A stretch of 61,333 nucleotides of DNA, counting the filler. It is 7 parts of 7 records of this genome, joined end to end, with 100 filler letters (N's around TTAATTAATTAA, not from the genome) between each part and the next. Parts side by side here need not be neighbours in the genome. Positions count along the whole stretch, not along the records: positions 45,753 to 61,333 come from SRR31147125_16449; 6 more parts are not named here. One strand, given 5' to 3'. Every line of letters starts with the position of its first letter. The stretch's first letter is position 1. The position numbers were made by a program, and so were the translations under genes. Below the pieces are notes generated by a model that saw only the letters and a list, made by a program, of their open reading frames with translations, ran no database searches and was not told the DNA's origin. Of this stretch, positions 1 to 61,333 are shown piece after piece.

Positions 1-352
1 CCCAGTTTTCGTCGGCCACCAGGTGCATGAACAGGAACTTGTGGCGGAGCGTTGTGCCATGGAACAACGGGTTGAGAGATGCACCGATCAGCAGGTAGCG
101 CATATTGATCACGAGTACTGCGAGAATGATCTCCGCGACGGGAAGGGGCGGCACCCACATATCCACTATCACGAACTGGGCGGATCCGGCGAAAACGCTC
201 AAATTCATGATCAGCAACTGGTACCAGGTCAGCCCCTTCTGCGCGGCCATGAGGCCGAGAACGCTGCCGTAGGCACCCACCGAGAGGGCTACCACCAGGT
301 TGGCGGTGAAACCAGCCCGCAGGTCCTGCAGTTTTTCTGATCGACTATTCAT
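1..352 (-). CDS. azlC: AzlC-family branched-chain amino acid permease, 3' truncated by window start
   Basis: Not in ORF track. Manual translation from ATG 352: MNSRSEKLQDLRAGF...LSVFAGSAQFVIV...VINMRYLL...HLVADENW. FAGSAQF, NxRY and DE motifs are typical of AzlC. Start overlaps the yigZ stop. Confidence 0.85.
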   Translation of the reverse strand, partial: MNSRSEKLQDLRAGFTANLVVALSVGAYGSVLGLMAAQKGLTWYQLLIMNLSVFAGSAQFVIVDMWVPPLPVAEIILAVLVINMRYLLIGASLNPLFHGTTLRHKFLFMHLVADENW

Positions 353-962
353 TACTCTCGAAATGTACGGTACCTTTGCTGATCTCTATTATCTTTTTTC
401 TGAGTGGTTCCCGTGCCGATTCCGGCAGCAGGAAATCAAGCAGTATCCGGTCGGTAAAGGTCCGATTGATGATTTTACCACCATGTTCCACAAGCAGGGG
501 TTCACACAGGGGCAGCAGATTATAGTCGAGGTGAAGCTGAATTTGCAACATCGGTTGTCGTTCTTCTGTTTCGAGCCGGGCAAGTGCCTGCTGAACCGAT
601 GAGGTGTAGGCCCGTATCAGACCTCCCTTACCGAGTTTGATTCCACCGAAATATCTGATTACTGCAGCCCAGATTTCCCCGAAACCGCTGTGATCCAGCA
701 CGGTCAGCATCGGTCTTCCTGCTGTGCCCCTGGGTTCCCCGTCGTCACTCGAATTGCGTTCGGATGAGGATGGTGGTCCTGCGATATACGCCCAGCAGAT
801 ATGGTTGGCTTTCGGGTGCTCGGCTGCGAGTTTCGAGAGAACTTGATCCACATCGTATCGATTTTCACAGCAGCCGACGTGGCAGATAAATCGGCTGTGC
901 TTGATTACTTGCTCAGAACAGACGGCAGATGCGGGGACCTGATAACAGCGTGTATCTGTCAT
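345..962 (-). CDS. yigZ: YigZ/IMPACT family protein
   Basis: IKHSRF, HxCWAY, SDDGEPRGTAGRPML, RYFGGIKLGKGGLIRAY motifs. Start at MTDT (962) avoids overlap with the upstream gene. Confidence 0.92.
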   Translation of the reverse strand: MTDTRCYQVPASAVCSEQVIKHSRFICHVGCCENRYDVDQVLSKLAAEHPKANHICWAYIAGPPSSSERNSSDDGEPRGTAGRPMLTVLDHSGFGEIWAAVIRYFGGIKLGKGGLIRAYTSSVQQALARLETEERQPMLQIQLHLDYNLLPLCEPLLVEHGGKIINRTFTDRILLDFLLPESAREPLRKKIIEISKGTVHFESNE

Positions 963-978
963 GGCTGCGGGGCAAACG

Positions 979-1548
979 CTACGGCAGGAAAACGTAGACG
1001 GCACTGACGCTGAAAATCCACATGCAGCCGAGTGCGAGGGTGGCTTTGCCCTCGCTCAGTCCCTGCCCGACGACCATGCTCTGCCGGATCAGCTTGAATG
1101 ACCAGGCGAATACCAGCACTAGCGGGATCAGCAGGAGGAGTGGAATTGAGTCGGCCTGCCGGAAGTTGAGCGCCAGGTTCAGCAGCGGTGCGAGGAACCA
1201 GAACGGTACCGCTGCGAGACCGATGAGATCCATGATCAGCCACATGCCGCCCGGACCGCCGAAAGCCTTGGCCGCGGCCCAGTATATCAGGGTGAAACCG
1301 AGCAGCACCCCGAGCATCGTAAAGATGCCGTACATGGAGAACATGAGCGGTATGATAAGCGCGTACTTCCCTTGCATCGGCAGATCCGCCCCCTGCTGGA
1401 GCGCTCCGTAGAGATTGGACATACCAAAGGTAATGCCGACGATGGTCAGATTCACCATCAGGATAGTGCGGGCTTTTCCGGCGAGGGCGAGCTCGAACAG
1501 CTCGTCGGTGCCGGTGATCATCTGTGGCAGGAGTTGAAAGAAGTTCAT
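979..1548 (-). CDS. YIP1-like multi-pass membrane protein
   Basis: 189 aa, about 5 hydrophobic segments, AKAFGG and GLAAVP patterns resemble Yip1. Confidence 0.6.
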   Translation of the reverse strand: MNFFQLLPQMITGTDELFELALAGKARTILMVNLTIVGITFGMSNLYGALQQGADLPMQGKYALIIPLMFSMYGIFTMLGVLLGFTLIYWAAAKAFGGPGGMWLIMDLIGLAAVPFWFLAPLLNLALNFRQADSIPLLLLIPLVLVFAWSFKLIRQSMVVGQGLSEGKATLALGCMWIFSVSAVYVFLP

Positions 1549-1647
1549 TGGAGATGGCCGGGTAATAATAATCCGGGGACTGAATTTTTGTCGCGGGTTA
1601 TGCGAAAATTATTCTGTCCCCACCAGAAATATCAGCATGCTGCAACG

Positions 1648-1684
1648 AAAAACACCCGCCCCATGATGACCATGAAGCGGGTGT
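1648..1684 (-). terminator. Probable intrinsic terminator of the symporter gene
   Basis: ACACCCGC..CATG / CATG..GCGGGTGT stem followed by a T run on the minus strand. Confidence 0.6.
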
Positions 1685-1716
1685 CCCCGTTAGTGGTTAT
1701 CTGCTGTAACTATACC

Positions 1717-3366
1717 CTATGCCCAGCCACCCGGCAAGATTGCATAGATAGCGATGAGCGCACTGACGACGGCAACGATGACGCCTGCCCTGGTGCTGTT
1801 GTAGCGCTCGTCACTGTAGTCGGACCAGCCATGAATCCGGTCCACCAGCTCTTTGTCCTGCTGATGGGGGATCTTCACCATCAGCGCCGGCATGCGCTCG
1901 GTGATCATCGATACCGTGGTATGCAGGAAGAAGGTAAGCGGCACGCAGAAGAGCGATCCCGTCATCCCTACTTTTGCCTCCAGGCCGCCGCCGATCACGA
2001 TGCTCGGGAAGAAGTACGGAGCAACGACGATGTAGGTGATACCCGATACCAGACAGGCAACAGACGCGCCATAACGGTTCGCCGGTTTCCACCACACACC
2101 GAGGATGACCAGCGGTGCCATCGTGACACCGGCAAGACCGAATGCCCAGAGGATACTGACGACCAGGAAGTCCGGCGGATTCAGGGCGATCAGGATGGAG
2201 GCCGCGCCGCCACCGGCAATCGCACAGTAGCCGATGATCTTCATAGTTTGCTCGGAGAGATCCGGCTTGATTGTCGCGATGATGTCCTGGGCGATCATCG
2301 CGCCGATGGCCATCAGGTTCGCGCTGATGGTCGACAGACCGGCGGCGATTGCACCGGCGATAACGAATGCCAGTACCCAGGCCGGATTGTAGACCGAGTT
2401 GAGGATCAGGGTGATCTTGTCATAGTCGGTGGGGGCGATTCCCGCACCCGACGTTGCCTGGTAGAACACACCGGAGAAGCCCATCGTGTAGGTTGAGCAG
2501 AATACGATGCCGCAGAAGAAGGTGAACCAGACCATCGCGCCGCGGGCACTCTTCAGGTTCGCCGACGTGTAGACCCTCATACCGAGATGGGGAAGGCCCA
2601 TCGCGCCGAGAGTAAAGCATGGGATCAGTGCCAGGTACCATTTAAACCCGTACTTCATGTCGAAGAAATCCGGCACTGCTTCGAGCATACCGGGTACCAT
2701 GTCGGAATAGAGCAGGGGCGGAAAGTACCAGCCCGTACCACCCATGGCTTTCATGATCGCACCCAAGGGGATGACGAACGCGACACCCATCAAAATCATC
2801 TGGAACGCGGCGTTGTATGAGGTTCCGTACATGCCGCCGATGGTGACGTAACCGACGATCAGCGCACCACCACAGATCAGCGCGACGTTGTAGTTGATGC
2901 CGAACAGCATTTCGAACACCTTCGCGACGCCGATCATCTGGCCGAGGGCGTACATGACCATGATCAGGATCATGAAGACGACGGTAATGTACGACGTGCG
3001 TACGCCGTATCGTTCCCGAACGAAGTGCGCCGGGGTGAACGCGCCCATTCTCCTGAGCGGTGTCCCGTACCAGAGCGTGATCAGCGGGATCGACAGCGAG
3101 AACTGGATCCACATGTAGACGAACGGCACCTTGAGCTTCAGGATCAGGGCCGTTACGCCCATGAAGGTCGCCAGACTCATGTAACTCGACGCCATACCGA
3201 GACCGTTCGTGATCGATCCGATGGAGCGACCGGCAGTCCAGTAGTCAGTGGAAGATTTGGCCTTCTGCTGGGAATACCAGCCGATTGCGTAAAAAATGAT
3301 GAAAGATGCGCCGACAAAAATCATGCCAAGCATCGGAGACTCTAATGCCCACTTTTCATATTCCAT
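1717..3366 (-). CDS. Sodium:solute symporter (SSS), ActP-like carboxylate permease
   Basis: DYWTAGRSI, SSYMSLATFMG, MGLPHLGMRVYT, GAIAAGLST, WWKPANRYGA motifs; about 13-14 TM segments. Confidence 0.9.
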   Translation of the reverse strand: MEYEKWALESPMLGMIFVGASFIIFYAIGWYSQQKAKSSTDYWTAGRSIGSITNGLGMASSYMSLATFMGVTALILKLKVPFVYMWIQFSLSIPLITLWYGTPLRRMGAFTPAHFVRERYGVRTSYITVVFMILIMVMYALGQMIGVAKVFEMLFGINYNVALICGGALIVGYVTIGGMYGTSYNAAFQMILMGVAFVIPLGAIMKAMGGTGWYFPPLLYSDMVPGMLEAVPDFFDMKYGFKWYLALIPCFTLGAMGLPHLGMRVYTSANLKSARGAMVWFTFFCGIVFCSTYTMGFSGVFYQATSGAGIAPTDYDKITLILNSVYNPAWVLAFVIAGAIAAGLSTISANLMAIGAMIAQDIIATIKPDLSEQTMKIIGYCAIAGGGAASILIALNPPDFLVVSILWAFGLAGVTMAPLVILGVWWKPANRYGASVACLVSGITYIVVAPYFFPSIVIGGGLEAKVGMTGSLFCVPLTFFLHTTVSMITERMPALMVKIPHQQDKELVDRIHGWSDYSDERYNSTRAGVIVAVVSALIAIYAILPGGWA

Positions 3367-3379
3367 ATCTCTTCACCCC

Positions 3380-3643
3380 CTACTCAGTAGAATCCGCAGA
3401 ACCGCTCAACGCTTCGATCTCGTCATCGAGGTCGTTGGTCAGTTTGGCCTGAACAGCAACAACAACCATCAGCACGATCCACCCGAATATAACCGGGATG
3501 ATATACTGGGACGGAAACCCGAACACCATCTTGTTCTGAAATGCGGGAAAGGCAACGAAGAACAAGCCGAGATGCCCGCAGATGAGTAGTAGGACGCTGA
3601 AGACCAGCGTATAACGAATTTCCTTTTTGTACGCGCTATTCAT
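3380..3643 (-). CDS. Small two-TM SSS partner protein (DUF485/DUF4212-like)
   Basis: 87 aa, two hydrophobic segments, FGFP motif, C-terminal NxLD; 13 nt upstream of the SSS gene; AGGAGGAG RBS. Confidence 0.75.
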   Translation of the reverse strand: MNSAYKKEIRYTLVFSVLLLICGHLGLFFVAFPAFQNKMVFGFPSQYIIPVIFGWIVLMVVVAVQAKLTNDLDDEIEALSGSADSTE

Positions 3644-3925
3644 GCTCTCCTCCTTGGCAAAATAACTGCATTCAGATTTTCCCGAACAGCTTTGACGGGC
3701 GATGAAATAGCCGCCGCCTGCCGGTACTGCATCAGGATGGGTTTGAGAAACGGTTTTTTATGCGGGCAGCGGGTGGGATAGCAATACACCGCTGGTCACA
3801 TCCTGTTAAGTAACGCTCTGCTGTATCTCTCTGGAAAACCAGGATAAATCAATCGTTCTTAATATGACGTACATCCCGTCCGGGTCTAGGTCCCGCCGGG
3901 TTGACCAGCAATGTGTGGAGAATGT

Positions 3926-3944
3926 CTACCGAGCGCTCGTTCAG
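3926..3944. promoter_or_regulatory. Palindromic operator copy 1 (core CGAGCGCTCG)
   Basis: CGAGCGCTCGTTC at 3930-3942 is repeated exactly at 4113-4125. Confidence 0.55.
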
Positions 3945-4107
3945 GTTCCGGTCAAAATAAATGCCCGATCATGCTGCAGAGGGGATTTCGGGTGAGTCTG
4001 GGCCGTGCCGGTAAACTGAAGGATTTCGTACTCGATTCGTGTCGTTCTGACTCCTCCCGGTAAGAAAAAGGATGAGCGCTTTTTCATGAATACGGGTAAA
4101 AAGTAAA

Positions 4108-4127
4108 CTGAGCGAGCGCTCGTTCTT
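4108..4127. promoter_or_regulatory. Palindromic operator copy 2
   Basis: CTGAG-CGAGCGCTCG-TTCTT in the divergent intergenic region. Confidence 0.55.
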
Positions 4128-4296
4128 ATTCGTTTTCGATTTAAATTCACCCGAACGTATTTGTCAATGATTTTTATATGTGGATACTAACCGCATCAGA
4201 TCGTTACTTTTTATCCGTGAAACCGTGTATAGTGGGCTCAATTTCAGTTATTCGAGTGACAGGCAGGAAACCTTATCGCGAGGGACCACGGGGCTG

Positions 4297-4818
4297 ATGG
4301 AAAGAGCAGGAAGAGTTATCATCCACACCGGTGACGGCAAGGGAAAAACAACAGCGGCCCTGGGAACAGCCTTCAGGGCACTCGGGCATGGCCACAAGGT
4401 GTGTGTCGTACAGTTCATCAAGGGGCAGGGCAAATACGGCGAGCGGCTGCTGGCCGAGAAGCTCGATAATCTGGAGTGGCATATCTGTGGAAAGGGGTTC
4501 GTATTCAGAAAAGAAGAGATCGAAGCAGACCGGAGAGCGGCGGAGGAAGGGTTTGCACTCGCCAGGAAACTGATCGAGAGTGATTGTTACGACCTCCTCA
4601 TTCTTGACGAGTTGACGTACCTGCCGTCGTTTGGCTTTCTGCCGGTGGAGACGATCGTGGAGGCCATTGCAAACAAGCCCCGCCGCCTGACGGTGATCAT
4701 AACCGGACGCAATGCGGCGTCGGAGCTGGTTGCTCTTGCGGACACCGTTTCCGAGATCAACGTAGTGAAACACGCGTACCAGAGTGGCATAAAGGCACAG
4801 AAAGGGGTTGAGTTCTAA
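4297..4818 (+). CDS. cobO: Cob(I)yrinic acid a,c-diamide adenosyltransferase
   Basis: HTGDGKGKTTAALG, VVQFIKG, LILDE, IITGRNA, ADTVSE, KHAY..GIKAQKGVEF. Confidence 0.95.
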   Translation: MERAGRVIIHTGDGKGKTTAALGTAFRALGHGHKVCVVQFIKGQGKYGERLLAEKLDNLEWHICGKGFVFRKEEIEADRRAAEEGFALARKLIESDCYDLLILDELTYLPSFGFLPVETIVEAIANKPRRLTVIITGRNAASELVALADTVSEINVVKHAYQSGIKAQKGVEF

Positions 4819-4834
4819 TGGCTGCCGGGGAGGG

Positions 4835-5980
4835 ATGATGACGGGAAGTCTTGCGGGAATCAAAGTTCTGGATCTTTCGCGGCTGCTGCCGGGGCCGTAC
4901 TGCTCGATGATTCTGGCAGATCATGGGGCCGAGGTGATCTCTATCGAAGATCGGCGCTTTGAGGATGACCAGTTGTTCTTCGAGACCATGTATCGAAATA
5001 AAAAGCACCTGAGTCTAAACCTGAAGTCGGAGGAGGGCAAAGCTGTTTTTTTCAAGCTGACAGCGGATGCCGACATTATCATCGAGGGGTTTCGTCCCGG
5101 TGTTGCGGCAAGGCTCGGGGTGGACTACGCCACCATACACAGGAAATTCCCGCGCATTATCTACTGTTCGATCACCGGCTACGGACAGGATGGTCCCTAT
5201 CGAGATCGGGCCGGGCACGATGTGAATTACCTTGCGTCCTCCGGGATTCTCGACCTGATCGGCCCCGCCGACGAGCCGCCGTCTATACCGGGCATCCAGA
5301 TTGCCGATATCGGCGGGGGCGGTATGAACGCGGTGATCGGCATTCTGCTGGCGCTGGTGGCGCGATCCACGACCGGGACGGGGCAGTTTGTGGATATTTC
5401 CATGACCGACGGCCTGCTCGGCTTTCTCAGTCTCCCGCACTACTTCTATACGCAGTCGGGTCTGTCACTGCATCGCTCTCGTGAGTTGCTGTCTCACAAA
5501 TATGCGTGTTACAACACGTACGAGGCGGCAGACGGCACGTGTATCGCGGTCGGCGCACTGGAAAACCGTTTCTGGAAGAGGCTTTGCGTTGTTCTGGGAG
5601 TTGAACAATACGGCGATATGCAATTCGATGAAGCGTTGCGGGAGGTGATCATTTCCGAGCTCGCGGCTATCTTCAGGGAGCACAGTGCAGAAGAGTGGGA
5701 AGCCCGGTTCGGTGACGACGATGTCTGCTGCTGCAGGATCATTTCCTTTGAAGAGGCCCTTCACCACCCGCTTTTCGAGGCGCGCGAAATGGCGGTCGAT
5801 GTCGAGGGAAGAGACGGAAAACCCGTGCGTACCTTCGGGGTTTCGGTAAAGCTGAGTGAGACTCCCGGCTCCATCAGGACGTCACCTGCATGTTTCGGGC
5901 AGCATACCGATGAGATCCTGGCAGGGCTCGGGTATTCAGGGGAAGAGATCGCGCGCTTTCGAACTGATCGGATTGTTTGA
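4835..5980 (+). CDS. CaiB/BaiF class III CoA-transferase, alpha-methylacyl-CoA racemase-like
   Basis: KVLDLSRLLPGPYC, EGFRPGV, SITGYGQDGP, AGHDVNY, GQFVDISM, FGQHTDEIL. Confidence 0.92.
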   Translation: MMTGSLAGIKVLDLSRLLPGPYCSMILADHGAEVISIEDRRFEDDQLFFETMYRNKKHLSLNLKSEEGKAVFFKLTADADIIIEGFRPGVAARLGVDYATIHRKFPRIIYCSITGYGQDGPYRDRAGHDVNYLASSGILDLIGPADEPPSIPGIQIADIGGGGMNAVIGILLALVARSTTGTGQFVDISMTDGLLGFLSLPHYFYTQSGLSLHRSRELLSHKYACYNTYEAADGTCIAVGALENRFWKRLCVVLGVEQYGDMQFDEALREVIISELAAIFREHSAEEWEARFGDDDVCCCRIISFEEALHHPLFEAREMAVDVEGRDGKPVRTFGVSVKLSETPGSIRTSPACFGQHTDEILAGLGYSGEEIARFRTDRIV

Positions 5981-6030
5981 GGAATGTGCCGAATTCAGAG
6001 GGCGAGGGGAAGAATTAAAGGGATTATTGC

Positions 6031-6906
6031 ATGAACACCAGCTATACGGATTTTTTCAAAGTATTTTCCCAGGTGAGCAAGGCAATTCATTCGGGGGAGA
6101 ATACGACCGAGATACTCGAGCATATCGTCCGCAATATCAAAGAGATTCTCGGTGCAAAAGGGTGCATCTACTGGATAGTCGATCAGGATAACGAGAAAAT
6201 CGAGACGATGGTGTCCGATGGGTTTCCGTACCGCAGCCTCTCCAATGTGAACTACGAAGAACTCACCCATATATTCGATGGTAATGAAGGACCGCTGGTG
6301 TGGATAGAGGATGCCAAAACCGACAGCCGCATACCCGACCTCGATACGATCGGCAAGCGCAGTGTCGGGTCGATCACCGGAATGTTCTTCGATATCATCG
6401 GTAAGTACCGCGGGATTCTTGCCGTCTATTTCTATTCCTACAAGCAACTGAGTACAGAGGAAATCGAGATCCTCACGTCCCTTGGCGAGCAGGGGGCGAT
6501 TGCGCTGCACAAGGCGTTCAGCTATGACGAGAAGATGCTGCAGAGTCTGCGACAGATGGTGGAGGGGTTCACCCTGGCGCTGGAGGCCAAGGATGAGTCG
6601 ACCCATGGCCACTCAGTGCGTGTCGCCAAATTTGCAAAGGCGGTTGCGGAGCAGATGGAATTGCCGAAGAACGAGATTGAAACCATCTATCATGGCGGCC
6701 TGCTGCACGATATCGGCAAGATCGGCATGAATGACGATATCCTCGAGCGTCTCGGTATCCTGTCACGCAAGGAAATGGACATTGTCAGACAGCATCCGGA
6801 GGTCGGGGCGCGCATTGCGAAGCCGCTGAAATTCCTGAACGACGTGGTCCCGCTGATTCTGCATCATCACGAGCGCTACGACGGCAGCGGGTACCCGCAT
6901 GGCCTG
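6031..6906 (+). CDS. GAF + HD-GYP c-di-GMP phosphodiesterase, 3' truncated
   Basis: N-terminal GAF-like region; THGHSVRVA, LLHDIGKI, HHHERYDGSGYPHGL. Confidence 0.92.
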
Positions 6907-7006
6907 NNNNNNNNNNNNNNNNNNNNNNNNNNNNNNNNNNNNNNNNNNNNTTAATTAATTAANNNNNNNNNNNNNNNNNNNNNNNNNNNNNNNNNNNNNN
7001 NNNNNN
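6907..7006. other. Artificial contig spacer
   Basis: N44-TTAATTAATTAA-N44; genes truncated on both sides; composition changes abruptly. Confidence 0.98.
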
Positions 7007-7007
7007 T

Positions 7008-7571
7008 TTTTCCGGACTGACAGCATGGTCTCAAACTCAGACCAATGGAGCAAAAGGGAGTCTTAACGCCGAAATTGGCATCTGGAAGCCTAGTTCACTT
7101 GATGATGAACCCTCAAAGCCATTTAAAAATATCAAGGGAGCCACGCCTACTTTTGGTTTGTCATTACGTTCTCCTGATTGGAACAGCATGGCACTTCGGG
7201 CCAGTTTTTATCAATGGAAACATGACAATCCCGATAATACACTGGATTTAGAATCAACATCCCTTCGCAATCTCTCATTTGACCTGGAATACTATATCCT
7301 TGATAATTTTACAGTGAGACCCTATGCAACATATGGGATAACACTTTTATGGATTCAGGAAAAATTCGCGGAGAGTCATGAAAAACAAAGCTCTTTTAAT
7401 TACACAAATTTGGGTTTCAGTGTGGGTTTTGGAGTCGATTTATTACTATTAAAGCATTGGGGATTGGGGTTGGAGTATCAGTATCTTTACTCTAAACTGG
7501 ATGAAAAAACAGGAGTTTCTGATAATTACAGCGGTCCGAAATTAACCTGTAAGATATTATTTTTATTTTAA
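7008..7571 (+). CDS. Outer-membrane beta-barrel protein, 5' truncated
   Basis: Frame is open from the contig edge; amphipathic strands (VRPYATYG, GFSVGFGVD, LGLEYQYLY); C-terminal Phe. Confidence 0.75.
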   Translation, partial: FSGLTAWSQTQTNGAKGSLNAEIGIWKPSSLDDEPSKPFKNIKGATPTFGLSLRSPDWNSMALRASFYQWKHDNPDNTLDLESTSLRNLSFDLEYYILDNFTVRPYATYGITLLWIQEKFAESHEKQSSFNYTNLGFSVGFGVDLLLLKHWGLGLEYQYLYSKLDEKTGVSDNYSGPKLTCKILFLF

Positions 7572-7637
7572 TACCCTAATAAAATCCTGAATGGATTATT
7601 AGAATGAATTCTAGAAAGAATGACTGACAGTAATCCG

Positions 7638-9110
7638 TTATTCGATAGCTTGGTTTTCCAAAATCAAGTCATAATAGGCTTTTGAAAAGGGGCCACGTGG
7701 TTCGGCATTTGCCATTTCCTGCATCCAGGACTGCCATTTTCTTCTTATTTCTTCTTCAAGTTCAGGCTTGTCAGCAGAGAGATTCCTTTGTTCCCCTTTA
7801 TCCTTTGACAAGTCATACAATTCACCGGTCTCATCTTTTGGTAATTCCCACCTTTTGTCTTGTGTCTCCAAGGCCCACTTGTAATGGCCAATACGTGCAG
7901 CACGTTTTCCACGTAATTCCCAAAAAAGTTCCTTTCGGGGTGAAGGTTTTTGTTTTGTTAATACATTGAGAATATTATGGCCATCAAGGGTTATACCGGA
8001 ATTAGCCTTTACCCCTGTAATATCCAGCAGTGTTGGAAATAAATCGAGTGTACAACAAAATTCATTGCTGGTAACTCCTTTGGGTATGTATCCAGGCCAT
8101 TTCGCGATAAAAGGAACCCTAAGGCCTCCCTCATACATGGACCCCTTGCCTCCACGAAGCGGTGAATTATCGCCGGTGCTGCCGGCACCATTATCACTAA
8201 AAAACAAAACCAGTGTATCGTTTTCCAGGCCAGATTCCCGGATTTTTTTAAGAATCTCACCAACCGCCGCATCCATACAAGTCACGTTTGCCATATATCG
8301 AGTGCGCTTATCCGTAGGAGACTTTTGATATAATTGAATAAAATTCTCGGGAGCTTGCGGCCCCGTTCTTTCCAGATTCGATGGACTATGGGGTGCATTA
8401 AAAGCAACATATAGAAAAAATGGATTTTGTTTATTTCGTTCAATAAACCGGATGGCCTCTCTTTTGAACAGATCCGTTGCGTAGCCCTTTTCTTTAATAC
8501 GTTTATTCCCACAATACATTGAAGGAATTCCATATCTTTCATGAGTCCAGTAATCGATGCCAGTATTGGCAAATCCATAAAAGAAATCAAATCCCCGTTG
8601 CAGAGGTAAATATCTGTGAGCGCGACCACTATCCCATTTACCGACAATACCTGTCTTATAACCAGCTTTTTTTAATACCTGTGCTATGGTAACCTCTCTT
8701 AAATCCAGGCCTTGTGTCATTTCCGGTGATGACACATATTCCAGCTCTTTGTAGCGATGTTTATAGTTCACCATGTTATTGCGGATATTCTCAAATAAAC
8801 CATTCCGATGTGGATATCGACCTGTGAGCAAGCCGCTTCGGGAAGGGGTACAAACAGAACATGTGACATACCAGCTGGTTAATCGCAAACCCTCAGAAGC
8901 CAATTTGTCAAGGTGTGGTGTTTTAATATCAGAACCTCCGAAACAGCCAAGATCTGAATAACCCTGATCATCTGTCACAATAAGCAACACATTGGGCTTT
9001 CTGTTCTTTTCTTTAGTGCATCTGATGAACGGCAAACCCAGAGCGACACCTGCCAATAATCGTGTAAAACGACGTCGATTCATTGGATTAATTGGACTTT
9101 TGAAATTCAT
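7638..9110 (-). CDS. Formylglycine-dependent (S1) sulfatase with Tat-like signal
   Basis: PNVLLIVTDDQG, CTPSRSGLLTGR, SDNG, KGSMYEGGLRVP; N-terminal NRRRF. Confidence 0.95.
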   Translation of the reverse strand: MNFKSPINPMNRRRFTRLLAGVALGLPFIRCTKEKNRKPNVLLIVTDDQGYSDLGCFGGSDIKTPHLDKLASEGLRLTSWYVTCSVCTPSRSGLLTGRYPHRNGLFENIRNNMVNYKHRYKELEYVSSPEMTQGLDLREVTIAQVLKKAGYKTGIVGKWDSGRAHRYLPLQRGFDFFYGFANTGIDYWTHERYGIPSMYCGNKRIKEKGYATDLFKREAIRFIERNKQNPFFLYVAFNAPHSPSNLERTGPQAPENFIQLYQKSPTDKRTRYMANVTCMDAAVGEILKKIRESGLENDTLVLFFSDNGAGSTGDNSPLRGGKGSMYEGGLRVPFIAKWPGYIPKGVTSNEFCCTLDLFPTLLDITGVKANSGITLDGHNILNVLTKQKPSPRKELFWELRGKRAARIGHYKWALETQDKRWELPKDETGELYDLSKDKGEQRNLSADKPELEEEIRRKWQSWMQEMANAEPRGPFSKAYYDLILENQAIE

Positions 9111-9152
9111 TTTATTTTGAGATTTTATGATACTTTTCCGATATGAAATTAG

Positions 9153-10115
9153 CTACAATTGAGCATCCTTTATCCATGATCGCAATAATGTCAAATCTTT
9201 TTTCATAGCCTGAAGCACATGCACCTTTGGAATAGTCAATTTTCTATGGCCATGATCGGCACCACCGAGTGGATATTCATAGTGCAATGAGATAGGTCCG
9301 TTTACACCAAGTTTTTTCACCAATTCAAAATAAGTCGTGAAATCGACCATACCTTTGCCTAACGCAACATTTTTAGCTTTCCATTTTCCGTCCACCTTGG
9401 CCCAGACAAAATCCTTAATAGCGGTTATTTTGATATAGTCACTTAACAGTTCCATGCCAAGTGGCCATGAATAACCACCCTCAAGAGTCGCATGACGTAC
9501 ATCATACTGACACCCCATCCAGCGTGGATCCAAACCATTTAAAAGATGCCACAGATCCCACACCGGACCGCCGACTCTTGTACCAGCATGATTCTGATAC
9601 GCACCATGAATGTTATAACTCTTGTTCATTTCTGCCAAATCGGCCATAACAGGTTTCAGATTTTCCAGGTTTTTGGCCACGCTTACTGAATCATTATATT
9701 TTAAATATCCCATTCGATAATATCGTATTCCAAGTTTGCTGGCTGTTTTTAATACCAGTTCGGTCGTTGGATCTGTCGGATCATTTATAGCAGTTGTCAT
9801 CATGTAAACATCCAGGCCTGCTTTTCTTACAGCCTCAACTGCCTTTGGCAAATTTTCTTCTACCTTGGTTGGAGAAACATGTCCACCCGGTCTCACTGTC
9901 AGATCAATGCCATCAAATCCGATTCCAGCCGCTGTTTCAGCCATTTCCTTGTAATTACACCATTGTAAATGTTTCGAAAAAACACATATAGGTCTTTTCT
10001 TACGGACATTTTTAGAAAATCCCGAAACCGGTAATACTGCCCCCGTGGCAAGGACTCCGGATAAGAATGTTCTGCGTGTCATCCCAGTCGGACAAACGTT
10101 GTCAACAATACTCAT
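9153..10115 (-). CDS. Sugar-phosphate isomerase/epimerase-like TIM barrel (AP endonuclease 2 fold), Tat signal
   Basis: TRRTFL signal; FSKHLQ, GFDGIDLTVRPGGH, YQNH, QYDVRH, KDF, ISLHYEY. Confidence 0.88.
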   Translation of the reverse strand: MSIVDNVCPTGMTRRTFLSGVLATGAVLPVSGFSKNVRKKRPICVFSKHLQWCNYKEMAETAAGIGFDGIDLTVRPGGHVSPTKVEENLPKAVEAVRKAGLDVYMMTTAINDPTDPTTELVLKTASKLGIRYYRMGYLKYNDSVSVAKNLENLKPVMADLAEMNKSYNIHGAYQNHAGTRVGGPVWDLWHLLNGLDPRWMGCQYDVRHATLEGGYSWPLGMELLSDYIKITAIKDFVWAKVDGKWKAKNVALGKGMVDFTTYFELVKKLGVNGPISLHYEYPLGGADHGHRKLTIPKVHVLQAMKKDLTLLRSWIKDAQL

Positions 10116-10201
10116 GACTATACTCCTAATACTTTGATCTCCTGGCTCTCAGCCCATTTCAAATTCAGAAGGTTGAAACAATATTTTAATACTTTAACTT
10201 T

Positions 10202-11026
10202 TTAATTATTCCACATTATCGCATTCAATACCATTTGAGCGATATTCAGATTTTCATAATCCCTGGCACTGTGACCAGGCATCAAATAGACAATCTTTCC
10301 CTTTCCCTGATTTTTAATCCAGGCACTACGGTCCTGCATAAAAAGTTGACCATTCCTGTCATCAAAGTACTTGATACCACATAAAACAGTTTTTTCACGA
10401 CCATCAGTAAACTTATGATTTAGATAGACTTCAGATTCTTCCAGAAAAAGTGCGGGATATAATTTGCTTACAGCAGGGAGATCAGAAGAGGTATAATCGA
10501 TTGTTTCAGACCAGGTTACATTGTGACTGGTAATATAATGCCCGGGATTTAGATTCACAAGATTAAGTGTAACTGGTTCTTTCCAGGCATAACCGGCTCC
10601 GGGTTGCACCGGGTACTTTGAATTTTGCGGATCATCCAGGCGGATGCCAAGAAAATCAAAATAAAATTCATTTTCAGCTTTACCGCTACTAATAGAATGA
10701 TGCAGACATACAAAACGTCCACCATTTTTTGTATAATCAATGATCGCTTTTTCAGTTGTTTTTTCGAGTGTTTTATGAATATAAACCAGCACTGCGTTAT
10801 ATGCTGAAAAATCTGACGGTAATGCAGCCTGGTCCACAATTGTTACTTTACAATTCCCTTTTTCCTGCAGAAATTTAGACAATACCTTCATTTGGGGCAT
10901 TTCATCCTGAATGATAAGCACTTTAGTGATTCTGGATTGACAGGAGCTATTATAAAGAGCAGCTAACATCAAACTAATACCCGTAAAATAAATTAAAAAA
11001 GTAATCCTCATCCGATTTAACCTCAT
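10202..11026 (-). CDS. ThuA-domain protein, exported
   Basis: GGRFVCLHH, GKGKIVYLMPGH motifs; N-terminal hydrophobic signal. Confidence 0.8.
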   Translation of the reverse strand: MRLNRMRITFLIYFTGISLMLAALYNSSCQSRITKVLIIQDEMPQMKVLSKFLQEKGNCKVTIVDQAALPSDFSAYNAVLVYIHKTLEKTTEKAIIDYTKNGGRFVCLHHSISSGKAENEFYFDFLGIRLDDPQNSKYPVQPGAGYAWKEPVTLNLVNLNPGHYITSHNVTWSETIDYTSSDLPAVSKLYPALFLEESEVYLNHKFTDGREKTVLCGIKYFDDRNGQLFMQDRSAWIKNQGKGKIVYLMPGHSARDYENLNIAQMVLNAIMWNN

Positions 11027-11061
11027 TCCAATTCTCCCAAGGCATTTGCATGTGAATGATC

Positions 11062-12444
11062 TCAGCCCAGGCTCCAGGGCTTTCGGTATTTATAATGTAA
11101 TAAATTATTGGCGTATTTATTATTCGTAATTTGTTCCTTTTCTGCATCCCATTCAATTCGAGTGCCCATTTCCAGAGAAATATTGGCAAGATGCGCAAAG
11201 CTCGTTGATCGATGTCCTGTTTCCAGGGTACACCAGGGTTCATTACGGGATTTTACACTATCGAGAAAATTTCGTACAAGATTTCCAGTGATATCTTCAC
11301 GTTTTTCAAGTTTCTTTTCTATGGATTCAACAAGGTTTCCACGATCCTGGAACTGACCTGCTTTCGTGGGTATAACATTGTATCCGCGCTCACTGGCTGA
11401 CAAATTCCCCAACGAACCACACAATTGCACCTCACCGCTAAACATACTACCGCCACTGGCCTCATATACGCCGAACACAATAATGGCTCCAGATGCAAAT
11501 TCAAAAGTTACTTCCATGGTATCCGGTATGGTCCGATCATCTTTCAGGATATATTTGCCTCCGTGAGCCGTGATGGCTGTTGGTGCCTCCTCACCAATGA
11601 GCCACCTGATAGCATCCATATAATGCACACCCCAATTGCCCATTTGAGATGAATAGGATTTCCACCATCGAAATTTATAAGGAGCAATATTATATTGATA
11701 CGGACGAAAATCCCGAGGACCGAGCCACATATCCCAGTCAAATCCTGTTGGTGGTGCTTCCGGTTTATATGTGCCAATACCATCAGGATACATATTGCTT
11801 ATGCGATAAGCCCTTGCAACGGAGACCTTTCCGATTATGTTCTTTTTTACCATCCCTGCTAACTCCTGGTATACAGAAGAACCTCTTCTGTTCAGGCCTA
11901 CCTGAACAATTTGTCCGGTCTTTTTTTGGGCTTCAACCATTTTCCGTCCCTCATGCAGAGTAATACTGAGAGGTTTTTCAACATAAACATCTTTACCAGC
12001 ATTTACAGCCATAATCGTTTGTACAGCGTGCCAATGGTCCGGAGTTGCTATACAAACAGCATCGATGTCTTTACGTTCCAGTAATTCTCTAAAATCTTTA
12101 TAAATAGCCACTTTTCCATCAAACTTTTCACCCATTTTAGGAATGCGCCCACCGAGATCCTGCAGTAAACGTTTATCGACTTTAGACTGGTCTCTTTGCA
12201 GGTATGGTTCATAAACATCGCACAAGGCAACAACTTTAACATCTTTATTTTTCATAAAAGAATGAAGAACCTGTGAACCGCGATTACCCACACCAATGAA
12301 GCCCATACGAATCTGATCATTGGCGCCTAACACAGGTTTAATAACAGGAGCGCCCATTGCTTGCATGCTCAATGTTGCACCGGTTGTGACAACCGCTGAT
12401 TTTTTCAAAAAATCTCTACGGGTGGTATGTTTATGTTTATCCAT
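11062..12444 (-). CDS. Gfo/Idh/MocA NAD-dependent oxidoreductase, Tat signal
   Basis: TRRDFLK signal; GFIGVGNRG, IATPDHWH, DVYVEKP, WDMWLGP, NWGVHYMD. Confidence 0.95.
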   Translation of the reverse strand: MDKHKHTTRRDFLKKSAVVTTGATLSMQAMGAPVIKPVLGANDQIRMGFIGVGNRGSQVLHSFMKNKDVKVVALCDVYEPYLQRDQSKVDKRLLQDLGGRIPKMGEKFDGKVAIYKDFRELLERKDIDAVCIATPDHWHAVQTIMAVNAGKDVYVEKPLSITLHEGRKMVEAQKKTGQIVQVGLNRRGSSVYQELAGMVKKNIIGKVSVARAYRISNMYPDGIGTYKPEAPPTGFDWDMWLGPRDFRPYQYNIAPYKFRWWKSYSSQMGNWGVHYMDAIRWLIGEEAPTAITAHGGKYILKDDRTIPDTMEVTFEFASGAIIVFGVYEASGGSMFSGEVQLCGSLGNLSASERGYNVIPTKAGQFQDRGNLVESIEKKLEKREDITGNLVRNFLDSVKSRNEPWCTLETGHRSTSFAHLANISLEMGTRIEWDAEKEQITNNKYANNLLHYKYRKPWSLG

Positions 12445-12591
12445 GATATTTTCCTCAATTTTTTATTTATAGCAACATCCCGTTAACGAGAAGGTGAAAT
12501 AATTTAAAAAAAAGAATACTATCATCAGGATAATAAATTGTAGATTAAAAAGCAAGAAGAAGAAGCCCCCCGGCTTATTTTTTAAATCCAA

Positions 12592-12622
12592 ATAAAAAGG
12601 CGATCAGAGATCGCCTTTTTAT
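12592..12622. terminator. Intrinsic terminator after hppA (potentially bidirectional)
   Basis: Perfect hairpin ATAAAAAGGCGATC-AGA-GATCGCCTTTTTAT. Confidence 0.85.
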
Positions 12623-12654
12623 ACATCTATATTTCTATAATCAAACTACATACT

Positions 12655-14850
12655 CTACATGAGTGAAAAGACAACTGTCAAACCTGACATAACAATTGCG
12701 ACCATGCTCATAAGTTTAATGAGAATATTCAAGCTTGGACCAGAGGTGTCTTTGAAAGGATCCCCAACCGTATCACCGATAACGGCAGCTTTGTGAGCAT
12801 CGGAACCTTTACCACCCAGATGACCTTCTTCGATATACTTTTTAGCATTATCCCAGGCACCACCGGAATTCGCCATAAATATAGCAAGGACAAATCCAGC
12901 TGCCAGGGCACCAACCAATAATCCCATGACACCAGCCACTCCAAAAATCAAACCCATTGCAATTGGAGCGATGATTGCGATTAAGGATGGAACCAGCATC
13001 TCAGCCTGTGCACCTTTTGTTGAGATCTGAACGCAGCGAGCATAATCTGGTTCTGTTTTTCCTTCCAGAATACCTTTGATCTCGCGGAACTGACGGCGAA
13101 CCTCATCAACCATCTTTCCAGCAGCACGACCAACAGCATTCATTGTCAATCCACAGAACATAAAGGCCATCATGGAACCAATAAACATACCCATTAATAC
13201 TTTAGGATTCATTAAATTAACATTATAGTATGTCATAAAATCATTTAAAGTAGCTTTTGCAGTTTCTACTGATTGGCCATTTCCGAGTTCAAGAACGTTC
13301 TGGCCAATTCGGATCAAACCAATCTTCAACTCTTCAATATAGGAAGCTAAAAGAGCCAAAGCGGTCAATGCTGCAGAACCGATTGCAAAACCTTTACCTG
13401 TGGCAGCTGTGGTGTTACCCAACGCATCAAGAGCATCTGTACGTTTTCGAACTTCTTCACCAAGCCCACTCATTTCAGCATTACCACCTGCATTATCAGC
13501 AATAGGTCCGTAAGCATCAGTAGCAAGAGTGATACCCAGGGTTGAGAGCATACCAACAGCGGCGATTCCGATTCCATAGAGTCCCATGCTCATATTATTG
13601 AAATCAAAACCTGCAGCACAGAGATAAGCTAAAATAGTTCCAATAACGATGGTTAAAACAGGAATTGCTGTTGAAAACATACCAACACCCAAACCTGAAA
13701 TGATAACCGTAGCCGGTCCAGTTTGAGCATTTTCAGCAATGCTTTGTGTGGGTTTGTAAGAATGAGAAGTATAATACTCGGTGGCTTTACCAATAACAAT
13801 ACCGGTTATTAAACCAACAACAATGGAAAACCAAATTCCGATGTAATTAGGTAAATTGAGCAAATAAAGAGCGACAAATGACAAGATAACGATCAGGACA
13901 GAACTTACATTCACACCTTTACCAAGTGCCCCTAAAAGTTGTTTTTGACTGGCACCTTCCTTTGTACGTACGGTAAAAATACCGATAATGGAAAGAACAG
14001 TACCAATAGCACCAATAACCATAGGTGCAATAACACCTTTTAATTGGATACCTGTATCGCCAAGAAAAGCCGCTGCTCCAAGTGCTGCGGTTGCTAAAAT
14101 GGAACCAGCATAGGATTCATAGAGATCCGCACCCATACCTGCAACATCACCAACATTATCACCAACATTATCAGCAATAGTAGCCGGATTACGTGGGTCA
14201 TCTTCAGGAATACCAGCCTCGACTTTACCAACAAGGTCTGCACCAACATCAGCAGCTTTTGTAAAAATACCACCACCAACACGGGCAAACAGGGCCTGAG
14301 TAGAAGCACCCATACCAAAAGTAAGCATAGTGGTTGTGATAATCATCAGATTATGTCCATCAGCAGCGCCTACAGGATAAACCCAACTTAGCACAATGAA
14401 CCATAACGAAATATCAAGCAAGGCCAAACCAACAACAACCAATCCCATAACAGCACCACTACGGAAGGCGACCTTTAAGCCATCGTTTAGGGAATTTTGA
14501 GCTGCGAATGCCGTACGAGCAGACGCATATGTAGCGGTTTTCATTCCAAAAAATCCGGCTAAACCGGAAAAGAAACCACCTGTTAAAAATGCAAATGGGA
14601 CCCATACGTTCTGAACTTTCAAAACATAGGCCATAATAGCAAATAAAGCAGTCAGGATGGCAAAAACAATAATAACAACTTTATATTGTTGCCTTAAATA
14701 AGCCATCGCACCGTTTCGAACATGTAATGCAATAGCAGCCATTCTGTCAGTGCCTTCACTTCGTTTCATCAATTCTTTGAAAAAAACCCAAGCAAAAACA
14801 AGAGCAAGGATTGCACCAAACGGAACAATCCAAAAGAGATAATTAGACAT
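12655..14850 (-). CDS. hppA: K+-dependent Na+(H+)-translocating membrane pyrophosphatase
   Basis: [53 protein letters not shown] (Ala = K+-dependent), [14 protein letters not shown]. Alternative GTG start at 14856. Confidence 0.97.
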
Positions 14851-14937
14851 TTCCACTCTCCAACGTTGTTTAGTGTTCCAACTATTCAGTCTGTTAGTTA
14901 GTTAATATACAGTTACTATTGTGAATTAAAATCTATA

Positions 14938-15711
14938 TTAAAACCCCACCGTCAATGCCGAACGCCACCATGAAAAATATTTACCCTCAAGATCTTCCCT
15001 TGAAGGGAATGGATAGAAAGCCAACTCTTTTTGATCACCGACAAAAAAACCATTTTTTATAGTACGATATAACAAATCCTCAGTACAATATCTCATGACG
15101 GTTTTCGTGTGTTTTTCAGGATGTTCTTCCAAACCAACCAAACAATCGCGCAAGTGATCTATATTATGATAAGGCAGGTCAGCGATAGAAGCAGAAACCG
15201 GGTTTGTTGCGAGTCCCTCAAGCATAAGCTCTACAAATACCAGTTTTGGCACAGATACAGAATGAGATCGATCAGTAACAAAACGGCAAAAGTCCAGTGG
15301 ATTCAGCATGCTCGCAATACAAGGAGTAACCGGGCTCAATTCCTGATAAAGATGAAGTTCTTCTTTATTATCCGGTTGATATTTCTGTTTTTCAATCTCC
15401 AGCACCCGTCCGTCATCGGTCACCAAATACAGATTTTTCAGGTTACTGACAGGCACATGTTCCAGCACTTGATAAATAGATAAATAAACAGAACGTTTTG
15501 GTTGGCCATCAGCATGGGGTTTGCATCGTTTTTCAATTTCATCAAGAGGAAAATAAGAGCTTTTGAAAGATGGGTCTACCTCAAAAAAGATTGCTTCACC
15601 ACGTGTTCGCTTTTTCGTTCCGACAGCGAAATAATTGCCAAATTCTTCTGGTGGCAACATGGAAGCGATGAGCGATTCAGGTATGAGAGACAAATATAAA
15701 AAAGTATTCAT
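14938..15711 (-). CDS. Hypothetical protein with internal duplication
   Basis: 257 aa ORF with GGGAGG RBS; IASML-x-P-x-x-F occurs twice. Confidence 0.8.
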   Translation of the reverse strand: MNTFLYLSLIPESLIASMLPPEEFGNYFAVGTKKRTRGEAIFFEVDPSFKSSYFPLDEIEKRCKPHADGQPKRSVYLSIYQVLEHVPVSNLKNLYLVTDDGRVLEIEKQKYQPDNKEELHLYQELSPVTPCIASMLNPLDFCRFVTDRSHSVSVPKLVFVELMLEGLATNPVSASIADLPYHNIDHLRDCLVGLEEHPEKHTKTVMRYCTEDLLYRTIKNGFFVGDQKELAFYPFPSREDLEGKYFSWWRSALTVGF

Positions 15712-15906
15712 GGCATACCTCCCTTTGTCAAAAATTGATAAATTTCACGAATACAATGATTATATAAATCTAAACACCAGGACAGACATAATCTATTCGA
15801 GATATTTATAATTCCTCACCATTTACAAAGGGCATCGTCCTTTTTCAAGGACCCTCCATCACAAAAAGATCCAACGCTTTTGAATATTATTAAAGAACGC
15901 ATATTA

Positions 15907-15924
15907 TTTTGAACCGGTTCACAA
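15907..15924. promoter_or_regulatory. Palindromic operator TTGTGAACCGGTTCAAAA (LacI- or Rex-like)
   Basis: Perfect 12-bp core TGAACCGGTTCA just downstream of the -10 element. Confidence 0.6.
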
Positions 15925-15933
15925 TTGGCAGTA

Positions 15934-15962
15934 AATATAATATTTTTAAGTGACAATGTCAA
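15934..15962 (-). promoter_or_regulatory. Sigma70-type promoter for the hypothetical gene-hppA unit
   Basis: Minus strand TTGACA-N17-TATATT. Confidence 0.7.
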
Positions 15963-16258
15963 TAAAGAAGATGTGAAAACACACAATCATATCATAAATA
16001 TGACTATAATAACCAAAATGCAGAGCTATAGCGCACAAGATTCCACGTAGAAAAAAATAAGCAATAAAATCCAGGAAGGAATCCCCTTACAGGTGTAACT
16101 TTTTTTACAACAGATAATTGCACCTGTTTTACAGAAAACCGAATATAATCAATCCGGTAAAAAAATCTAATATCAGATTTAAATTTGTTCAGGTGTCACA
16201 TTTTTACCTGGCAGCCTTTAAGAAATGTCCACTTGCTCTCTTTTGAAGACACCCGGTA

Positions 16259-17239
16259 CTATTCAACACCCCTTATTTTTTCAATAAATTGCGTCCGTAA
16301 ATATTGTTCCGGTGTCTCTGTTTTCGCAAAGTTTACGAGACCCTTGAATTGACTGATATCCTCAAATTTATGTTCCACCATCCAGGATTCAAGCCCACCA
16401 AGTAATTCGCCAATTTTTTCCAAACCATTCTTGTACAAAGTAGAAGCAACCTGAACAGTCGATGCACCTGCCAATAACATTTTTATTATACTTTCACTAT
16501 TGTGAATTCCAGTAGTGGCAGACAGATCGCACGCAATTTTTCCGGAAAGCAATGCAATCCAACGCAATGAAGGATACATATCTTCCTTTTTACTAAAGCT
16601 AAAAGTTGTTTTAATTTCAAGATTTTTAATGTCTATATCCGGCATGGTGAATCGATTAAATAAAACAAGTGCATCCAATCCTTTTTGCGACAATTCAGAG
16701 GCAAAATTGGGCAATGAAGTAAAATGGGAACCAATTTTCATGGCAACCGGAATCTTGACTTTGGATTTAACTGCCTCCAAAATGGAATAATACAGTTTTT
16801 CCATGCTTGCACCTGTTATATTTTCATCGTTGGCTGTAGTGAATACATTAAGCTCGATAGCATCTGCACCTGCCGCCTCCAATTGTCTTGTAAAGCTTGG
16901 CCACCATTTTGCCGAAACACAATTCACACTGGCAATCAAAGGTATATTTACCTTTTTCTTTGCTTCGTACAAGAGCTTGCAATATTCCTTTGGACCATAT
17001 TGAAGTTCCAGTTCTGAACGCAGGTAATCCGTCGCTTCACTATGATAGGCCGACGACTGCTCGATGCCCCAATCTTCTCTGGCCAATGCTTCCTCAAATA
17101 AACTTTTTAATATAACAGCACCAGCGCCAGCTTGTTCACATGCTTGAATTTTATCTATATCCTTAGTCAGTCCGCTACTTGCCACAATTAATGGATTCTT
17201 TAGTGTCAAATTCATATATGAGGTTTTTAAATTCGGCAT
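16259..17239 (-). CDS. Dihydroorotate dehydrogenase-like FMN protein
   Basis: LKNPLIVASS, GAGAVILKSLFEE, GADAIELN, VLFNRF, TGIH, LAGASTVQVAS; no catalytic SCPN motif. Confidence 0.88.
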   Translation of the reverse strand: MPNLKTSYMNLTLKNPLIVASSGLTKDIDKIQACEQAGAGAVILKSLFEEALAREDWGIEQSSAYHSEATDYLRSELELQYGPKEYCKLLYEAKKKVNIPLIASVNCVSAKWWPSFTRQLEAAGADAIELNVFTTANDENITGASMEKLYYSILEAVKSKVKIPVAMKIGSHFTSLPNFASELSQKGLDALVLFNRFTMPDIDIKNLEIKTTFSFSKKEDMYPSLRWIALLSGKIACDLSATTGIHNSESIIKMLLAGASTVQVASTLYKNGLEKIGELLGGLESWMVEHKFEDISQFKGLVNFAKTETPEQYLRTQFIEKIRGVE

Positions 17240-17462
17240 TTTTCATCCTCCTTTGGTCATGCCTGATATACGTTTTTATTAAAATCAGGATAGGCGTTTC
17301 ATTTTTTAAATTTCCTCAGATCAAAATATCTGTCTTGCATCCGTTTAAAATCCGGAAACTGTTACAACCACCTTTTGTATATAAATATGAAAAATATAAT
17401 TGTATAATGCAAACCGCAAATGTAAAAATTTCCAAAAAATGATAATTACAGCCTGATGATAT

Positions 17463-18284
17463 TTACCACCGGTAATGCCGAATGTATTCACCTCGTTTTT
17501 GAATCTCTATCATGGATTCTATACCGATTTCAATATGGCGAACGGTAAAAGTATCAAAAATCCGTCTGGAAGATTCTTTTGTCTTAATCCCTCCTTTTAC
17601 CAGCGGTAAATCGGAAACCAGTAATAGTGAGCCGATAGGGACTCTACTTACAAAGCCGACGGAAAAAAGGGCGGCACATTCCATATCAATCGCAATGGCA
17701 CGCTCCTCATACAAATTTCGTGTAAATTTATCGTCAAATTCCCAGAAACGATAATCCGTTGTATGAACAACACCGGTGCGATAATCCCACTTGTGTTCAA
17801 CAATTATCTGGCTGACGAATTTTTGAATTTCAAATGTAGGCAACGACGGTACCTGCGGTGGAATAAAATGATGAGACACTCCCTCATCACGAATAGCTGC
17901 TATTGGTAAAATAAAATCGCCCAGTTCTAATGATCGGTGCAGGCCACCACACATACCCAAAAAAAGGACAGCCTGGGGTTCTAAAACACTTAGCAATTCA
18001 ATAATAAGAGCCGCAGTGGGTGCACCAATATTAAAATTTACCATACTCACATTCATATCTTTCGCATGCACGACAGAAAATGCAGAACCTGTAAGTATTT
18101 CACTATGACTACCTTCAGCAAATGTATCCAGATATCTTTGAAAATTTGTTAAAATGATATATGGACAAAATTCTTCCAGAGTCCCACCTGTGTATCGTTC
18201 CAACATATCCCGCGCGATTCGTGCTTTATCCGGATTATTGTAAATGAGTTTTTTTTGTAATTCAGATTTAATAGTTTGAGTCAT
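17463..18284 (-). CDS. amn: AMP nucleosidase (short type, PNP/UDP phosphorylase superfamily)
   Basis: LERYTG, YIILTNF, LFLGMCGG, AAIRDEG, TTDYRFWE, DMECA, LLLVSDLP..GIKT. Start uncertain (18284 or 18296). Confidence 0.85.
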   Translation of the reverse strand: MTQTIKSELQKKLIYNNPDKARIARDMLERYTGGTLEEFCPYIILTNFQRYLDTFAEGSHSEILTGSAFSVVHAKDMNVSMVNFNIGAPTAALIIELLSVLEPQAVLFLGMCGGLHRSLELGDFILPIAAIRDEGVSHHFIPPQVPSLPTFEIQKFVSQIIVEHKWDYRTGVVHTTDYRFWEFDDKFTRNLYEERAIAIDMECAALFSVGFVSRVPIGSLLLVSDLPLVKGGIKTKESSRRIFDTFTVRHIEIGIESMIEIQKRGEYIRHYRW

Positions 18285-18351
18285 ATCGCTTCCCACGATG
18301 TTTTTGCAGCATTATAAAGGTAAAGTGATTTCGTAATCTGTCCTGGTCTTT

Positions 18352-19260
18352 TCATTTAAAAATAGAAATGCCATAGTTACAATTTCTACAGATATCAATA
18401 GAATTTCGATTCGTAAGCATTCTTTTACGAAAATGAGTGTATTTTTCAGAGTGCCATATTTGTTTAAAATCCTGCTGTTCTCTTAAATCACCGGTAGCAT
18501 GCTCTCCGTTTTTGTCAAAACAACAAGGTACAACCTGGCCATCCCAATCCACAAGGGTTGTCAACCATGGTCGTGGGCAGACCCCTGTTCCACGCTTTAT
18601 ATTAAATTCTTTTTCAGATAAATCGTACCTCCTGTAACGATCATTCACGGGTAACCATTCATGTGCTTCTTCCAGCGTTGCCACCTCGGTTGTTTTAAAA
18701 AGAAGCCGATCGACGTCAAGTTCTTCTGCCAATTTTTTCATTTCAGGAATTTCATGTTCATTATGTTTCATGACAAGAAATTGCAAGAAAAGATATGGAG
18801 TTTTGCTTTTCAGTTCTTTTTTAGCTGCGACAAGATTTCGAATACCGTCCAGAACAGTATCCAGATTTCCCCCTCTCCGATAGTGACTATAACTCTCCTG
18901 AGTTGTTCCATCAACAGAAATTATGAGACTATCAATACCACTGCGGATAACCTCTATTGCTGATTTTTCATCAAAAAAATGGGCATTCGTGCTCGTTGTG
19001 ACGTAAACTCCTTTATCTTTTGCATAAGCGACAAATCGATTAAAATCCTTATTAAGATAAGGTTCGCCCTGATGATAAAGGGTGATGTAAATGATACGAT
19101 CAGCCACCTGATCGACCAAATTCTGAAACATGTTAAAATTCATTCTGCCAGTGGGACGTTGCATTTGAGATTTTCCTGTTACACACAAAGGACAGCGAAG
19201 ATTACACATATTGGTGGGTTCGACATTCACTATGGGTGGTATACCCCATACATAATTTTT
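18352..19260 (-). CDS. Radical SAM/SPASM protein, 5' truncated
   Basis: CNLRCPLC motif, QGEP, C-terminal CPRPW...DGQVVPCCFD...CRNC; frame open to the contig edge. Confidence 0.92.
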   Translation of the reverse strand, partial: KNYVWGIPPIVNVEPTNMCNLRCPLCVTGKSQMQRPTGRMNFNMFQNLVDQVADRIIYITLYHQGEPYLNKDFNRFVAYAKDKGVYVTTSTNAHFFDEKSAIEVIRSGIDSLIISVDGTTQESYSHYRRGGNLDTVLDGIRNLVAAKKELKSKTPYLFLQFLVMKHNEHEIPEMKKLAEELDVDRLLFKTTEVATLEEAHEWLPVNDRYRRYDLSEKEFNIKRGTGVCPRPWLTTLVDWDGQVVPCCFDKNGEHATGDLREQQDFKQIWHSEKYTHFRKRMLTNRNSIDICRNCNYGISIFK

Positions 19261-19262
19261 TT

Positions 19263-19362
19263 NNNNNNNNNNNNNNNNNNNNNNNNNNNNNNNNNNNNNN
19301 NNNNNNTTAATTAATTAANNNNNNNNNNNNNNNNNNNNNNNNNNNNNNNNNNNNNNNNNNNN
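19263..19362. other. Artificial contig spacer
   Basis: N44-TTAATTAATTAA-N44. Confidence 0.98.
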
Positions 19363-19363
19363 T

Positions 19364-19813
19364 TTTACCTTTGTTAAAGAAAAGAGCATCATCACTCTAG
19401 CTAGATTTGGTGATGATGAATCAAAGATTATTTTGAAAGATTTTATAGAAAAAACAATTCGTTTTAGACAAGAAAACTCAAAAAATAAATATGCGGATAT
19501 TATTAAAAAAGCAAAAGACTTCATCAATGATAATTATTCAAAACCTTCAATATCTTTAAACACAGTTGCAAGCCACGTAGCATTGTCTCCTAATCACTTT
19601 AGTATGATATTTTCTAATGAGACAAAAGAGACATTTATTGAATATTTGACTAAAACCAGAATAAACTGTGCAAAAAAACTATTGAAAGAGTCAGATAAGA
19701 AGCTGTCGGATATTTCTTATGAAGTTGGATACAATGAACCACAATATTTTAGTTATATTTTTAAGAAGAATATAGCCATGAGCCCTAGTGAATATAGAAA
19801 AAAGAATATCTAA
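19364..19813 (+). CDS. AraC-type HTH regulator (YesN-like), 5' truncated
   Basis: ISLNTVA..LSPNHFS..F.EYLT..RI..AK.LL..ISYEVGY.EPQYFS..FKK..MSPSEYR. Confidence 0.88.
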   Translation, partial: FTFVKEKSIITLARFGDDESKIILKDFIEKTIRFRQENSKNKYADIIKKAKDFINDNYSKPSISLNTVASHVALSPNHFSMIFSNETKETFIEYLTKTRINCAKKLLKESDKKLSDISYEVGYNEPQYFSYIFKKNIAMSPSEYRKKNI

Positions 19814-20040
19814 CAATTTTCTATCATAAAAAATTAGTATAATGAACATACCAGCTGCTTTATTGGCTGGTTTTATTTTGATTCGTGGTATTTATAATAT
19901 TATATCATATAAAATTTGCATATAGATGTATGGCAAAAAGAGAAGGAATTCCATAAGAAAAATACGATAAGTAATAGTATTAAGTTTTGCTTTTTTAGAT
20001 GATAGTATTCATTTAATATGAAATATTAAAGGAGAGAAAA

Positions 20041-21138
20041 ATGAAAAAGATTATTGCAGTCGTATTATGTTTAATGTTGGTATTTGCTTTTGCAGCTTGT
20101 GGTTCACAAGAAATAGCAGATGATGGACTTGTTACAGAAGAAAAAGCAGAAGAAAAAGCAGAAGAAAAAGTAGAAGAATCTGGTGATGAACTTATTACAG
20201 TTGGATTTGCTCAAGTAGGTCATGAATCTGATTGGCGTATGGCTTCTACTAACTCTGCACAAGAAGCACTATCAGAAGAAAACGGATTTGATCTATCATT
20301 TGTAGATTGTGACAATGATTCAGCTGCACAGCTTGAAGCTGTTCGTCAGTTTATCCAAGATGATGTTGATTACATTGTTGTAGCTCCAATCGTTTCTACA
20401 GGCTGGGATACAGTTTTATCAGAAGCTGAAGATGCAGGTATACCTGTTATAGTACTTGACCGTACAGTTGATGATTCTGACAAATATGCAACATGGATTG
20501 GATCAGAGTTTATGAACGAAGGTCTTGCTGCTGGTGCTTGGTTAAAAGATTATGCTGAACTAAAAGGTATTTCTGATCTAAACATACTTGTTATCCAAGG
20601 AACAATCGGAGCTTCTGCTGAGATTGGTCGTACTGGTGGTTTTAAACAGTATGCGGATGAAAATGGCTGGAACATAATTGATTCTCAAACTGGTGATTTC
20701 ACTCAAGAGGGTGGTATGAAAGTTATGGAATCTTACTGTAAGAGTTATGAAGGACAATTTAATGTAGTAGTTTGCCAAAACGATAACGAAGCTTATGGCG
20801 CTATGGATGCTATGGATGCTGCTGGTGTATCTTACGGTGTTGATAAAGATGTTATCTTGATCTCTTGGGATGCATGTAAAGCTGCTCTTCAATATGTAAC
20901 TGAAGGAAAAATTAATGCTGACTTCTGTTGTTATCCACTACAAGGACCAACACTTGCAGAAACTATTAAAAAGCTTGATGCTGGAGAAGAAGTTGCTGAC
21001 AAAACATTTATGATTGAGCCTTGGTATGTAGCAGAAGATGTTCTTAAAACAATTACTTATGTAAACAGCATAGGCGAAGAAGTAACAGAAGATCTAATTC
21101 TTGTTACTGACGAAATCGTTGCTAACACACCATATTAA
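20041..21138 (+). CDS. Sugar ABC substrate-binding lipoprotein, YtfQ-like
   Basis: Lipobox FAAC; VGFAQVGHESDWR, GWDTVL.EA..AGIPV..LDR, QNDNEAYGA. Confidence 0.9.
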   Translation: MKKIIAVVLCLMLVFAFAACGSQEIADDGLVTEEKAEEKAEEKVEESGDELITVGFAQVGHESDWRMASTNSAQEALSEENGFDLSFVDCDNDSAAQLEAVRQFIQDDVDYIVVAPIVSTGWDTVLSEAEDAGIPVIVLDRTVDDSDKYATWIGSEFMNEGLAAGAWLKDYAELKGISDLNILVIQGTIGASAEIGRTGGFKQYADENGWNIIDSQTGDFTQEGGMKVMESYCKSYEGQFNVVVCQNDNEAYGAMDAMDAAGVSYGVDKDVILISWDACKAALQYVTEGKINADFCCYPLQGPTLAETIKKLDAGEEVADKTFMIEPWYVAEDVLKTITYVNSIGEEVTEDLILVTDEIVANTPY

Positions 21139-21176
21139 TAAATATTTACATTAACTAATATGTAAAACAATCAAAA

Positions 21177-21204
21177 TAAGGGAGGCAGAAGAATGCCTCC
21201 CTTA
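21177..21204 (+). terminator. Intercistronic hairpin after the binding-protein gene
   Basis: TAAGGGAGGCA-GAAGAA-TGCCTCCCTTA. Confidence 0.7.
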
Positions 21205-21263
21205 ATTTAACGAGATACTAAAATATTTTGGAATCGAATAAAATGATTCTAGGAGGAAATGAT

Positions 21264-22784
21264 ATGGCAGGGGAAATAATACTGACGCTTCGGGATATTG
21301 ATAAGTCATTTCCAGGAGTAATTGCATTGGATGGAGCACAGCTTACATTGCGTAAAGGTGAAATTCATGCACTAATGGGCGAAAATGGCGCTGGGAAATC
21401 GACACTAATCAAGTGCCTAACTGGTGTATATCAGCGTGATGGCGGTGAAATTTATATTGAAGGAAACAAAAATAATCTGTTTTTACATTCAACACAACAG
21501 GCACAGGAAACTGGCATTGTTTCAGTTTATCAAGAGGTAAACTTGTGCCCAAACTTGTCTGTGGCCGAAAACTTGTTTATTGGTAGAGAGCCAAAAACTA
21601 ACATTGGGTTTGTTGATTGGAAAGCAATGAACAAAATGGCTGAGAAAATAATAAGCGAACACCGGCTTGATATAGATGTAACAAAAGAACTTGGAAACTA
21701 TTCATTGGCGATTCAGCAACTTATAGCAATTGCCCGCGCTGTGGATATTGAAGCAAAAGTACTCATACTTGATGAACCAACTTCTTCTTTGGACGAGAAA
21801 GAGGTTGAAGACTTGTTTAGATTGATGAATAAATTGAAGGAAAAAGGTGTTGCAATACTTTTTGTTACACATTTTTTAGAGCAAGTATACGAGGTTGCTG
21901 ATAGAATTACTGTTCTTAGAAATGGAACATTTGTTGGAGAATATGAAACAGCGGAGCTTCCAAGAGTTAAGCTTGTGGCAGCTATGCTAGGAAAAGATTT
22001 GGATGATCTTGCATCCATTAAAAAGCATGAAACTGATTCTATAATAAGTGATAATGTGATTGTTGATGCACAAGGATTATCTCATAGTGGTAAGGTGTAT
22101 CCGTTTGATTTTACAATTAATGAAGGTGAAGTTGTAGGAATCGCAGGATTACTTGGCTCTGGTAGATCGGAGATGGTGCGCTGTATATATGGAGCAGATA
22201 AAAGCCAAACAGGAAAACTTGAGTTTAAGGGAAAAGGATTGAAGGTGAAAACTCCGCTTGATGCGATTAAAGCAGGAATGGGGTACTTACCTGACGATAG
22301 AAAAAATGATGGGTTGATTAGTGACCTTTCTGTAAGAGAAAATATCATTTTGGCACTCCAAACAAGAAACGGTTTTTTCAAAACACTTTCTCGTGAAAAA
22401 CAAGATAAATTAGCACATGAATTTATTGAATTACTAAATATCAAAACTGCCTCTAGTGAGACGATAGTCAGTCAACTTTCTGGTGGAAATCAACAAAAAG
22501 TTATTCTTGCAAGATGGCTATGTACAAAGCCTGATTTTTTGATTTTGGATGAACCTACCAGAGGTATTGATGTAGGTACAAAGACAGAATTTCAAAAATT
22601 AATTTTGAAATTTGCTGAAGAGGGAATGAGTATTGTGTTCATTTCATCAGAAATTGAAGAGATGTTACGTACTTGTAGCCGTATGTGTATTATGAGAGAC
22701 AGACAGAAAGTCAGCGAAATATCTGGGTTAATGACTCAGGAAAAAGTTATGGACGAAATAGCAGGGGGTGAATCGAATGCTTAA
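21264..22784 (+). CDS. Sugar ABC ATP-binding protein (two ABC domains), YtfR-like
   Basis: GENGAGKST, ILDEPT, LSGGNQQKV, DEPTRGIDVG; AGGAGG RBS. Confidence 0.95.
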   Translation: MAGEIILTLRDIDKSFPGVIALDGAQLTLRKGEIHALMGENGAGKSTLIKCLTGVYQRDGGEIYIEGNKNNLFLHSTQQAQETGIVSVYQEVNLCPNLSVAENLFIGREPKTNIGFVDWKAMNKMAEKIISEHRLDIDVTKELGNYSLAIQQLIAIARAVDIEAKVLILDEPTSSLDEKEVEDLFRLMNKLKEKGVAILFVTHFLEQVYEVADRITVLRNGTFVGEYETAELPRVKLVAAMLGKDLDDLASIKKHETDSIISDNVIVDAQGLSHSGKVYPFDFTINEGEVVGIAGLLGSGRSEMVRCIYGADKSQTGKLEFKGKGLKVKTPLDAIKAGMGYLPDDRKNDGLISDLSVRENIILALQTRNGFFKTLSREKQDKLAHEFIELLNIKTASSETIVSQLSGGNQQKVILARWLCTKPDFLILDEPTRGIDVGTKTEFQKLILKFAEEGMSIVFISSEIEEMLRTCSRMCIMRDRQKVSEISGLMTQEKVMDEIAGGESNA

Positions 22785-23892
22785 TTCAGTTAGAAAGGTA
22801 ACAAATCACAAGCTGTTTTTATCTTCGTTTTGTCTTGTGTTGGTTTTGCTAGTAAATTTAATCAAAAGCCCGGATTTTTTTAATATTTCCATCAATAATG
22901 GTGTATTGTTTGGACGATTGATTGATATATTGAACCGTGGTAGTGAAATAGCAATTTTAGCAGTAGGAATGACTTTAGTTTTTGCTGCAGCTAAGGGACC
23001 AGACATCTCTGTTGGTTCTGTTATGAGCTTATCTGGTTGCTTTGCTTGTATGTTGCTTGCTGGCTTTGGAGTGAAAACCACTACAGAGCTTCAAATGCCT
23101 ATGGTTTTTGGAATATTGGGCGGTGTTTTAATCGGTGGAGTTGCTGGTGCTTTTAATGGGGTCTTGGTTTCGAAACTCAAAATTCAATCGATGATTGCGA
23201 CGCTTATTCTATTTACTGCTGGTCGTGCAGTAAGCTTGCTTGTAACGAACAATATGCTTATCTATATACGCTACGAACCATATAAATACTTAGGAAACTT
23301 TATGAAAATTGGAGACTGGATGTGTCCTATTCCTACTCCTGTTTTTGTTACTATATTTGTGGTTGCGATTGCTGCTATTATCCTAAAAAAGACAACCTTA
23401 GGGCTGTATGTGCAGTCTGTTGGAATAAACTCAAGAGCATCAAGGTTACTGGGTATAAAGTCTAGCAGAATAATTTTTGCATGCTTTGTTATTTCTGGAC
23501 TATGCGCAGGGGTTGCTGGCGTTATAAGCTCTTCAAGGATATATTCTGCAGACCCAAATAACATTGGTCTTAACTACGAATTAGATGCAATTTTGGCAGT
23601 AGCACTTGGTGGCAACAGTCTTGGCGGAGGTAAATTTAATTTGGCAGGCTCTATACTTGGTGCATATACTATTCAGGCAATAACTGTAACGCTTCTTGCT
23701 ATGGGTGTTTCGGCTATTCAAGCACCAGTTATTAAAGCAATAATTGTTATTGCAATTGTTGCCGTGCAATCTCCTGTTTTTAAGGAATGGATAAAAGGAT
23801 TAAAGAAGGGCAGTAAATTGGATAAAAACTCGGATGAAGGTAAAGTTGATGAATCTGAGCAAGCTGTAAGCAAAGGAGATGAAATATTATGA
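22777..23892 (+). CDS. Sugar ABC permease, YtfT-like
   Basis: DISVGS, ELDAILAVALGG.SL.GG. Confidence 0.9.
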   Translation: MLNSVRKVTNHKLFLSSFCLVLVLLVNLIKSPDFFNISINNGVLFGRLIDILNRGSEIAILAVGMTLVFAAAKGPDISVGSVMSLSGCFACMLLAGFGVKTTTELQMPMVFGILGGVLIGGVAGAFNGVLVSKLKIQSMIATLILFTAGRAVSLLVTNNMLIYIRYEPYKYLGNFMKIGDWMCPIPTPVFVTIFVVAIAAIILKKTTLGLYVQSVGINSRASRLLGIKSSRIIFACFVISGLCAGVAGVISSSRIYSADPNNIGLNYELDAILAVALGGNSLGGGKFNLAGSILGAYTIQAITVTLLAMGVSAIQAPVIKAIIVIAIVAVQSPVFKEWIKGLKKGSKLDKNSDEGKVDESEQAVSKGDEIL

Positions 23893-24925
23893 GGAGAAAA
23901 AGATAAACAGTAATACGATAATGGTGATTGTTACTATATTATTATTTGTTATCATGTATTTCATTGGATGTATGATATATCAGGACAAAGGTTTTGGTAA
24001 ATTCCAAACATTTTTGAATGTTTTAATCAATAACTCTGGATTATTCTGTATTGTTTGTGGAATGACATGCGTTATGCTTACTGGCGGTATAGATATTTCA
24101 GTTGGGTCACTTGTTGCGATGGATTGTATGTTGCTTGCCGCTGGAATGGATGCTGGATATAATGCTATTTTCATGTTGTTTGTTGTTTTAGTGATTGGTG
24201 TTGTGTTTGGGTTAACGCAAGGGTTCTTTATTAGCTATATGAATATTCAACCGTTTATAATAACGATGGCAGGATTGTTTTTTGCAAGAGGTATGACTGC
24301 AGTTATCAGTACAGACCAACTTTCTATAACGGAAGCAGATAATGCATTGTTTTATAGTTGGGCAAACTTTAAGATTCATTTTCCTGAATTTTTGGGGTAT
24401 GTTAATAAAAGAGGCGTTACTATGGTGCCGTTTATTTACCCTCATGTAATTATCGCTTGTTTATGTGTTGTTGCAACTTTTATTATGTTAAGATACACAA
24501 AATTTGGACGTGGACTATATGCGATTGGCGGTAACGAAACATCTGCAAAAATGATGGGTTTAAAAGTAAAACAAATAAAGCTAAAAGCTTATGTGTTATC
24601 TTCGGTGATTTGTACGATCGGTGGTATATGCTATTGCATGAACACTATGGCAGGATCAGTCCAACAAGCAAAAGGTCTTGAGATGCAGGCTATTGCTGCT
24701 GCTGTTGTTGGAGGTACTCTTTTAACAGGTGGTGTTGGTAATGTAATTGGATCATTTTTTGGTGTTTTAATTATAGGTACAATTACTACACTTATCAATA
24801 CAAATGGTAAACTGTCTTCCGGATGGTCGGACGTTGCGGTAGCATCACTTTTATGTGTATTTATTGTACTGCAAGCAATTTTTGCCGTGGTTAGGGAGAG
24901 AGCGAGTATGAAGAGCGTTAGCTAA
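23879..24925 (+). CDS. Sugar ABC permease, YjfF-like
   Basis: GGIDISVGS, QPFIIT, GRGLYAIGGN, AIAAAVVGGTLLTGG. Confidence 0.9.
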   Translation: MKYYEEKKINSNTIMVIVTILLFVIMYFIGCMIYQDKGFGKFQTFLNVLINNSGLFCIVCGMTCVMLTGGIDISVGSLVAMDCMLLAAGMDAGYNAIFMLFVVLVIGVVFGLTQGFFISYMNIQPFIITMAGLFFARGMTAVISTDQLSITEADNALFYSWANFKIHFPEFLGYVNKRGVTMVPFIYPHVIIACLCVVATFIMLRYTKFGRGLYAIGGNETSAKMMGLKVKQIKLKAYVLSSVICTIGGICYCMNTMAGSVQQAKGLEMQAIAAAVVGGTLLTGGVGNVIGSFFGVLIIGTITTLINTNGKLSSGWSDVAVASLLCVFIVLQAIFAVVRERASMKSVS

Positions 24926-24961
24926 AAAAGGCTTTAATGCTAAAAAATAATATTAGCAATT

Positions 24962-24996
24962 AAGATCTCTAAACAAGTTGTTTGGAGGTCTTTTTT
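24962..24996 (+). terminator. Probable terminator of the ABC operon
   Basis: AAGATCTCTAAAC..GTTTGGAGGTCTT stem with G-U pairs, followed by a T tract. Confidence 0.6.
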
Positions 24997-25341
24997 GCTT
25001 ATAAAATAAATTTACTACAACTAACCCTTGATATAAAAAAGGCGTTAAGTAGCTTAGTTTGAGGTTAAAACATAATATTCAACATATGAAATTCCATATA
25101 TTAGGAAATGCGCATTGTAATAAAAATGTAATTATTGACTATTTATAGTTGGTAGGGATGTGTGTTATGTTTATGGAATATATGGTGTGTAATATAGACA
25201 AGTATATAAAATCAAGTAACATTGTTACTGAACAAAAATGGAATGGGTATTAATATAAAAGCAAATATAAATTCCATAATATAATAAAGTTATGTTAAGC
25301 TGATTATATAAAATTAATAACTAAAAATGTGAGGTGTTACT

Positions 25342-26247
25342 ATGCAAATAGGAATTATTGGATTAGGAAAAATGGGCTTTAATTTGGCTTTGAACCTTAG
25401 AGATAATGGGCACGATGTAGTTGGTTTAGATAGGGATAAAGAAAAAGTGGACGCACTTATTTCTGAAAGCGCGCAAGGCGTATATAACGAACAAGAATTG
25501 GTAGATAAATTGACGGGTAGAAGAATTGTATGGTTGATGGTTCAAGCGGGTAAGGTAACTCAAGGTGTTATTGATGACATTATTCCGCTTTTAAATAAAG
25601 GTGATATTATTATTGATGGTGGAAATTCTAACTTTAATGATACCTTGGCTAGATATGAAAAAATTAAGGAAGCTGGAATTGATTTTGTTGATGCTGGTAC
25701 AAGCGGAGGCATGGAAGGCGCAAGAAACGGAGCATGCTCTATGGTTGGTGCAGAAGATGAAGTTTTTGAATATATTGAACCAATATTTAAAGACATCTGT
25801 GTTGAAAATGGATATTTACATTGCGGACGAGTAGGATCTGGTCACTATACAAAAATGGTGCATAACGGCGTAGAATACGGAATGATGCAGGCTATTGGGG
25901 AAGGCTTTGAGATACTTAAGGAAAGTCAGTTTGACTTGGACTATGAGCAGGTAGCAAGAGTATGGAACAACGGTTCGGTAATTAGAAGTTGGCTTATGGA
26001 GCTTACACAAAAAGCATTTAGTGAAAGCAGCGATTTGCAAGAGATTAAAGGAATGATTGGATCAAACGGTGAAGGTCTTTGGACGGTGGAAGAAGCTTTG
26101 AAACTCTCTGTGCCTATCCCAGCTATTGCAAGCAGTTTATTTGTAAGAAACAGATCTATGCAAGATGAAAGCTTTTCTGCAAAAGTTGTTGCATCGCTTA
26201 GAAACCAATTTGGCGGACATGGAGTTAAAAGAAGTAGACGATTTTAG
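25342..26247 (+). CDS. gnd: 6-phosphogluconate dehydrogenase, decarboxylating (short YqeC type)
   Basis: IGLGKMG, IDGGNS, DAGTSGG, KMVHNGVEYGMMQ, LRNQFGGH. Confidence 0.95.
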   Translation: MQIGIIGLGKMGFNLALNLRDNGHDVVGLDRDKEKVDALISESAQGVYNEQELVDKLTGRRIVWLMVQAGKVTQGVIDDIIPLLNKGDIIIDGGNSNFNDTLARYEKIKEAGIDFVDAGTSGGMEGARNGACSMVGAEDEVFEYIEPIFKDICVENGYLHCGRVGSGHYTKMVHNGVEYGMMQAIGEGFEILKESQFDLDYEQVARVWNNGSVIRSWLMELTQKAFSESSDLQEIKGMIGSNGEGLWTVEEALKLSVPIPAIASSLFVRNRSMQDESFSAKVVASLRNQFGGHGVKRSRRF

Positions 26248-26266
26248 TTTTAAAGGAGCAAAGCAA

Positions 26267-27745
26267 ATGATTGAAAAAATAAGCAATGGGCTGATAATTT
26301 TTGGCGGAACTGGGGACTTGACAAAGAGAAAACTGATGCCCGCTATTTATAACTTGTTGGAGGAAGATATCCTTCCTGAAGATTTTTTTGTTGTTGCAGT
26401 AGGAAGAAGAAGCATTACAAGAGAAGAGTATATTTCGCAAATTGAAAAAGCGGTTAAATCTCACTCGCGCAACAAAATTGATGAGGATAAGCTTTCTAAG
26501 ATAAAAGACCTTATATACTACTTTAATATGGATTTTACAGATGTAAAAGAGTATTTGAAGTTAAATGAATACGTAAAGAAACTGGAACAAAAGTACAATA
26601 CAAAAGGCAATCTTATATATTATCTTGCAGTTAGCCCAGAATTCTTCGGAGTTATCGCAGATAATTTACATGAAAGTGGCTTGGCTGATCAGACTCAAGG
26701 TTATAAAAGGGTTATGATAGAAAAACCTTTTGGAAGCAATCTGGATACTGCAAAACAGTTGAACCAAAAGATTGCAAGAACTTTTGGAGAAAAAAACACA
26801 TATAGGATAGACCATTATCTTGGCAAAGAAATGCTGCAAAATATAATGGTAATTAGATTTGGAAACATGATATTTGAGCCTATTTGGAATTCGAAATATA
26901 TTGATCATGTCCAAATAACATCTTCGGAAAAACTTGGGGTTTCGGATAGAGCTGGATACTACGAAAACGCTGGGGCGCTAAAGGACATGCTTCAAAACCA
27001 TCTATTGCAGTTTTTAGCGATTACAGCTATGGAGTCACCTAAAAATCTTGATGCTATGTCGGTTATTGACAAAAAGGTGGAAGTGTTTAAAAACATTAGT
27101 ATTTTTGATGAAAACGATATTGACAGCAATGTTATTAGGGGACAGTATGGTGAAAACCCTGATAAAAGTTTAGTTGGGTATCGAGAAGAAAAAAATACAG
27201 ATGAACTTTCGGAAACAGAAACATTTGTTGCAATTAAAGCAAAAATTGATAGCGAAAGGTGGAAAGGTGTTCCGTTCTACATTAGAACTGGAAAGCGAAT
27301 GGAATCTAATTGTGTCAATGTGATTATTCAATTTAAATGTAGCTATAGCAATTTGTATTTTGATAAGTCAGAGAGCGTCTTACCAAATCAACTTATAATT
27401 CGCATACAACCGGAAGAGGGTGTTTATGTAAGGTTTAATGCAAAAAAACCTGGACAAAGCACGCATGTTACACCAATTCAAATGGATTTTTGTCAAAATT
27501 GTCAGATAGGATACAATAGCCCAGAAGCTTACGAACGCCTATTGTTTGAAGCTATGAAAGGCGAGAAAACGCTTTTTACTAGATGGGATGAGGTGGAGTA
27601 TTCGTGGAAGTTTATTGAAACTATACAGAAATCTTGGGCAAATGAAAAGCCTAATTTTCCAAATTACTCCGCAGGGACTAATGGACCTAAAGAAAGTTTT
27701 GAACTAATAGAAAAAGACGGCAGAGAGTGGGTAAACCCTAAATAG
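26267..27745 (+). CDS. zwf: Glucose-6-phosphate 1-dehydrogenase
   Basis: FGGTGDL, EKPFG, RIDHYLGKE, DMLQNH, GVPFYIRTGKR; AAGGAG RBS before ATG 26267. Confidence 0.97.
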   Translation: MIEKISNGLIIFGGTGDLTKRKLMPAIYNLLEEDILPEDFFVVAVGRRSITREEYISQIEKAVKSHSRNKIDEDKLSKIKDLIYYFNMDFTDVKEYLKLNEYVKKLEQKYNTKGNLIYYLAVSPEFFGVIADNLHESGLADQTQGYKRVMIEKPFGSNLDTAKQLNQKIARTFGEKNTYRIDHYLGKEMLQNIMVIRFGNMIFEPIWNSKYIDHVQITSSEKLGVSDRAGYYENAGALKDMLQNHLLQFLAITAMESPKNLDAMSVIDKKVEVFKNISIFDENDIDSNVIRGQYGENPDKSLVGYREEKNTDELSETETFVAIKAKIDSERWKGVPFYIRTGKRMESNCVNVIIQFKCSYSNLYFDKSESVLPNQLIIRIQPEEGVYVRFNAKKPGQSTHVTPIQMDFCQNCQIGYNSPEAYERLLFEAMKGEKTLFTRWDEVEYSWKFIETIQKSWANEKPNFPNYSAGTNGPKESFELIEKDGREWVNPK

Positions 27746-27756
27746 ATTACAAAAAA

Positions 27757-27856
27757 NNNNNNNNNNNNNNNNNNNNNNNNNNNNNNNNNNNNNNNNNNNN
27801 TTAATTAATTAANNNNNNNNNNNNNNNNNNNNNNNNNNNNNNNNNNNNNNNNNNNN
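27757..27856. other. Artificial contig spacer
   Basis: N44-TTAATTAATTAA-N44. Confidence 0.98.
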
Positions 27857-28453
27857 GCAGATCCAGGCCGGGTTGTTGGGGTTGGAATACATGATGGCCC
27901 CGATATCCCCTTTTTCAAGATAGGATTTAAGCTTGGGCCCAAGCTTTTCCCCCCGGAACTCATAGACGTCAAATTGTTCAAACCCAACGCCCAATACCCT
28001 GGCCTGGTTCTTGTTCACAGGAAATCCCGGATCAATAAAAAGGATTTTATTTTTTCCCTTGATCCGCCGGGTGGTGCACATCATGGCCATGTAGCAGCCC
28101 TGCATGGATCCCACCGTGGGGAAGCAGGAAACAGGATTGATGTTTTGGTCCATGTAGTTTTTCACAAAGGCTGAGATTTCCTGCTTGAGCTCCGGGATCC
28201 CGTCAAAGGGCGGGTATTTGGAACCCACGCCTTTTTTCAGGGCTTCAATCTCCGCATCCACAGCGATTTTTGGCGGTTCAAGGCCCGGAATGCCCATTTC
28301 CATGCGGATGAATTTCTGGCCTGAAGCGGCCTCGATATTGTTCACAATCCGGTTCAGTTCCCGGATGGACGCCAGGCCCACCGAGGGCAGGCCCATGGCA
28401 CGTATTTCCTCTTTGACGATACCCATATCAATGGGGGGATGGAAGCTTGGCAT
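27857..28453 (-). CDS. PLP-dependent class I/II aminotransferase, 3' truncated
   Basis: MEMGIPG, YPPFDGIPELK, DPGFP, YSNPNNP; AGGAGG RBS. Confidence 0.88.
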
Positions 28454-28683
28454 ATATTCCTCCTAATTTGATTCGCAATTTACTCAGCGGATAGTAGGGG
28501 GAAACCTTCGGTTTTTCAAGGGTTATCTGTCCCGGCCCCTGTATGGGGTATTGGGATGTTGGGCAGGTTCGCCAGTTTTTTATGAATATAACAAACAATT
28601 TTAGCTTTACAAAACCCTTCGTTTTTCCTATCTAACAGGCAAATGGGGCAGACATATTTGGAGTACCTGAAAGCAGAATGCAG

Positions 28684-29142
28684 ATGGATGAAAAAAAAAT
28701 CACCATGGCCTATCAAGGGTTTTACCAGGAAATTTACAGATTTTTTCGAAAGCAGAGGCTGACACCCCAGGAGGCAGAGGACGGGGTGCAGGAAACCTTT
28801 ACCAGATATATCAATGCCGGAGCCCCGCCCCTAAGATCCCCCAAGGCCTATCTTTTTTCCATTGCCCGCAATTTTTGGTATGAAACCCTGAAAAAAAGCT
28901 CCCAGAGGCCAATTGCAGCGCTGAACCGGTTCCCCAGCCGGACAGGGTCCTGGAAATGAAGCAGAAACAAAAGGCCCTGGAAAAGATTTTGGCAGACCTG
29001 CCCCCGTGCCAGACAGGTCTTTATCCTCCACAGGACCCAAAACCTCACCTACCAGGATATTGCGGACCAACTGGGCATCTCGGTGAAGACCGTGGAAAAC
29101 CACCTGGCCGGGGCCTTATTTCAGATCAGAAAAAAATTATAA
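28684..29142 (+). CDS. FecI-like ECF sigma factor, split by two frameshifts
   Basis: Region 2 AEDGVQETF..AYLFSIARN; manual third frame ARQVFILHR..LTYQDIADQLGISVKTVENHL..AL. Breaks near A7 (28891) and C5 (29001). Confidence 0.85.
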
Positions 29143-29245
29143 TTTTTTATAGGGGTAAAATCGCAAAAATCCCTCTTAAAAGATATCAGGTCGATTATGC
29201 CCGCCCTTCGGGGCCGGGACCGGCGCCCTTGGATAAGGAATGGAT

Positions 29246-30269
29246 ATGGAAAAAAGACCGGACACCAATATTCAGGAACAGCATGTGAAAATGGCCGCCC
29301 TATGGTTTGCCAGGCTGAGGGCCCCGGATCTTTCCGCTGGGGAAAAGGCCCGATTCAAGGCCTGGCTGGAATCAGACCCGGCCTGCCGCCTGGCCTACAG
29401 GGGCATGGAAAAGACCTGGGAAGAGACCGGTATCCTTTGGCCCCGGCAAAAGAAGGGGATAAAAAGAGGTCGATCTCCCTGACGGATAAGGTGAAGGGGT
29501 TTTTGCGCCCTGCCAGGTCTCTGGTTTCCCCCGTGGGGATACTGGCCTTTTGTCTGGCCCTTTTTTCCATGGCCATTGTCAAGGCCCCGGATATCCGGCA
29601 CTGGTACCAGGGAAGTCCCCAGGTTTTTGTGACGGCAAACACCGAGCATAAAACCCTTGAACTGGAAGACGGGACCCGGGTTGAGATGAATGCCGGCACC
29701 CGCATCATCATAAAAATGGGCCGGGGCGCAAGACGGGTCAGCCTGGAAAGGGGAGAGGCCTTTTTCCGGGTCGCCCCCAAGGCCGGCAAAAAATTTGAGG
29801 TAGAGGCCGGCCGGGGCAGGGTGATTGTTCTGGGCACCCGGTTTAACGTTAAAAAACGGAACGGGCATGTTGCCGTTGATGTCCAGGAGGGCCGGGTCAG
29901 GGTCCGGACGGCCCCGGACAGGGACATATCCGCCCCGGGCCTGGCCGTGATTCAAAGGGGCCAGGGCGTGGATTACAGGGTGTCAGGACATATGGACCCT
30001 GTGAGGCCGTCCAGGACAGACCAGGTCAATGCCTGGCGGAACAATAGGATCTTTTTTTCCGCCACCCCCTCTGGCAGGTGGCCGGGATCATGGAGCGCCA
30101 GTTTGATATCCGCCTGGTCTTTCCCGGCCCCATGCTCAGGACAGAGCAGTTCACCGGCACCTTTGGGCGGGATGACCCAAACGCCATACTTGAGGTGCTG
30201 GCCACGGCCTTTTCAATGGAGCTGAATTTTGAAGACCTGAAAACCGCAGTTTTCACAGACAGAAAATAA
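29246..30269 (+). CDS. FecR-like anti-sigma factor, split by two frameshifts
   Basis: AALWFARL..F.AWL..DP..R.AY; LEDGTRV.MNAGT; LERGEAFF.V; VLGTRFNV; AWR...FTGTF. Breaks near 29440 and C5 at 30065. Confidence 0.88.
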
Positions 30270-30420
30270 AAAAAGGACAACTCTTATCTCCTGCCAGGGA
30301 CCCAGAGCTGCCCTTTTTACCAGGAGGAACAGGATGGCCTGTTCCGCCCCTTTGTTCTTTTCATATAACAGAACAGGGGGGCACGTCAATTTCATGTTAA
30401 ATGAGGAGAAGACCTATACC

Positions 30421-32728
30421 ATGAAGCAGAAAATACTTGTCTGCCTTTTGGGCCTGGCGGCCCTGGGGCTTTTAATGATCGGTCCGGCAGCCGCCGGGGA
30501 CACCCCTTTGCCAACCTATCTATTTGATATCCGGGCCCAGCCCCTTGGGTCGGCCCTGGTCCGGTTTGACGCCATTGCAGGGACCCGGACCGCCTATTCA
30601 AACCGCCTGGTTAAAGGCAAAACCGCCTCCCCGGTCAAGGGTGAGATGACCATTGACAAGGCCATGGCCCGGCTTCTTGAAAAAACAGGGCTCGACTATG
30701 TCCGGTCCGGCAGGGCCACCATTGTGCTCAAGGCCCGCCCCAAAGAGAAACCCCTGTCACAGGCCCCGGCATCCGGACAAACCTCCCCGGCTTCCGAGAC
30801 AGCCGGCCAGGAGCCCTCTTTGGAAAACTCCCAGGAGAAATCCCTGGTAAAAATGGTGGTGACCGCCACGCGGTCCAAAGCGGATATCCTTGAGGTCCCT
30901 GCGGCCGTCAACGTGGTGGACAGGGACCAGATCCGGCTCAAGGCCAATACCGATAATATCTACGATGCCATGCGGAATATTCCCGGGGTATATACGGAAC
31001 AGGGGGAAGCATGGGATGGCCCACTTTCAGGCTCAGGGGAAAATCTCCCTCCATGCTCTTCAACGGTGTGGATATGAACCCCTATTGCTCGGATCTGCCC
31101 TTTAATTCCATGAACACCAGCATGGGCTCTGTGGAGCGGATCGAGGTGGTAAAAGGACCCCAGGCCGCCATTTACGGGGCCAAGGCCGTTTCCGGGGTTG
31201 TCAATATCATTCCCCGTAAAGGATCCAAGGATGATCCGTTTTTGGAGGCCTATTCCATGATGGGGTCCGGGGACAAGCTTTCCACTGGAGTTTCCCTGGG
31301 CGGGGGCAAGGATAAGTTCTCCTGGTTCCTGGATGTCTCCAGGATGCAGCAGGACAGCTATGAAACCCCAAAAGGAACCATCCCCCTTGACGAGTTCGAC
31401 CGGACCAATTCCTATGGCCGCCTGGACTATGAGATCACTCCGGACCAGAGCCTGAGCCTGGAGCTGACCATGAACGATGCCTCCTCCATCGTGGGGGCTG
31501 GCTATTACCTTAAAGACAATTGGGAAACCAAAATTTACCGCCAGGAGCCTAAGTTCAACGGGGCCTTTATCACCTATGAGGGCAAGGTATGGGACCGGCT
31601 TTCCCTTTACGGCAATATCGGAAAAATCCGCAGTGATATCTGTTTTAATTATGGGGGATCCACCCCGCCCTCAGACCCGGTCTCTTTTTTTGAAAAGCCC
31701 ACTACCACAGCCTATAAGGAGGATATATGGACCGGAAACCTCAGGGCAAGTTTGGCCCTGTTATCAGACGACCGGCTGAAACTGACCGGGGGGATCCAGT
31801 ATAAGGACACCGACCTGGACGGCCGTTCCGAAAAGTTTAAAAACGGGGTGAAGTCCGATTTTTTCAAATGGGATAAGAATGAGACCTACCATGCCTATTA
31901 TGCCCAGGCGGAGTTCAAGCCCGTTGACCATGCCATGGTCATCGCAGGATTCCGCCGGGATGAATATGATTCAACAGACAGGGATATGAGCCATACAAGC
32001 CCCAACCTGGCCCTTTCCCTTTATCCATTCGCCCATACCTCTTTCGACTGGACCACCCTCTGGGCCTCCTATTCCGAAGCCTTCAGGGTCCCCACTGCTG
32101 CAGAACGCTACCTGCCGGGATGGCTGGGGGGAATCCCGATCTGGATCCTGAGACCTCCAAGGGGTGGGAAGCCGGGCTCAAGCAGAGAATCGGCCATATG
32201 GCCAGCTTTGAAATCAGCTATTTTGATACGGATTATGAAAGTCTCGTCTCCATGACCCGTCTGGGGCCGGGAAACTATAAATTCCTCAATATCGGCAGGG
32301 CGAACTTTTCAGGCATGGAAGCCCAGGTGGAGGTCCATCCTTTTTCCTGGCTCACCCTTTTTGTCAATTATACGGACATGGAACGGCGGGATGAAACCAA
32401 GAACCGGGACCTCATCGGTATTCCGGACCGGATGTGGAATTTCGGCCTTTTTGTCACGGACCTGTACAATTTTAATTTTTCCGTCAATGGGGAACTGCCC
32501 CTGGATTACAAGATCGGATATGACGGGGAAGAACATCCCTCCGAGGGCAAAATCGCCTGGAACTGCAAGGTATTGTACAATTGGGTCATCACTGACCGGA
32601 TCACGGCGGAACCCTATGCCGCCATAGAAAACCTGACCGATGAAACCCTCTACGGTGCAGGATACAACCCCGGCATCCGGGAAAAACGGTCCTGGCATAC
32701 CGGGCTTTCCTTCAGGATCGCCCTGTAA
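30421..32728 (+). CDS. TonB-dependent receptor with N-terminal signalling (STN) domain, split by two frameshifts
   Basis: Signal peptide; FDIRAQPLGSAL STN domain; VVTATRS; ERIEVVKGP.AAIYG..A.SGVVNII; GNPDLDPETS. Breaks at G5 (31002) and G6 (32126). Confidence 0.9.
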
Positions 32729-32763
32729 CCCGGATTTATCCCGGATAAATCCCGGATAAATCC
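32729..32763. repeat. Three 11-nt tandem units CCCGGATWWAT
   Basis: CCCGGATTTAT CCCGGATAAAT CCCGGATAAAT directly after the receptor stop codon. Confidence 0.8.
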
Positions 32764-32779
32764 TGTTTAACCCCATTAT

Positions 32780-32822
32780 GCATGCAGGGGCGGTATCCTT
32801 GTCTGATGCCGCCCCTGCATGC
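32780..32822. terminator. Strong hairpin between convergent genes
   Basis: GCATGCAGGGGCGGTATC / GATGCCGCCCCTGCATGC 18-bp stem with one G-U pair. Confidence 0.8.
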
Positions 32823-32836
32823 CTTTTCTTAGGGGT

Positions 32837-34229
32837 TTATTTTTTTTCATTTTCTTCTTTGAGGCCGTCAAAGAAGCCCGGTTCCGACTGAGAACCCGGT
32901 TTCCGGTCCCGCTGTTTCCATGACACCTTCTGCCAGATCTCCGGTGTGGAAAATTGGGTCCATCCCCACTTGAGAATGCCTGTGAGCCAGAAAGAGACCC
33001 AGAGGGCCCAGGCCAGCATGGCGATCCTGTAGGCCAGCATGGGAATGGAGATCACCCATGCCCGGGGCAGGATAGGGCCGCTGAGATCCTGGTACCATTT
33101 TAAAAGGCTGGAAAAGGAGCCGTTGCCACGGATATTCATGTCCGGATGGCCCAGAAGCCCGTTGGAAATGGCAAAGATAAGCGCGGCTGCGGCCCCTGCG
33201 GTTAAGGCCAGGATCCCGATCTGGACCAGGTTGAACCTGCCCCCTTTTAGGTGGCCGGCACGGCTGCGGAAGTTTAGGGCGATGAGCCAGACCACCACAA
33301 TGAGGCCGGCCCCCACATGGGTCATGGAGAGCCCCAAGCACAATAAAAACCAGTGGATGAATGTTAAGGGGGTCCATCCGGTTCTGGACAGGCCTGCGGC
33401 CACCAGAAGGACGATGATGAGCACGGACCAGAACAATACGGCCGGTCCCATGAGCTGCTCCCCGCCGATGAACAGGGGCCAGCGGTTTTTGGGCAGATGA
33501 AGGTCAATGGATGCATTGACGCTGGGGCTGCCCAGGTCCACATCCGGGGTTTGGTAGTTGACGGTCATGCCCCGGGGCTCCATCCAAATCAGGCGGATTT
33601 CCTGGACCCCGGGCACCAGGGGCAGGGTCACGGCCCGGCCATTCTGGCGGACGGGCCGTATCCTGCCGTTAATGCTGACCTCCTGGAGCCCGGCCCCCTG
33701 GGGCAGGGTCAGGGTGTGCTGGCCCCCCTGGCTGGATTTCATGGCCAGGGTCATCTGGGCCTTGGTGGCGCTCCGTCCCGGCCAGAGTTCCATCCGGCTT
33801 TTTTCAATGGTCAGGGTCTGTCCCGCTATGCCCTGGGGCCGTGACACCCTGAGGGTCACCTTTTCCCCGGGCCAGGGATGCCAGGTGGGATACCACCTTG
33901 TCCCTGTCTTGTGGAGGATCACCGGAATCCCTTCATAGTCCATGTGGAAGACGGGGCTGACATCCACCTTCCAGACTTCTGTCCATCCATGGGTCTTTTC
34001 GTGTTCCAGCCGGATCAGGTCCTGGTTCCCGGATGGGTCTGGCGCCAGAAAGGATTCCCAGGCCAGTTTTTTCTGGTTGGCCCCCAGGCTGATCCTGGCC
34101 CTGCGGTCCTTGACCCGGATTCCCCGGGTGATGATTGATTCATTGGGGAGCAAGGGGATCTCCATGGCCATGCCCGACCCTGTGGGGCCCAGGCGGACCA
34201 CCCGGGTCTTTACCTTCCAGACCAGTCCT
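32837..34229 (-). CDS. C-terminal part of a large hypothetical membrane protein, 5' truncated
   Basis: At least 454 aa; beta-rich soluble region, then several TM segments (GPAVLFW, GLLGHPDM, YRIAMLAWALW). Confidence 0.8.
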
Positions 34230-34329
34230 NNNNNNNNNNNNNNNNNNNNNNNNNNNNNNNNNNNNNNNNNNNNTTAATTAATTAANNNNNNNNNNNNNNN
34301 NNNNNNNNNNNNNNNNNNNNNNNNNNNNN
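34230..34329. other. Artificial contig spacer
   Basis: N44-TTAATTAATTAA-N44. Confidence 0.98.
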
Positions 34330-35252
34330 ATAGGTCCTGTAATTAAAAAAGCAAGTACCGAGGCGCTGCTGAAATGCAGCATAAAGGTACTCCCAATAAA
34401 TGCGTCAGCCTCTGAACACAAAGATAAAACAAAAGCCAAAGTCATCATTGTGATTACAGATATTACTCTGCCTCCGCCTACTGAATATAAAACATCTTTT
34501 GATATAAACATCTGCATAGATGCAGCGATTATTGCTCCGAATATAAGGTATGACCCAACGCTTTTAAGCTCCACATTTGTATGAGCTATAACTTCTTTTA
34601 TAGTTGCTTTTACAGTTCTTTTTTTCGTGCTATGATGGTGAGTATGGCAGGATGCTCCGTCATGATGGTGATCGTGACCACAGCTGCATGATGCGGTACT
34701 GTTGTGTTTGAGCACATTTTTGGAACTTAAATCCACTAAAAAGCCAATAATTATAGCTCCCGCAAAGCCAAACAAACCACGATATATAACCATCGAAGAC
34801 ATAGTCGGAAAAGCATTATATGTGGATAGCAAAACCACCGGATTAACAATAGGCGTAGCTATCATAAATGATATTGCAGGACCTATAGGCATACCCTTTT
34901 TTATTAAACCTCTGGTGATTGGAATAATAGCACATTCACATACCGGGAAAATCAGCCCCAGACATGATGCGAAAATAAGTCTCATAAAATTATTCTTAGG
35001 AAGAATTCTTAATATAGTATCCTCTGTAACAAATACCTGTATTAATGAAGAAATTATGGTACCTAATAATACAAAGGGAAGTGCTTCCAAAAGTATTGAC
35101 CATAAAATTAATGTAAAGCCTTTTACTTTAGTTTCAAGAGCTGTTTCTACACTTCCGGTTGCCATAGTATAATTAAGCCAAAAAATTATCGCCAAGATAA
35201 ATAAAACAATAATGATCCGCTTAACATTTAGTAGTGAATTTTTTTCAGACAA
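34330..35252 (-). CDS. DUF318/YcgR-type permease with Cys/His-rich loop, 3' truncated
   Basis: LEALPF, FPVCECAIIP, P.VNP, LSLCSEADAF; loop CSCGHDHHHDGASCHTHHH. Confidence 0.85.
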
Positions 35253-36096
35253 TGTCTTCCTCCAAGTGTCTTTTTCTAGTGTGTATTTTATGTTGAATAG
35301 TATTCTTTACTAATAATATCATAAGATAGACAATAGTTGTAATAATAATTATGCAAACCCCTGATGGAATATTGACATAATATGAAATTACTAACCCTGA
35401 AATACAGAAAAACATACTAATAAAAACGGATGCAATGACTACCTTTCCAAAAGACTTGAAAAATAGCTTTGCAATAGACGTTGGTGTCGTCATCAGCGCA
35501 ATCGTTAAAATGATTCCCACAATTCTAATAAGAACAATAATTCCTATTGGAATAATTAAATATACTAATATTCTTATTATTTTTACGTTTATTTTTCTAG
35601 CTTGTGCATACTCTTCATCAAATAAATAAACTATCCAATAATTATAAAGCATTAAAAACACCATAAGTATTGTTGCTGTAAATATTGACATGTACATTAT
35701 TGCACTTTTTGATATGGACAAAATATCGCCAAATAAATAGCTTGTCATATCAGGCATGTATCCCGGTGCAAGTGAAATAAACAGTATTCCAAGCGCCATG
35801 CCAAAAGACCATAAAATGCCTGTTAACGTATCTGCCTTTATTTTTTTGCTTATGGATAATTTTGATATCAAAAACGAAGAACTTACAGCAAATGCCAACC
35901 CACCCCAGATAGGCTCAAACCCCAGCAAATAGCCAAGACCTATGCCTCCAAACGATGCGTGTGCAATGCCTCCCGACATGCTGATAAGTTTCTTTTCTAT
36001 TGCAATAGTACCAATTATACCGGTTACTATGCTGGCTAAAACTGCCGCAATTACGGCGTTTTTCATAAATGTATAGTTAAGTATTGTCGCTATCAT
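35245..36096 (-). CDS. znuB: Zn ABC transporter permease
   Basis: IAHASFGG, YLFGDIL, FDEEYA, VGIIL..ALM, PSG..I. Confidence 0.88.
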   Translation of the reverse strand: MIATILNYTFMKNAVIAAVLASIVTGIIGTIAIEKKLISMSGGIAHASFGGIGLGYLLGFEPIWGGLAFAVSSSFLISKLSISKKIKADTLTGILWSFGMALGILFISLAPGYMPDMTSYLFGDILSISKSAIMYMSIFTATILMVFLMLYNYWIVYLFDEEYAQARKINVKIIRILVYLIIPIGIIVLIRIVGIILTIALMTTPTSIAKLFFKSFGKVVIASVFISMFFCISGLVISYYVNIPSGVCIIIITTIVYLMILLVKNTIQHKIHTRKRHLEEDIV

Positions 36097-36778
36097 AAAA
36101 CCATACCCTGTTTTAAATTTTCTTTTAAATGCTTTGGATTTTTGAAATGCTGTGCTGTTTTATTTACATATACTGCACTGTCTGCAATATCCAAAACATG
36201 GCTTATATTGTGGCTTACCACTATAATTGTCTTTATTTTTTTTAATTCATTAAGCAGAATGAAAAGGTCTTCTAATGCTTCGGAATCCATATTACTATCC
36301 GGTTCATCCAAAACTATTATATCCGCATCGGAAGCCAGTGCCCTTGCGATTATTACACGCTTTATCTGCCCTCCGGATAATTGGTTTATACCTCTATTTC
36401 CAAACCCATTAAGACCTACTTTTTTTATAGCTTCTTTTGCCTTGTCCTTTTGGTCTTTTGAATACCTAAAAAAGGTCTCATTTGTTTATCAAGAGTACCT
36501 GTTAAAACAACTTCTTTTACAGTTATGGGAAACGTATCATCAAAACCAAATCTCTGGGCTACATAGCCGATAGCTGCATCATCTTCAACTTCTATGCTTC
36601 CGCTATCCGGCTTGATAAACCCAGTAAGCAGCTTTATCAAGGTGCTTTTTCCGCCTCCGTTAGGGCCTACAATAGCTGTAAGTTCCCCTTTGGGAGCAGA
36701 AAAATGCACCTGATTAACTGCACAAACGTCTCCATAACAATATCTTATATTATTAAATGTTACGGCGTTTTTCATCAT
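36093..36778 (-). CDS. znuC: Zn ABC transporter ATPase, one frameshift
   Basis: GPNGGGKST, then after the T6 run (36468-36473) LSGGQIKRVIIARAL, LDEP, VSH. Confidence 0.88.
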
Positions 36779-36787
36779 GTTCTATTC

Positions 36788-37660
36788 TCAATTACCTGCC
36801 AATGCATTTGCAAAATTCTTAAGTCCTTGAATATAATCTGCTGTAAGCGGAGCAGTTTTCGTTACTGTACCACCGATTTCTTCTGCTACCGTCTGAGCTT
36901 GAGTGTCATCAAATTCATCTTGATAGAATATTGTTGTGATTCCTTGTTCTATTGCTTGTTCGACAGCTTCCTCAATCCCACCTGCTGTTGCAGCTTTTCC
37001 ATCTGACTCTATCGAAATCATCTCTAGACCATAGTCGTCTGCAAAATAGCCATATGCAGCATGATATAACATAAAGGATTTATTGTCGATACCGGCGATA
37101 ATTTCCTTTATTTCTTCATCAGTCGCATTTAGCTCTTCTATGTAAGCTTCTGCATTTGCCTGATAAAGATCTGCGTTTTCTTCATCCAGCTTAGATAGCT
37201 CGTCTGCGATGGTCTGAACCATTACAATAGCACGCTTTGGCGACAGCCAAATATGCGGGTCAACTGTGCTTGAATCAGTTCCCATGTATCTTAAAGGATA
37301 CTGTTCACTAACTGCATCGCGCAGATTAATCAGCGTAATATCTTCATTAAAATCATAAATTTTCGGTAAGATATTTGCCGTTTCTGTTGGTACCTGCATT
37401 ACAAAATACAAGTCTGCATCTGATAACGCCTGCATCTCGGTTGTAGTAGGTTCATAATTGGCTGGACTGTTTCCCGGCGGAACAACTACAATTACGTCAA
37501 CCAAGTCTCCTGCTACAGCCTCAACAAAAGTCGAGGCAGGGACTATGCTGACAGCTACTGTTATTTTACTATCGTCACTACTCTGTTCTTCGCTTGTATT
37601 GCATGCTGCAAGTGCAAATATCATAGCTATGGATAAAACCAATAAAATTACTTTTTTCAT
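36788..37660 (-). CDS. znuA: Cluster A-I metal-binding lipoprotein
   Basis: Lipobox LAAC; PPGNSPANYEP, DPHIWLSP, YHAAYGYF. Confidence 0.88.
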   Translation of the reverse strand: MKKVILLVLSIAMIFALAACNTSEEQSSDDSKITVAVSIVPASTFVEAVAGDLVDVIVVVPPGNSPANYEPTTTEMQALSDADLYFVMQVPTETANILPKIYDFNEDITLINLRDAVSEQYPLRYMGTDSSTVDPHIWLSPKRAIVMVQTIADELSKLDEENADLYQANAEAYIEELNATDEEIKEIIAGIDNKSFMLYHAAYGYFADDYGLEMISIESDGKAATAGGIEEAVEQAIEQGITTIFYQDEFDDTQAQTVAEEIGGTVTKTAPLTADYIQGLKNFANALAGN

Positions 37661-37670
37661 ATTAAATCTC

Positions 37671-37695
37671 CTTATTGCAAATAATTCGCAATAAG
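37671..37695. promoter_or_regulatory. Putative Zur operator
   Basis: CTTATTGCAA-ATAAT-TCGCAATAAG (10-5-10, one mismatch) between the -10 element and the RBS of znuA. Confidence 0.8.
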
Positions 37696-37722
37696 TATAT
37701 CACAGCAATTATATTCAGTCAA
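37694..37722 (-). promoter_or_regulatory. Sigma-A-type promoter of znuA
   Basis: Minus strand TTGACT-N17-TATACT. Confidence 0.75.
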
Positions 37723-37740
37723 CTAAATTTTTATATATCT

Positions 37741-38166
37741 CTATTCCTCCTGCTTAGCACAATGTTTACATTTCCCGTAAACTTCAAGCGTATGGTAGGA
37801 TTCTTCAAATTCATGTTCCCTTGTAAGATCATTAAATCTATTTTTATTACATGAAATAGAAATCATCTTCCCGCATTCAAGACATATTAGGTGATGATGA
37901 TGATCTTGTTGGCATCTCATTACATATTTTGCAGCTCCGCTATCATCTATCATATACTCCAATATTCCAAGATCTAAAAAATTTTGAATATTCCTGTATA
38001 TAGTTGCATTATTTATCTTTTCATCTTCAGGCAGCATTTCCTCAATTTGATTTACGGTCAACATCTTGTCATTATTTTTTGCCAAGATATCTAACACAAC
38101 TTTTTTTTGTCTGGTTATCCTTTGCCCTTTTTCTTTCAGCAATTTATATATTTCTTCTAAATTCAT
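37741..38166 (-). CDS. zur: Fur-family regulator, probably Zur
   Basis: RITRQK, ATIYRN, HHHHLICLECG, YGKCKHC; directly upstream of znuACB. Confidence 0.85.
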   Translation of the reverse strand: MNLEEIYKLLKEKGQRITRQKKVVLDILAKNNDKMLTVNQIEEMLPEDEKINNATIYRNIQNFLDLGILEYMIDDSGAAKYVMRCQQDHHHHLICLECGKMISISCNKNRFNDLTREHEFEESYHTLEVYGKCKHCAKQEE

Positions 38167-38361
38167 ACCCTTATCCTCTGAAGCAATTCGATCTTAACAA
38201 GTAGTTATAGATATTTTACCACGATTTTAAAAATTTTGCGCATGAAATTTGTAAATTTTAAAACCAACAGCAAAGGGACTATTCTCACAATTTAAAACAG
38301 TCCCTTGGAAATTAAAGATAAAATTTTAGCATAGAGTTATTGTAAAGCATAAATCTTTATA

Positions 38362-39337
38362 CTAATTCACTTTTAATATTTTCACCCCATAGCCTTCTAT
38401 CATAACAGTATCACTTATGCCATTACCGCTTAAAACATCCTCAAACTTTTGCCTATTTAAGTTAATTTTCTTTTCTTCTTTTGTGAAGTTCATAATAAAA
38501 ACAAACTTATTCTTATCATCATATCTGGTCTGCACTGAAACACCTTCAGGAATATCGGCTCCTATAATTGTTTTTATATTCTCCTGCTTTATTAAATAAT
38601 CATAAAAATCCTTTTCAAATTCAAAATTATTTCTGAAAGCGATATAATAAGCCTTTCCTTTTCCTAATTCATTTACAGTCAATGCAGCACGGTCAGCATA
38701 AAAGTCCTCTTGATAATACCCAATTGCTCTCGCTGATTCAGGGTGTATTAAGTCACATATTTCCTTAGCCTCATATGTTTTGTCTTTTCCATCCAGTGTT
38801 ACCTTTATATGATTTCTATCCTCAGGATATAATCCATCGGTTTCCTCCGACCATATGCCCAGCACCTTGCGCAATGGTCCGGGAAATCCCTAGGAAGCAT
38901 AAATCAGTTTCATTTACAATGCCGGAAAAATATGTAGCTACAAACACGCCACCTGCTTCAACAAAGCTTTCAATCCGCTCTGCAACGCCGGGCTTTACCA
39001 TATAGAGCATAGGCGCAATAACAACCTTATACTTATCTATTGGCTGCTGCATATCAATAACGTCAACCGGTATTCCCTTCTCCCATAAAGGTCTGTAATG
39101 ACATATAACCGTTTCGAAATAATTCTTAGCACTGTTGTTAACGCCTTTTGCTTCTTCTATAGCCCAGAAATTCTCCCAGTCATAAATAATAGCTGTCTCC
39201 GGCTTTACCGTAGTTCCTACAACTCCATCCAGTTTATCCAAAGCGTAACCTAATTGGGATACATCTTTAAACACTCTGGTGTTTTCATGTCCGCAGTGGT
39301 CTATTACAGCACCATGGAACTTTTCAAAAGAACCTCT
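38362..39337 (-). CDS. GH42 beta-galactosidase, 5' truncated, one frameshift
   Basis: EKFHGAVIDH.G.ENTRVF, AIIYDWEN.WA, YKVVIAPMLYM, SGIVNE.DLC.LG/FPGPLR.VLGIW.EE; break near 38890. Confidence 0.9.
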
Positions 39338-39437
39338 NNNNNNNNNNNNNNNNNNNNNNNNNNNNNNNNNNNNNNNNNNNNTTAATTAATTAANNNNNNN
39401 NNNNNNNNNNNNNNNNNNNNNNNNNNNNNNNNNNNNN
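39338..39437. other. Artificial contig spacer
   Basis: N44-TTAATTAATTAA-N44. Confidence 0.98.
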
Positions 39438-39543
39438 GTCATTCCCGCATGTTCCTGGCGGGAATCCGTACTGTTCCCTAACAATCCCATTAAATCTATA
39501 CAGCCCCGCCCCTATATTCCCGATACGAGCATTCGGGAATGAC
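39438..39543. repeat. REP-like palindromic element GTCATTCCCG...CGGGAATGAC
   Basis: Two ATTCCCG-Nx-CGGGAAT hairpins with inverted GTCAT/ATGAC termini. Confidence 0.75.
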
Positions 39544-39887
39544 ATCCCCCTTTGGGGCATGTATTCTCTTTGCAGAAAAGCAATGGCATGGTTCTGTAAT
39601 ACAACACTCTCAAATCCTCAGCATACTGCATTAATCCAAATTCCTTTTCACATCCGGATTAACACACCGTCTAATTTGAAACTAACAGTTATTATCTGGA
39701 ATCTGGTTATAATTATTTTAGTTTATAAACAAGGCTCACTCATGGTAACAGCTCATACAATAAATCAGGAAAAAAACCCAACGCACCTTTTTCACTGAAA
39801 AACAACAAAAGTTAAATGACATGCCAAATCAGATTTATTATATTAACCTGACTATCTTTAAATTCATTATATAATTCGGAGAATGTA

Positions 39888-41504
39888 ATGCACAAAACAT
39901 ACCTTTTATTAATCAAAATTAGCTTAACCATCCTGTTATTAACCACAACATCTGCCATATCAAAGCAATATTCCATTATCGATTACGGCGCAAAGGGAGA
40001 TGGTGAAACCCTAAACACAAGGGCCATCCAATCTGCCATAGATGCGGCTGCTTTTGCAGGAGGCGGAACCGTACATATCCCGGCAGGAACCTTTCTGACG
40101 GGTACGATCACGTTTAAAAGCCATATCACCCTGCTTTTGGATGCGGGTGCTGTTTTGCTCGGTAGTACAAACCTGGTAGATTATCCGAATCATATCCCTG
40201 ACTACCGCTCCTACACAGATAATTATACGGAACGGAGCCTGATCTATGCTGAAAAATGTCAAAACATTGCTATTCTGGGACGTGGAGAAATAAACGGACA
40301 GGGTGGTAAATTCCCGGTAAAACGACATCCCTATAAAATCCGGCCCTATCTCATGCGCTTTATAGAATGCGATAATATCATCATCCGGGATATCACCATT
40401 AAAAACTCGCCCATGTGGGTGCAGCATTATCTGGCCTGCAGCAATCTGATAATTGATGGAATTACAGTGGACAGCCATCATGCCAATCTTAACAATGACG
40501 GCATAGACATTGACAGTTGCGATAAAGTGCGTATCACGAATTCTTTCATCTTTTCAGAAGATGACGCCATTGTGCTCAAATCCACTTCAAATCGCCCCTG
40601 TAAAAATGTAACGGTAATGAATTGTATATTGAGTAGTAACGAAAGCAATGCATTCAAGTGCGGCACAGAATCCAATGGCGGTTTTCAGAATATCACCGTA
40701 TCCAATTGCACCATTTATGACACGAGGAAATCCGGCATTGCCCTGGAAATGGTGGATGGCGGCGTGTTTGACGGGGTGACAGTTTCAAATATTGTTATGG
40801 ATAACACCAACAACCCCATTTTCATCCGATTGGGAAACCGCGCCAGACCTTTTAAAGAAGGCATGGAAAAACCGGGTATGGGATCCATGAAAAATATAAT
40901 CATCAGCAATGTGATAGCGACAAACACAGGAAAGTATAACAAACCGGATCTACTGGGTTTTCAACGCAAAAGTGCTTCGCCTTTAATTGGCAGCAGCATC
41001 CTGGGTTTACCCGGATACGATATTGAGAATGTGACCCTGGAAAACATCCGAATTGAATGGCCGGGCGGAGGATCTTTGCAAGATGCGAAAATAGATCCAC
41101 CTGAAAATCCGGACAACTACCCGGAATACAGTAATTTTGGCATGACGCCTTCCTATGGATTCTTTTGCCGCCATGTTAAAAATCTAAAAATGTACAATCT
41201 GCACATGACTTTTGATCAAACAGACCATAGGCCAGCGCTGGTTTTCGATGACGTGAAAGATCTAAACATTTCAGGTCTGAATGCACAAAGTTCAGATAAA
41301 ACGATTGAATTAATCCGGCTAAAAAATGTAAAAGACGCATTGATATCTCAAAACAATCCCCCCAAAGGGGCACAGGCATTCGTCAAAGTGGAGGGAGAAA
41401 CCTCAAAAAACATTGCTATCATGAATAATAAATGGGATTCCTCCCACATTGTAAAAAAATCTAATAATGTAAAAGAATCAGCTATTTCTGTAAGAAATAA
41501 TTAG
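39888..41504 (+). CDS. Secreted GH28-like pectin-lyase-fold glycoside hydrolase (paralog 1)
   Basis: Signal peptide; DYGAKGDG, NNDGIDID, EDDAIVLKS, GTESNGGF. Confidence 0.88.
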   Translation: MHKTYLLLIKISLTILLLTTTSAISKQYSIIDYGAKGDGETLNTRAIQSAIDAAAFAGGGTVHIPAGTFLTGTITFKSHITLLLDAGAVLLGSTNLVDYPNHIPDYRSYTDNYTERSLIYAEKCQNIAILGRGEINGQGGKFPVKRHPYKIRPYLMRFIECDNIIIRDITIKNSPMWVQHYLACSNLIIDGITVDSHHANLNNDGIDIDSCDKVRITNSFIFSEDDAIVLKSTSNRPCKNVTVMNCILSSNESNAFKCGTESNGGFQNITVSNCTIYDTRKSGIALEMVDGGVFDGVTVSNIVMDNTNNPIFIRLGNRARPFKEGMEKPGMGSMKNIIISNVIATNTGKYNKPDLLGFQRKSASPLIGSSILGLPGYDIENVTLENIRIEWPGGGSLQDAKIDPPENPDNYPEYSNFGMTPSYGFFCRHVKNLKMYNLHMTFDQTDHRPALVFDDVKDLNISGLNAQSSDKTIELIRLKNVKDALISQNNPPKGAQAFVKVEGETSKNIAIMNNKWDSSHIVKKSNNVKESAISVRNN

Positions 41505-41520
41505 TCAATTCAAAAAATCA

Positions 41521-41540
41521 GCCCGGGATTCTTCCCGGGC
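41521..41540 (+). terminator. 3' hairpin of GH28 paralog 1
   Basis: GCCCGGGA-TTCT-TCCCGGGC; no T tract. Confidence 0.55.
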
Positions 41541-41679
41541 GGCACAATAAATTTATTATTCAGGAACATTGGTTTTTATATTAATATGTTCCAATCAGGA
41601 ATCTTGAAAATGTGCTAAAGCAACTCTATCCGGCACAACTCTTTGCACCTGGCATATTTATATTTTTTCTTCCCAATAA

Positions 41680-41695
41680 TGGCATTCAAATTGCA
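41680..41695 (+). promoter_or_regulatory. Candidate sigma-54 promoter
   Basis: TGGCATTCAAATTGCA: GG-N10-GC spacing. Confidence 0.5.
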
Positions 41696-41871
41696 ATATA
41701 GCTATTGACAATTCAAACAATATACACCATAACTTCAATCAATTCAATCATCCACACACCAAACTCAAGGTAATTTCCTATAAAATTCGATCCCTGAATA
41801 GCACCTGTTATATACACATCTGTTACAATAATGCGACAGAAAATCCTCTACACCTTTTAAGAAACTAAAAT

Positions 41872-42933
41872 ATGACTATAAAAATAATAAATCCCTCAAC
41901 AGACCAGAGATGGGACAGGTTTGTTTTAAATAACGAAAGCAGCTCAATATATCATCATTCTTCCTGGAAAGAATTAATAGAGCGCACTTTTAAACATGTT
42001 TATCCTTTATATTACATCCAGGAAAACAAAGATCATGAAATCGAGACCGGCATTGCTACATTTTTTGTAAAAAGTTATTTAACGGGAAAGCGCCTTGTTT
42101 CTCCTCCTCTCGCCACTTATTGTAATATTATTGGTACTGATCCACATAAAATCCAAAAAACATTAACTCACGTATTTCTTCAAGCTCAAAAACTGAATGC
42201 AGACTATATCGAATTAAAAATGGACCAACAAACGTGCATGTTTGATTCGTTGGAATCAGAAATATGTGATCAATATATGACTCATATTTTGCCCTTAAAT
42301 CTTCCCAAAAAAGAACTTTTTCGTTCTTTTCATAATACCACAATCAGACAAAGAATAAAAAAAGCGGAGAAATCCGGTCTAAAACTTGTTACCGGAAAAA
42401 GTATTAGTGATATGGAAGAATTTTACCGTTTACACGTACTGACACGAAAAAAACATGGTCTACCCGCCCACCCGCGAACTTTTTTCAGAAATATGTGGGA
42501 TATTTTATATCCTAAAGGATTGCTGACTCTTTTATTAGCTGAATATTCAGGTCAGAATATCGCAGCACTTTTACTTTTAAAATACAAATCAACCACATTT
42601 TCAGAGTATGGCGCATCAGATAAACGCTATCTACATCTGAACCCCAACCATTGGCTTTACTGGAAGGCTATCGAATTATCTAAAGATGAGGGTTTTGAAT
42701 ATTTTGATTTTGGCCGATCATCCAAATTAAATAAAGGACTTGTGGACTTTAAGAAACGATGGAATAGTAAAGAGAATTTTCTTTATTACTATTATTTCCC
42801 GAAGAAATCGGCAACAACATCATCGTCTGAAGAGTCCCGAAAATATAAAGCCATGCAAACGGTCATCAAACGCTCACCTCCATTGGTTACGGAATGGATA
42901 GGAAATATTTTATATAATCATTTAGGCGGTTAA
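41872..42933 (+). CDS. FemAB-like GNAT-fold protein
   Basis: WDRFV, SIYHH..W, LVS.P, R.RIKKAEK.GL, PNH.LYW..I, FDFGRS, GL..FKKRW. Confidence 0.85.
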   Translation: MTIKIINPSTDQRWDRFVLNNESSSIYHHSSWKELIERTFKHVYPLYYIQENKDHEIETGIATFFVKSYLTGKRLVSPPLATYCNIIGTDPHKIQKTLTHVFLQAQKLNADYIELKMDQQTCMFDSLESEICDQYMTHILPLNLPKKELFRSFHNTTIRQRIKKAEKSGLKLVTGKSISDMEEFYRLHVLTRKKHGLPAHPRTFFRNMWDILYPKGLLTLLLAEYSGQNIAALLLLKYKSTTFSEYGASDKRYLHLNPNHWLYWKAIELSKDEGFEYFDFGRSSKLNKGLVDFKKRWNSKENFLYYYYFPKKSATTSSSEESRKYKAMQTVIKRSPPLVTEWIGNILYNHLGG

Positions 42934-43211
42934 TCTTAAGATAGCCACATTTCGACCCATAACAGCTCGTGTATCCTATGCTGGTTTTTAATTTGTGGTA
43001 AAAGATACACAATTATCGACATCAAAAAGGGAATTCATGAGCCCCTTTACCTGGGACTTTTCCAATTCAGCCCAACAAATCTAAATCTTCTTGCCTATTC
43101 CTTTAATATAGAAAAATATGCTTGCTCAATTTAGATTTTACCCATATAATGACATCATTGTATTATATTCATAAAAATAAATCTTGATTAAAATATTAAC
43201 ACGAGAAACAG

Positions 43212-44813
43212 ATGAGTAAACAATTCTCTATTTTGACTATTTTATTTCTTCTTTTTGTCACAACATCCGGATTTTCAAAAATCTATTCAGTGATCGACTA
43301 TGGTGCCAAAGGAGATGGCTTTACATCTGACACCAGGGCCATTCAGGCGACCATCGATGCTTGTAGTAAGAACGGTGGTGGCAGGATTTATTTTGCACCA
43401 GGCACCTATTTATCAGGCACCATTTATATAAAAAATGGCGTGGAATTAAATCTGGAGCATGGCGCAACACTGTTGGGCAGCACAAAAGAAGAGGATTATC
43501 CGATAACAATTTGTGATTTTCGCTCGTACACAGATAAATACGTTGTACGAAGCCTTATCTATGCTGAAAAAGCACAACATATTTCCATCACTGGTCGTGG
43601 CACCATTGACGGACGGGGTGCCGCATTCAAAGACCGTCGCTCCAAAGAGGATCCCTATAAACGCCGTCCTTACCTCATTCGAATGATTGAATGCACGGAT
43701 ATCGCCGTCCAGGATATCACCATTAAAAACTCACCCATGTGGGTGCAGCATTATCTGGCCTGTGACGATGTGTTAATCGATGGTATCACCGTACGCAGCC
43801 GTGTGTCCGGTAATAATGACGGAATCGATATCGACAGCTGCCATCGTGTTCGAATCGCCAACTGCGATATCCGCAGCGGGGATGATGCCATTGTACTCAA
43901 GGCCTCATCCAACCGGTCATGTCGGGATGTCGCTGTCACTAACTGCATTCTGAGCTCAGATGCAAATGGTTTCAAGCTTGGCACGGAATCAAATGGCGGG
44001 TTTCAGAATATTACCATGAGTAATTGTATTATCTATGATACCCGAAAACTGGGTATCGCGCTGGAAATGGTTGATGGTGGGCTTTTGGAACGGGTGACTG
44101 TCAATAACGTATCTATTGACAATTGCGGTGCTGCAATATTCGTTAGATTGGGGAACAGAGCGAGACCCTATCTGGTTAGAAAAACAGATCAACAAAAAGA
44201 GAGTTTTGCTGATAAAAAGAATATAGAACGACCAGGAGTTGGCACATTACGCCAGGTCATTATCAGCAATGTTGTTGCTAGCAATATAGGTAAATATGGA
44301 TGTTCCATTACAGGTATTCCAGGGCATAATGTAACGGATGTAACCCTGGACAATATCCGAATTGAATTTATTGGAGGTGGCAGCAGGGATCTGGTGGAAA
44401 AACCTGTTCCGGAAAAGGAAAAGAAATATCCGGGTATTAATCTGTTTGGAGAATTCCCCTCTTATGGTTTCTTTACCCGGCATGTCAGGGACATCAAATT
44501 CAGTAATATAAAACTGGAATTAAAAGAAGCGGATGCCAGGCCTGCCATGATTTTTGATCAGGTTGAGGATCTGGATCTTTTTGACGTGGACGGCGACATT
44601 TTTCCTTCCGCACTCTCGTTATTGTGGATGAAAAGCGTAAACGGAGCCATGGTTCACGCCTGCAGACCAACACGGCAGATGGCTACATTTCTCAAAGTTG
44701 ACAACTCTAAAAACATCAGCATATTCAACAACGATTTTAAGAATGCCCAAAAGCCTGTAATCCTGAACTCTGCAATGAACAAAAAAGAACTCTATTATCA
44801 AAATAATCGTTAA
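43212..44813 (+). CDS. Secreted GH28-like glycoside hydrolase (paralog 2)
   Basis: DYGAKGDG, NNDGIDID, GDDAIVLK, GTESNGGF; collinear with paralog 1. Confidence 0.88.
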   Translation: MSKQFSILTILFLLFVTTSGFSKIYSVIDYGAKGDGFTSDTRAIQATIDACSKNGGGRIYFAPGTYLSGTIYIKNGVELNLEHGATLLGSTKEEDYPITICDFRSYTDKYVVRSLIYAEKAQHISITGRGTIDGRGAAFKDRRSKEDPYKRRPYLIRMIECTDIAVQDITIKNSPMWVQHYLACDDVLIDGITVRSRVSGNNDGIDIDSCHRVRIANCDIRSGDDAIVLKASSNRSCRDVAVTNCILSSDANGFKLGTESNGGFQNITMSNCIIYDTRKLGIALEMVDGGLLERVTVNNVSIDNCGAAIFVRLGNRARPYLVRKTDQQKESFADKKNIERPGVGTLRQVIISNVVASNIGKYGCSITGIPGHNVTDVTLDNIRIEFIGGGSRDLVEKPVPEKEKKYPGINLFGEFPSYGFFTRHVRDIKFSNIKLELKEADARPAMIFDQVEDLDLFDVDGDIFPSALSLLWMKSVNGAMVHACRPTRQMATFLKVDNSKNISIFNNDFKNAQKPVILNSAMNKKELYYQNNR

Positions 44814-44824
44814 TAATTTATTTT

Positions 44825-44844
44825 GCCCGGGAGCAATCCCGGGC
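44825..44844 (+). terminator. 3' hairpin of GH28 paralog 2
   Basis: GCCCGGGA-GCAA-TCCCGGGC (GNRA loop). Confidence 0.55.
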
Positions 44845-44992
44845 CATGTTATTCTTTTAATCCGTAACCTTTCATTTTTAAATATCTCCATCTAATGCAG
44901 ATTTAAAACACCTGACTATATCACAATCCTTCATATTGGTTTCTCTGATTTATTTACAACTATCATTTATTGATTGAAATTAAAATCCATCC

Positions 44993-45619
44993 CTACCCCT
45001 TTTTAAAAAAGAACAGATTTCCGGATGAAAATATCAACAGCGTTAAATAAATATAGAATGGAAACCAGAAAATACTTCCAGAACCCCCGATATGAAAATA
45101 GTTTAACAGAAACAACGCAAACATAAGCGGCATGGAGACAATCCAGGTTGTAATGCCGGCTTTTGTCATATCTGTTCGCTGCTTTTCGTCTAATAATCCG
45201 GCATTTTTTTCTTTTATAACCTGATAGAGCCAGCTAAAGAAAACAATCGCATAGGGAAACAATATAAAAATCATGGCCGGCAAAATAAACCATTTTCTTT
45301 TATCCGGATTTAAATCCATTTGAATTTCTGCCAAGGTCAAAAACAGCCCGATTCCCGCACAAAGAATTCCCAATAAATTCATGGTCACAAAGAAATGTTC
45401 ACCGAGATATGTTGATTTTTCAATATTTTGCTTACTACTCGTAACGATAACTTTGAAAAGCATTAAAAGAAGAGATATATAAAAAAGAGAATGAATAACA
45501 TAACCTATATATACGCAGCTCAATTCATTTATCACCTCTAATCCAAGAGGATATTCTTTAACGATATCTGTTAAACAACCCCAATCGGTCATGATACAAA
45601 TAAAAGAGATAGCACCCAA
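44993..45619 (-). CDS. Hypothetical multi-pass membrane protein, start uncertain near contig end
   Basis: About 5 hydrophobic segments; DEKQ..D..KAG pattern resembles DUF2178. Confidence 0.6.
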   Translation of the reverse strand: MGAISFICIMTDWGCLTDIVKEYPLGLEVINELSCVYIGYVIHSLFYISLLLMLFKVIVTSSKQNIEKSTYLGEHFFVTMNLLGILCAGIGLFLTLAEIQMDLNPDKRKWFILPAMIFILFPYAIVFFSWLYQVIKEKNAGLLDEKQRTDMTKAGITTWIVSMPLMFALFLLNYFHIGGSGSIFWFPFYIYLTLLIFSSGNLFFFKKG

Positions 45620-45652
45620 AATTAAGAGTTATATTCAAATGTTGTGGATTGA

Positions 45653-45752
45653 NNNNNNNNNNNNNNNNNNNNNNNNNNNNNNNNNNNNNNNNNNNNTTAA
45701 TTAATTAANNNNNNNNNNNNNNNNNNNNNNNNNNNNNNNNNNNNNNNNNNNN
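45653..45752. other. Artificial contig spacer
   Basis: N44-TTAATTAATTAA-N44. Confidence 0.98.
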
Positions 45753-45843
45753 CATTGCGAGAAGTGAAACGACGAAGCAATCTAGAGAATCTACATCTTA
45801 AAACTGGATCGCCGCGTCGCCCTGCGGGCTCCTCGCGATGACA
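45753..45843. repeat. REP/RPE-like palindromic element, copy 1
   Basis: CATTGCGAGAAG...GCAATC...TGGATCGCCGCGTCGCC..GGCTCCTCGCGATGACA; second copy at 60760-60854. Confidence 0.8.
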
Positions 45844-45890
45844 CAAAAGGTCATCAACAATTTGACAAAAAAAGAGCTCAACCATAATGA

Positions 45891-47063
45891 CTATCTACGT
45901 CTCTTCCTCTTGGATCCCCGAAGGGCTTTACGATATTTTTTATCATCCTTAAGATATTCTATAGCTTTAATCTTCTGCTCATCAAATCCGCTATCTTCGT
46001 CTTGTTCAAGAATAATATTTGGGACTATACCAAAACCCTGAATTGAATGACCCGAAGGCGTGTAATACTTGGCAATTGTGATTTTAAGAGCAGACCCATC
46101 ATCCAATTCCAAAACAGATTGAACAGATCCCTTACCAAAAGATTGAGTACCTACTATGACGGCTTTTCCATAATCTTTCAAAGCACCAGCTAAAATTTCA
46201 GAGGCTGAGGCACTTCCTCCGTTCACCAAAATAACAATTGGGAACTCTGAATATGTTCCGTTTCTCTTCGCATCATATTTTGCTATTTCTTGATCCCTGC
46301 TTCTCGTGCTAACAATAACACCATTATCAACAAAAAGATCAGCAACATCTATTGCCTGGCTTAAAAGACCACCTGGATTATTCCTGAGATCAATTACCAA
46401 TCCATTAATAATATTATCAGCAGAAATCTTCTTTAACTTACTCTTTAATTCTGCAGCAGTTCTTTCCTGAAAGGTGCTAATTTTTGCATAGAAATAACCT
46501 TCACCCAAATTTTCTACTGTAACGCTCGGAACTTTAATAACCTTCCTTAAAATCCTTACATCAAACGGATGTTTTTTACCTTTTCTTGTTAATGTCAAAG
46601 AAACCTTTGTACCAACTCGTCCCCTCATCATGGCAACCGCTTCGCTCAAAGTCACACCCTTTGTTGAAACACCATTTACCCTAACGATCCTATCTCCAGG
46701 CTTCACACCAACCTGAAATGCAGGAGAGCCTTCAATTGGAGAGACTATGGTCAGCCAACCTTTTTTGATAGTAACTTCAATACCAATTCCACCAAAGCGA
46801 CCTGTTGCTTCTATCTTTAGCTCACGATAGACATCCGGTGGCATATAGATAGTATGAGGATCTAAAGTCATCAACATTCCACGAATCGCTCCAGAGATCA
46901 GCCTCTTCTCATCTATACTCTCAACATAATTCTCTTCGACCTGATGCAAAACTTCAGCAAAAGAATGAAGATGCTTATATCCTTTTTCAGAAAGGGCATT
47001 GGCCTTAAAACCAATGAACAAAAAGATGAACAGCAAAGAGATAAAGACTATTTTTTTATGCAT
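45891..47063 (-). CDS. ctpA: Carboxy-terminal processing protease, S41A with PDZ domain
   Basis: LDPHT.Y, FGGIGI, DLRNNPGGLL, GSASASEI, SFGKGSVQ, YYTPSG.SIQ. Confidence 0.95.
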   Translation of the reverse strand: MHKKIVFISLLFIFLFIGFKANALSEKGYKHLHSFAEVLHQVEENYVESIDEKRLISGAIRGMLMTLDPHTIYMPPDVYRELKIEATGRFGGIGIEVTIKKGWLTIVSPIEGSPAFQVGVKPGDRIVRVNGVSTKGVTLSEAVAMMRGRVGTKVSLTLTRKGKKHPFDVRILRKVIKVPSVTVENLGEGYFYAKISTFQERTAAELKSKLKKISADNIINGLVIDLRNNPGGLLSQAIDVADLFVDNGVIVSTRSRDQEIAKYDAKRNGTYSEFPIVILVNGGSASASEILAGALKDYGKAVIVGTQSFGKGSVQSVLELDDGSALKITIAKYYTPSGHSIQGFGIVPNIILEQDEDSGFDEQKIKAIEYLKDDKKYRKALRGSKRKRRR

Positions 47064-47227
47064 AGAACTTCCCCGTTGGAGGTCAATTATTATCCTACTC
47101 TAATTAGTTGTTAACTATATAATTACGGACAGATATTATCTAGCATAATTCTTAAAGGAAAAACAGCGCTCATTAATATTACGTACAAGGTTAAGATTCT
47201 ACATATGAAACCCAAGCATATAAACAG

Positions 47228-47257
47228 TGTCATCCTCGGGCTTAACCGAGGATGACA
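47228..47257. repeat. Short perfect palindrome (REP-like or terminator) after murI
   Basis: TGTCATCCTCGG-GCTTAA-CCGAGGATGACA. Confidence 0.7.
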
Positions 47258-47269
47258 ACTAGAGGAGAA

Positions 47270-48073
47270 TTATAATTCAATTCTTTTTACAGGAGGATGG
47301 TCCTCACCTAGGAAGCGTTTTAGGGTTATTTCAAACTTCGAAGGCAGATCCGTAACATATATATGATCTTCGGCATCATTACCATTATCAGACAAAAGAT
47401 CGTTAGAAGTCAGCATCTCTTTCAAGTCAGAAGCCAAAGCCTCTGCTGAATCAACAAGAGCTACATCATCTCCCATCACTTTATTTATGATCTCTTTTAG
47501 ATGTGGGTAGTGAGTACAACCCAAAATAAGTGTGTCTATCGATTCTGCCTTCATGGTTGAAAGATATTTTTCAGCAACAGATTTCGTAATTTCGTTATCA
47601 ACCCACCCTTCTTCAACCAGTGGAACAAAGAGAGGGCATGGAAGACTGACAACCTTTGCATCAGGCGATAATTTCTTAATCCCCTGAGCATATCTATTAC
47701 TCTGAATAGTTGAATCCGTACCAATAACACCAATATTATGATTGCGGGTCTTTGCCAAAGCTGCCTTTACGCCCGGCTCAATAACCCCCATAATTGGAAG
47801 TGAGTTTTGATCTTTTAATGATGGAATTGCACAAGCAGAAGATGTGTTACAAGCTGCAACTATAGCCTTGACCTCTCTCTTCTTCAAGAAATCGGCATTT
47901 TCTAGTGAATATCTGATTATTGTCTCAGAAGACTTCGGCCCATAGGGAACTCTAGCCGTATCACCAAGATATACAACAGATTCAGTGGGCATTAGCTCTT
48001 TAATAGCCTTAAAAACTGTTAACCCCCCAACACCAGAATCAAAGATTCCTATTGCCATTTTTTTATCTATCAT
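47270..48073 (-). CDS. murI: Glutamate racemase
   Basis: FDSGVGGLTV, DTARVPYG, ACNT, LGCTHYP; start at MIDKK. Confidence 0.97.
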   Translation of the reverse strand: MIDKKMAIGIFDSGVGGLTVFKAIKELMPTESVVYLGDTARVPYGPKSSETIIRYSLENADFLKKREVKAIVAACNTSSACAIPSLKDQNSLPIMGVIEPGVKAALAKTRNHNIGVIGTDSTIQSNRYAQGIKKLSPDAKVVSLPCPLFVPLVEEGWVDNEITKSVAEKYLSTMKAESIDTLILGCTHYPHLKEIINKVMGDDVALVDSAEALASDLKEMLTSNDLLSDNGNDAEDHIYVTDLPSKFEITLKRFLGEDHPPVKRIEL

Positions 48074-48262
48074 TAATAACTCCCTAGTATTTTCTTGAAG
48101 GAAGAACACATAAACAAGCAATAAACAACTGTCAAACAAATAGTAGCAACATATTTTTCTCTTTTGTTGACCTCCTAGTTATTGTATTATGTGAAGATTG
48201 CACTGGGGGCATCCCTAACTATTTAATATTTATAATCTTTTATAAAACGAAAGGATATTTCT

Positions 48263-48955
48263 ATGTTAGCACTACTACTTGCTGAAGAAGTTGCTGAGGT
48301 TTCTCTTCAAACACAGCATAAACTGATCGAGTTATTCACTCAATCGGACATCTTCATCAAAATCACACTGATTTTGACACTTTTCTTCTCAATTACTAGC
48401 TGGGCAATCATTGGAATGAAGCAAAGACAGCTAAAAAGAGACAAAAAGAGATCAGATAAGTTTCTGACAACCTTTTGGCGAGCAAAATCGATCGATTCAT
48501 TGATCGAAAAAGGCTCATTCTTAAGAAGTCCAGTCTTCAACATCTTCAAATCAGGAATTTCTGCGCTAAAAGAGCATGGTGAAACAAAAGACAAAGAACG
48601 AATCACCTATGCAGTTCGCAAAACAATGGATGATGAAGCAGAAGGTTTGGAAAGCTACACACCTTTTCTTGCAACAACCGCAAGTGCCGCACCTTTTTTG
48701 GGTCTGTTCGGTACAGTTTGGGGAATTTTGAATGCTTTCTGGAAATTGGGCCACTCGGCTGGCGCCAACTCAATCGAAATTGTTGGACCACATATTGCTG
48801 AAGCTCTATCAACTACAGCCTTAGGTCTTGTAACAGCTATCCCGGCAGTTATCTTCTATAACTTTTTTGCAAGTAAGATTCGTTTGCAAACAAGAGATCT
48901 GAATCAGTTTGCTGGCGATTTATTAAACAGAATTGACGACGAATATTTAAAATAG
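48263..48955 (+). CDS. tolQ: TolQ (MotA/TolQ/ExbB family)
   Basis: APFLGLFGTVWGI, IAEAL..TALGL..AIPA..FYN. Confidence 0.9.
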   Translation: MLALLLAEEVAEVSLQTQHKLIELFTQSDIFIKITLILTLFFSITSWAIIGMKQRQLKRDKKRSDKFLTTFWRAKSIDSLIEKGSFLRSPVFNIFKSGISALKEHGETKDKERITYAVRKTMDDEAEGLESYTPFLATTASAAPFLGLFGTVWGILNAFWKLGHSAGANSIEIVGPHIAEALSTTALGLVTAIPAVIFYNFFASKIRLQTRDLNQFAGDLLNRIDDEYLK

Positions 48956-48976
48956 TTTTTTACCTTAGAGGTTTTT

Positions 48977-49447
48977 ATGAACGGTTCAAATCCTAGCAGT
49001 CGTGTTTTATTGGCTGATATCAACTTAACACCATTTGTTGATATCATGATGGTTCTGTTGATCATCTTTATGGTTACAGCACCGCTAATGCAACACGGAC
49101 TTGATGTTAATCTACCACAGGCAAAATCTCCGGTTATGGAGAAAAAGCAAGAAGATGTGGTTTTAACAGTAAAAAAAGATGGTTCAATGTATCTTGGAAA
49201 AGACAAGACTCCAGTATCTATCGGTTTTCTCGAACACAAACTTGGAGAAGTCTTCAAGAATGTTGATAAAAAAGATCTATATATTAGAGCAGATGATCAG
49301 GTTCTGTACGGTAGAATTGTGAACATAATGGCAGTTGCGAAAGCAGCAGGAGTCGAACGTATCGGCATGATAACAAAACCGCTTTCAAAAGTTCGTGAGG
49401 GCTCAACATCATTGATTCCACTAAACAAAGATAGCAGTAGCAGCTAA
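48977..49447 (+). CDS. tolR: TolR
   Basis: INLTPFVDIMMVLLIIFMVTAP, V.LP, IRAD..V.YG. Confidence 0.9.
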   Translation: MNGSNPSSRVLLADINLTPFVDIMMVLLIIFMVTAPLMQHGLDVNLPQAKSPVMEKKQEDVVLTVKKDGSMYLGKDKTPVSIGFLEHKLGEVFKNVDKKDLYIRADDQVLYGRIVNIMAVAKAAGVERIGMITKPLSKVREGSTSLIPLNKDSSSS

Positions 49448-49462
49448 TCATTTGGGAGATAA

Positions 49463-50197
49463 GTGAAGAGAACGAGATCAACAAAATCACCGCTAAAAAG
49501 TGCACTGATCATTTCAGCCTTATTTCATTTAACATTCATTGTTATAGTGTTGGTTGCACCTTCGGGTTGGTTTATCGATCCTAAGCCACCGATCGATTTC
49601 GTATGGATTGAGCTTCCCAAAGGAGTTGGCGAGGACATAACAACTCTTAAAGAGACAAAACAACTACCAGACAGCACGATTCAAGACCAAAAAATCACAC
49701 CGCTAAAACCTCTTCCAAAGCCAAAAGAAAAGACTATGCCTGAGCCAAAGGTTGCAAAGAAGAAGACTGTTAAGAAAAAGAAGGTCAAGAAGAGATCAAG
49801 CATGGACAGAGCTCTGGCTAAGATAGACAAACGCTTGAAAAATAGAGATACTGCTCAAGTCAAGACACCTGGATCTGGTTTTGAAGCGGGAACATCAACA
49901 AAAGTAGTTAAGGATAAAGGATATCAAACGGCTCTAATCAAATATAGAGCCCTGGTTAAGTCCCGAATCAGAAGACAATTTCGTCCACCAGAGGGTGTTC
50001 AGGGAAAGGTTGTCATTACGGTCTTTATAAGCAAGTCCGGACACGTCCTTTCTAAGCGTTGGGCCAGAAAAGCCAGCAGTGACTCTCTAAACCAGGCTGC
50101 ATGGCGCGCTGTAGATAGAGCGTCGCCATTTCCAATTCCGCCAGATCCACTCAAGTGGGAAGCCTACACAGAAGGTTTCACGATCGATTTCAAATGA
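49463..50197 (+). CDS. tolA: TolA/TonB-like periplasmic linker
   Basis: TM with S..H (SALFH), Lys/Pro-rich linker, C-terminal AA.RAV.RA.PFP; lies between tolR and tolB. Confidence 0.82.
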   Translation: MKRTRSTKSPLKSALIISALFHLTFIVIVLVAPSGWFIDPKPPIDFVWIELPKGVGEDITTLKETKQLPDSTIQDQKITPLKPLPKPKEKTMPEPKVAKKKTVKKKKVKKRSSMDRALAKIDKRLKNRDTAQVKTPGSGFEAGTSTKVVKDKGYQTALIKYRALVKSRIRRQFRPPEGVQGKVVITVFISKSGHVLSKRWARKASSDSLNQAAWRAVDRASPFPIPPDPLKWEAYTEGFTIDFK

Positions 50198-50316
50198 CGG
50201 TTTTTCAGTTGAATTAAAATCCAAAAAAATGTAATAAATTCATAATATTTATTATTTTCAGCTATGTTCACGCGAAACATAGCAACATACCGTAGTTATA
50301 TTTTAGGGGGAGCTTA

Positions 50317-51630
50317 ATGATCCGGAAAACAATTGTCTTAGTAGTATTTATCGCCTCATTTTTAATAACCAACACAAGTTTTGCAAGAATCTATATTCCA
50401 ATCGATCAACCAGCAGATCAGAAATTTCCGATCGCTATCGCCGACCTGGTCAAACTCAAAGGAAGTGGCGTCAGATCAGCAACAAAAAAGATCCCGGATG
50501 TCATTAGAAATGATCTTGAACTAACCGGTTATTTTCAGGTTGTCCCAAAACGCGCCTATCTTGATAAATCAAAAGATATTTCTGCTGACACAATAGACTT
50601 TGCAAAATGGACAAAAGTCGGAGCTCTTGCTCTTGTCAAAGGAGCTATTCAGAATGTTGACGGAAAAATAATCGTTCAGTTAAAACTTTTCGACACAAAA
50701 GATAGAGAGATGCTTGTTGGAAAACAGTACACCTTTGAAGTTAAAGACATGAGAAAGATAGCCCACCGTTTTGCTGATGAGATCATGCTTGCAACAACGG
50801 GAATCAGAGGCGTCTTCGGAACAAGAATTGCCTACATCGGCATTACCGGTAAACGCAGCAAATCAGTATATGTTATGGATATGGATGGTGAAAATGCAAA
50901 ACGCCTGACGAAAGATAAATCAATAAGCTTAGGCCCGACATGGTCACCTGATGGATTGAAACTTGCTTATTCATCATACGTTCGAGGATTCCCAGACATC
51001 TATGAAATGAATCTAGCTAATGGACGAAAACGGCAACTAACTGCAAATAGGTCGACAAACATTACGCCGGCGTGGTCGCCGCTTGGGACGTGGATTGCGT
51101 ATGCATCTTCTGCACCTGGGAATATGGAAATTTATATCATGACTCCAGAAGGTGAAAACAACAGACGAATTTCGAATTCATTTGGAATCGATCTCGCTCC
51201 AACTTTTTCACCAGATGGGAACCAGATCCTCTATTCATCAGAGAGATCAGGAGCACTGCATATCTACAAACAATCTATCATGGGTGGAAAACCAGAGAGA
51301 ATAACATATGTCGGTTCGTTTAACGACTCCCCTTCCTGGTCACCTGACGGTCAGACAGTCGCTTTTGCAGGAAGAATGGGTGGACTCTACGACATCTACA
51401 CAGTCAATATTGATGGTTCAAACGTCCAACGTCTAACGATCAGCTCAGGAAATAACGAACATCCAAGATGGTCACCAGACGGAAGGTTTCTAACATTCAG
51501 CTCAACAAGAATGGGCAAACCTTACATCTTCATGATGCGCTACGACGGAGCAAACCAGATCATGATAAGCAAAAAGAAAGGCAAAAAATACCAAGCCCTA
51601 ATGCCAGACTGGGGCCCCTGGACTGATTAG
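50317..51630 (+). CDS. tolB: TolB (TolB_N + PD40 propeller)
   Basis: AHRFADEI, F.TRIAY, repeated P.WSPDG. Confidence 0.93.
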   Translation: MIRKTIVLVVFIASFLITNTSFARIYIPIDQPADQKFPIAIADLVKLKGSGVRSATKKIPDVIRNDLELTGYFQVVPKRAYLDKSKDISADTIDFAKWTKVGALALVKGAIQNVDGKIIVQLKLFDTKDREMLVGKQYTFEVKDMRKIAHRFADEIMLATTGIRGVFGTRIAYIGITGKRSKSVYVMDMDGENAKRLTKDKSISLGPTWSPDGLKLAYSSYVRGFPDIYEMNLANGRKRQLTANRSTNITPAWSPLGTWIAYASSAPGNMEIYIMTPEGENNRRISNSFGIDLAPTFSPDGNQILYSSERSGALHIYKQSIMGGKPERITYVGSFNDSPSWSPDGQTVAFAGRMGGLYDIYTVNIDGSNVQRLTISSGNNEHPRWSPDGRFLTFSSTRMGKPYIFMMRYDGANQIMISKKKGKKYQALMPDWGPWTD

Positions 51631-51684
51631 AGTTTGTCGGGATACCTAGTAAATTTTATTTACTAGGTATCCCTTACAAACTCT
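51629..51684. terminator. Long hairpin after tolB
   Basis: AGAGTTTGT..GGGATACCTAGTAAAT-TTT-ATTTACTAGGTATCCC..ACAAACTCT. Confidence 0.7.
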
Positions 51685-51748
51685 TATACTGCACCAAGAA
51701 AATATAATCGTTACAGTGCTAACCTTGTATCAAGCCTGAAGATTTTAG

Positions 51749-51778
51749 AAGGTGACGAAGCAACAACTTCGTTACCTT
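51749..51778 (-). terminator. Hairpin after the kinase gene
   Basis: AAGGTGACGAAG-CAACAA-CTTCGTTACCTT. Confidence 0.5.
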
Positions 51779-51780
51779 TT

Positions 51781-53445
51781 TTATTTACATGAAATGCTAC
51801 CGTGCTTTGTAAAATCAGCGTAGCATCTGTGATTTCTTCCTGCCTTTATATCAACTTTTGCGGTTAGCCATTTGTTTGAGGGAGCGTAGTGAACCTTTAT
51901 ATTATGGATGCCGGGTTTCAATCGAATCATGCTAACGGGAGACTCTCTTTTTGAAATCACGTTTGGAATATGAACGTAGCCCCAAGGCCTTGCTTGGATG
52001 CTAAGGATCCCAGGCTTATTAGATTTCAAATGATAGTTTTTAGAAATATAGGAAGAATCAGGTTCTATCTCTATCACCTCATTTATCTTTTCATACCCCT
52101 CTAACTCTAAACTTAGATTTATATTTGAAGTTTTAGAGATATCTAGGTCCGCCAAAACAAATGGCGTTACCAAATCTTTTGTTTTTCCATTATATTCAAG
52201 CGAAGCTTTAGCACCCGATGGCACTGAATCTATACTCAACACTCCTTCATGCGTTATCTTAGGACTCTCTTGCAATTTTTTTATTTTCTCCACGGGTTTA
52301 AAGAAAACACCATCACCACCATATCTTCTAGGCTTCATCAGAAGATTCCCATCGGCTTTTTTTCCCACTCCAAGCATCACAACAAACAGACCAAGGAAAC
52401 AGCAGATAAAGACTCTAGACCCGATCATCTTTAAAGGGAACGCAACCTCATTTTTTCTTTTTAACACTTTAGTTTTCTGACACCCTCGCAATGGGACATT
52501 TTTCTTTTTATATTTTTCATCGATGAATAGCTCATTTATATAATCGGCCAACTCCAAACCATGAGTATGCAACTTTTTCATTCCAATATATTCATTTAGA
52601 TCTCTCAAAAATTCCGAAGCACTTTGGTAACGTCCATCTCTATCTTTTGATAATGCCTTTTTTATAATTTCTCTCATATTTAAAGAGACCTTGTGCTCCC
52701 AAAATTCGGGCAATCTTGAATCTCTGACATTCTGAATTATCTCAAAATCGCTCTTTGAACAAAACAGACGATCCCCCGTAAGAATTTCAAATAGAACAAT
52801 ACCTACTGAATAGAGATCTGACCGAAAATCGATATCTTCCCCAAAAGCCTGCTCAGGCGACATATAGGCGTATTTCCCAATAAGTCTCGCAGTTGTTGTC
52901 TCTTTGCTCCTATGCAAACCCTTCGCAATACCAAAATCGGTCAGCTTAACTTCGCCATTATATGAAATAAGGATATTCTGTGGAGAGACGTCACGGTGAA
53001 CTATATTTAAACCGTTTCCTTTTTCATCAACTCGCTTATGTGCAAAATCTAAAGCTCTTAACACTTCGCAAAGTATAAAAAGAGCATATTTCTCTGGCAT
53101 ACAGAACGATTCTTTACTAACTTTTTTACAAAGACGCTTAAGATCAACACCATCTATATATTCCATCGAGATATAAGAACAACTTCCATCTTTCCCTAAC
53201 TCGAACACCTGAACAATATTCTGATGCTGAAGATTCATGACAGCATTTGCCTCATCAACAAGCATCTCCTCAAACTCAGGTTTATCAGACCAATGGGGCA
53301 AAATCCGCTTAATTGCTACATTCTTTGTAAAACCCCTATCACCCTTATACTTACCTCGAAAAATCTCAGCCATTCCACCTTCGGCTATCTTCTCCTTTAA
53401 GACATATCTTCCAAACTTATATGGCAACTTTGAAATTTGAGTCAT
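51781..53445 (-). CDS. Hanks-type Ser/Thr kinase, one TM, extracytoplasmic PEGA-like domains
   Basis: GGMAEIF, VAIKR, HRDVSPQN, DFGIAK, YMSPEQ; TM VFICCFLGLFVVMLGV; LSIDSVPSGA and LSIQARPWGYV. Confidence 0.93.
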   Translation of the reverse strand: MTQISKLPYKFGRYVLKEKIAEGGMAEIFRGKYKGDRGFTKNVAIKRILPHWSDKPEFEEMLVDEANAVMNLQHQNIVQVFELGKDGSCSYISMEYIDGVDLKRLCKKVSKESFCMPEKYALFILCEVLRALDFAHKRVDEKGNGLNIVHRDVSPQNILISYNGEVKLTDFGIAKGLHRSKETTTARLIGKYAYMSPEQAFGEDIDFRSDLYSVGIVLFEILTGDRLFCSKSDFEIIQNVRDSRLPEFWEHKVSLNMREIIKKALSKDRDGRYQSASEFLRDLNEYIGMKKLHTHGLELADYINELFIDEKYKKKNVPLRGCQKTKVLKRKNEVAFPLKMIGSRVFICCFLGLFVVMLGVGKKADGNLLMKPRRYGGDGVFFKPVEKIKKLQESPKITHEGVLSIDSVPSGAKASLEYNGKTKDLVTPFVLADLDISKTSNINLSLELEGYEKINEVIEIEPDSSYISKNYHLKSNKPGILSIQARPWGYVHIPNVISKRESPVSMIRLKPGIHNIKVHYAPSNKWLTAKVDIKAGRNHRCYADFTKHGSISCK

Positions 53446-53455
53446 TTTTATACTC

Positions 53456-54972
53456 TTAGTTTATCAAATCATTTGTTTTATATATCTGCCAGGAAACTGA
53501 AGACCCATCATTAAACATACTTGACGAATGACAATTTTTACCGTGATTAAGAGCAAAGGAAACAACATGAACACAGTTATACTTAAAATCTACAGGGGAC
53601 TGATAAATGGAAATTGATTCATCATATGATGTTGGGAACATCTTCCACGGAGAGCTATCAATCGTCGGCAACATTATGCCGCTTGATGGTATCTTTACAG
53701 AGACATTAGCACTAAACCGAGCATAAACTGTACCCTCACCCATACTACAATTTATATTATTTGGACCATCGCTTGTTTTTCTACTAACTACACAAACAAC
53801 GTGAGGACACCCCCAAGTTGTTGTGCATCATCACCCATTGAAGGATTTGCCAAATAGAGAACATAATCTCTTGGCGGACTCATTAGAGACGTGCCGCTAT
53901 AGTCAATATAACATTCCATACTAGTATTACTCTGGTCGAGAAGCCAACCTCCATACTGAATATAAGCTTTACCACTTCCTAACTGGGATACTGAATCATT
54001 AATATCTGTAATTCTAGCAACCGTGTCTGGAATTTTATCATCCTTGATTACTTCATGATCAAACAACTCCTCTCTTGAAACAGCGTCAATTGATGCAGGC
54101 GTAATACTGCCTATTTTGGAATCAACATACTCTTTAGAGGTTGCATCGGTTGAAGAAACAGGAGTCTTGATGCCCGTAATTGCATTACCAGCCATATTCA
54201 AACTACCCTTCATTATATCAGAGCCATCAAGACTTAAATTTCCCTTATCCACCATCTTTGAGTCTTCCGCCCTCTTTTTAATAGACAAATCAAAGTCAGT
54301 TAAGACATCTTGAACATTTTTTGAGCTTGAGTAAGTAAAATCTGGTTCGACTCCAACACTAAAAGCGCCCTCGGTATTCGATATTGAACTTTTATAATCA
54401 TCAAATTCTGTTCTTGAAATAATTGGAGAAGTTGAATCGGAATCATCTAGAATTGTTTGTTTTAATTCATCAACCAAATCAGTCTTCAAATGATTCAACG
54501 AAATCGACTTTTCTTTTATTTGAGCTTCACCTACAGACTGATCTGCAACTTTAAATGCCACGCTGGCATAAGATGAATAAGGAACACTGACAATTTCCAT
54601 GATGGGTTCGGGAGGATACCCTTCCGCTTGAATCTCAAGATATTTAGGCTCATCAGGCTTTAGACTCTCTATATCTAAGCCTCCAGTTAGGACGGCATCT
54701 AAAGGAGACTCACCCGCGCCTATTGATATAGAAACAACGCCAGAAATGACTTCAACATTTTGGACCTCTTCATATAAAACATCAAAACTTGAATTCAAAA
54801 TTTTAATATTAATCACAGATTCACCATTAGGAAGAGGATTCCCAGTTTCATCAAAAAGAACGGCCTGATAATTAATCAACCTTGGGACCTCCATATTTAG
54901 CGCAAATACATTTGAAACTGCGACAAAAGATACAAACAACGCAAACAATAAACACAATGACTTTTTATTCAT
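53456..54972 (-). CDS. Secreted tail-fibre/adhesin-like protein, probably one gene split by a frameshift
   Basis: Signal peptide; INYQ..L.D..G.P...SVPY N-domain; LNMAGNAITG..TP....DATSKEYVD motif. One extra G in the G5 run (53810-53814) fuses ORFs 53788-54972 and 53456-53743. Confidence 0.65.
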
Positions 54973-54984
54973 TTTTTCCTCCCA

Positions 54985-55431
54985 TTATCTAACTATAAAC
55001 TCAACCCGCCTATTTTTTCTCCATGCATCCCTATTATGAGCAACATCTACAGGACGCGATTCTCCATAACTAACAACCATAATTATTCGATTATGATCTA
55101 CCCCATTCTTGATCAGGAGGCTCTTGACCTCCCTAGCTCGCCTATCACCAAGCTCCATATTATATTTATTTGGGCCAACTTCATCACAGTGCCCCTCTAA
55201 AATAATGACAACATCCTTATTACGATTCATCCACTCTGCATTTTTTTCAAGAAGTCTTAGATCGCTCTGTTGAAGGACATCCCTATCAAACAAAAAACGA
55301 ACTGTTGGATATGGAACATTTTCCGTCAAAGCATTCTTATAAACCTTGGACCTCTGCACTGCGCATGAATTAAGAGCAAGGAGCGACAGAGCACACAAAA
55401 GAATTAAACTTTTTCCATATCTTAGGATCAT
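54985..55431 (-). CDS. Pal-like OmpA_C peptidoglycan-binding lipoprotein
   Basis: Lipobox LNSC; EGHCDE.G...YN..LG.RRA, VSYGE..P, KNRRVEF. Confidence 0.9.
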   Translation of the reverse strand: MILRYGKSLILLCALSLLALNSCAVQRSKVYKNALTENVPYPTVRFLFDRDVLQQSDLRLLEKNAEWMNRNKDVVIILEGHCDEVGPNKYNMELGDRRAREVKSLLIKNGVDHNRIIMVVSYGESRPVDVAHNRDAWRKNRRVEFIVR

Positions 55432-57659
55432 TTCTCTATTGCTCCGATATCATATTGACCATTAAAACGTTCCTGGCCAAAATAGTCTGTCTCAACTGTT
55501 CCATAATTCTCTTCATCGGTATCGATTCCTTCATTAACCAAACATGAACAAACTGGCTCATAGCCAAAACCTATAAGCGTCAAAAAAGGATCAGTATATT
55601 TCTGATTATTTTGAACCAAGGCATCACCAATAGAAGTATTGGCATCATAGTGAAACTGTCCTTCACAATCGACAAAAAGAGCATTCGATCCACCTGAATC
55701 AAATGTTGAAAACATATTATTTCTAAATTCGGAGACACCTGATGAAGGAGATTCGCCAAAACATTTCATTGCAATCGCATCTGAGCCATTTAAAGAATCG
55801 GCTACAACTATATTATTCAAAATCAAAGGATCACTGTTCTTAAAGATAAGGCCGGTAGACGTTCCAGCCTCTTCAGATCTTGATGTTCCATCTATCGTAT
55901 TATTGCTAATGACTGGACTGAGCCCTATAATCTCTACACCCGTTGCATGCTTGGCATTTCCTGCTCTGACAATATTATTAATTACAACCGGCGTTGCATG
56001 CTCACTATAGATACCTTTATTTTCAACGGCGCTCTCAGTTCCTACTCTGGCAATATAATTCCCTTCAATCCGAGGACTTCCTCCCAAAATATTAACCCCA
56101 ACTGTGTGTGCAGAGCCCTCGCCTGAATAAACCATATTATTTCTAAGAACAATTCCAGCACTTGTATTTACAAGCTTAACGGTACTTGAATATCTATTTT
56201 TTAGAGCGTTAATAATATGAAAACCGTCAATAACAATTGAACCATGACTTTCATTTAGATTTATGGTTGACGAATTGTTATCGCTAAATAACGTTGTGAG
56301 ATATTCTGATGATATACTACGAACATCTCTGTGATCTTCAAGATCAGTATTCAAATCATCAAACTTAGACCCATCATAACCGCCCTTAAGATTGATTCCA
56401 TTTTTGAAAATAAGATCATTTATATTATAAATTCCAGAAGCGACTACAACATCTTCATTGCGCAAGTGAGCTAGCAAAATCCCCTTCTGAATTGTAGCAA
56501 CGGGAGCATTAAACGTTCCCATATCCTCATCAGAACCATCATCACCATCTACGTAAACGTAGGAACGTCCATCACCATCAATATCGTCATCACAGACATC
56601 ACCAAGCTTATCTGCATCAACATTGTATTGATATGAGAGATCCGAATCCGTATTTAACTGATTGGCGTTTGCTATCTCTGGACAATTATCACCATTATCA
56701 CCAACACCATCCCCATCTTTATCTGCCCATTCCTCTGAGTCTAGAGGAAAGAAGTCAATTTTATCGTTATAGCCATCTGAGTCACTATCAACGCTTAGAG
56801 GATCTAAACCAAAATCTATTTCTATTTTATCACTCAATCCATCATCATCGCTATCTGTTGCAAATAGGTTTGTTCCATACTTCTTTTCATCATCATCAGG
56901 CAATCCATCACCATCCGTATCATTATCACAGGCATCGCCTTTACCGTCATCATCAATATCCTTCTGATCATCATTTATAACTAAGGGACAATTATCGTCA
57001 GAGTCTATAAATCCATCGCTATCTGTATCTGCATCAACTGGGGACGTTCCGTTTTCAAGCTCTTTGTCATTAGAAATAGTATCGCCATCAATATCACTAT
57101 CCTCATTATCTCCAATTCCATCTCCATCGGTATCCAGCCATTCAACAGAATTGCTTGGAAACAAATCTTCTCCATCTATTTTTTCATCGCCGTCAGTATC
57201 AGGCGAAAACGGGTCCAACCCTAGACTTACTTCATCTAAATTGCTGAGCAGATCATCGTCCAGATCTCCCCCACCAATAGAAGTATAATCATCTAATGTT
57301 AGCTCAATATATGACTCTCCGCCCGTCAACTCGAGCATACCTTCAGCTTGAGCTAGAAGCAGTTCACTACCCATATATTGATATTTTATTCCAAGCCTAA
57401 AAAGATAATTTCCTTTTGGAACATCTCCAAAGTCAAAAACAAACTCCTCACCGTCAACGGCAGGAGCTATATCGGACAGAATAACAACATCCTCATTAAT
57501 CAGACTCCCGTACAATCGATACGAACTAGAGTCTAGCTCCACGAGAGCTTCCGGCCAAACAAGTCCAAGCCTAACCTCTCCAGCAGATGAACCCCCTCCA
57601 CTGCCTCCGCAACCCACAACAACAAACAGACAAAACAAAAACAAAACAATCTTCTTCAT
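55428..57659 (-). CDS. Lipoprotein with TSP3/Ca-binding repeats and C-terminal right-handed beta-helix
   Basis: Lipobox VVGC + Gly/Ser linker; many DxDxDG and DNCP..N..Q.D.D.DG.GDAC repeats; YVD..GSD...GT...P..TI..GI; NN ladders; terminal DIGAIE. Confidence 0.85.
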   Translation of the reverse strand: MKKIVLFLFCLFVVVGCGGSGGGSSAGEVRLGLVWPEALVELDSSSYRLYGSLINEDVVILSDIAPAVDGEEFVFDFGDVPKGNYLFRLGIKYQYMGSELLLAQAEGMLELTGGESYIELTLDDYTSIGGGDLDDDLLSNLDEVSLGLDPFSPDTDGDEKIDGEDLFPSNSVEWLDTDGDGIGDNEDSDIDGDTISNDKELENGTSPVDADTDSDGFIDSDDNCPLVINDDQKDIDDDGKGDACDNDTDGDGLPDDDEKKYGTNLFATDSDDDGLSDKIEIDFGLDPLSVDSDSDGYNDKIDFFPLDSEEWADKDGDGVGDNGDNCPEIANANQLNTDSDLSYQYNVDADKLGDVCDDDIDGDGRSYVYVDGDDGSDEDMGTFNAPVATIQKGILLAHLRNEDVVVASGIYNINDLIFKNGINLKGGYDGSKFDDLNTDLEDHRDVRSISSEYLTTLFSDNNSSTINLNESHGSIVIDGFHIINALKNRYSSTVKLVNTSAGIVLRNNMVYSGEGSAHTVGVNILGGSPRIEGNYIARVGTESAVENKGIYSEHATPVVINNIVRAGNAKHATGVEIIGLSPVISNNTIDGTSRSEEAGTSTGLIFKNSDPLILNNIVVADSLNGSDAIAMKCFGESPSSGVSEFRNNMFSTFDSGGSNALFVDCEGQFHYDANTSIGDALVQNNQKYTDPFLTLIGFGYEPVCSCLVNEGIDTDEENYGTVETDYFGQERFNGQYDIGAIEK

Positions 57660-57671
57660 CGATCTCCTCCT

Positions 57672-58502
57672 TTACCTCTCTAGAAATATTGAATCCAACA
57701 CAGCACTCCAAAGCAAACCATTGTCATGCGATGGATGAGAGAAAGCACCAAGCCTACCCGTCTTAAGATAATAACCGCTCACCCCAACGTATCCTCCGCT
57801 AAACAACGATACTGAGTTCAAATTTATCTTTTTTAAGATCTTTAAATCGATACTTGATGAATATCCTGAACTCTGAGATCTAACTGTAAATCGATGACCA
57901 CCCTCTTTCACTGATTTTGGGGATATAAACAAAAGTCCATTAGCACTGCTAACGGACATCGTTGTGGAATTGGTTGAAGGATTTATCATTAGATTCTTAG
58001 AATTTTCATATTCGTCTTCGATCTCCAGAACCGACTCATCTGATGAGTATATTTTTAAAACTAATCTATTAGATGGAATACTTAAATCATTTTTGAGACC
58101 AACAAAGATAGGAACGGACAGCATTTCAATCTCAACTTCTGATACTTGTCCGGGCACAACTTTTACGCTAAAACTTTCACCTCTCAAAATGACCTGATTG
58201 TCATTGTTAATAGCTTCAACAGTGATCCTTTTTTCACCTCCCGCCGGGATATTTTCAATTAGAGCTGATTCAGAATCAGAACCATAATCACTAACCAAAG
58301 GGGAATCTAGGCCATCTCCATCAACAGTAATTCTATACTTCATAATTTCTGCATAGCCCTGCCCCCGACCTGCATCTTCTGACCTATTTATAATAAGTTT
58401 TAATGAGAGTTGATTTTCTACAGAGTCATCATAAAGGGAACCATCTGAACCACATGAAGTAAAAATGGATAATATTAACGTTATTAATATGATTTTTTTC
58501 AT
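57672..58502 (-). CDS. Hypothetical lipoprotein, beta-sandwich-like
   Basis: MKKIILITLILSIFTSC lipobox; IENIPAG...ITVEA pattern. Confidence 0.75.
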   Translation of the reverse strand: MKKIILITLILSIFTSCGSDGSLYDDSVENQLSLKLIINRSEDAGRGQGYAEIMKYRITVDGDGLDSPLVSDYGSDSESALIENIPAGGEKRITVEAINNDNQVILRGESFSVKVVPGQVSEVEIEMLSVPIFVGLKNDLSIPSNRLVLKIYSSDESVLEIEDEYENSKNLMINPSTNSTTMSVSSANGLLFISPKSVKEGGHRFTVRSQSSGYSSSIDLKILKKINLNSVSLFSGGYVGVSGYYLKTGRLGAFSHPSHDNGLLWSAVLDSIFLER

Positions 58503-58509
58503 ATATTGC

Positions 58510-59799
58510 CTACCTAAATGAAACACTTATATTTCCTGTTGTTGGAGTTTCACCTCCACTGCTTCCTCCAGAGAATGCAGTCGCGAGGCCTGCACCTAAA
58601 CCAGCTGCCAACACCCCACCAATAATGCTGAATAAAATTGGTTTTGATATCTTTGACTGTCGCTTTTTACTTAAGAGTACAACATCACCAGAACCAATTG
58701 GTTCTGAATACTTATAAGGGTTACTCGCAATATTTATGCCGGCTTGAGATGCTATTTTTTGAGACAAAGATTTAATTGTGGAATTCTTTAGTAAGTCTTG
58801 AGAACTGATGCTTATATTTATAGGTTTTAATCCTGTTTTATATTTGGCATCGACAACTCTCGCACGCACTTTTTTTTCAGATAATCCCTTGGAATCAAAA
58901 TCAAGAAGCACAACCTTATCTACTCTTAAAACTTCTGCAATCTTCAAAGCTTCATCTAGAGGGGTGTTTAAAGATTCTGGCCCACTATTTTTGGCAAAAA
59001 ACCTCTCTCCTAACCATTTCAAGCGCTCTTTTACCCGTACGGTTTTTCCAGCTTTCAAATAGAGGCTCTTTCTTGATGAACTATACTTATTTGCAGTAAC
59101 TTCAATCTGGTATTTTCCTTCTGGAAGATTCTCCAAAATCAGAGGTGTAACACCTCTATTAATTCCATTGATATAAACATCGGCAACTTTAAGATTACTA
59201 TAAACCTTGATTTTCCCCCTCGGCAAGATCGCTACAAACTCCCTTGCCTTTTCAAATTCTCTCATAAGGGAGGGAGGAAAGGCCCGACTGTCCAGATTGT
59301 AATCAGGGTTCAACCGGAGGGCTTGGGTAAAAGCCTGCCGGGCCTCACCAATGTTACCTATGGATTTGAAAATAATTCCCAATGTAAGATAGGCATCAAG
59401 AAGAGAACTCCCGTTATCAAAAAGAAGCTCTGCATTTCGTTCAATATCACTAATGATCTTCTTTACAATCGACTTTGCCTCTATATAGTTAAATTGATAA
59501 TACTGTTTTTTTGATTCAGCTAAGAGCCTACGAATCCTCTTTGAAAACAGTGAAGAAGACTTTCTATCGTGATACCCAAGAACCTTTTCAACATTCTCAG
59601 GACTGACAACATTTATCCCTCTAATTTTCAGATCATTTGACACACCCCTGACCAGATCTTCAAATAGAGGATCCCGCTCTTCGACTCCAAGGGAAACAAT
59701 AGCCATATCAATCTTAGATTTTGAATATGCAAAAGAGTGAATTGTAAAAACCTGTCCAACAACTAGAAGCACAATTAAAATATTTTTTAGCAGATTCAT
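58510..59799 (-). CDS. Exported TPR + PEGA protein with C-terminal hydrophobic segment
   Basis: Signal peptide; TPR AYLTLG..F...G...EA...F.QAL.LNP; PEGA ADVYING..RG.TPL..ENL.EG.Y.IEV; C-terminal Gly/Ala-rich hydrophobic stretch. Confidence 0.85.
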   Translation of the reverse strand: MNLLKNILIVLLVVGQVFTIHSFAYSKSKIDMAIVSLGVEERDPLFEDLVRGVSNDLKIRGINVVSPENVEKVLGYHDRKSSSLFSKRIRRLLAESKKQYYQFNYIEAKSIVKKIISDIERNAELLFDNGSSLLDAYLTLGIIFKSIGNIGEARQAFTQALRLNPDYNLDSRAFPPSLMREFEKAREFVAILPRGKIKVYSNLKVADVYINGINRGVTPLILENLPEGKYQIEVTANKYSSSRKSLYLKAGKTVRVKERLKWLGERFFAKNSGPESLNTPLDEALKIAEVLRVDKVVLLDFDSKGLSEKKVRARVVDAKYKTGLKPINISISSQDLLKNSTIKSLSQKIASQAGINIASNPYKYSEPIGSGDVVLLSKKRQSKISKPILFSIIGGVLAAGLGAGLATAFSGGSSGGETPTTGNISVSFR

Positions 59800-60083
59800 G
59801 CAGGCCGCTAATTCAATAAGAGTGCCAACTTGAAGCAATTCGGAATATCGTACAGTGAATCAACGAGTTACGCTCAACTTGTAAAAGAATCAGCTTAAAG
59901 ATTGAACAGATTAAACTTTCCAAATCCAGAACACCCACTGTCATCTTCTCCGGAATGTTGAACAGATTGCCGTTAACAAACTGTTAACGATTTCGACACT
60001 CCATGGGCTATTTTCGGGCAACTTATTTTCCATTCTTAGCGAAACCCATTTATAACTTTTAAAACCCTAACTAGGAGGAAAGA

Positions 60084-60683
60084 ATGGGAGATGTAACATT
60101 AGAACCTAGAGTTCTATACGCAGTTGATGTTTTAGCAAACGAAGCTAGCGGAAAAAAACCAGACGGCACACTTACACCAAGAGAATCAGCAGCATTTTGC
60201 GCAATGGAGCTTCAACAATCTGACGGCTGTGATCCTTGTGGAGATTTGATAACCAGATTTAAGGAATTATTTTGTGGAAATACAAGGCCTTCTGAACCAC
60301 TCACTTACTGGGCTGGGATTAAAGATTCATCAGGTAGAGCTCATACTGTAGTGAACCCAAAACTTCGTGAAACACTTATGAAAGCTGACTTTGAATATGG
60401 TAATAGTGATGGCGTTACAACCCCAAATGAAATTGCCGAACTCAGACTTGATCTTGGAGTAGTAAGCTGCTCGGCAAATTTTACTTTGCAGGCTGGAAAA
60501 ATTGTTTCAATGGGTGGAGACTGTACCTTTAGTGGAAACACAAAAGAGTGCAAACCGCTTGACGATGCTTTAAGAGCAATCTCCTCAGAACTACTTACAG
60601 AAGTAGCTCAAAAAACAACTGAATCTTTGAGTGTCTATGGTGAAACCCTTAGAGGCGTCATACCCCAAAGAAGCAGCAAATAA
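60084..60683 (+). CDS. Hypothetical protein
   Basis: 199 aa, AGGAGG RBS, downstream hairpin; no family recognised. Confidence 0.7.
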   Translation: MGDVTLEPRVLYAVDVLANEASGKKPDGTLTPRESAAFCAMELQQSDGCDPCGDLITRFKELFCGNTRPSEPLTYWAGIKDSSGRAHTVVNPKLRETLMKADFEYGNSDGVTTPNEIAELRLDLGVVSCSANFTLQAGKIVSMGGDCTFSGNTKECKPLDDALRAISSELLTEVAQKTTESLSVYGETLRGVIPQRSSK

Positions 60684-60707
60684 TATTTGTTAATAATCAA
60701 AAGGTAA

Positions 60708-60738
60708 GATGGCGGGGCTAAAAACCCTGCCATTTTCA
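60708..60738 (+). terminator. Probable terminator
   Basis: ATGGCGGGG / CCCTGCCAT stem followed by T-rich tract. Confidence 0.6.
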
Positions 60739-60759
60739 TTTTTATTAACATCTTATTGT

Positions 60760-60854
60760 ATTATCGCGAGAAGCTCTGCAAAGCGATGCGCCAATCCAGA
60801 AATCTCAACTATTTAAAGTGGATTGCCGCGTCGCCAAGGCTCCTCGCAATGACA
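60760..60854. repeat. REP/RPE-like palindromic element, copy 2
   Basis: TATCGCGAGAAG...CCAATCC...TGGATTGCCGCGTCGCC..GGCTCCTCGCAATGACA. Confidence 0.8.
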
Positions 60855-60915
60855 GCAGTAGCAAACTCTTTATTTTCGATTGACAAAAGAGGCTCTCTTT
60901 GCTTTTTATCCGGCC

Positions 60916-61254
60916 ATGGATCAGCTAAAACAAGCATTAGTAAAGGCGGGACTTGCTCCTAAAGAGACTTTGGAAGATAAGAAAAAAGCTCCTAAAAAAA
61001 GCAAGGTCCCAAAAAAAGAATTTAAGAAATATGGTAATCACCAGATCAGAACTGATTGCGAACATTGTGGCAACTATTCACCTGATGTTGAATACTATAA
61101 GCACAACAATCGTTTAATCGTTAAGCGCTGGTTATGCGTAAAGTGCGCTGACGAATATCAGATATCTGATGACCTAAGAGATACAAATCAGAGTTCAAAT
61201 GCAAGATCTGGACAATTCAGACGTATGTGGGGAAGAACTAAGAGGTTTAAATAA
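60916..61254 (+). CDS. Small basic hypothetical protein with CxxC...CxxC zinc ribbon
   Basis: CEHC...CVKC; Lys-rich N-terminus, Arg-rich C-terminus; start uncertain. Confidence 0.65.
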   Translation: MDQLKQALVKAGLAPKETLEDKKKAPKKSKVPKKEFKKYGNHQIRTDCEHCGNYSPDVEYYKHNNRLIVKRWLCVKCADEYQISDDLRDTNQSSNARSGQFRRMWGRTKRFK

Positions 61255-61304
61255 AACTTTCGAATCGGTTCTCCACAAGGTCAAACACTATTGATATTAT
61301 ATAC

Positions 61305-61333
61305 TGGATCCCGGATCGGGGTCCGGGATGACA
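61305..61333. repeat. REP-like half element
   Basis: CTGGATCCCGGA-TCGGGG-TCCGGGATGACA with the same ATGACA terminus as the other elements. Confidence 0.65.

Follow-up and report, generated by a model that had tools for sequence, protein, structure and literature searches.

The Myxococcus protein TraB combines TSP3 repeats with an OmpA_C anchor. Bdellovibrio bacteriovorus produces chimeric fibres, the mosaic adhesive trimers (MAT), and the accessible text of the report describing them states that the surface partner of the MAT N-domain "awaits further study" (Caulton et al. 2024, PMC10769870). The window, by which we mean the whole 61,333-nucleotide stretch of DNA analysed, contains a six-gene locus that is its copy of a lineage-specific envelope module, with the conserved core g1-g2-(g3)-g4-g5. 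As originally supposed, no named system of this composition was found in a literature search, as far as its result listings show.

Organisation of the locus

Six co-oriented minus-strand genes occupy exactly positions 51781-59799 of the window. The gene set and domain calls of the original prediction were borne out by the coordinates and by Pfam, NCBIfam and PDB searches. The features are:

g1, 58510..59799, minus strand: exported TPR and PEGA protein, 429 aa
g2, 57672..58502, minus strand: lipoprotein without family, 276 aa
g3, 55428..57659, minus strand: lipoprotein with TSP3 repeats and beta-helix, 743 aa
g4, 54985..55431, minus strand: lipoprotein paralogous to Pal, with a peptidoglycan-binding OmpA_C domain, 148 aa
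g5, 53456..54972, minus strand: secreted fibre-like protein, split by a frameshift near 53809
g6, 51781..53445, minus strand: Hanks-type Ser/Thr kinase with a PEGA ectodomain, 554 aa
terminator-like hairpin, 51747..51780, plus strand: between tolB and g6, whose ends converge, with a 14-pair stem followed by a T run (consensus scan)
tolQ, tolR, tolA and tolB, 48263..51630, plus strand: Pfam MotA_ExbB, ExbD, TonB_2 and TolB_N+PD40, converging on g6

Hairpin-type sites in the region showed no excess over shuffles (7, against a shuffle mean of 5.4). No pal gene follows tolB in the window, and the same cluster-kinase-tolB layout was found in six related genomes.

Close gaps or an ATGA overlap had been described throughout the cluster. 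This description holds from g1 to g5 (7 nt between g1 and g2, 12 nt between g2 and g3, a 4-nt ATGA overlap of g3 and g4, and 12 nt between g4 and g5), but g5 as assembled (54972..53788) ends 342 nt short of g6. The C-terminal end of g5 is held by a separate 95-aa ORF in another frame (53743..53456). This downstream frame aligned with residues 401-502 of a 506-aa homolog (P0001; E 5e-6), with no significant alignment to a second one (P0003). One extra C is present behind position 53809 in an independent contig from the probable source run, the site being a G5/G6 homopolymer on the coding strand. The additional base would rejoin the two frames into a single frame of 505 aa that stops 10 nt short of g6.

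Conservation of the cluster and linkage of the kinase

The comparison set comprised 93 species genomes from the small uncultured phylum of the sole genome relative. The relatives found constitute a separate small phylum, which weakens the deltaproteobacterial or myxococcal setting first envisaged; the one record with a name is "Deltaproteobacteria bacterium". g1 was matched in 76 of the 93 genomes, and 80 g1 loci from 69 genomes were surveyed. At least one of g2, g4 and g5N adjoined g1 in 53 loci (47 genomes), and all three were together with g1 in 37 (33 genomes); taken individually, the partners adjoined g1 in 48 (g2), 35 (g3) and 50 (g4) of the 80 loci. Unsupervised clustering of all ORFs around g1 at these loci identified g4 (50), g2 (48), g3 (40), g5N (37) and kinases (32) as recurring families, and none beyond them. 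Recurrence in dozens of genomes places the arrangement far beyond chance. The gene order, on the conservation of which the original prediction had been made to depend, recurs phylum-wide as g1-g2-(g3)-g4-g5, and the same gene set also occurs in the orders g1-g4-g2-g5, g1-g4-g3-g2-g5 and g1-g2-g3-g5-g4-g6. In the named genome relative (G001), the g5 homolog lies on a different contig from the cluster. g1 was solitary in 26 loci (21 genomes), a state for which the g1 tree requires just two changes; g1 can thus function without the other cluster genes.

Such an arrangement might simply reflect a co-regulated operon of surface proteins, expressed jointly but each acting alone, with no shared complex. 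The gene at position 5 is indeed replaceable, by a matrixin-like protease in two loci from which g5 is absent (L051 and L003) or by another adhesin-like protein; a third locus (L049) has a TSP3+LRR protein nearby. The presence of g3 also fluctuates between loci, with no g3 detected in L040, L042 and L045 although g5 is present there, and 20 of the 46 MAT_N-like matches in the phylum are not near g1, the other 26 being within 12 kb of a g1 match. However, g1, g2, g4 and g5N stay together despite reordering, across GC contents of 0.39 to 0.60 in the loci of the first 21 genomes, and retention through rearrangement is, in comparative-genomics practice, more typical of interacting products. We consider separately acting products unlikely.

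The kinase did not retain the place as a set member of the system that it had initially been given. The g6 ectodomain was matched in 73 of the 93 genomes, but only 14 of the 80 loci (14 of the 69 genomes) had a g6-type kinase no more than 13 kb from g1, in several arrangements. In all 20 of the genomes examined in which the kinase is not adjacent, neither the cluster nor tol genes were present within about 8 kb of it. On the g1 tree (74 rows), the kinase-linked state requires seven changes, of which starred branches force at least three; clusters without a nearby kinase make up 38 of the rows. The kinase is loosely linked to the module and separately conserved.

Features of the encoded proteins

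The g1 product matched PEGA (2e-11) and TPR_1 (6.6e-6) in Pfam, and TPR proteins only in a profile search of the PDB. Its signal peptide is followed by an alpha/beta region, one TPR and the PEGA domain; after a second conserved region come a hydrophobic C-terminal segment rich in glycine and a tail conserved as ...TG(S/N)xSVxF(K/R) in an alignment of 22 orthologs. The g6 product matched Pkinase (5.1e-42) and PEGA (9.2e-6); its translation contains the motifs VAIK, HRDVSPQN, DFG and SPE and a single membrane segment, which separates a cytoplasmic kinase domain from the PEGA-containing ectodomain. The occurrence of PEGA in both proteins is consistent with the contact-sensing complex originally suggested, in which all six products would form one trans-envelope machine and a fibre ligand would alter kinase activity through PEGA-PEGA contacts between g1 and g6. 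At no fewer than four or five separate points on the g1 tree, the kinase lies 13 kb or less from g1, its placements differ (after g5, upstream of g1, divergent or convergent), and the conserved g1 tail carries Thr/Ser residues (TGS) beyond the membrane segment. By contrast, the numerous clusters without a nearby kinase, and the kinases without a cluster, argue against a single machine, and the PEGA beta-sandwich is common among envelope proteins. On balance, a complete contact-sensing complex is unlikely.

A lipobox cysteine was seen in the translations of g2, g3 and g4, and that of g2 was invariant in 18 orthologs. The g2 protein had no Pfam or NCBIfam match; weak fibronectin-type-III matches were obtained in the PDB (E 0.004), as were Ig-like leads below 0.9 in a separate search, and the protein probably consists of two beta-sandwich domains. 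The g3 protein matched TSP_3 in Pfam (3.2e-6) and thrombospondin/COMP in a PDB sequence search (4e-20). Its beta-rich N-terminal region is followed by calcium-binding TSP3 repeats and, at the C-terminus, a right-handed beta-helix, the model of which (pLDDT 86, pTM 0.88) resembled glycoside hydrolases, polysaccharide lyases, phage tailspikes and the adhesin PfbA (VIA Z 20-24); DUF1565 was found in 6 of 12 g3 orthologs. Calcium-binding lipoproteins had been proposed in the plural, but g3 is the only one with calcium-binding repeats; g2 lacks any family match.

The g5 protein is made up of a signal peptide, a beta-sandwich N-domain of about 100 residues (about residues 30-130; AlphaFold pLDDT >90), a helical stalk and a C-terminal tip, with conservation limited to about the first 240 residues and a variable tip. 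Kinship with the chimeric fibres of Bdellovibrio, as first suspected, was supported by the NCBIfam model Bdello_MAT_N, which matched 17 of 19 aligned family members (best E 2e-10) and 68 of 70 in a larger set (best E 3e-12), although all scores for the window g5 (1.2e-7, 31.7 bits) and its 18 aligned relatives fell below the cut-off of 60 bits and mostly covered the first half of the model. The g5 N-domain is thus a distant relative of the MAT fibre N-domain. Its fold is a generic Ig/FN3-like sandwich (best VIA Z 6.5), with nothing in the PDB at E <= 0.001 by Foldseek. A profile of the N-domain reached 31,416 representatives at E <= 0.001; the domain is thus widespread and, alone, says little about function.

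The g5 model also gave 10 matches at E <= 0.001 to viral models, including minor tail, tail, tail-fibre and BppU proteins, and the g5 sequences of the window, P0001 and L001 contain, by eye, what we take to be a phage tail-fibre-type repeat motif. These likenesses would be expected if g5 were a stray tail-fibre gene in a prophage or tailocin remnant, with unrelated neighbours. However, no other phage family was recurrent around g1 in the 80 loci, the same chromosomal context recurs phylum-wide, and g5 has lipoproteins and a Pal paralog for neighbours, making a phage remnant highly improbable.

No outer-membrane barrel, secretin or alternative route by which g5 might be exported recurred near g1 in the 80 loci, so g5, which is Sec-exported, could remain periplasmic. 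The locus could accordingly be read as a periplasmic envelope-integrity module allied to Tol-Pal, with g1, g4 and the lipoproteins tethering the outer membrane to peptidoglycan and g5 serving as a periplasmic strut rather than an adhesin. The g4 protein is Pal-like (Pfam OmpA, 9.3e-19), the cluster adjoins a pal-less tolQRAB in the window and the six related genomes, and in Bdellovibrio the TPR protein CpoB, which is associated with Tol-Pal, travels with MAT fibres, according to the accessible text of PMC10769870. However, g4 scored 108.7 bits for Pal_lipo, below the NCBIfam cut-off of 125.35, and canonical Pal proteins above the curated cut-off were encoded on other contigs in 84 of the 93 related genomes, whereas the cluster copies scored about 100-110 bits among the matches listed; the earlier designation of g4 as a Pal paralog is borne out by this distribution. 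Moreover, tol adjacency was observed in just 6 of 69 genomes, the genes converge and share no operon, g1 had no match to CpoB/YbgF models in the NCBIfam scan, and a hypervariable tip on a conserved base fits the recognition of diverse external ligands better than the role of an unchanging strut inside the envelope. A Tol-Pal-allied module is, in our view, unlikely.

Proposed function and comparison with described systems

We tentatively propose that the cluster encodes an envelope-anchored platform displaying a fibre with an exchangeable tip, to which the kinase is loosely coupled, and consider the likelihood of this platform to be somewhat below even. The occupation of the g5 position by another secreted protein where g5 is absent also favours this reading. 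The g5 protein would be the fibre, probably a trimer like its relatives in Bdellovibrio (MAT) and in phages, with its invariant N-terminal beta-sandwich docking on the cell and its variable tip, presumably exposed at the surface, binding external partners, for instance other cells or polymers. The lipoproteins g3 and the Ig-like g2 may serve as companion and dock of the fibre at the outer membrane, in contact with it; g3 would provide a calcium-stiffened TSP3 stalk with a beta-helix end that might bind or cut glycans. The g4 protein would tie the assembly to peptidoglycan, and g1 could be a periplasmic scaffold with its C-terminal segment as membrane anchor. The g6 kinase, with a PEGA ectodomain like that of g1, would be a separate sensor that repeatedly came to adjoin the module, and may read its state and phosphorylate cytoplasmic targets.

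The module has partial counterparts elsewhere. The g6 protein shares with membrane kinases of the PknB/Stk1 type the layout of a cytoplasmic kinase domain joined through a single membrane segment to an ectodomain, but this ectodomain is PEGA rather than PASTA, and the match of PknB_PASTA_kin to the kinase part (257.5 bits) is under the family cut-off of 450. As in Tol-Pal, a lipobox and an OmpA_C domain (the Pal architecture) are combined in g4, a TPR protein is encoded nearby and tolQRAB lies next door in the window and six relatives; unlike Tol-Pal, g4 falls under the Pal equivalog cut-off in a lineage with canonical Pal elsewhere, g1 is not CpoB-like by the models scanned, and the cluster converges on tolB from outside its operon. 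As proposed, the module resembles TraA/TraB, in which a surface recognition protein having a variable part is paired with TSP3 repeats and an OmpA_C anchor. Here, however, TSP3 (g3) and OmpA_C (g4) are in separate genes, and the cluster has no TraA-like protein with PA14 or MYXO-CTERM; the NCBIfam TraB model, with a cut-off of 700 bits, scored 64 on the OmpA part of g4, and g3 matched MtsC through its TSP3 repeats only (66.9 bits; cut-off 350). Phage receptor-binding fibres docked by an N-terminal domain, such as tail fibres and BppU-type baseplate proteins, follow the design proposed for g5, in which a conserved dock carries a variable tip. The N-terminal beta-sandwich and helical stalk of g5 matched predicted models of BppU, minor tail and tail-fibre proteins (E 5e-5 to 8e-4), but with low TM-scores (0.12-0.15 over the whole g5 query) and with no phage structural genes near the cluster, where the dock would instead be a component of the cellular envelope.

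Both g5 and MAT, as presented in the accessible text on the latter, have a signal peptide, a conserved beta-rich N-domain without a clear PDB homolog, a stalk and a swappable C-terminal tip (PMC10769870). They differ in that all MAT_N scores in the aligned g5 family and the 93 genomes are below the curated cut-off, in that g5-family proteins have about 300-575 aa, against about 1000 aa for MAT in that text, and in number, with usually one or two g5-type proteins per genome against the 21 it gives for Bdellovibrio. That text gives no gene neighbourhood for MAT. Around g5, a conserved cluster encodes lipoproteins, a Pal paralog and a TPR/PEGA protein, and this cluster may reveal how such phage-like fibres are held on the cell.

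Layout of the cluster and reading frame of the fibre gene

The segment 51781-59799 was occupied by six same-direction ORFs on the minus strand (hereafter referred to as g1 to g6), listed here with the spacings calculated from their coordinates.

Genes of the cluster
g1: minus strand, ATG at 59799; TPR and PEGA protein; 7 nt from g2
g2: minus strand; lipoprotein; 12 nt from g3
g3: minus strand; TSP3/beta-helix lipoprotein; 4-nt ATGA overlap with g4
g4: minus strand; Pal-like lipoprotein; 12 nt from g5
g5: minus strand; fibre-like protein
g6: minus strand; PEGA Ser/Thr kinase

Signal peptides, lipobox cysteines, kinase motifs and a membrane segment were all readable in the translations, and the domain calls of the original prediction for the six genes were borne out by Pfam and NCBIfam. 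The cluster lies on the final contig (45753-61333), with an S41 protease, murI and tolQ-tolR-tolA-tolB; the tol genes are on the opposite strand and converge on g6, with no pal after tolB. Two ORFs located upstream of g1 and divergent from it (60084-60683 and 60880-61254) had no Pfam family at E <= 0.001, and tblastn against 21 related loci found no counterpart of either. A consensus scan yielded 30 sigma-70 sites (26.8 in shuffles) and seven terminators (5.4 in shuffles), neither of which stood out above the shuffles, these counts being uninformative on operon structure. No tRNA or Rfam family was found in the window.

As assembled, g5 stops at 53788, and a 95-aa ORF in a different frame (53743..53456) resembles its C-terminus. 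This frame aligned with residues 401-502 of the homologous protein P0001 (506 aa; E 5e-6), the alignment with a second homolog, P0003, being not significant. A Logan contig of run X1 spans 47000-61333 and has one additional C behind 53809 with respect to the window, extending a coding-strand run of five G to six. With this base, both ORFs merge into a single 505-aa frame ending 10 nt before g6 (frames read by eye), which makes an assembly error the most likely cause of the break. X1 was the sole DNA run carrying the stretch and is probably the source sample: the assembly is independent, the data are not. No RNA run carrying the stretch was found among the sequencing runs searched. The same Logan contig has a second additional C at 47245, in the interval from the S41 protease ORF to that of murI; single-base indels seem to be present in the window assembly. 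The fibre gene of the related locus L034 is likewise split, into overlapping ORFs (6158-7069 and 6993-7856), the second resembling, by eye, the C-terminal tip of the intact 575-aa fibre of locus L040.

The seven contigs of the window are joined end to end by six linkers, so neighbourhood across these linkers is meaningless.

Linkers (100 nt each; 44 N, then TTAATTAATTAA, then 44 N)
6907-7006
19263-19362
27757-27856
34230-34329
39338-39437
45653-45752

The jumps in G+C content along the window arise because separate contigs are joined in this way, and the high-GC stretches, considered as possible islands, were rejected as such. The contigs at 1-6906 and 27857-34229 have a G+C content of ~0.55, versus about 0.32-0.44 elsewhere, and may derive from a different organism binned together with this one, or represent acquired DNA. 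Two neighbouring ORFs at 38362-39274, beside the contig end at 39337, each matched the trimerisation domain of GH42 beta-galactosidase, suggesting that one gene has been split.

Conservation of the cluster and placement of the kinase

An index of 5.8 billion proteins contained only four close homologs of the fibre protein and nine of g1. When species genomes were scanned for the pattern of the g5 alignment, a single locus was identified, in a MAG with the title "Deltaproteobacteria bacterium"; at this locus, the fibre gene was present without the other five. The corresponding metagenome scan gave 247 pattern matches, none of them a relative. A closer g1 alignment yielded 62 metagenome loci, which were discarded as not true relatives, only the TPR stretch being matched (inside query residues ~65-213, with E values no better than 3e-6). 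The g1 protein was matched in 76 of the 93 species genomes of the small phylum containing the sole genome relative, mostly as a single full-length copy with 25-38% identity. We fetched ~16-19 kb around 80 g1 loci in 69 of these genomes and annotated them by tblastn, then by HMMs built from the orthologs.

Genes found near g1 (80 loci, 69 genomes; all counts are lower bounds, because contig ends cut many loci)
At least one of g2, g4 and the g5 N-domain beside g1: 53/80 loci; 47/69 genomes
g2, g4 and the g5 N-domain all beside g1: 37/80 loci; 33/69 genomes
g3 beside g1: 35/80 loci; 32/69 genomes
Kinase with a g6-type ectodomain within 13 kb of g1: 14/80 loci; 14/69 genomes
tolB within 16 kb of g1: 6/80 loci; 6/69 genomes
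g1 alone: 26/80 loci; 21/69 genomes

Gene order varied (g1-g4-g2-g5, g1-g4-g3-g2-g5 and g1-g2-g3-g5-g4-g6), and the G+C content of the first 21 loci ranged from 0.39 to 0.60. Unsupervised clustering of all ORFs from -6 to +14 kb of g1 in the 80 loci recovered the cluster families as the only recurring ones, with no recurring barrel, secretin or phage gene. In the g1-alone loci sampled, g1 had an aroE-like gene on one side and a conserved, unrelated gene on the other. On a quick maximum-likelihood tree of g1 (74 rows, after removal of seven of 81 candidates with a match <120 bits, a length <330 aa or a stop), the distinction between cluster and alone corresponded to one change. The g1 of the window formed a long branch, with <=33% identity to any row. 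Some genomes (loci L077, L079 and L083) had a tandem g1-g4-g1'-g4' arrangement, with the second OmpA_C copy in ~460-aa frames; this copy may be a fused anchor form.

The product of g6 gave a Pkinase match (Pfam, 5e-42; 144.5 bits versus a cut-off of 31.7) and, with the motifs VAIK, HRDVSPQN, DFG and SPE in its translation, belongs to the Hanks-type Ser/Thr protein kinases. Its ectodomain matched PEGA (9e-6) and, searched alone, was found in 73 of the 93 genomes, mostly once per genome and in frames of ~450-600 aa. In all 20 genomes examined with the kinase away from the cluster, neither cluster nor tol genes lay within about 8 kb of it. The kinase-linked label required seven changes on the g1 tree, at least three of them forced by starred branches (shuffled mean 13.7; 0/500 shuffles as low), and the kinase-linked loci differed in gene arrangement. 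The kinase is widespread and loosely placed, and is therefore an independently conserved gene that has been a neighbour of the module on more than one occasion, or has often been relocated away from it. These data hint at a functional link between kinase and module. The original prediction went further, proposing a candidate contact-sensing system encoded by a six-gene envelope operon; a full contact-sensing machine of this kind is a rival reading, and the loose placement of the kinase has to be set against it.

Position 5 of the cluster was not always occupied by a fibre gene. Two fibre-less loci, L051 (10148-11650) and L003 (15910-18168), have in this place, flanked by the genes of the Pal paralog and the kinase, a gene for a secreted matrixin-like protein (Peptidase_M10), with matches of 31.1 and 26.7 bits, respectively, versus a cut-off of 24. 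A TSP3 and LRR protein is encoded near the L049 cluster, and L039 and L040 have additional lipoprotein genes in the interval from g5 to g6. In L034 (7858-8193) and L040 (8270-8599), a short conserved ORF (109-111 aa) that begins like a signal peptide and matched no Pfam family lies between the fibre gene and the kinase; the window has no counterpart of this ORF.

Domains of the fibre and its neighbours

The g5 protein, which has a visible signal peptide, matched NF053851, the NCBIfam model of the N-domain (MAT_N, a domain of ~130 aa after the signal peptide) of the mosaic adhesive trimers (MATs), the chimeric fibres of Bdellovibrio, with an E value of 1.2e-7; the score of 31.7 bits falls short of the cut-off (60). 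At E <= 0.001, this model matched 17 of 19 g5 orthologs (best E 2e-10) and 68 of 70 more distant relatives obtained in an exhaustive profile search (best E 3e-12). MAT_N matches were present in 36 of the 93 phylum genomes, none above the cut-off, and 26 of the 46 matches listed lay within 12 kb of a g1 match. The g5 N-domain is part of a very large superfamily, its profile reaching 31,416 representatives at E <= 0.001, 2,164 at <= 1e-10 and 132 at <= 1e-30. This profile also matched 22 separate stretches of a 6027-aa protein, P0154, so tandem copies of the N-domain motif exist in giant proteins as well.

The AlphaFold monomer of g5 (mean pLDDT 59.8) contained a confident beta-sandwich at residues 30-130 (blocks with pLDDT 91-97), followed by a stalk of low-confidence helices. 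Foldseek found no match to this model in the PDB at E <= 0.001, and the best VIA Z score of the N-domain was 6.5, with generic Ig/FN3 sandwiches; the passages of Caulton et al. concerned describe the MAT N-domain, too, as having no PDB homolog (PMC10769870). A single hit of the g5 profile to PDB sequences (E 0.3) was taken as chance. The ESM Atlas leads for g5, all <0.9, were unnamed phage or bacterial clusters. Tblastn and a 19-sequence alignment showed conservation over about the first 240 residues only, the tips varying in length and sequence; on this basis, g5 combines a variable C-terminal tip with a conserved base, as in MAT fibres. The tips of the L040 and L034 fibres were considered as phage tail-collar domains with HxH motifs, an assignment dropped as they contained no Pfam family. 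Among viral models, 10 matched g5 at E <= 0.001, including minor tail, tail and BppU proteins; the TM-scores were low. These matches would suit a phage remnant (prophage or tailocin), against which it can be said that no phage structural or integration family recurs in the 80 loci and that the window contig instead carries tol, murI and the S41 protease. Complex prediction for three copies of g5 26-250 with g2 18-276 gave 0.02 and 0.01 versus a mark of 0.34; with neither supplied alignments nor folded controls behind them, these values speak neither for nor against contact.

In g1, Pfam identified PEGA (2e-11) and one TPR. The C-terminus of the g1 orthologs (window 58510-58600) comprises a basic stretch, a glycine-rich hydrophobic segment and a conserved tail (...SGGS..TGSVxVxFK; TGNISVSFR in the window). 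This order is the reverse of that in the PEP-CTERM and MYXO-CTERM sorting signals. The tail might serve as a Ser/Thr target in the cytoplasm or as a novel tag for sorting. No family was found for g2 in Pfam or NCBIfam; there were weak FN3/Ig leads, and its ESM Atlas leads (<0.9) were Ig-like lipoproteins. The TSP3 repeats of g3 matched thrombospondin and COMP in the PDB (4e-20), and its C-terminus gave a confident right-handed beta-helix (pectin-lyase-like) model (pLDDT 86, pTM 0.88). VIA aligned this model, with Z scores of 20-24, with glycoside hydrolases, polysaccharide lyases, phage tailspike depolymerases and the adhesin PfbA.

VIA matches of the g3 C-terminus
5mqp_A: Z 23.8 (rmsd 3.4, 273 aligned)
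5olq_A: Z 22.2
6f7k_A, tailspike: Z 21.8
3zpp_A, adhesin: Z 21.7

The best PDB Foldseek match of the same model had an E value of 1.1e-3, and DUF1565 was matched in six of 12 g3 orthologs. The modelled beta-helix is a candidate glycan cutter or binder.

The g4 protein has an LNSC lipobox and a Pfam OmpA domain (residues 46-141, 9.3e-19), and scored 108.7 bits with Pal_lipo (TIGR02802 equivalog), below the curated cut-off of 125.35; the cluster copies in relatives, among those listed, scored about 100-110 bits. The absence of pal after tolB had raised the suspicion that g4 was the organism's sole Pal, an idea rejected in view of the canonical Pal elsewhere in relatives: in 84 of the 93 genomes, a second gene, on another contig, passed the cut-off. 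The original prediction was thus right to call g4 a Pal paralog. The Pal-like architecture of g4 would suit a Tol-Pal-allied periplasmic tether as an alternative function of the cluster, as would the observation by Caulton et al. of MATs inside a vesicle whose marker is CpoB, a TPR protein associated with Tol-Pal (PMC10769870); the canonical Pal elsewhere in relatives speaks against it, g4 itself lies inside the six-gene cluster rather than downstream of tolB in a tol-pal operon, and tolB was rarely found near g1.

A candidate envelope module and its relation to named systems

The locus best fits a conserved envelope module by which a MAT-like fibre, replaced in some cases by a different secreted protein, is held at the envelope. 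The gene content, its conservation, the paralogy of g4 and the kinship of the fibre are established by the results above. We infer the protein contacts, surface exposure, ligand and signalling that such a module would involve: g4 would provide the tie to peptidoglycan, g2 and g3 would be lipoprotein partners at the outer membrane, g1 would act as a periplasmic scaffold fixed in the membrane, and the PEGA kinase would be loosely coupled to the whole. The same conserved neighbourhood might be a co-regulated envelope set and no more, in which case the result is a useful annotation and nothing beyond. For the module, the observation of interest is that, in an uncultured phylum, a tight conserved cluster brings a distant MAT-fibre relative together with a TPR/PEGA protein and three lipoproteins, including a Pal paralog. 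It would offer a first lead on what a conserved surface structure does in this phylum, for which metagenomes are the sole source.

To our knowledge, the chimeric MAT fibres are the sole proteins identified in Bdellovibrio prey recognition. The authors state, in the relevant part of their article, that the cell-side binding partner of the invariant MAT N-domain is unknown (PMC10769870), and the sections seen of a Bdellovibrio review of 2026 name no anchor for these fibres (PMC13689555). The proteins encoded with the MAT-like fibre in the conserved cluster are a small, defined set of candidates for its docking partners. A stronger proposal, which we consider rather unlikely, is that g1, g2 and g4 (with g3 where present) form a dedicated docking and anchoring apparatus for MAT-type N-domains, the "surface element" left unnamed in the Bdellovibrio work; this would be a new envelope platform with interchangeable cargo (fibre, protease or LRR adhesin), with a Pal paralog as its link to peptidoglycan and a PEGA kinase as its monitor. 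No such cluster was described in the literature listings retrieved on "mosaic adhesive trimer" or the PEGA domain.

Two named systems share parts with the module. TraB of Myxococcus combines TSP3 and OmpA_C in one protein (NF033763, cut-off 700), whereas TSP3 is here on a separate protein, g3, and g4 matched this model in its OmpA part only, with 64.4 bits versus 700. TraA is characterized by PA14 and MYXO-CTERM, and none of the seven ORFs matched a TraA-like family of this type in Pfam or NCBIfam. Pal shares with g4 the combination of a lipoprotein and a C-terminal OmpA-like peptidoglycan-binding domain, but g4 differs from it in score and in its place in the operon.
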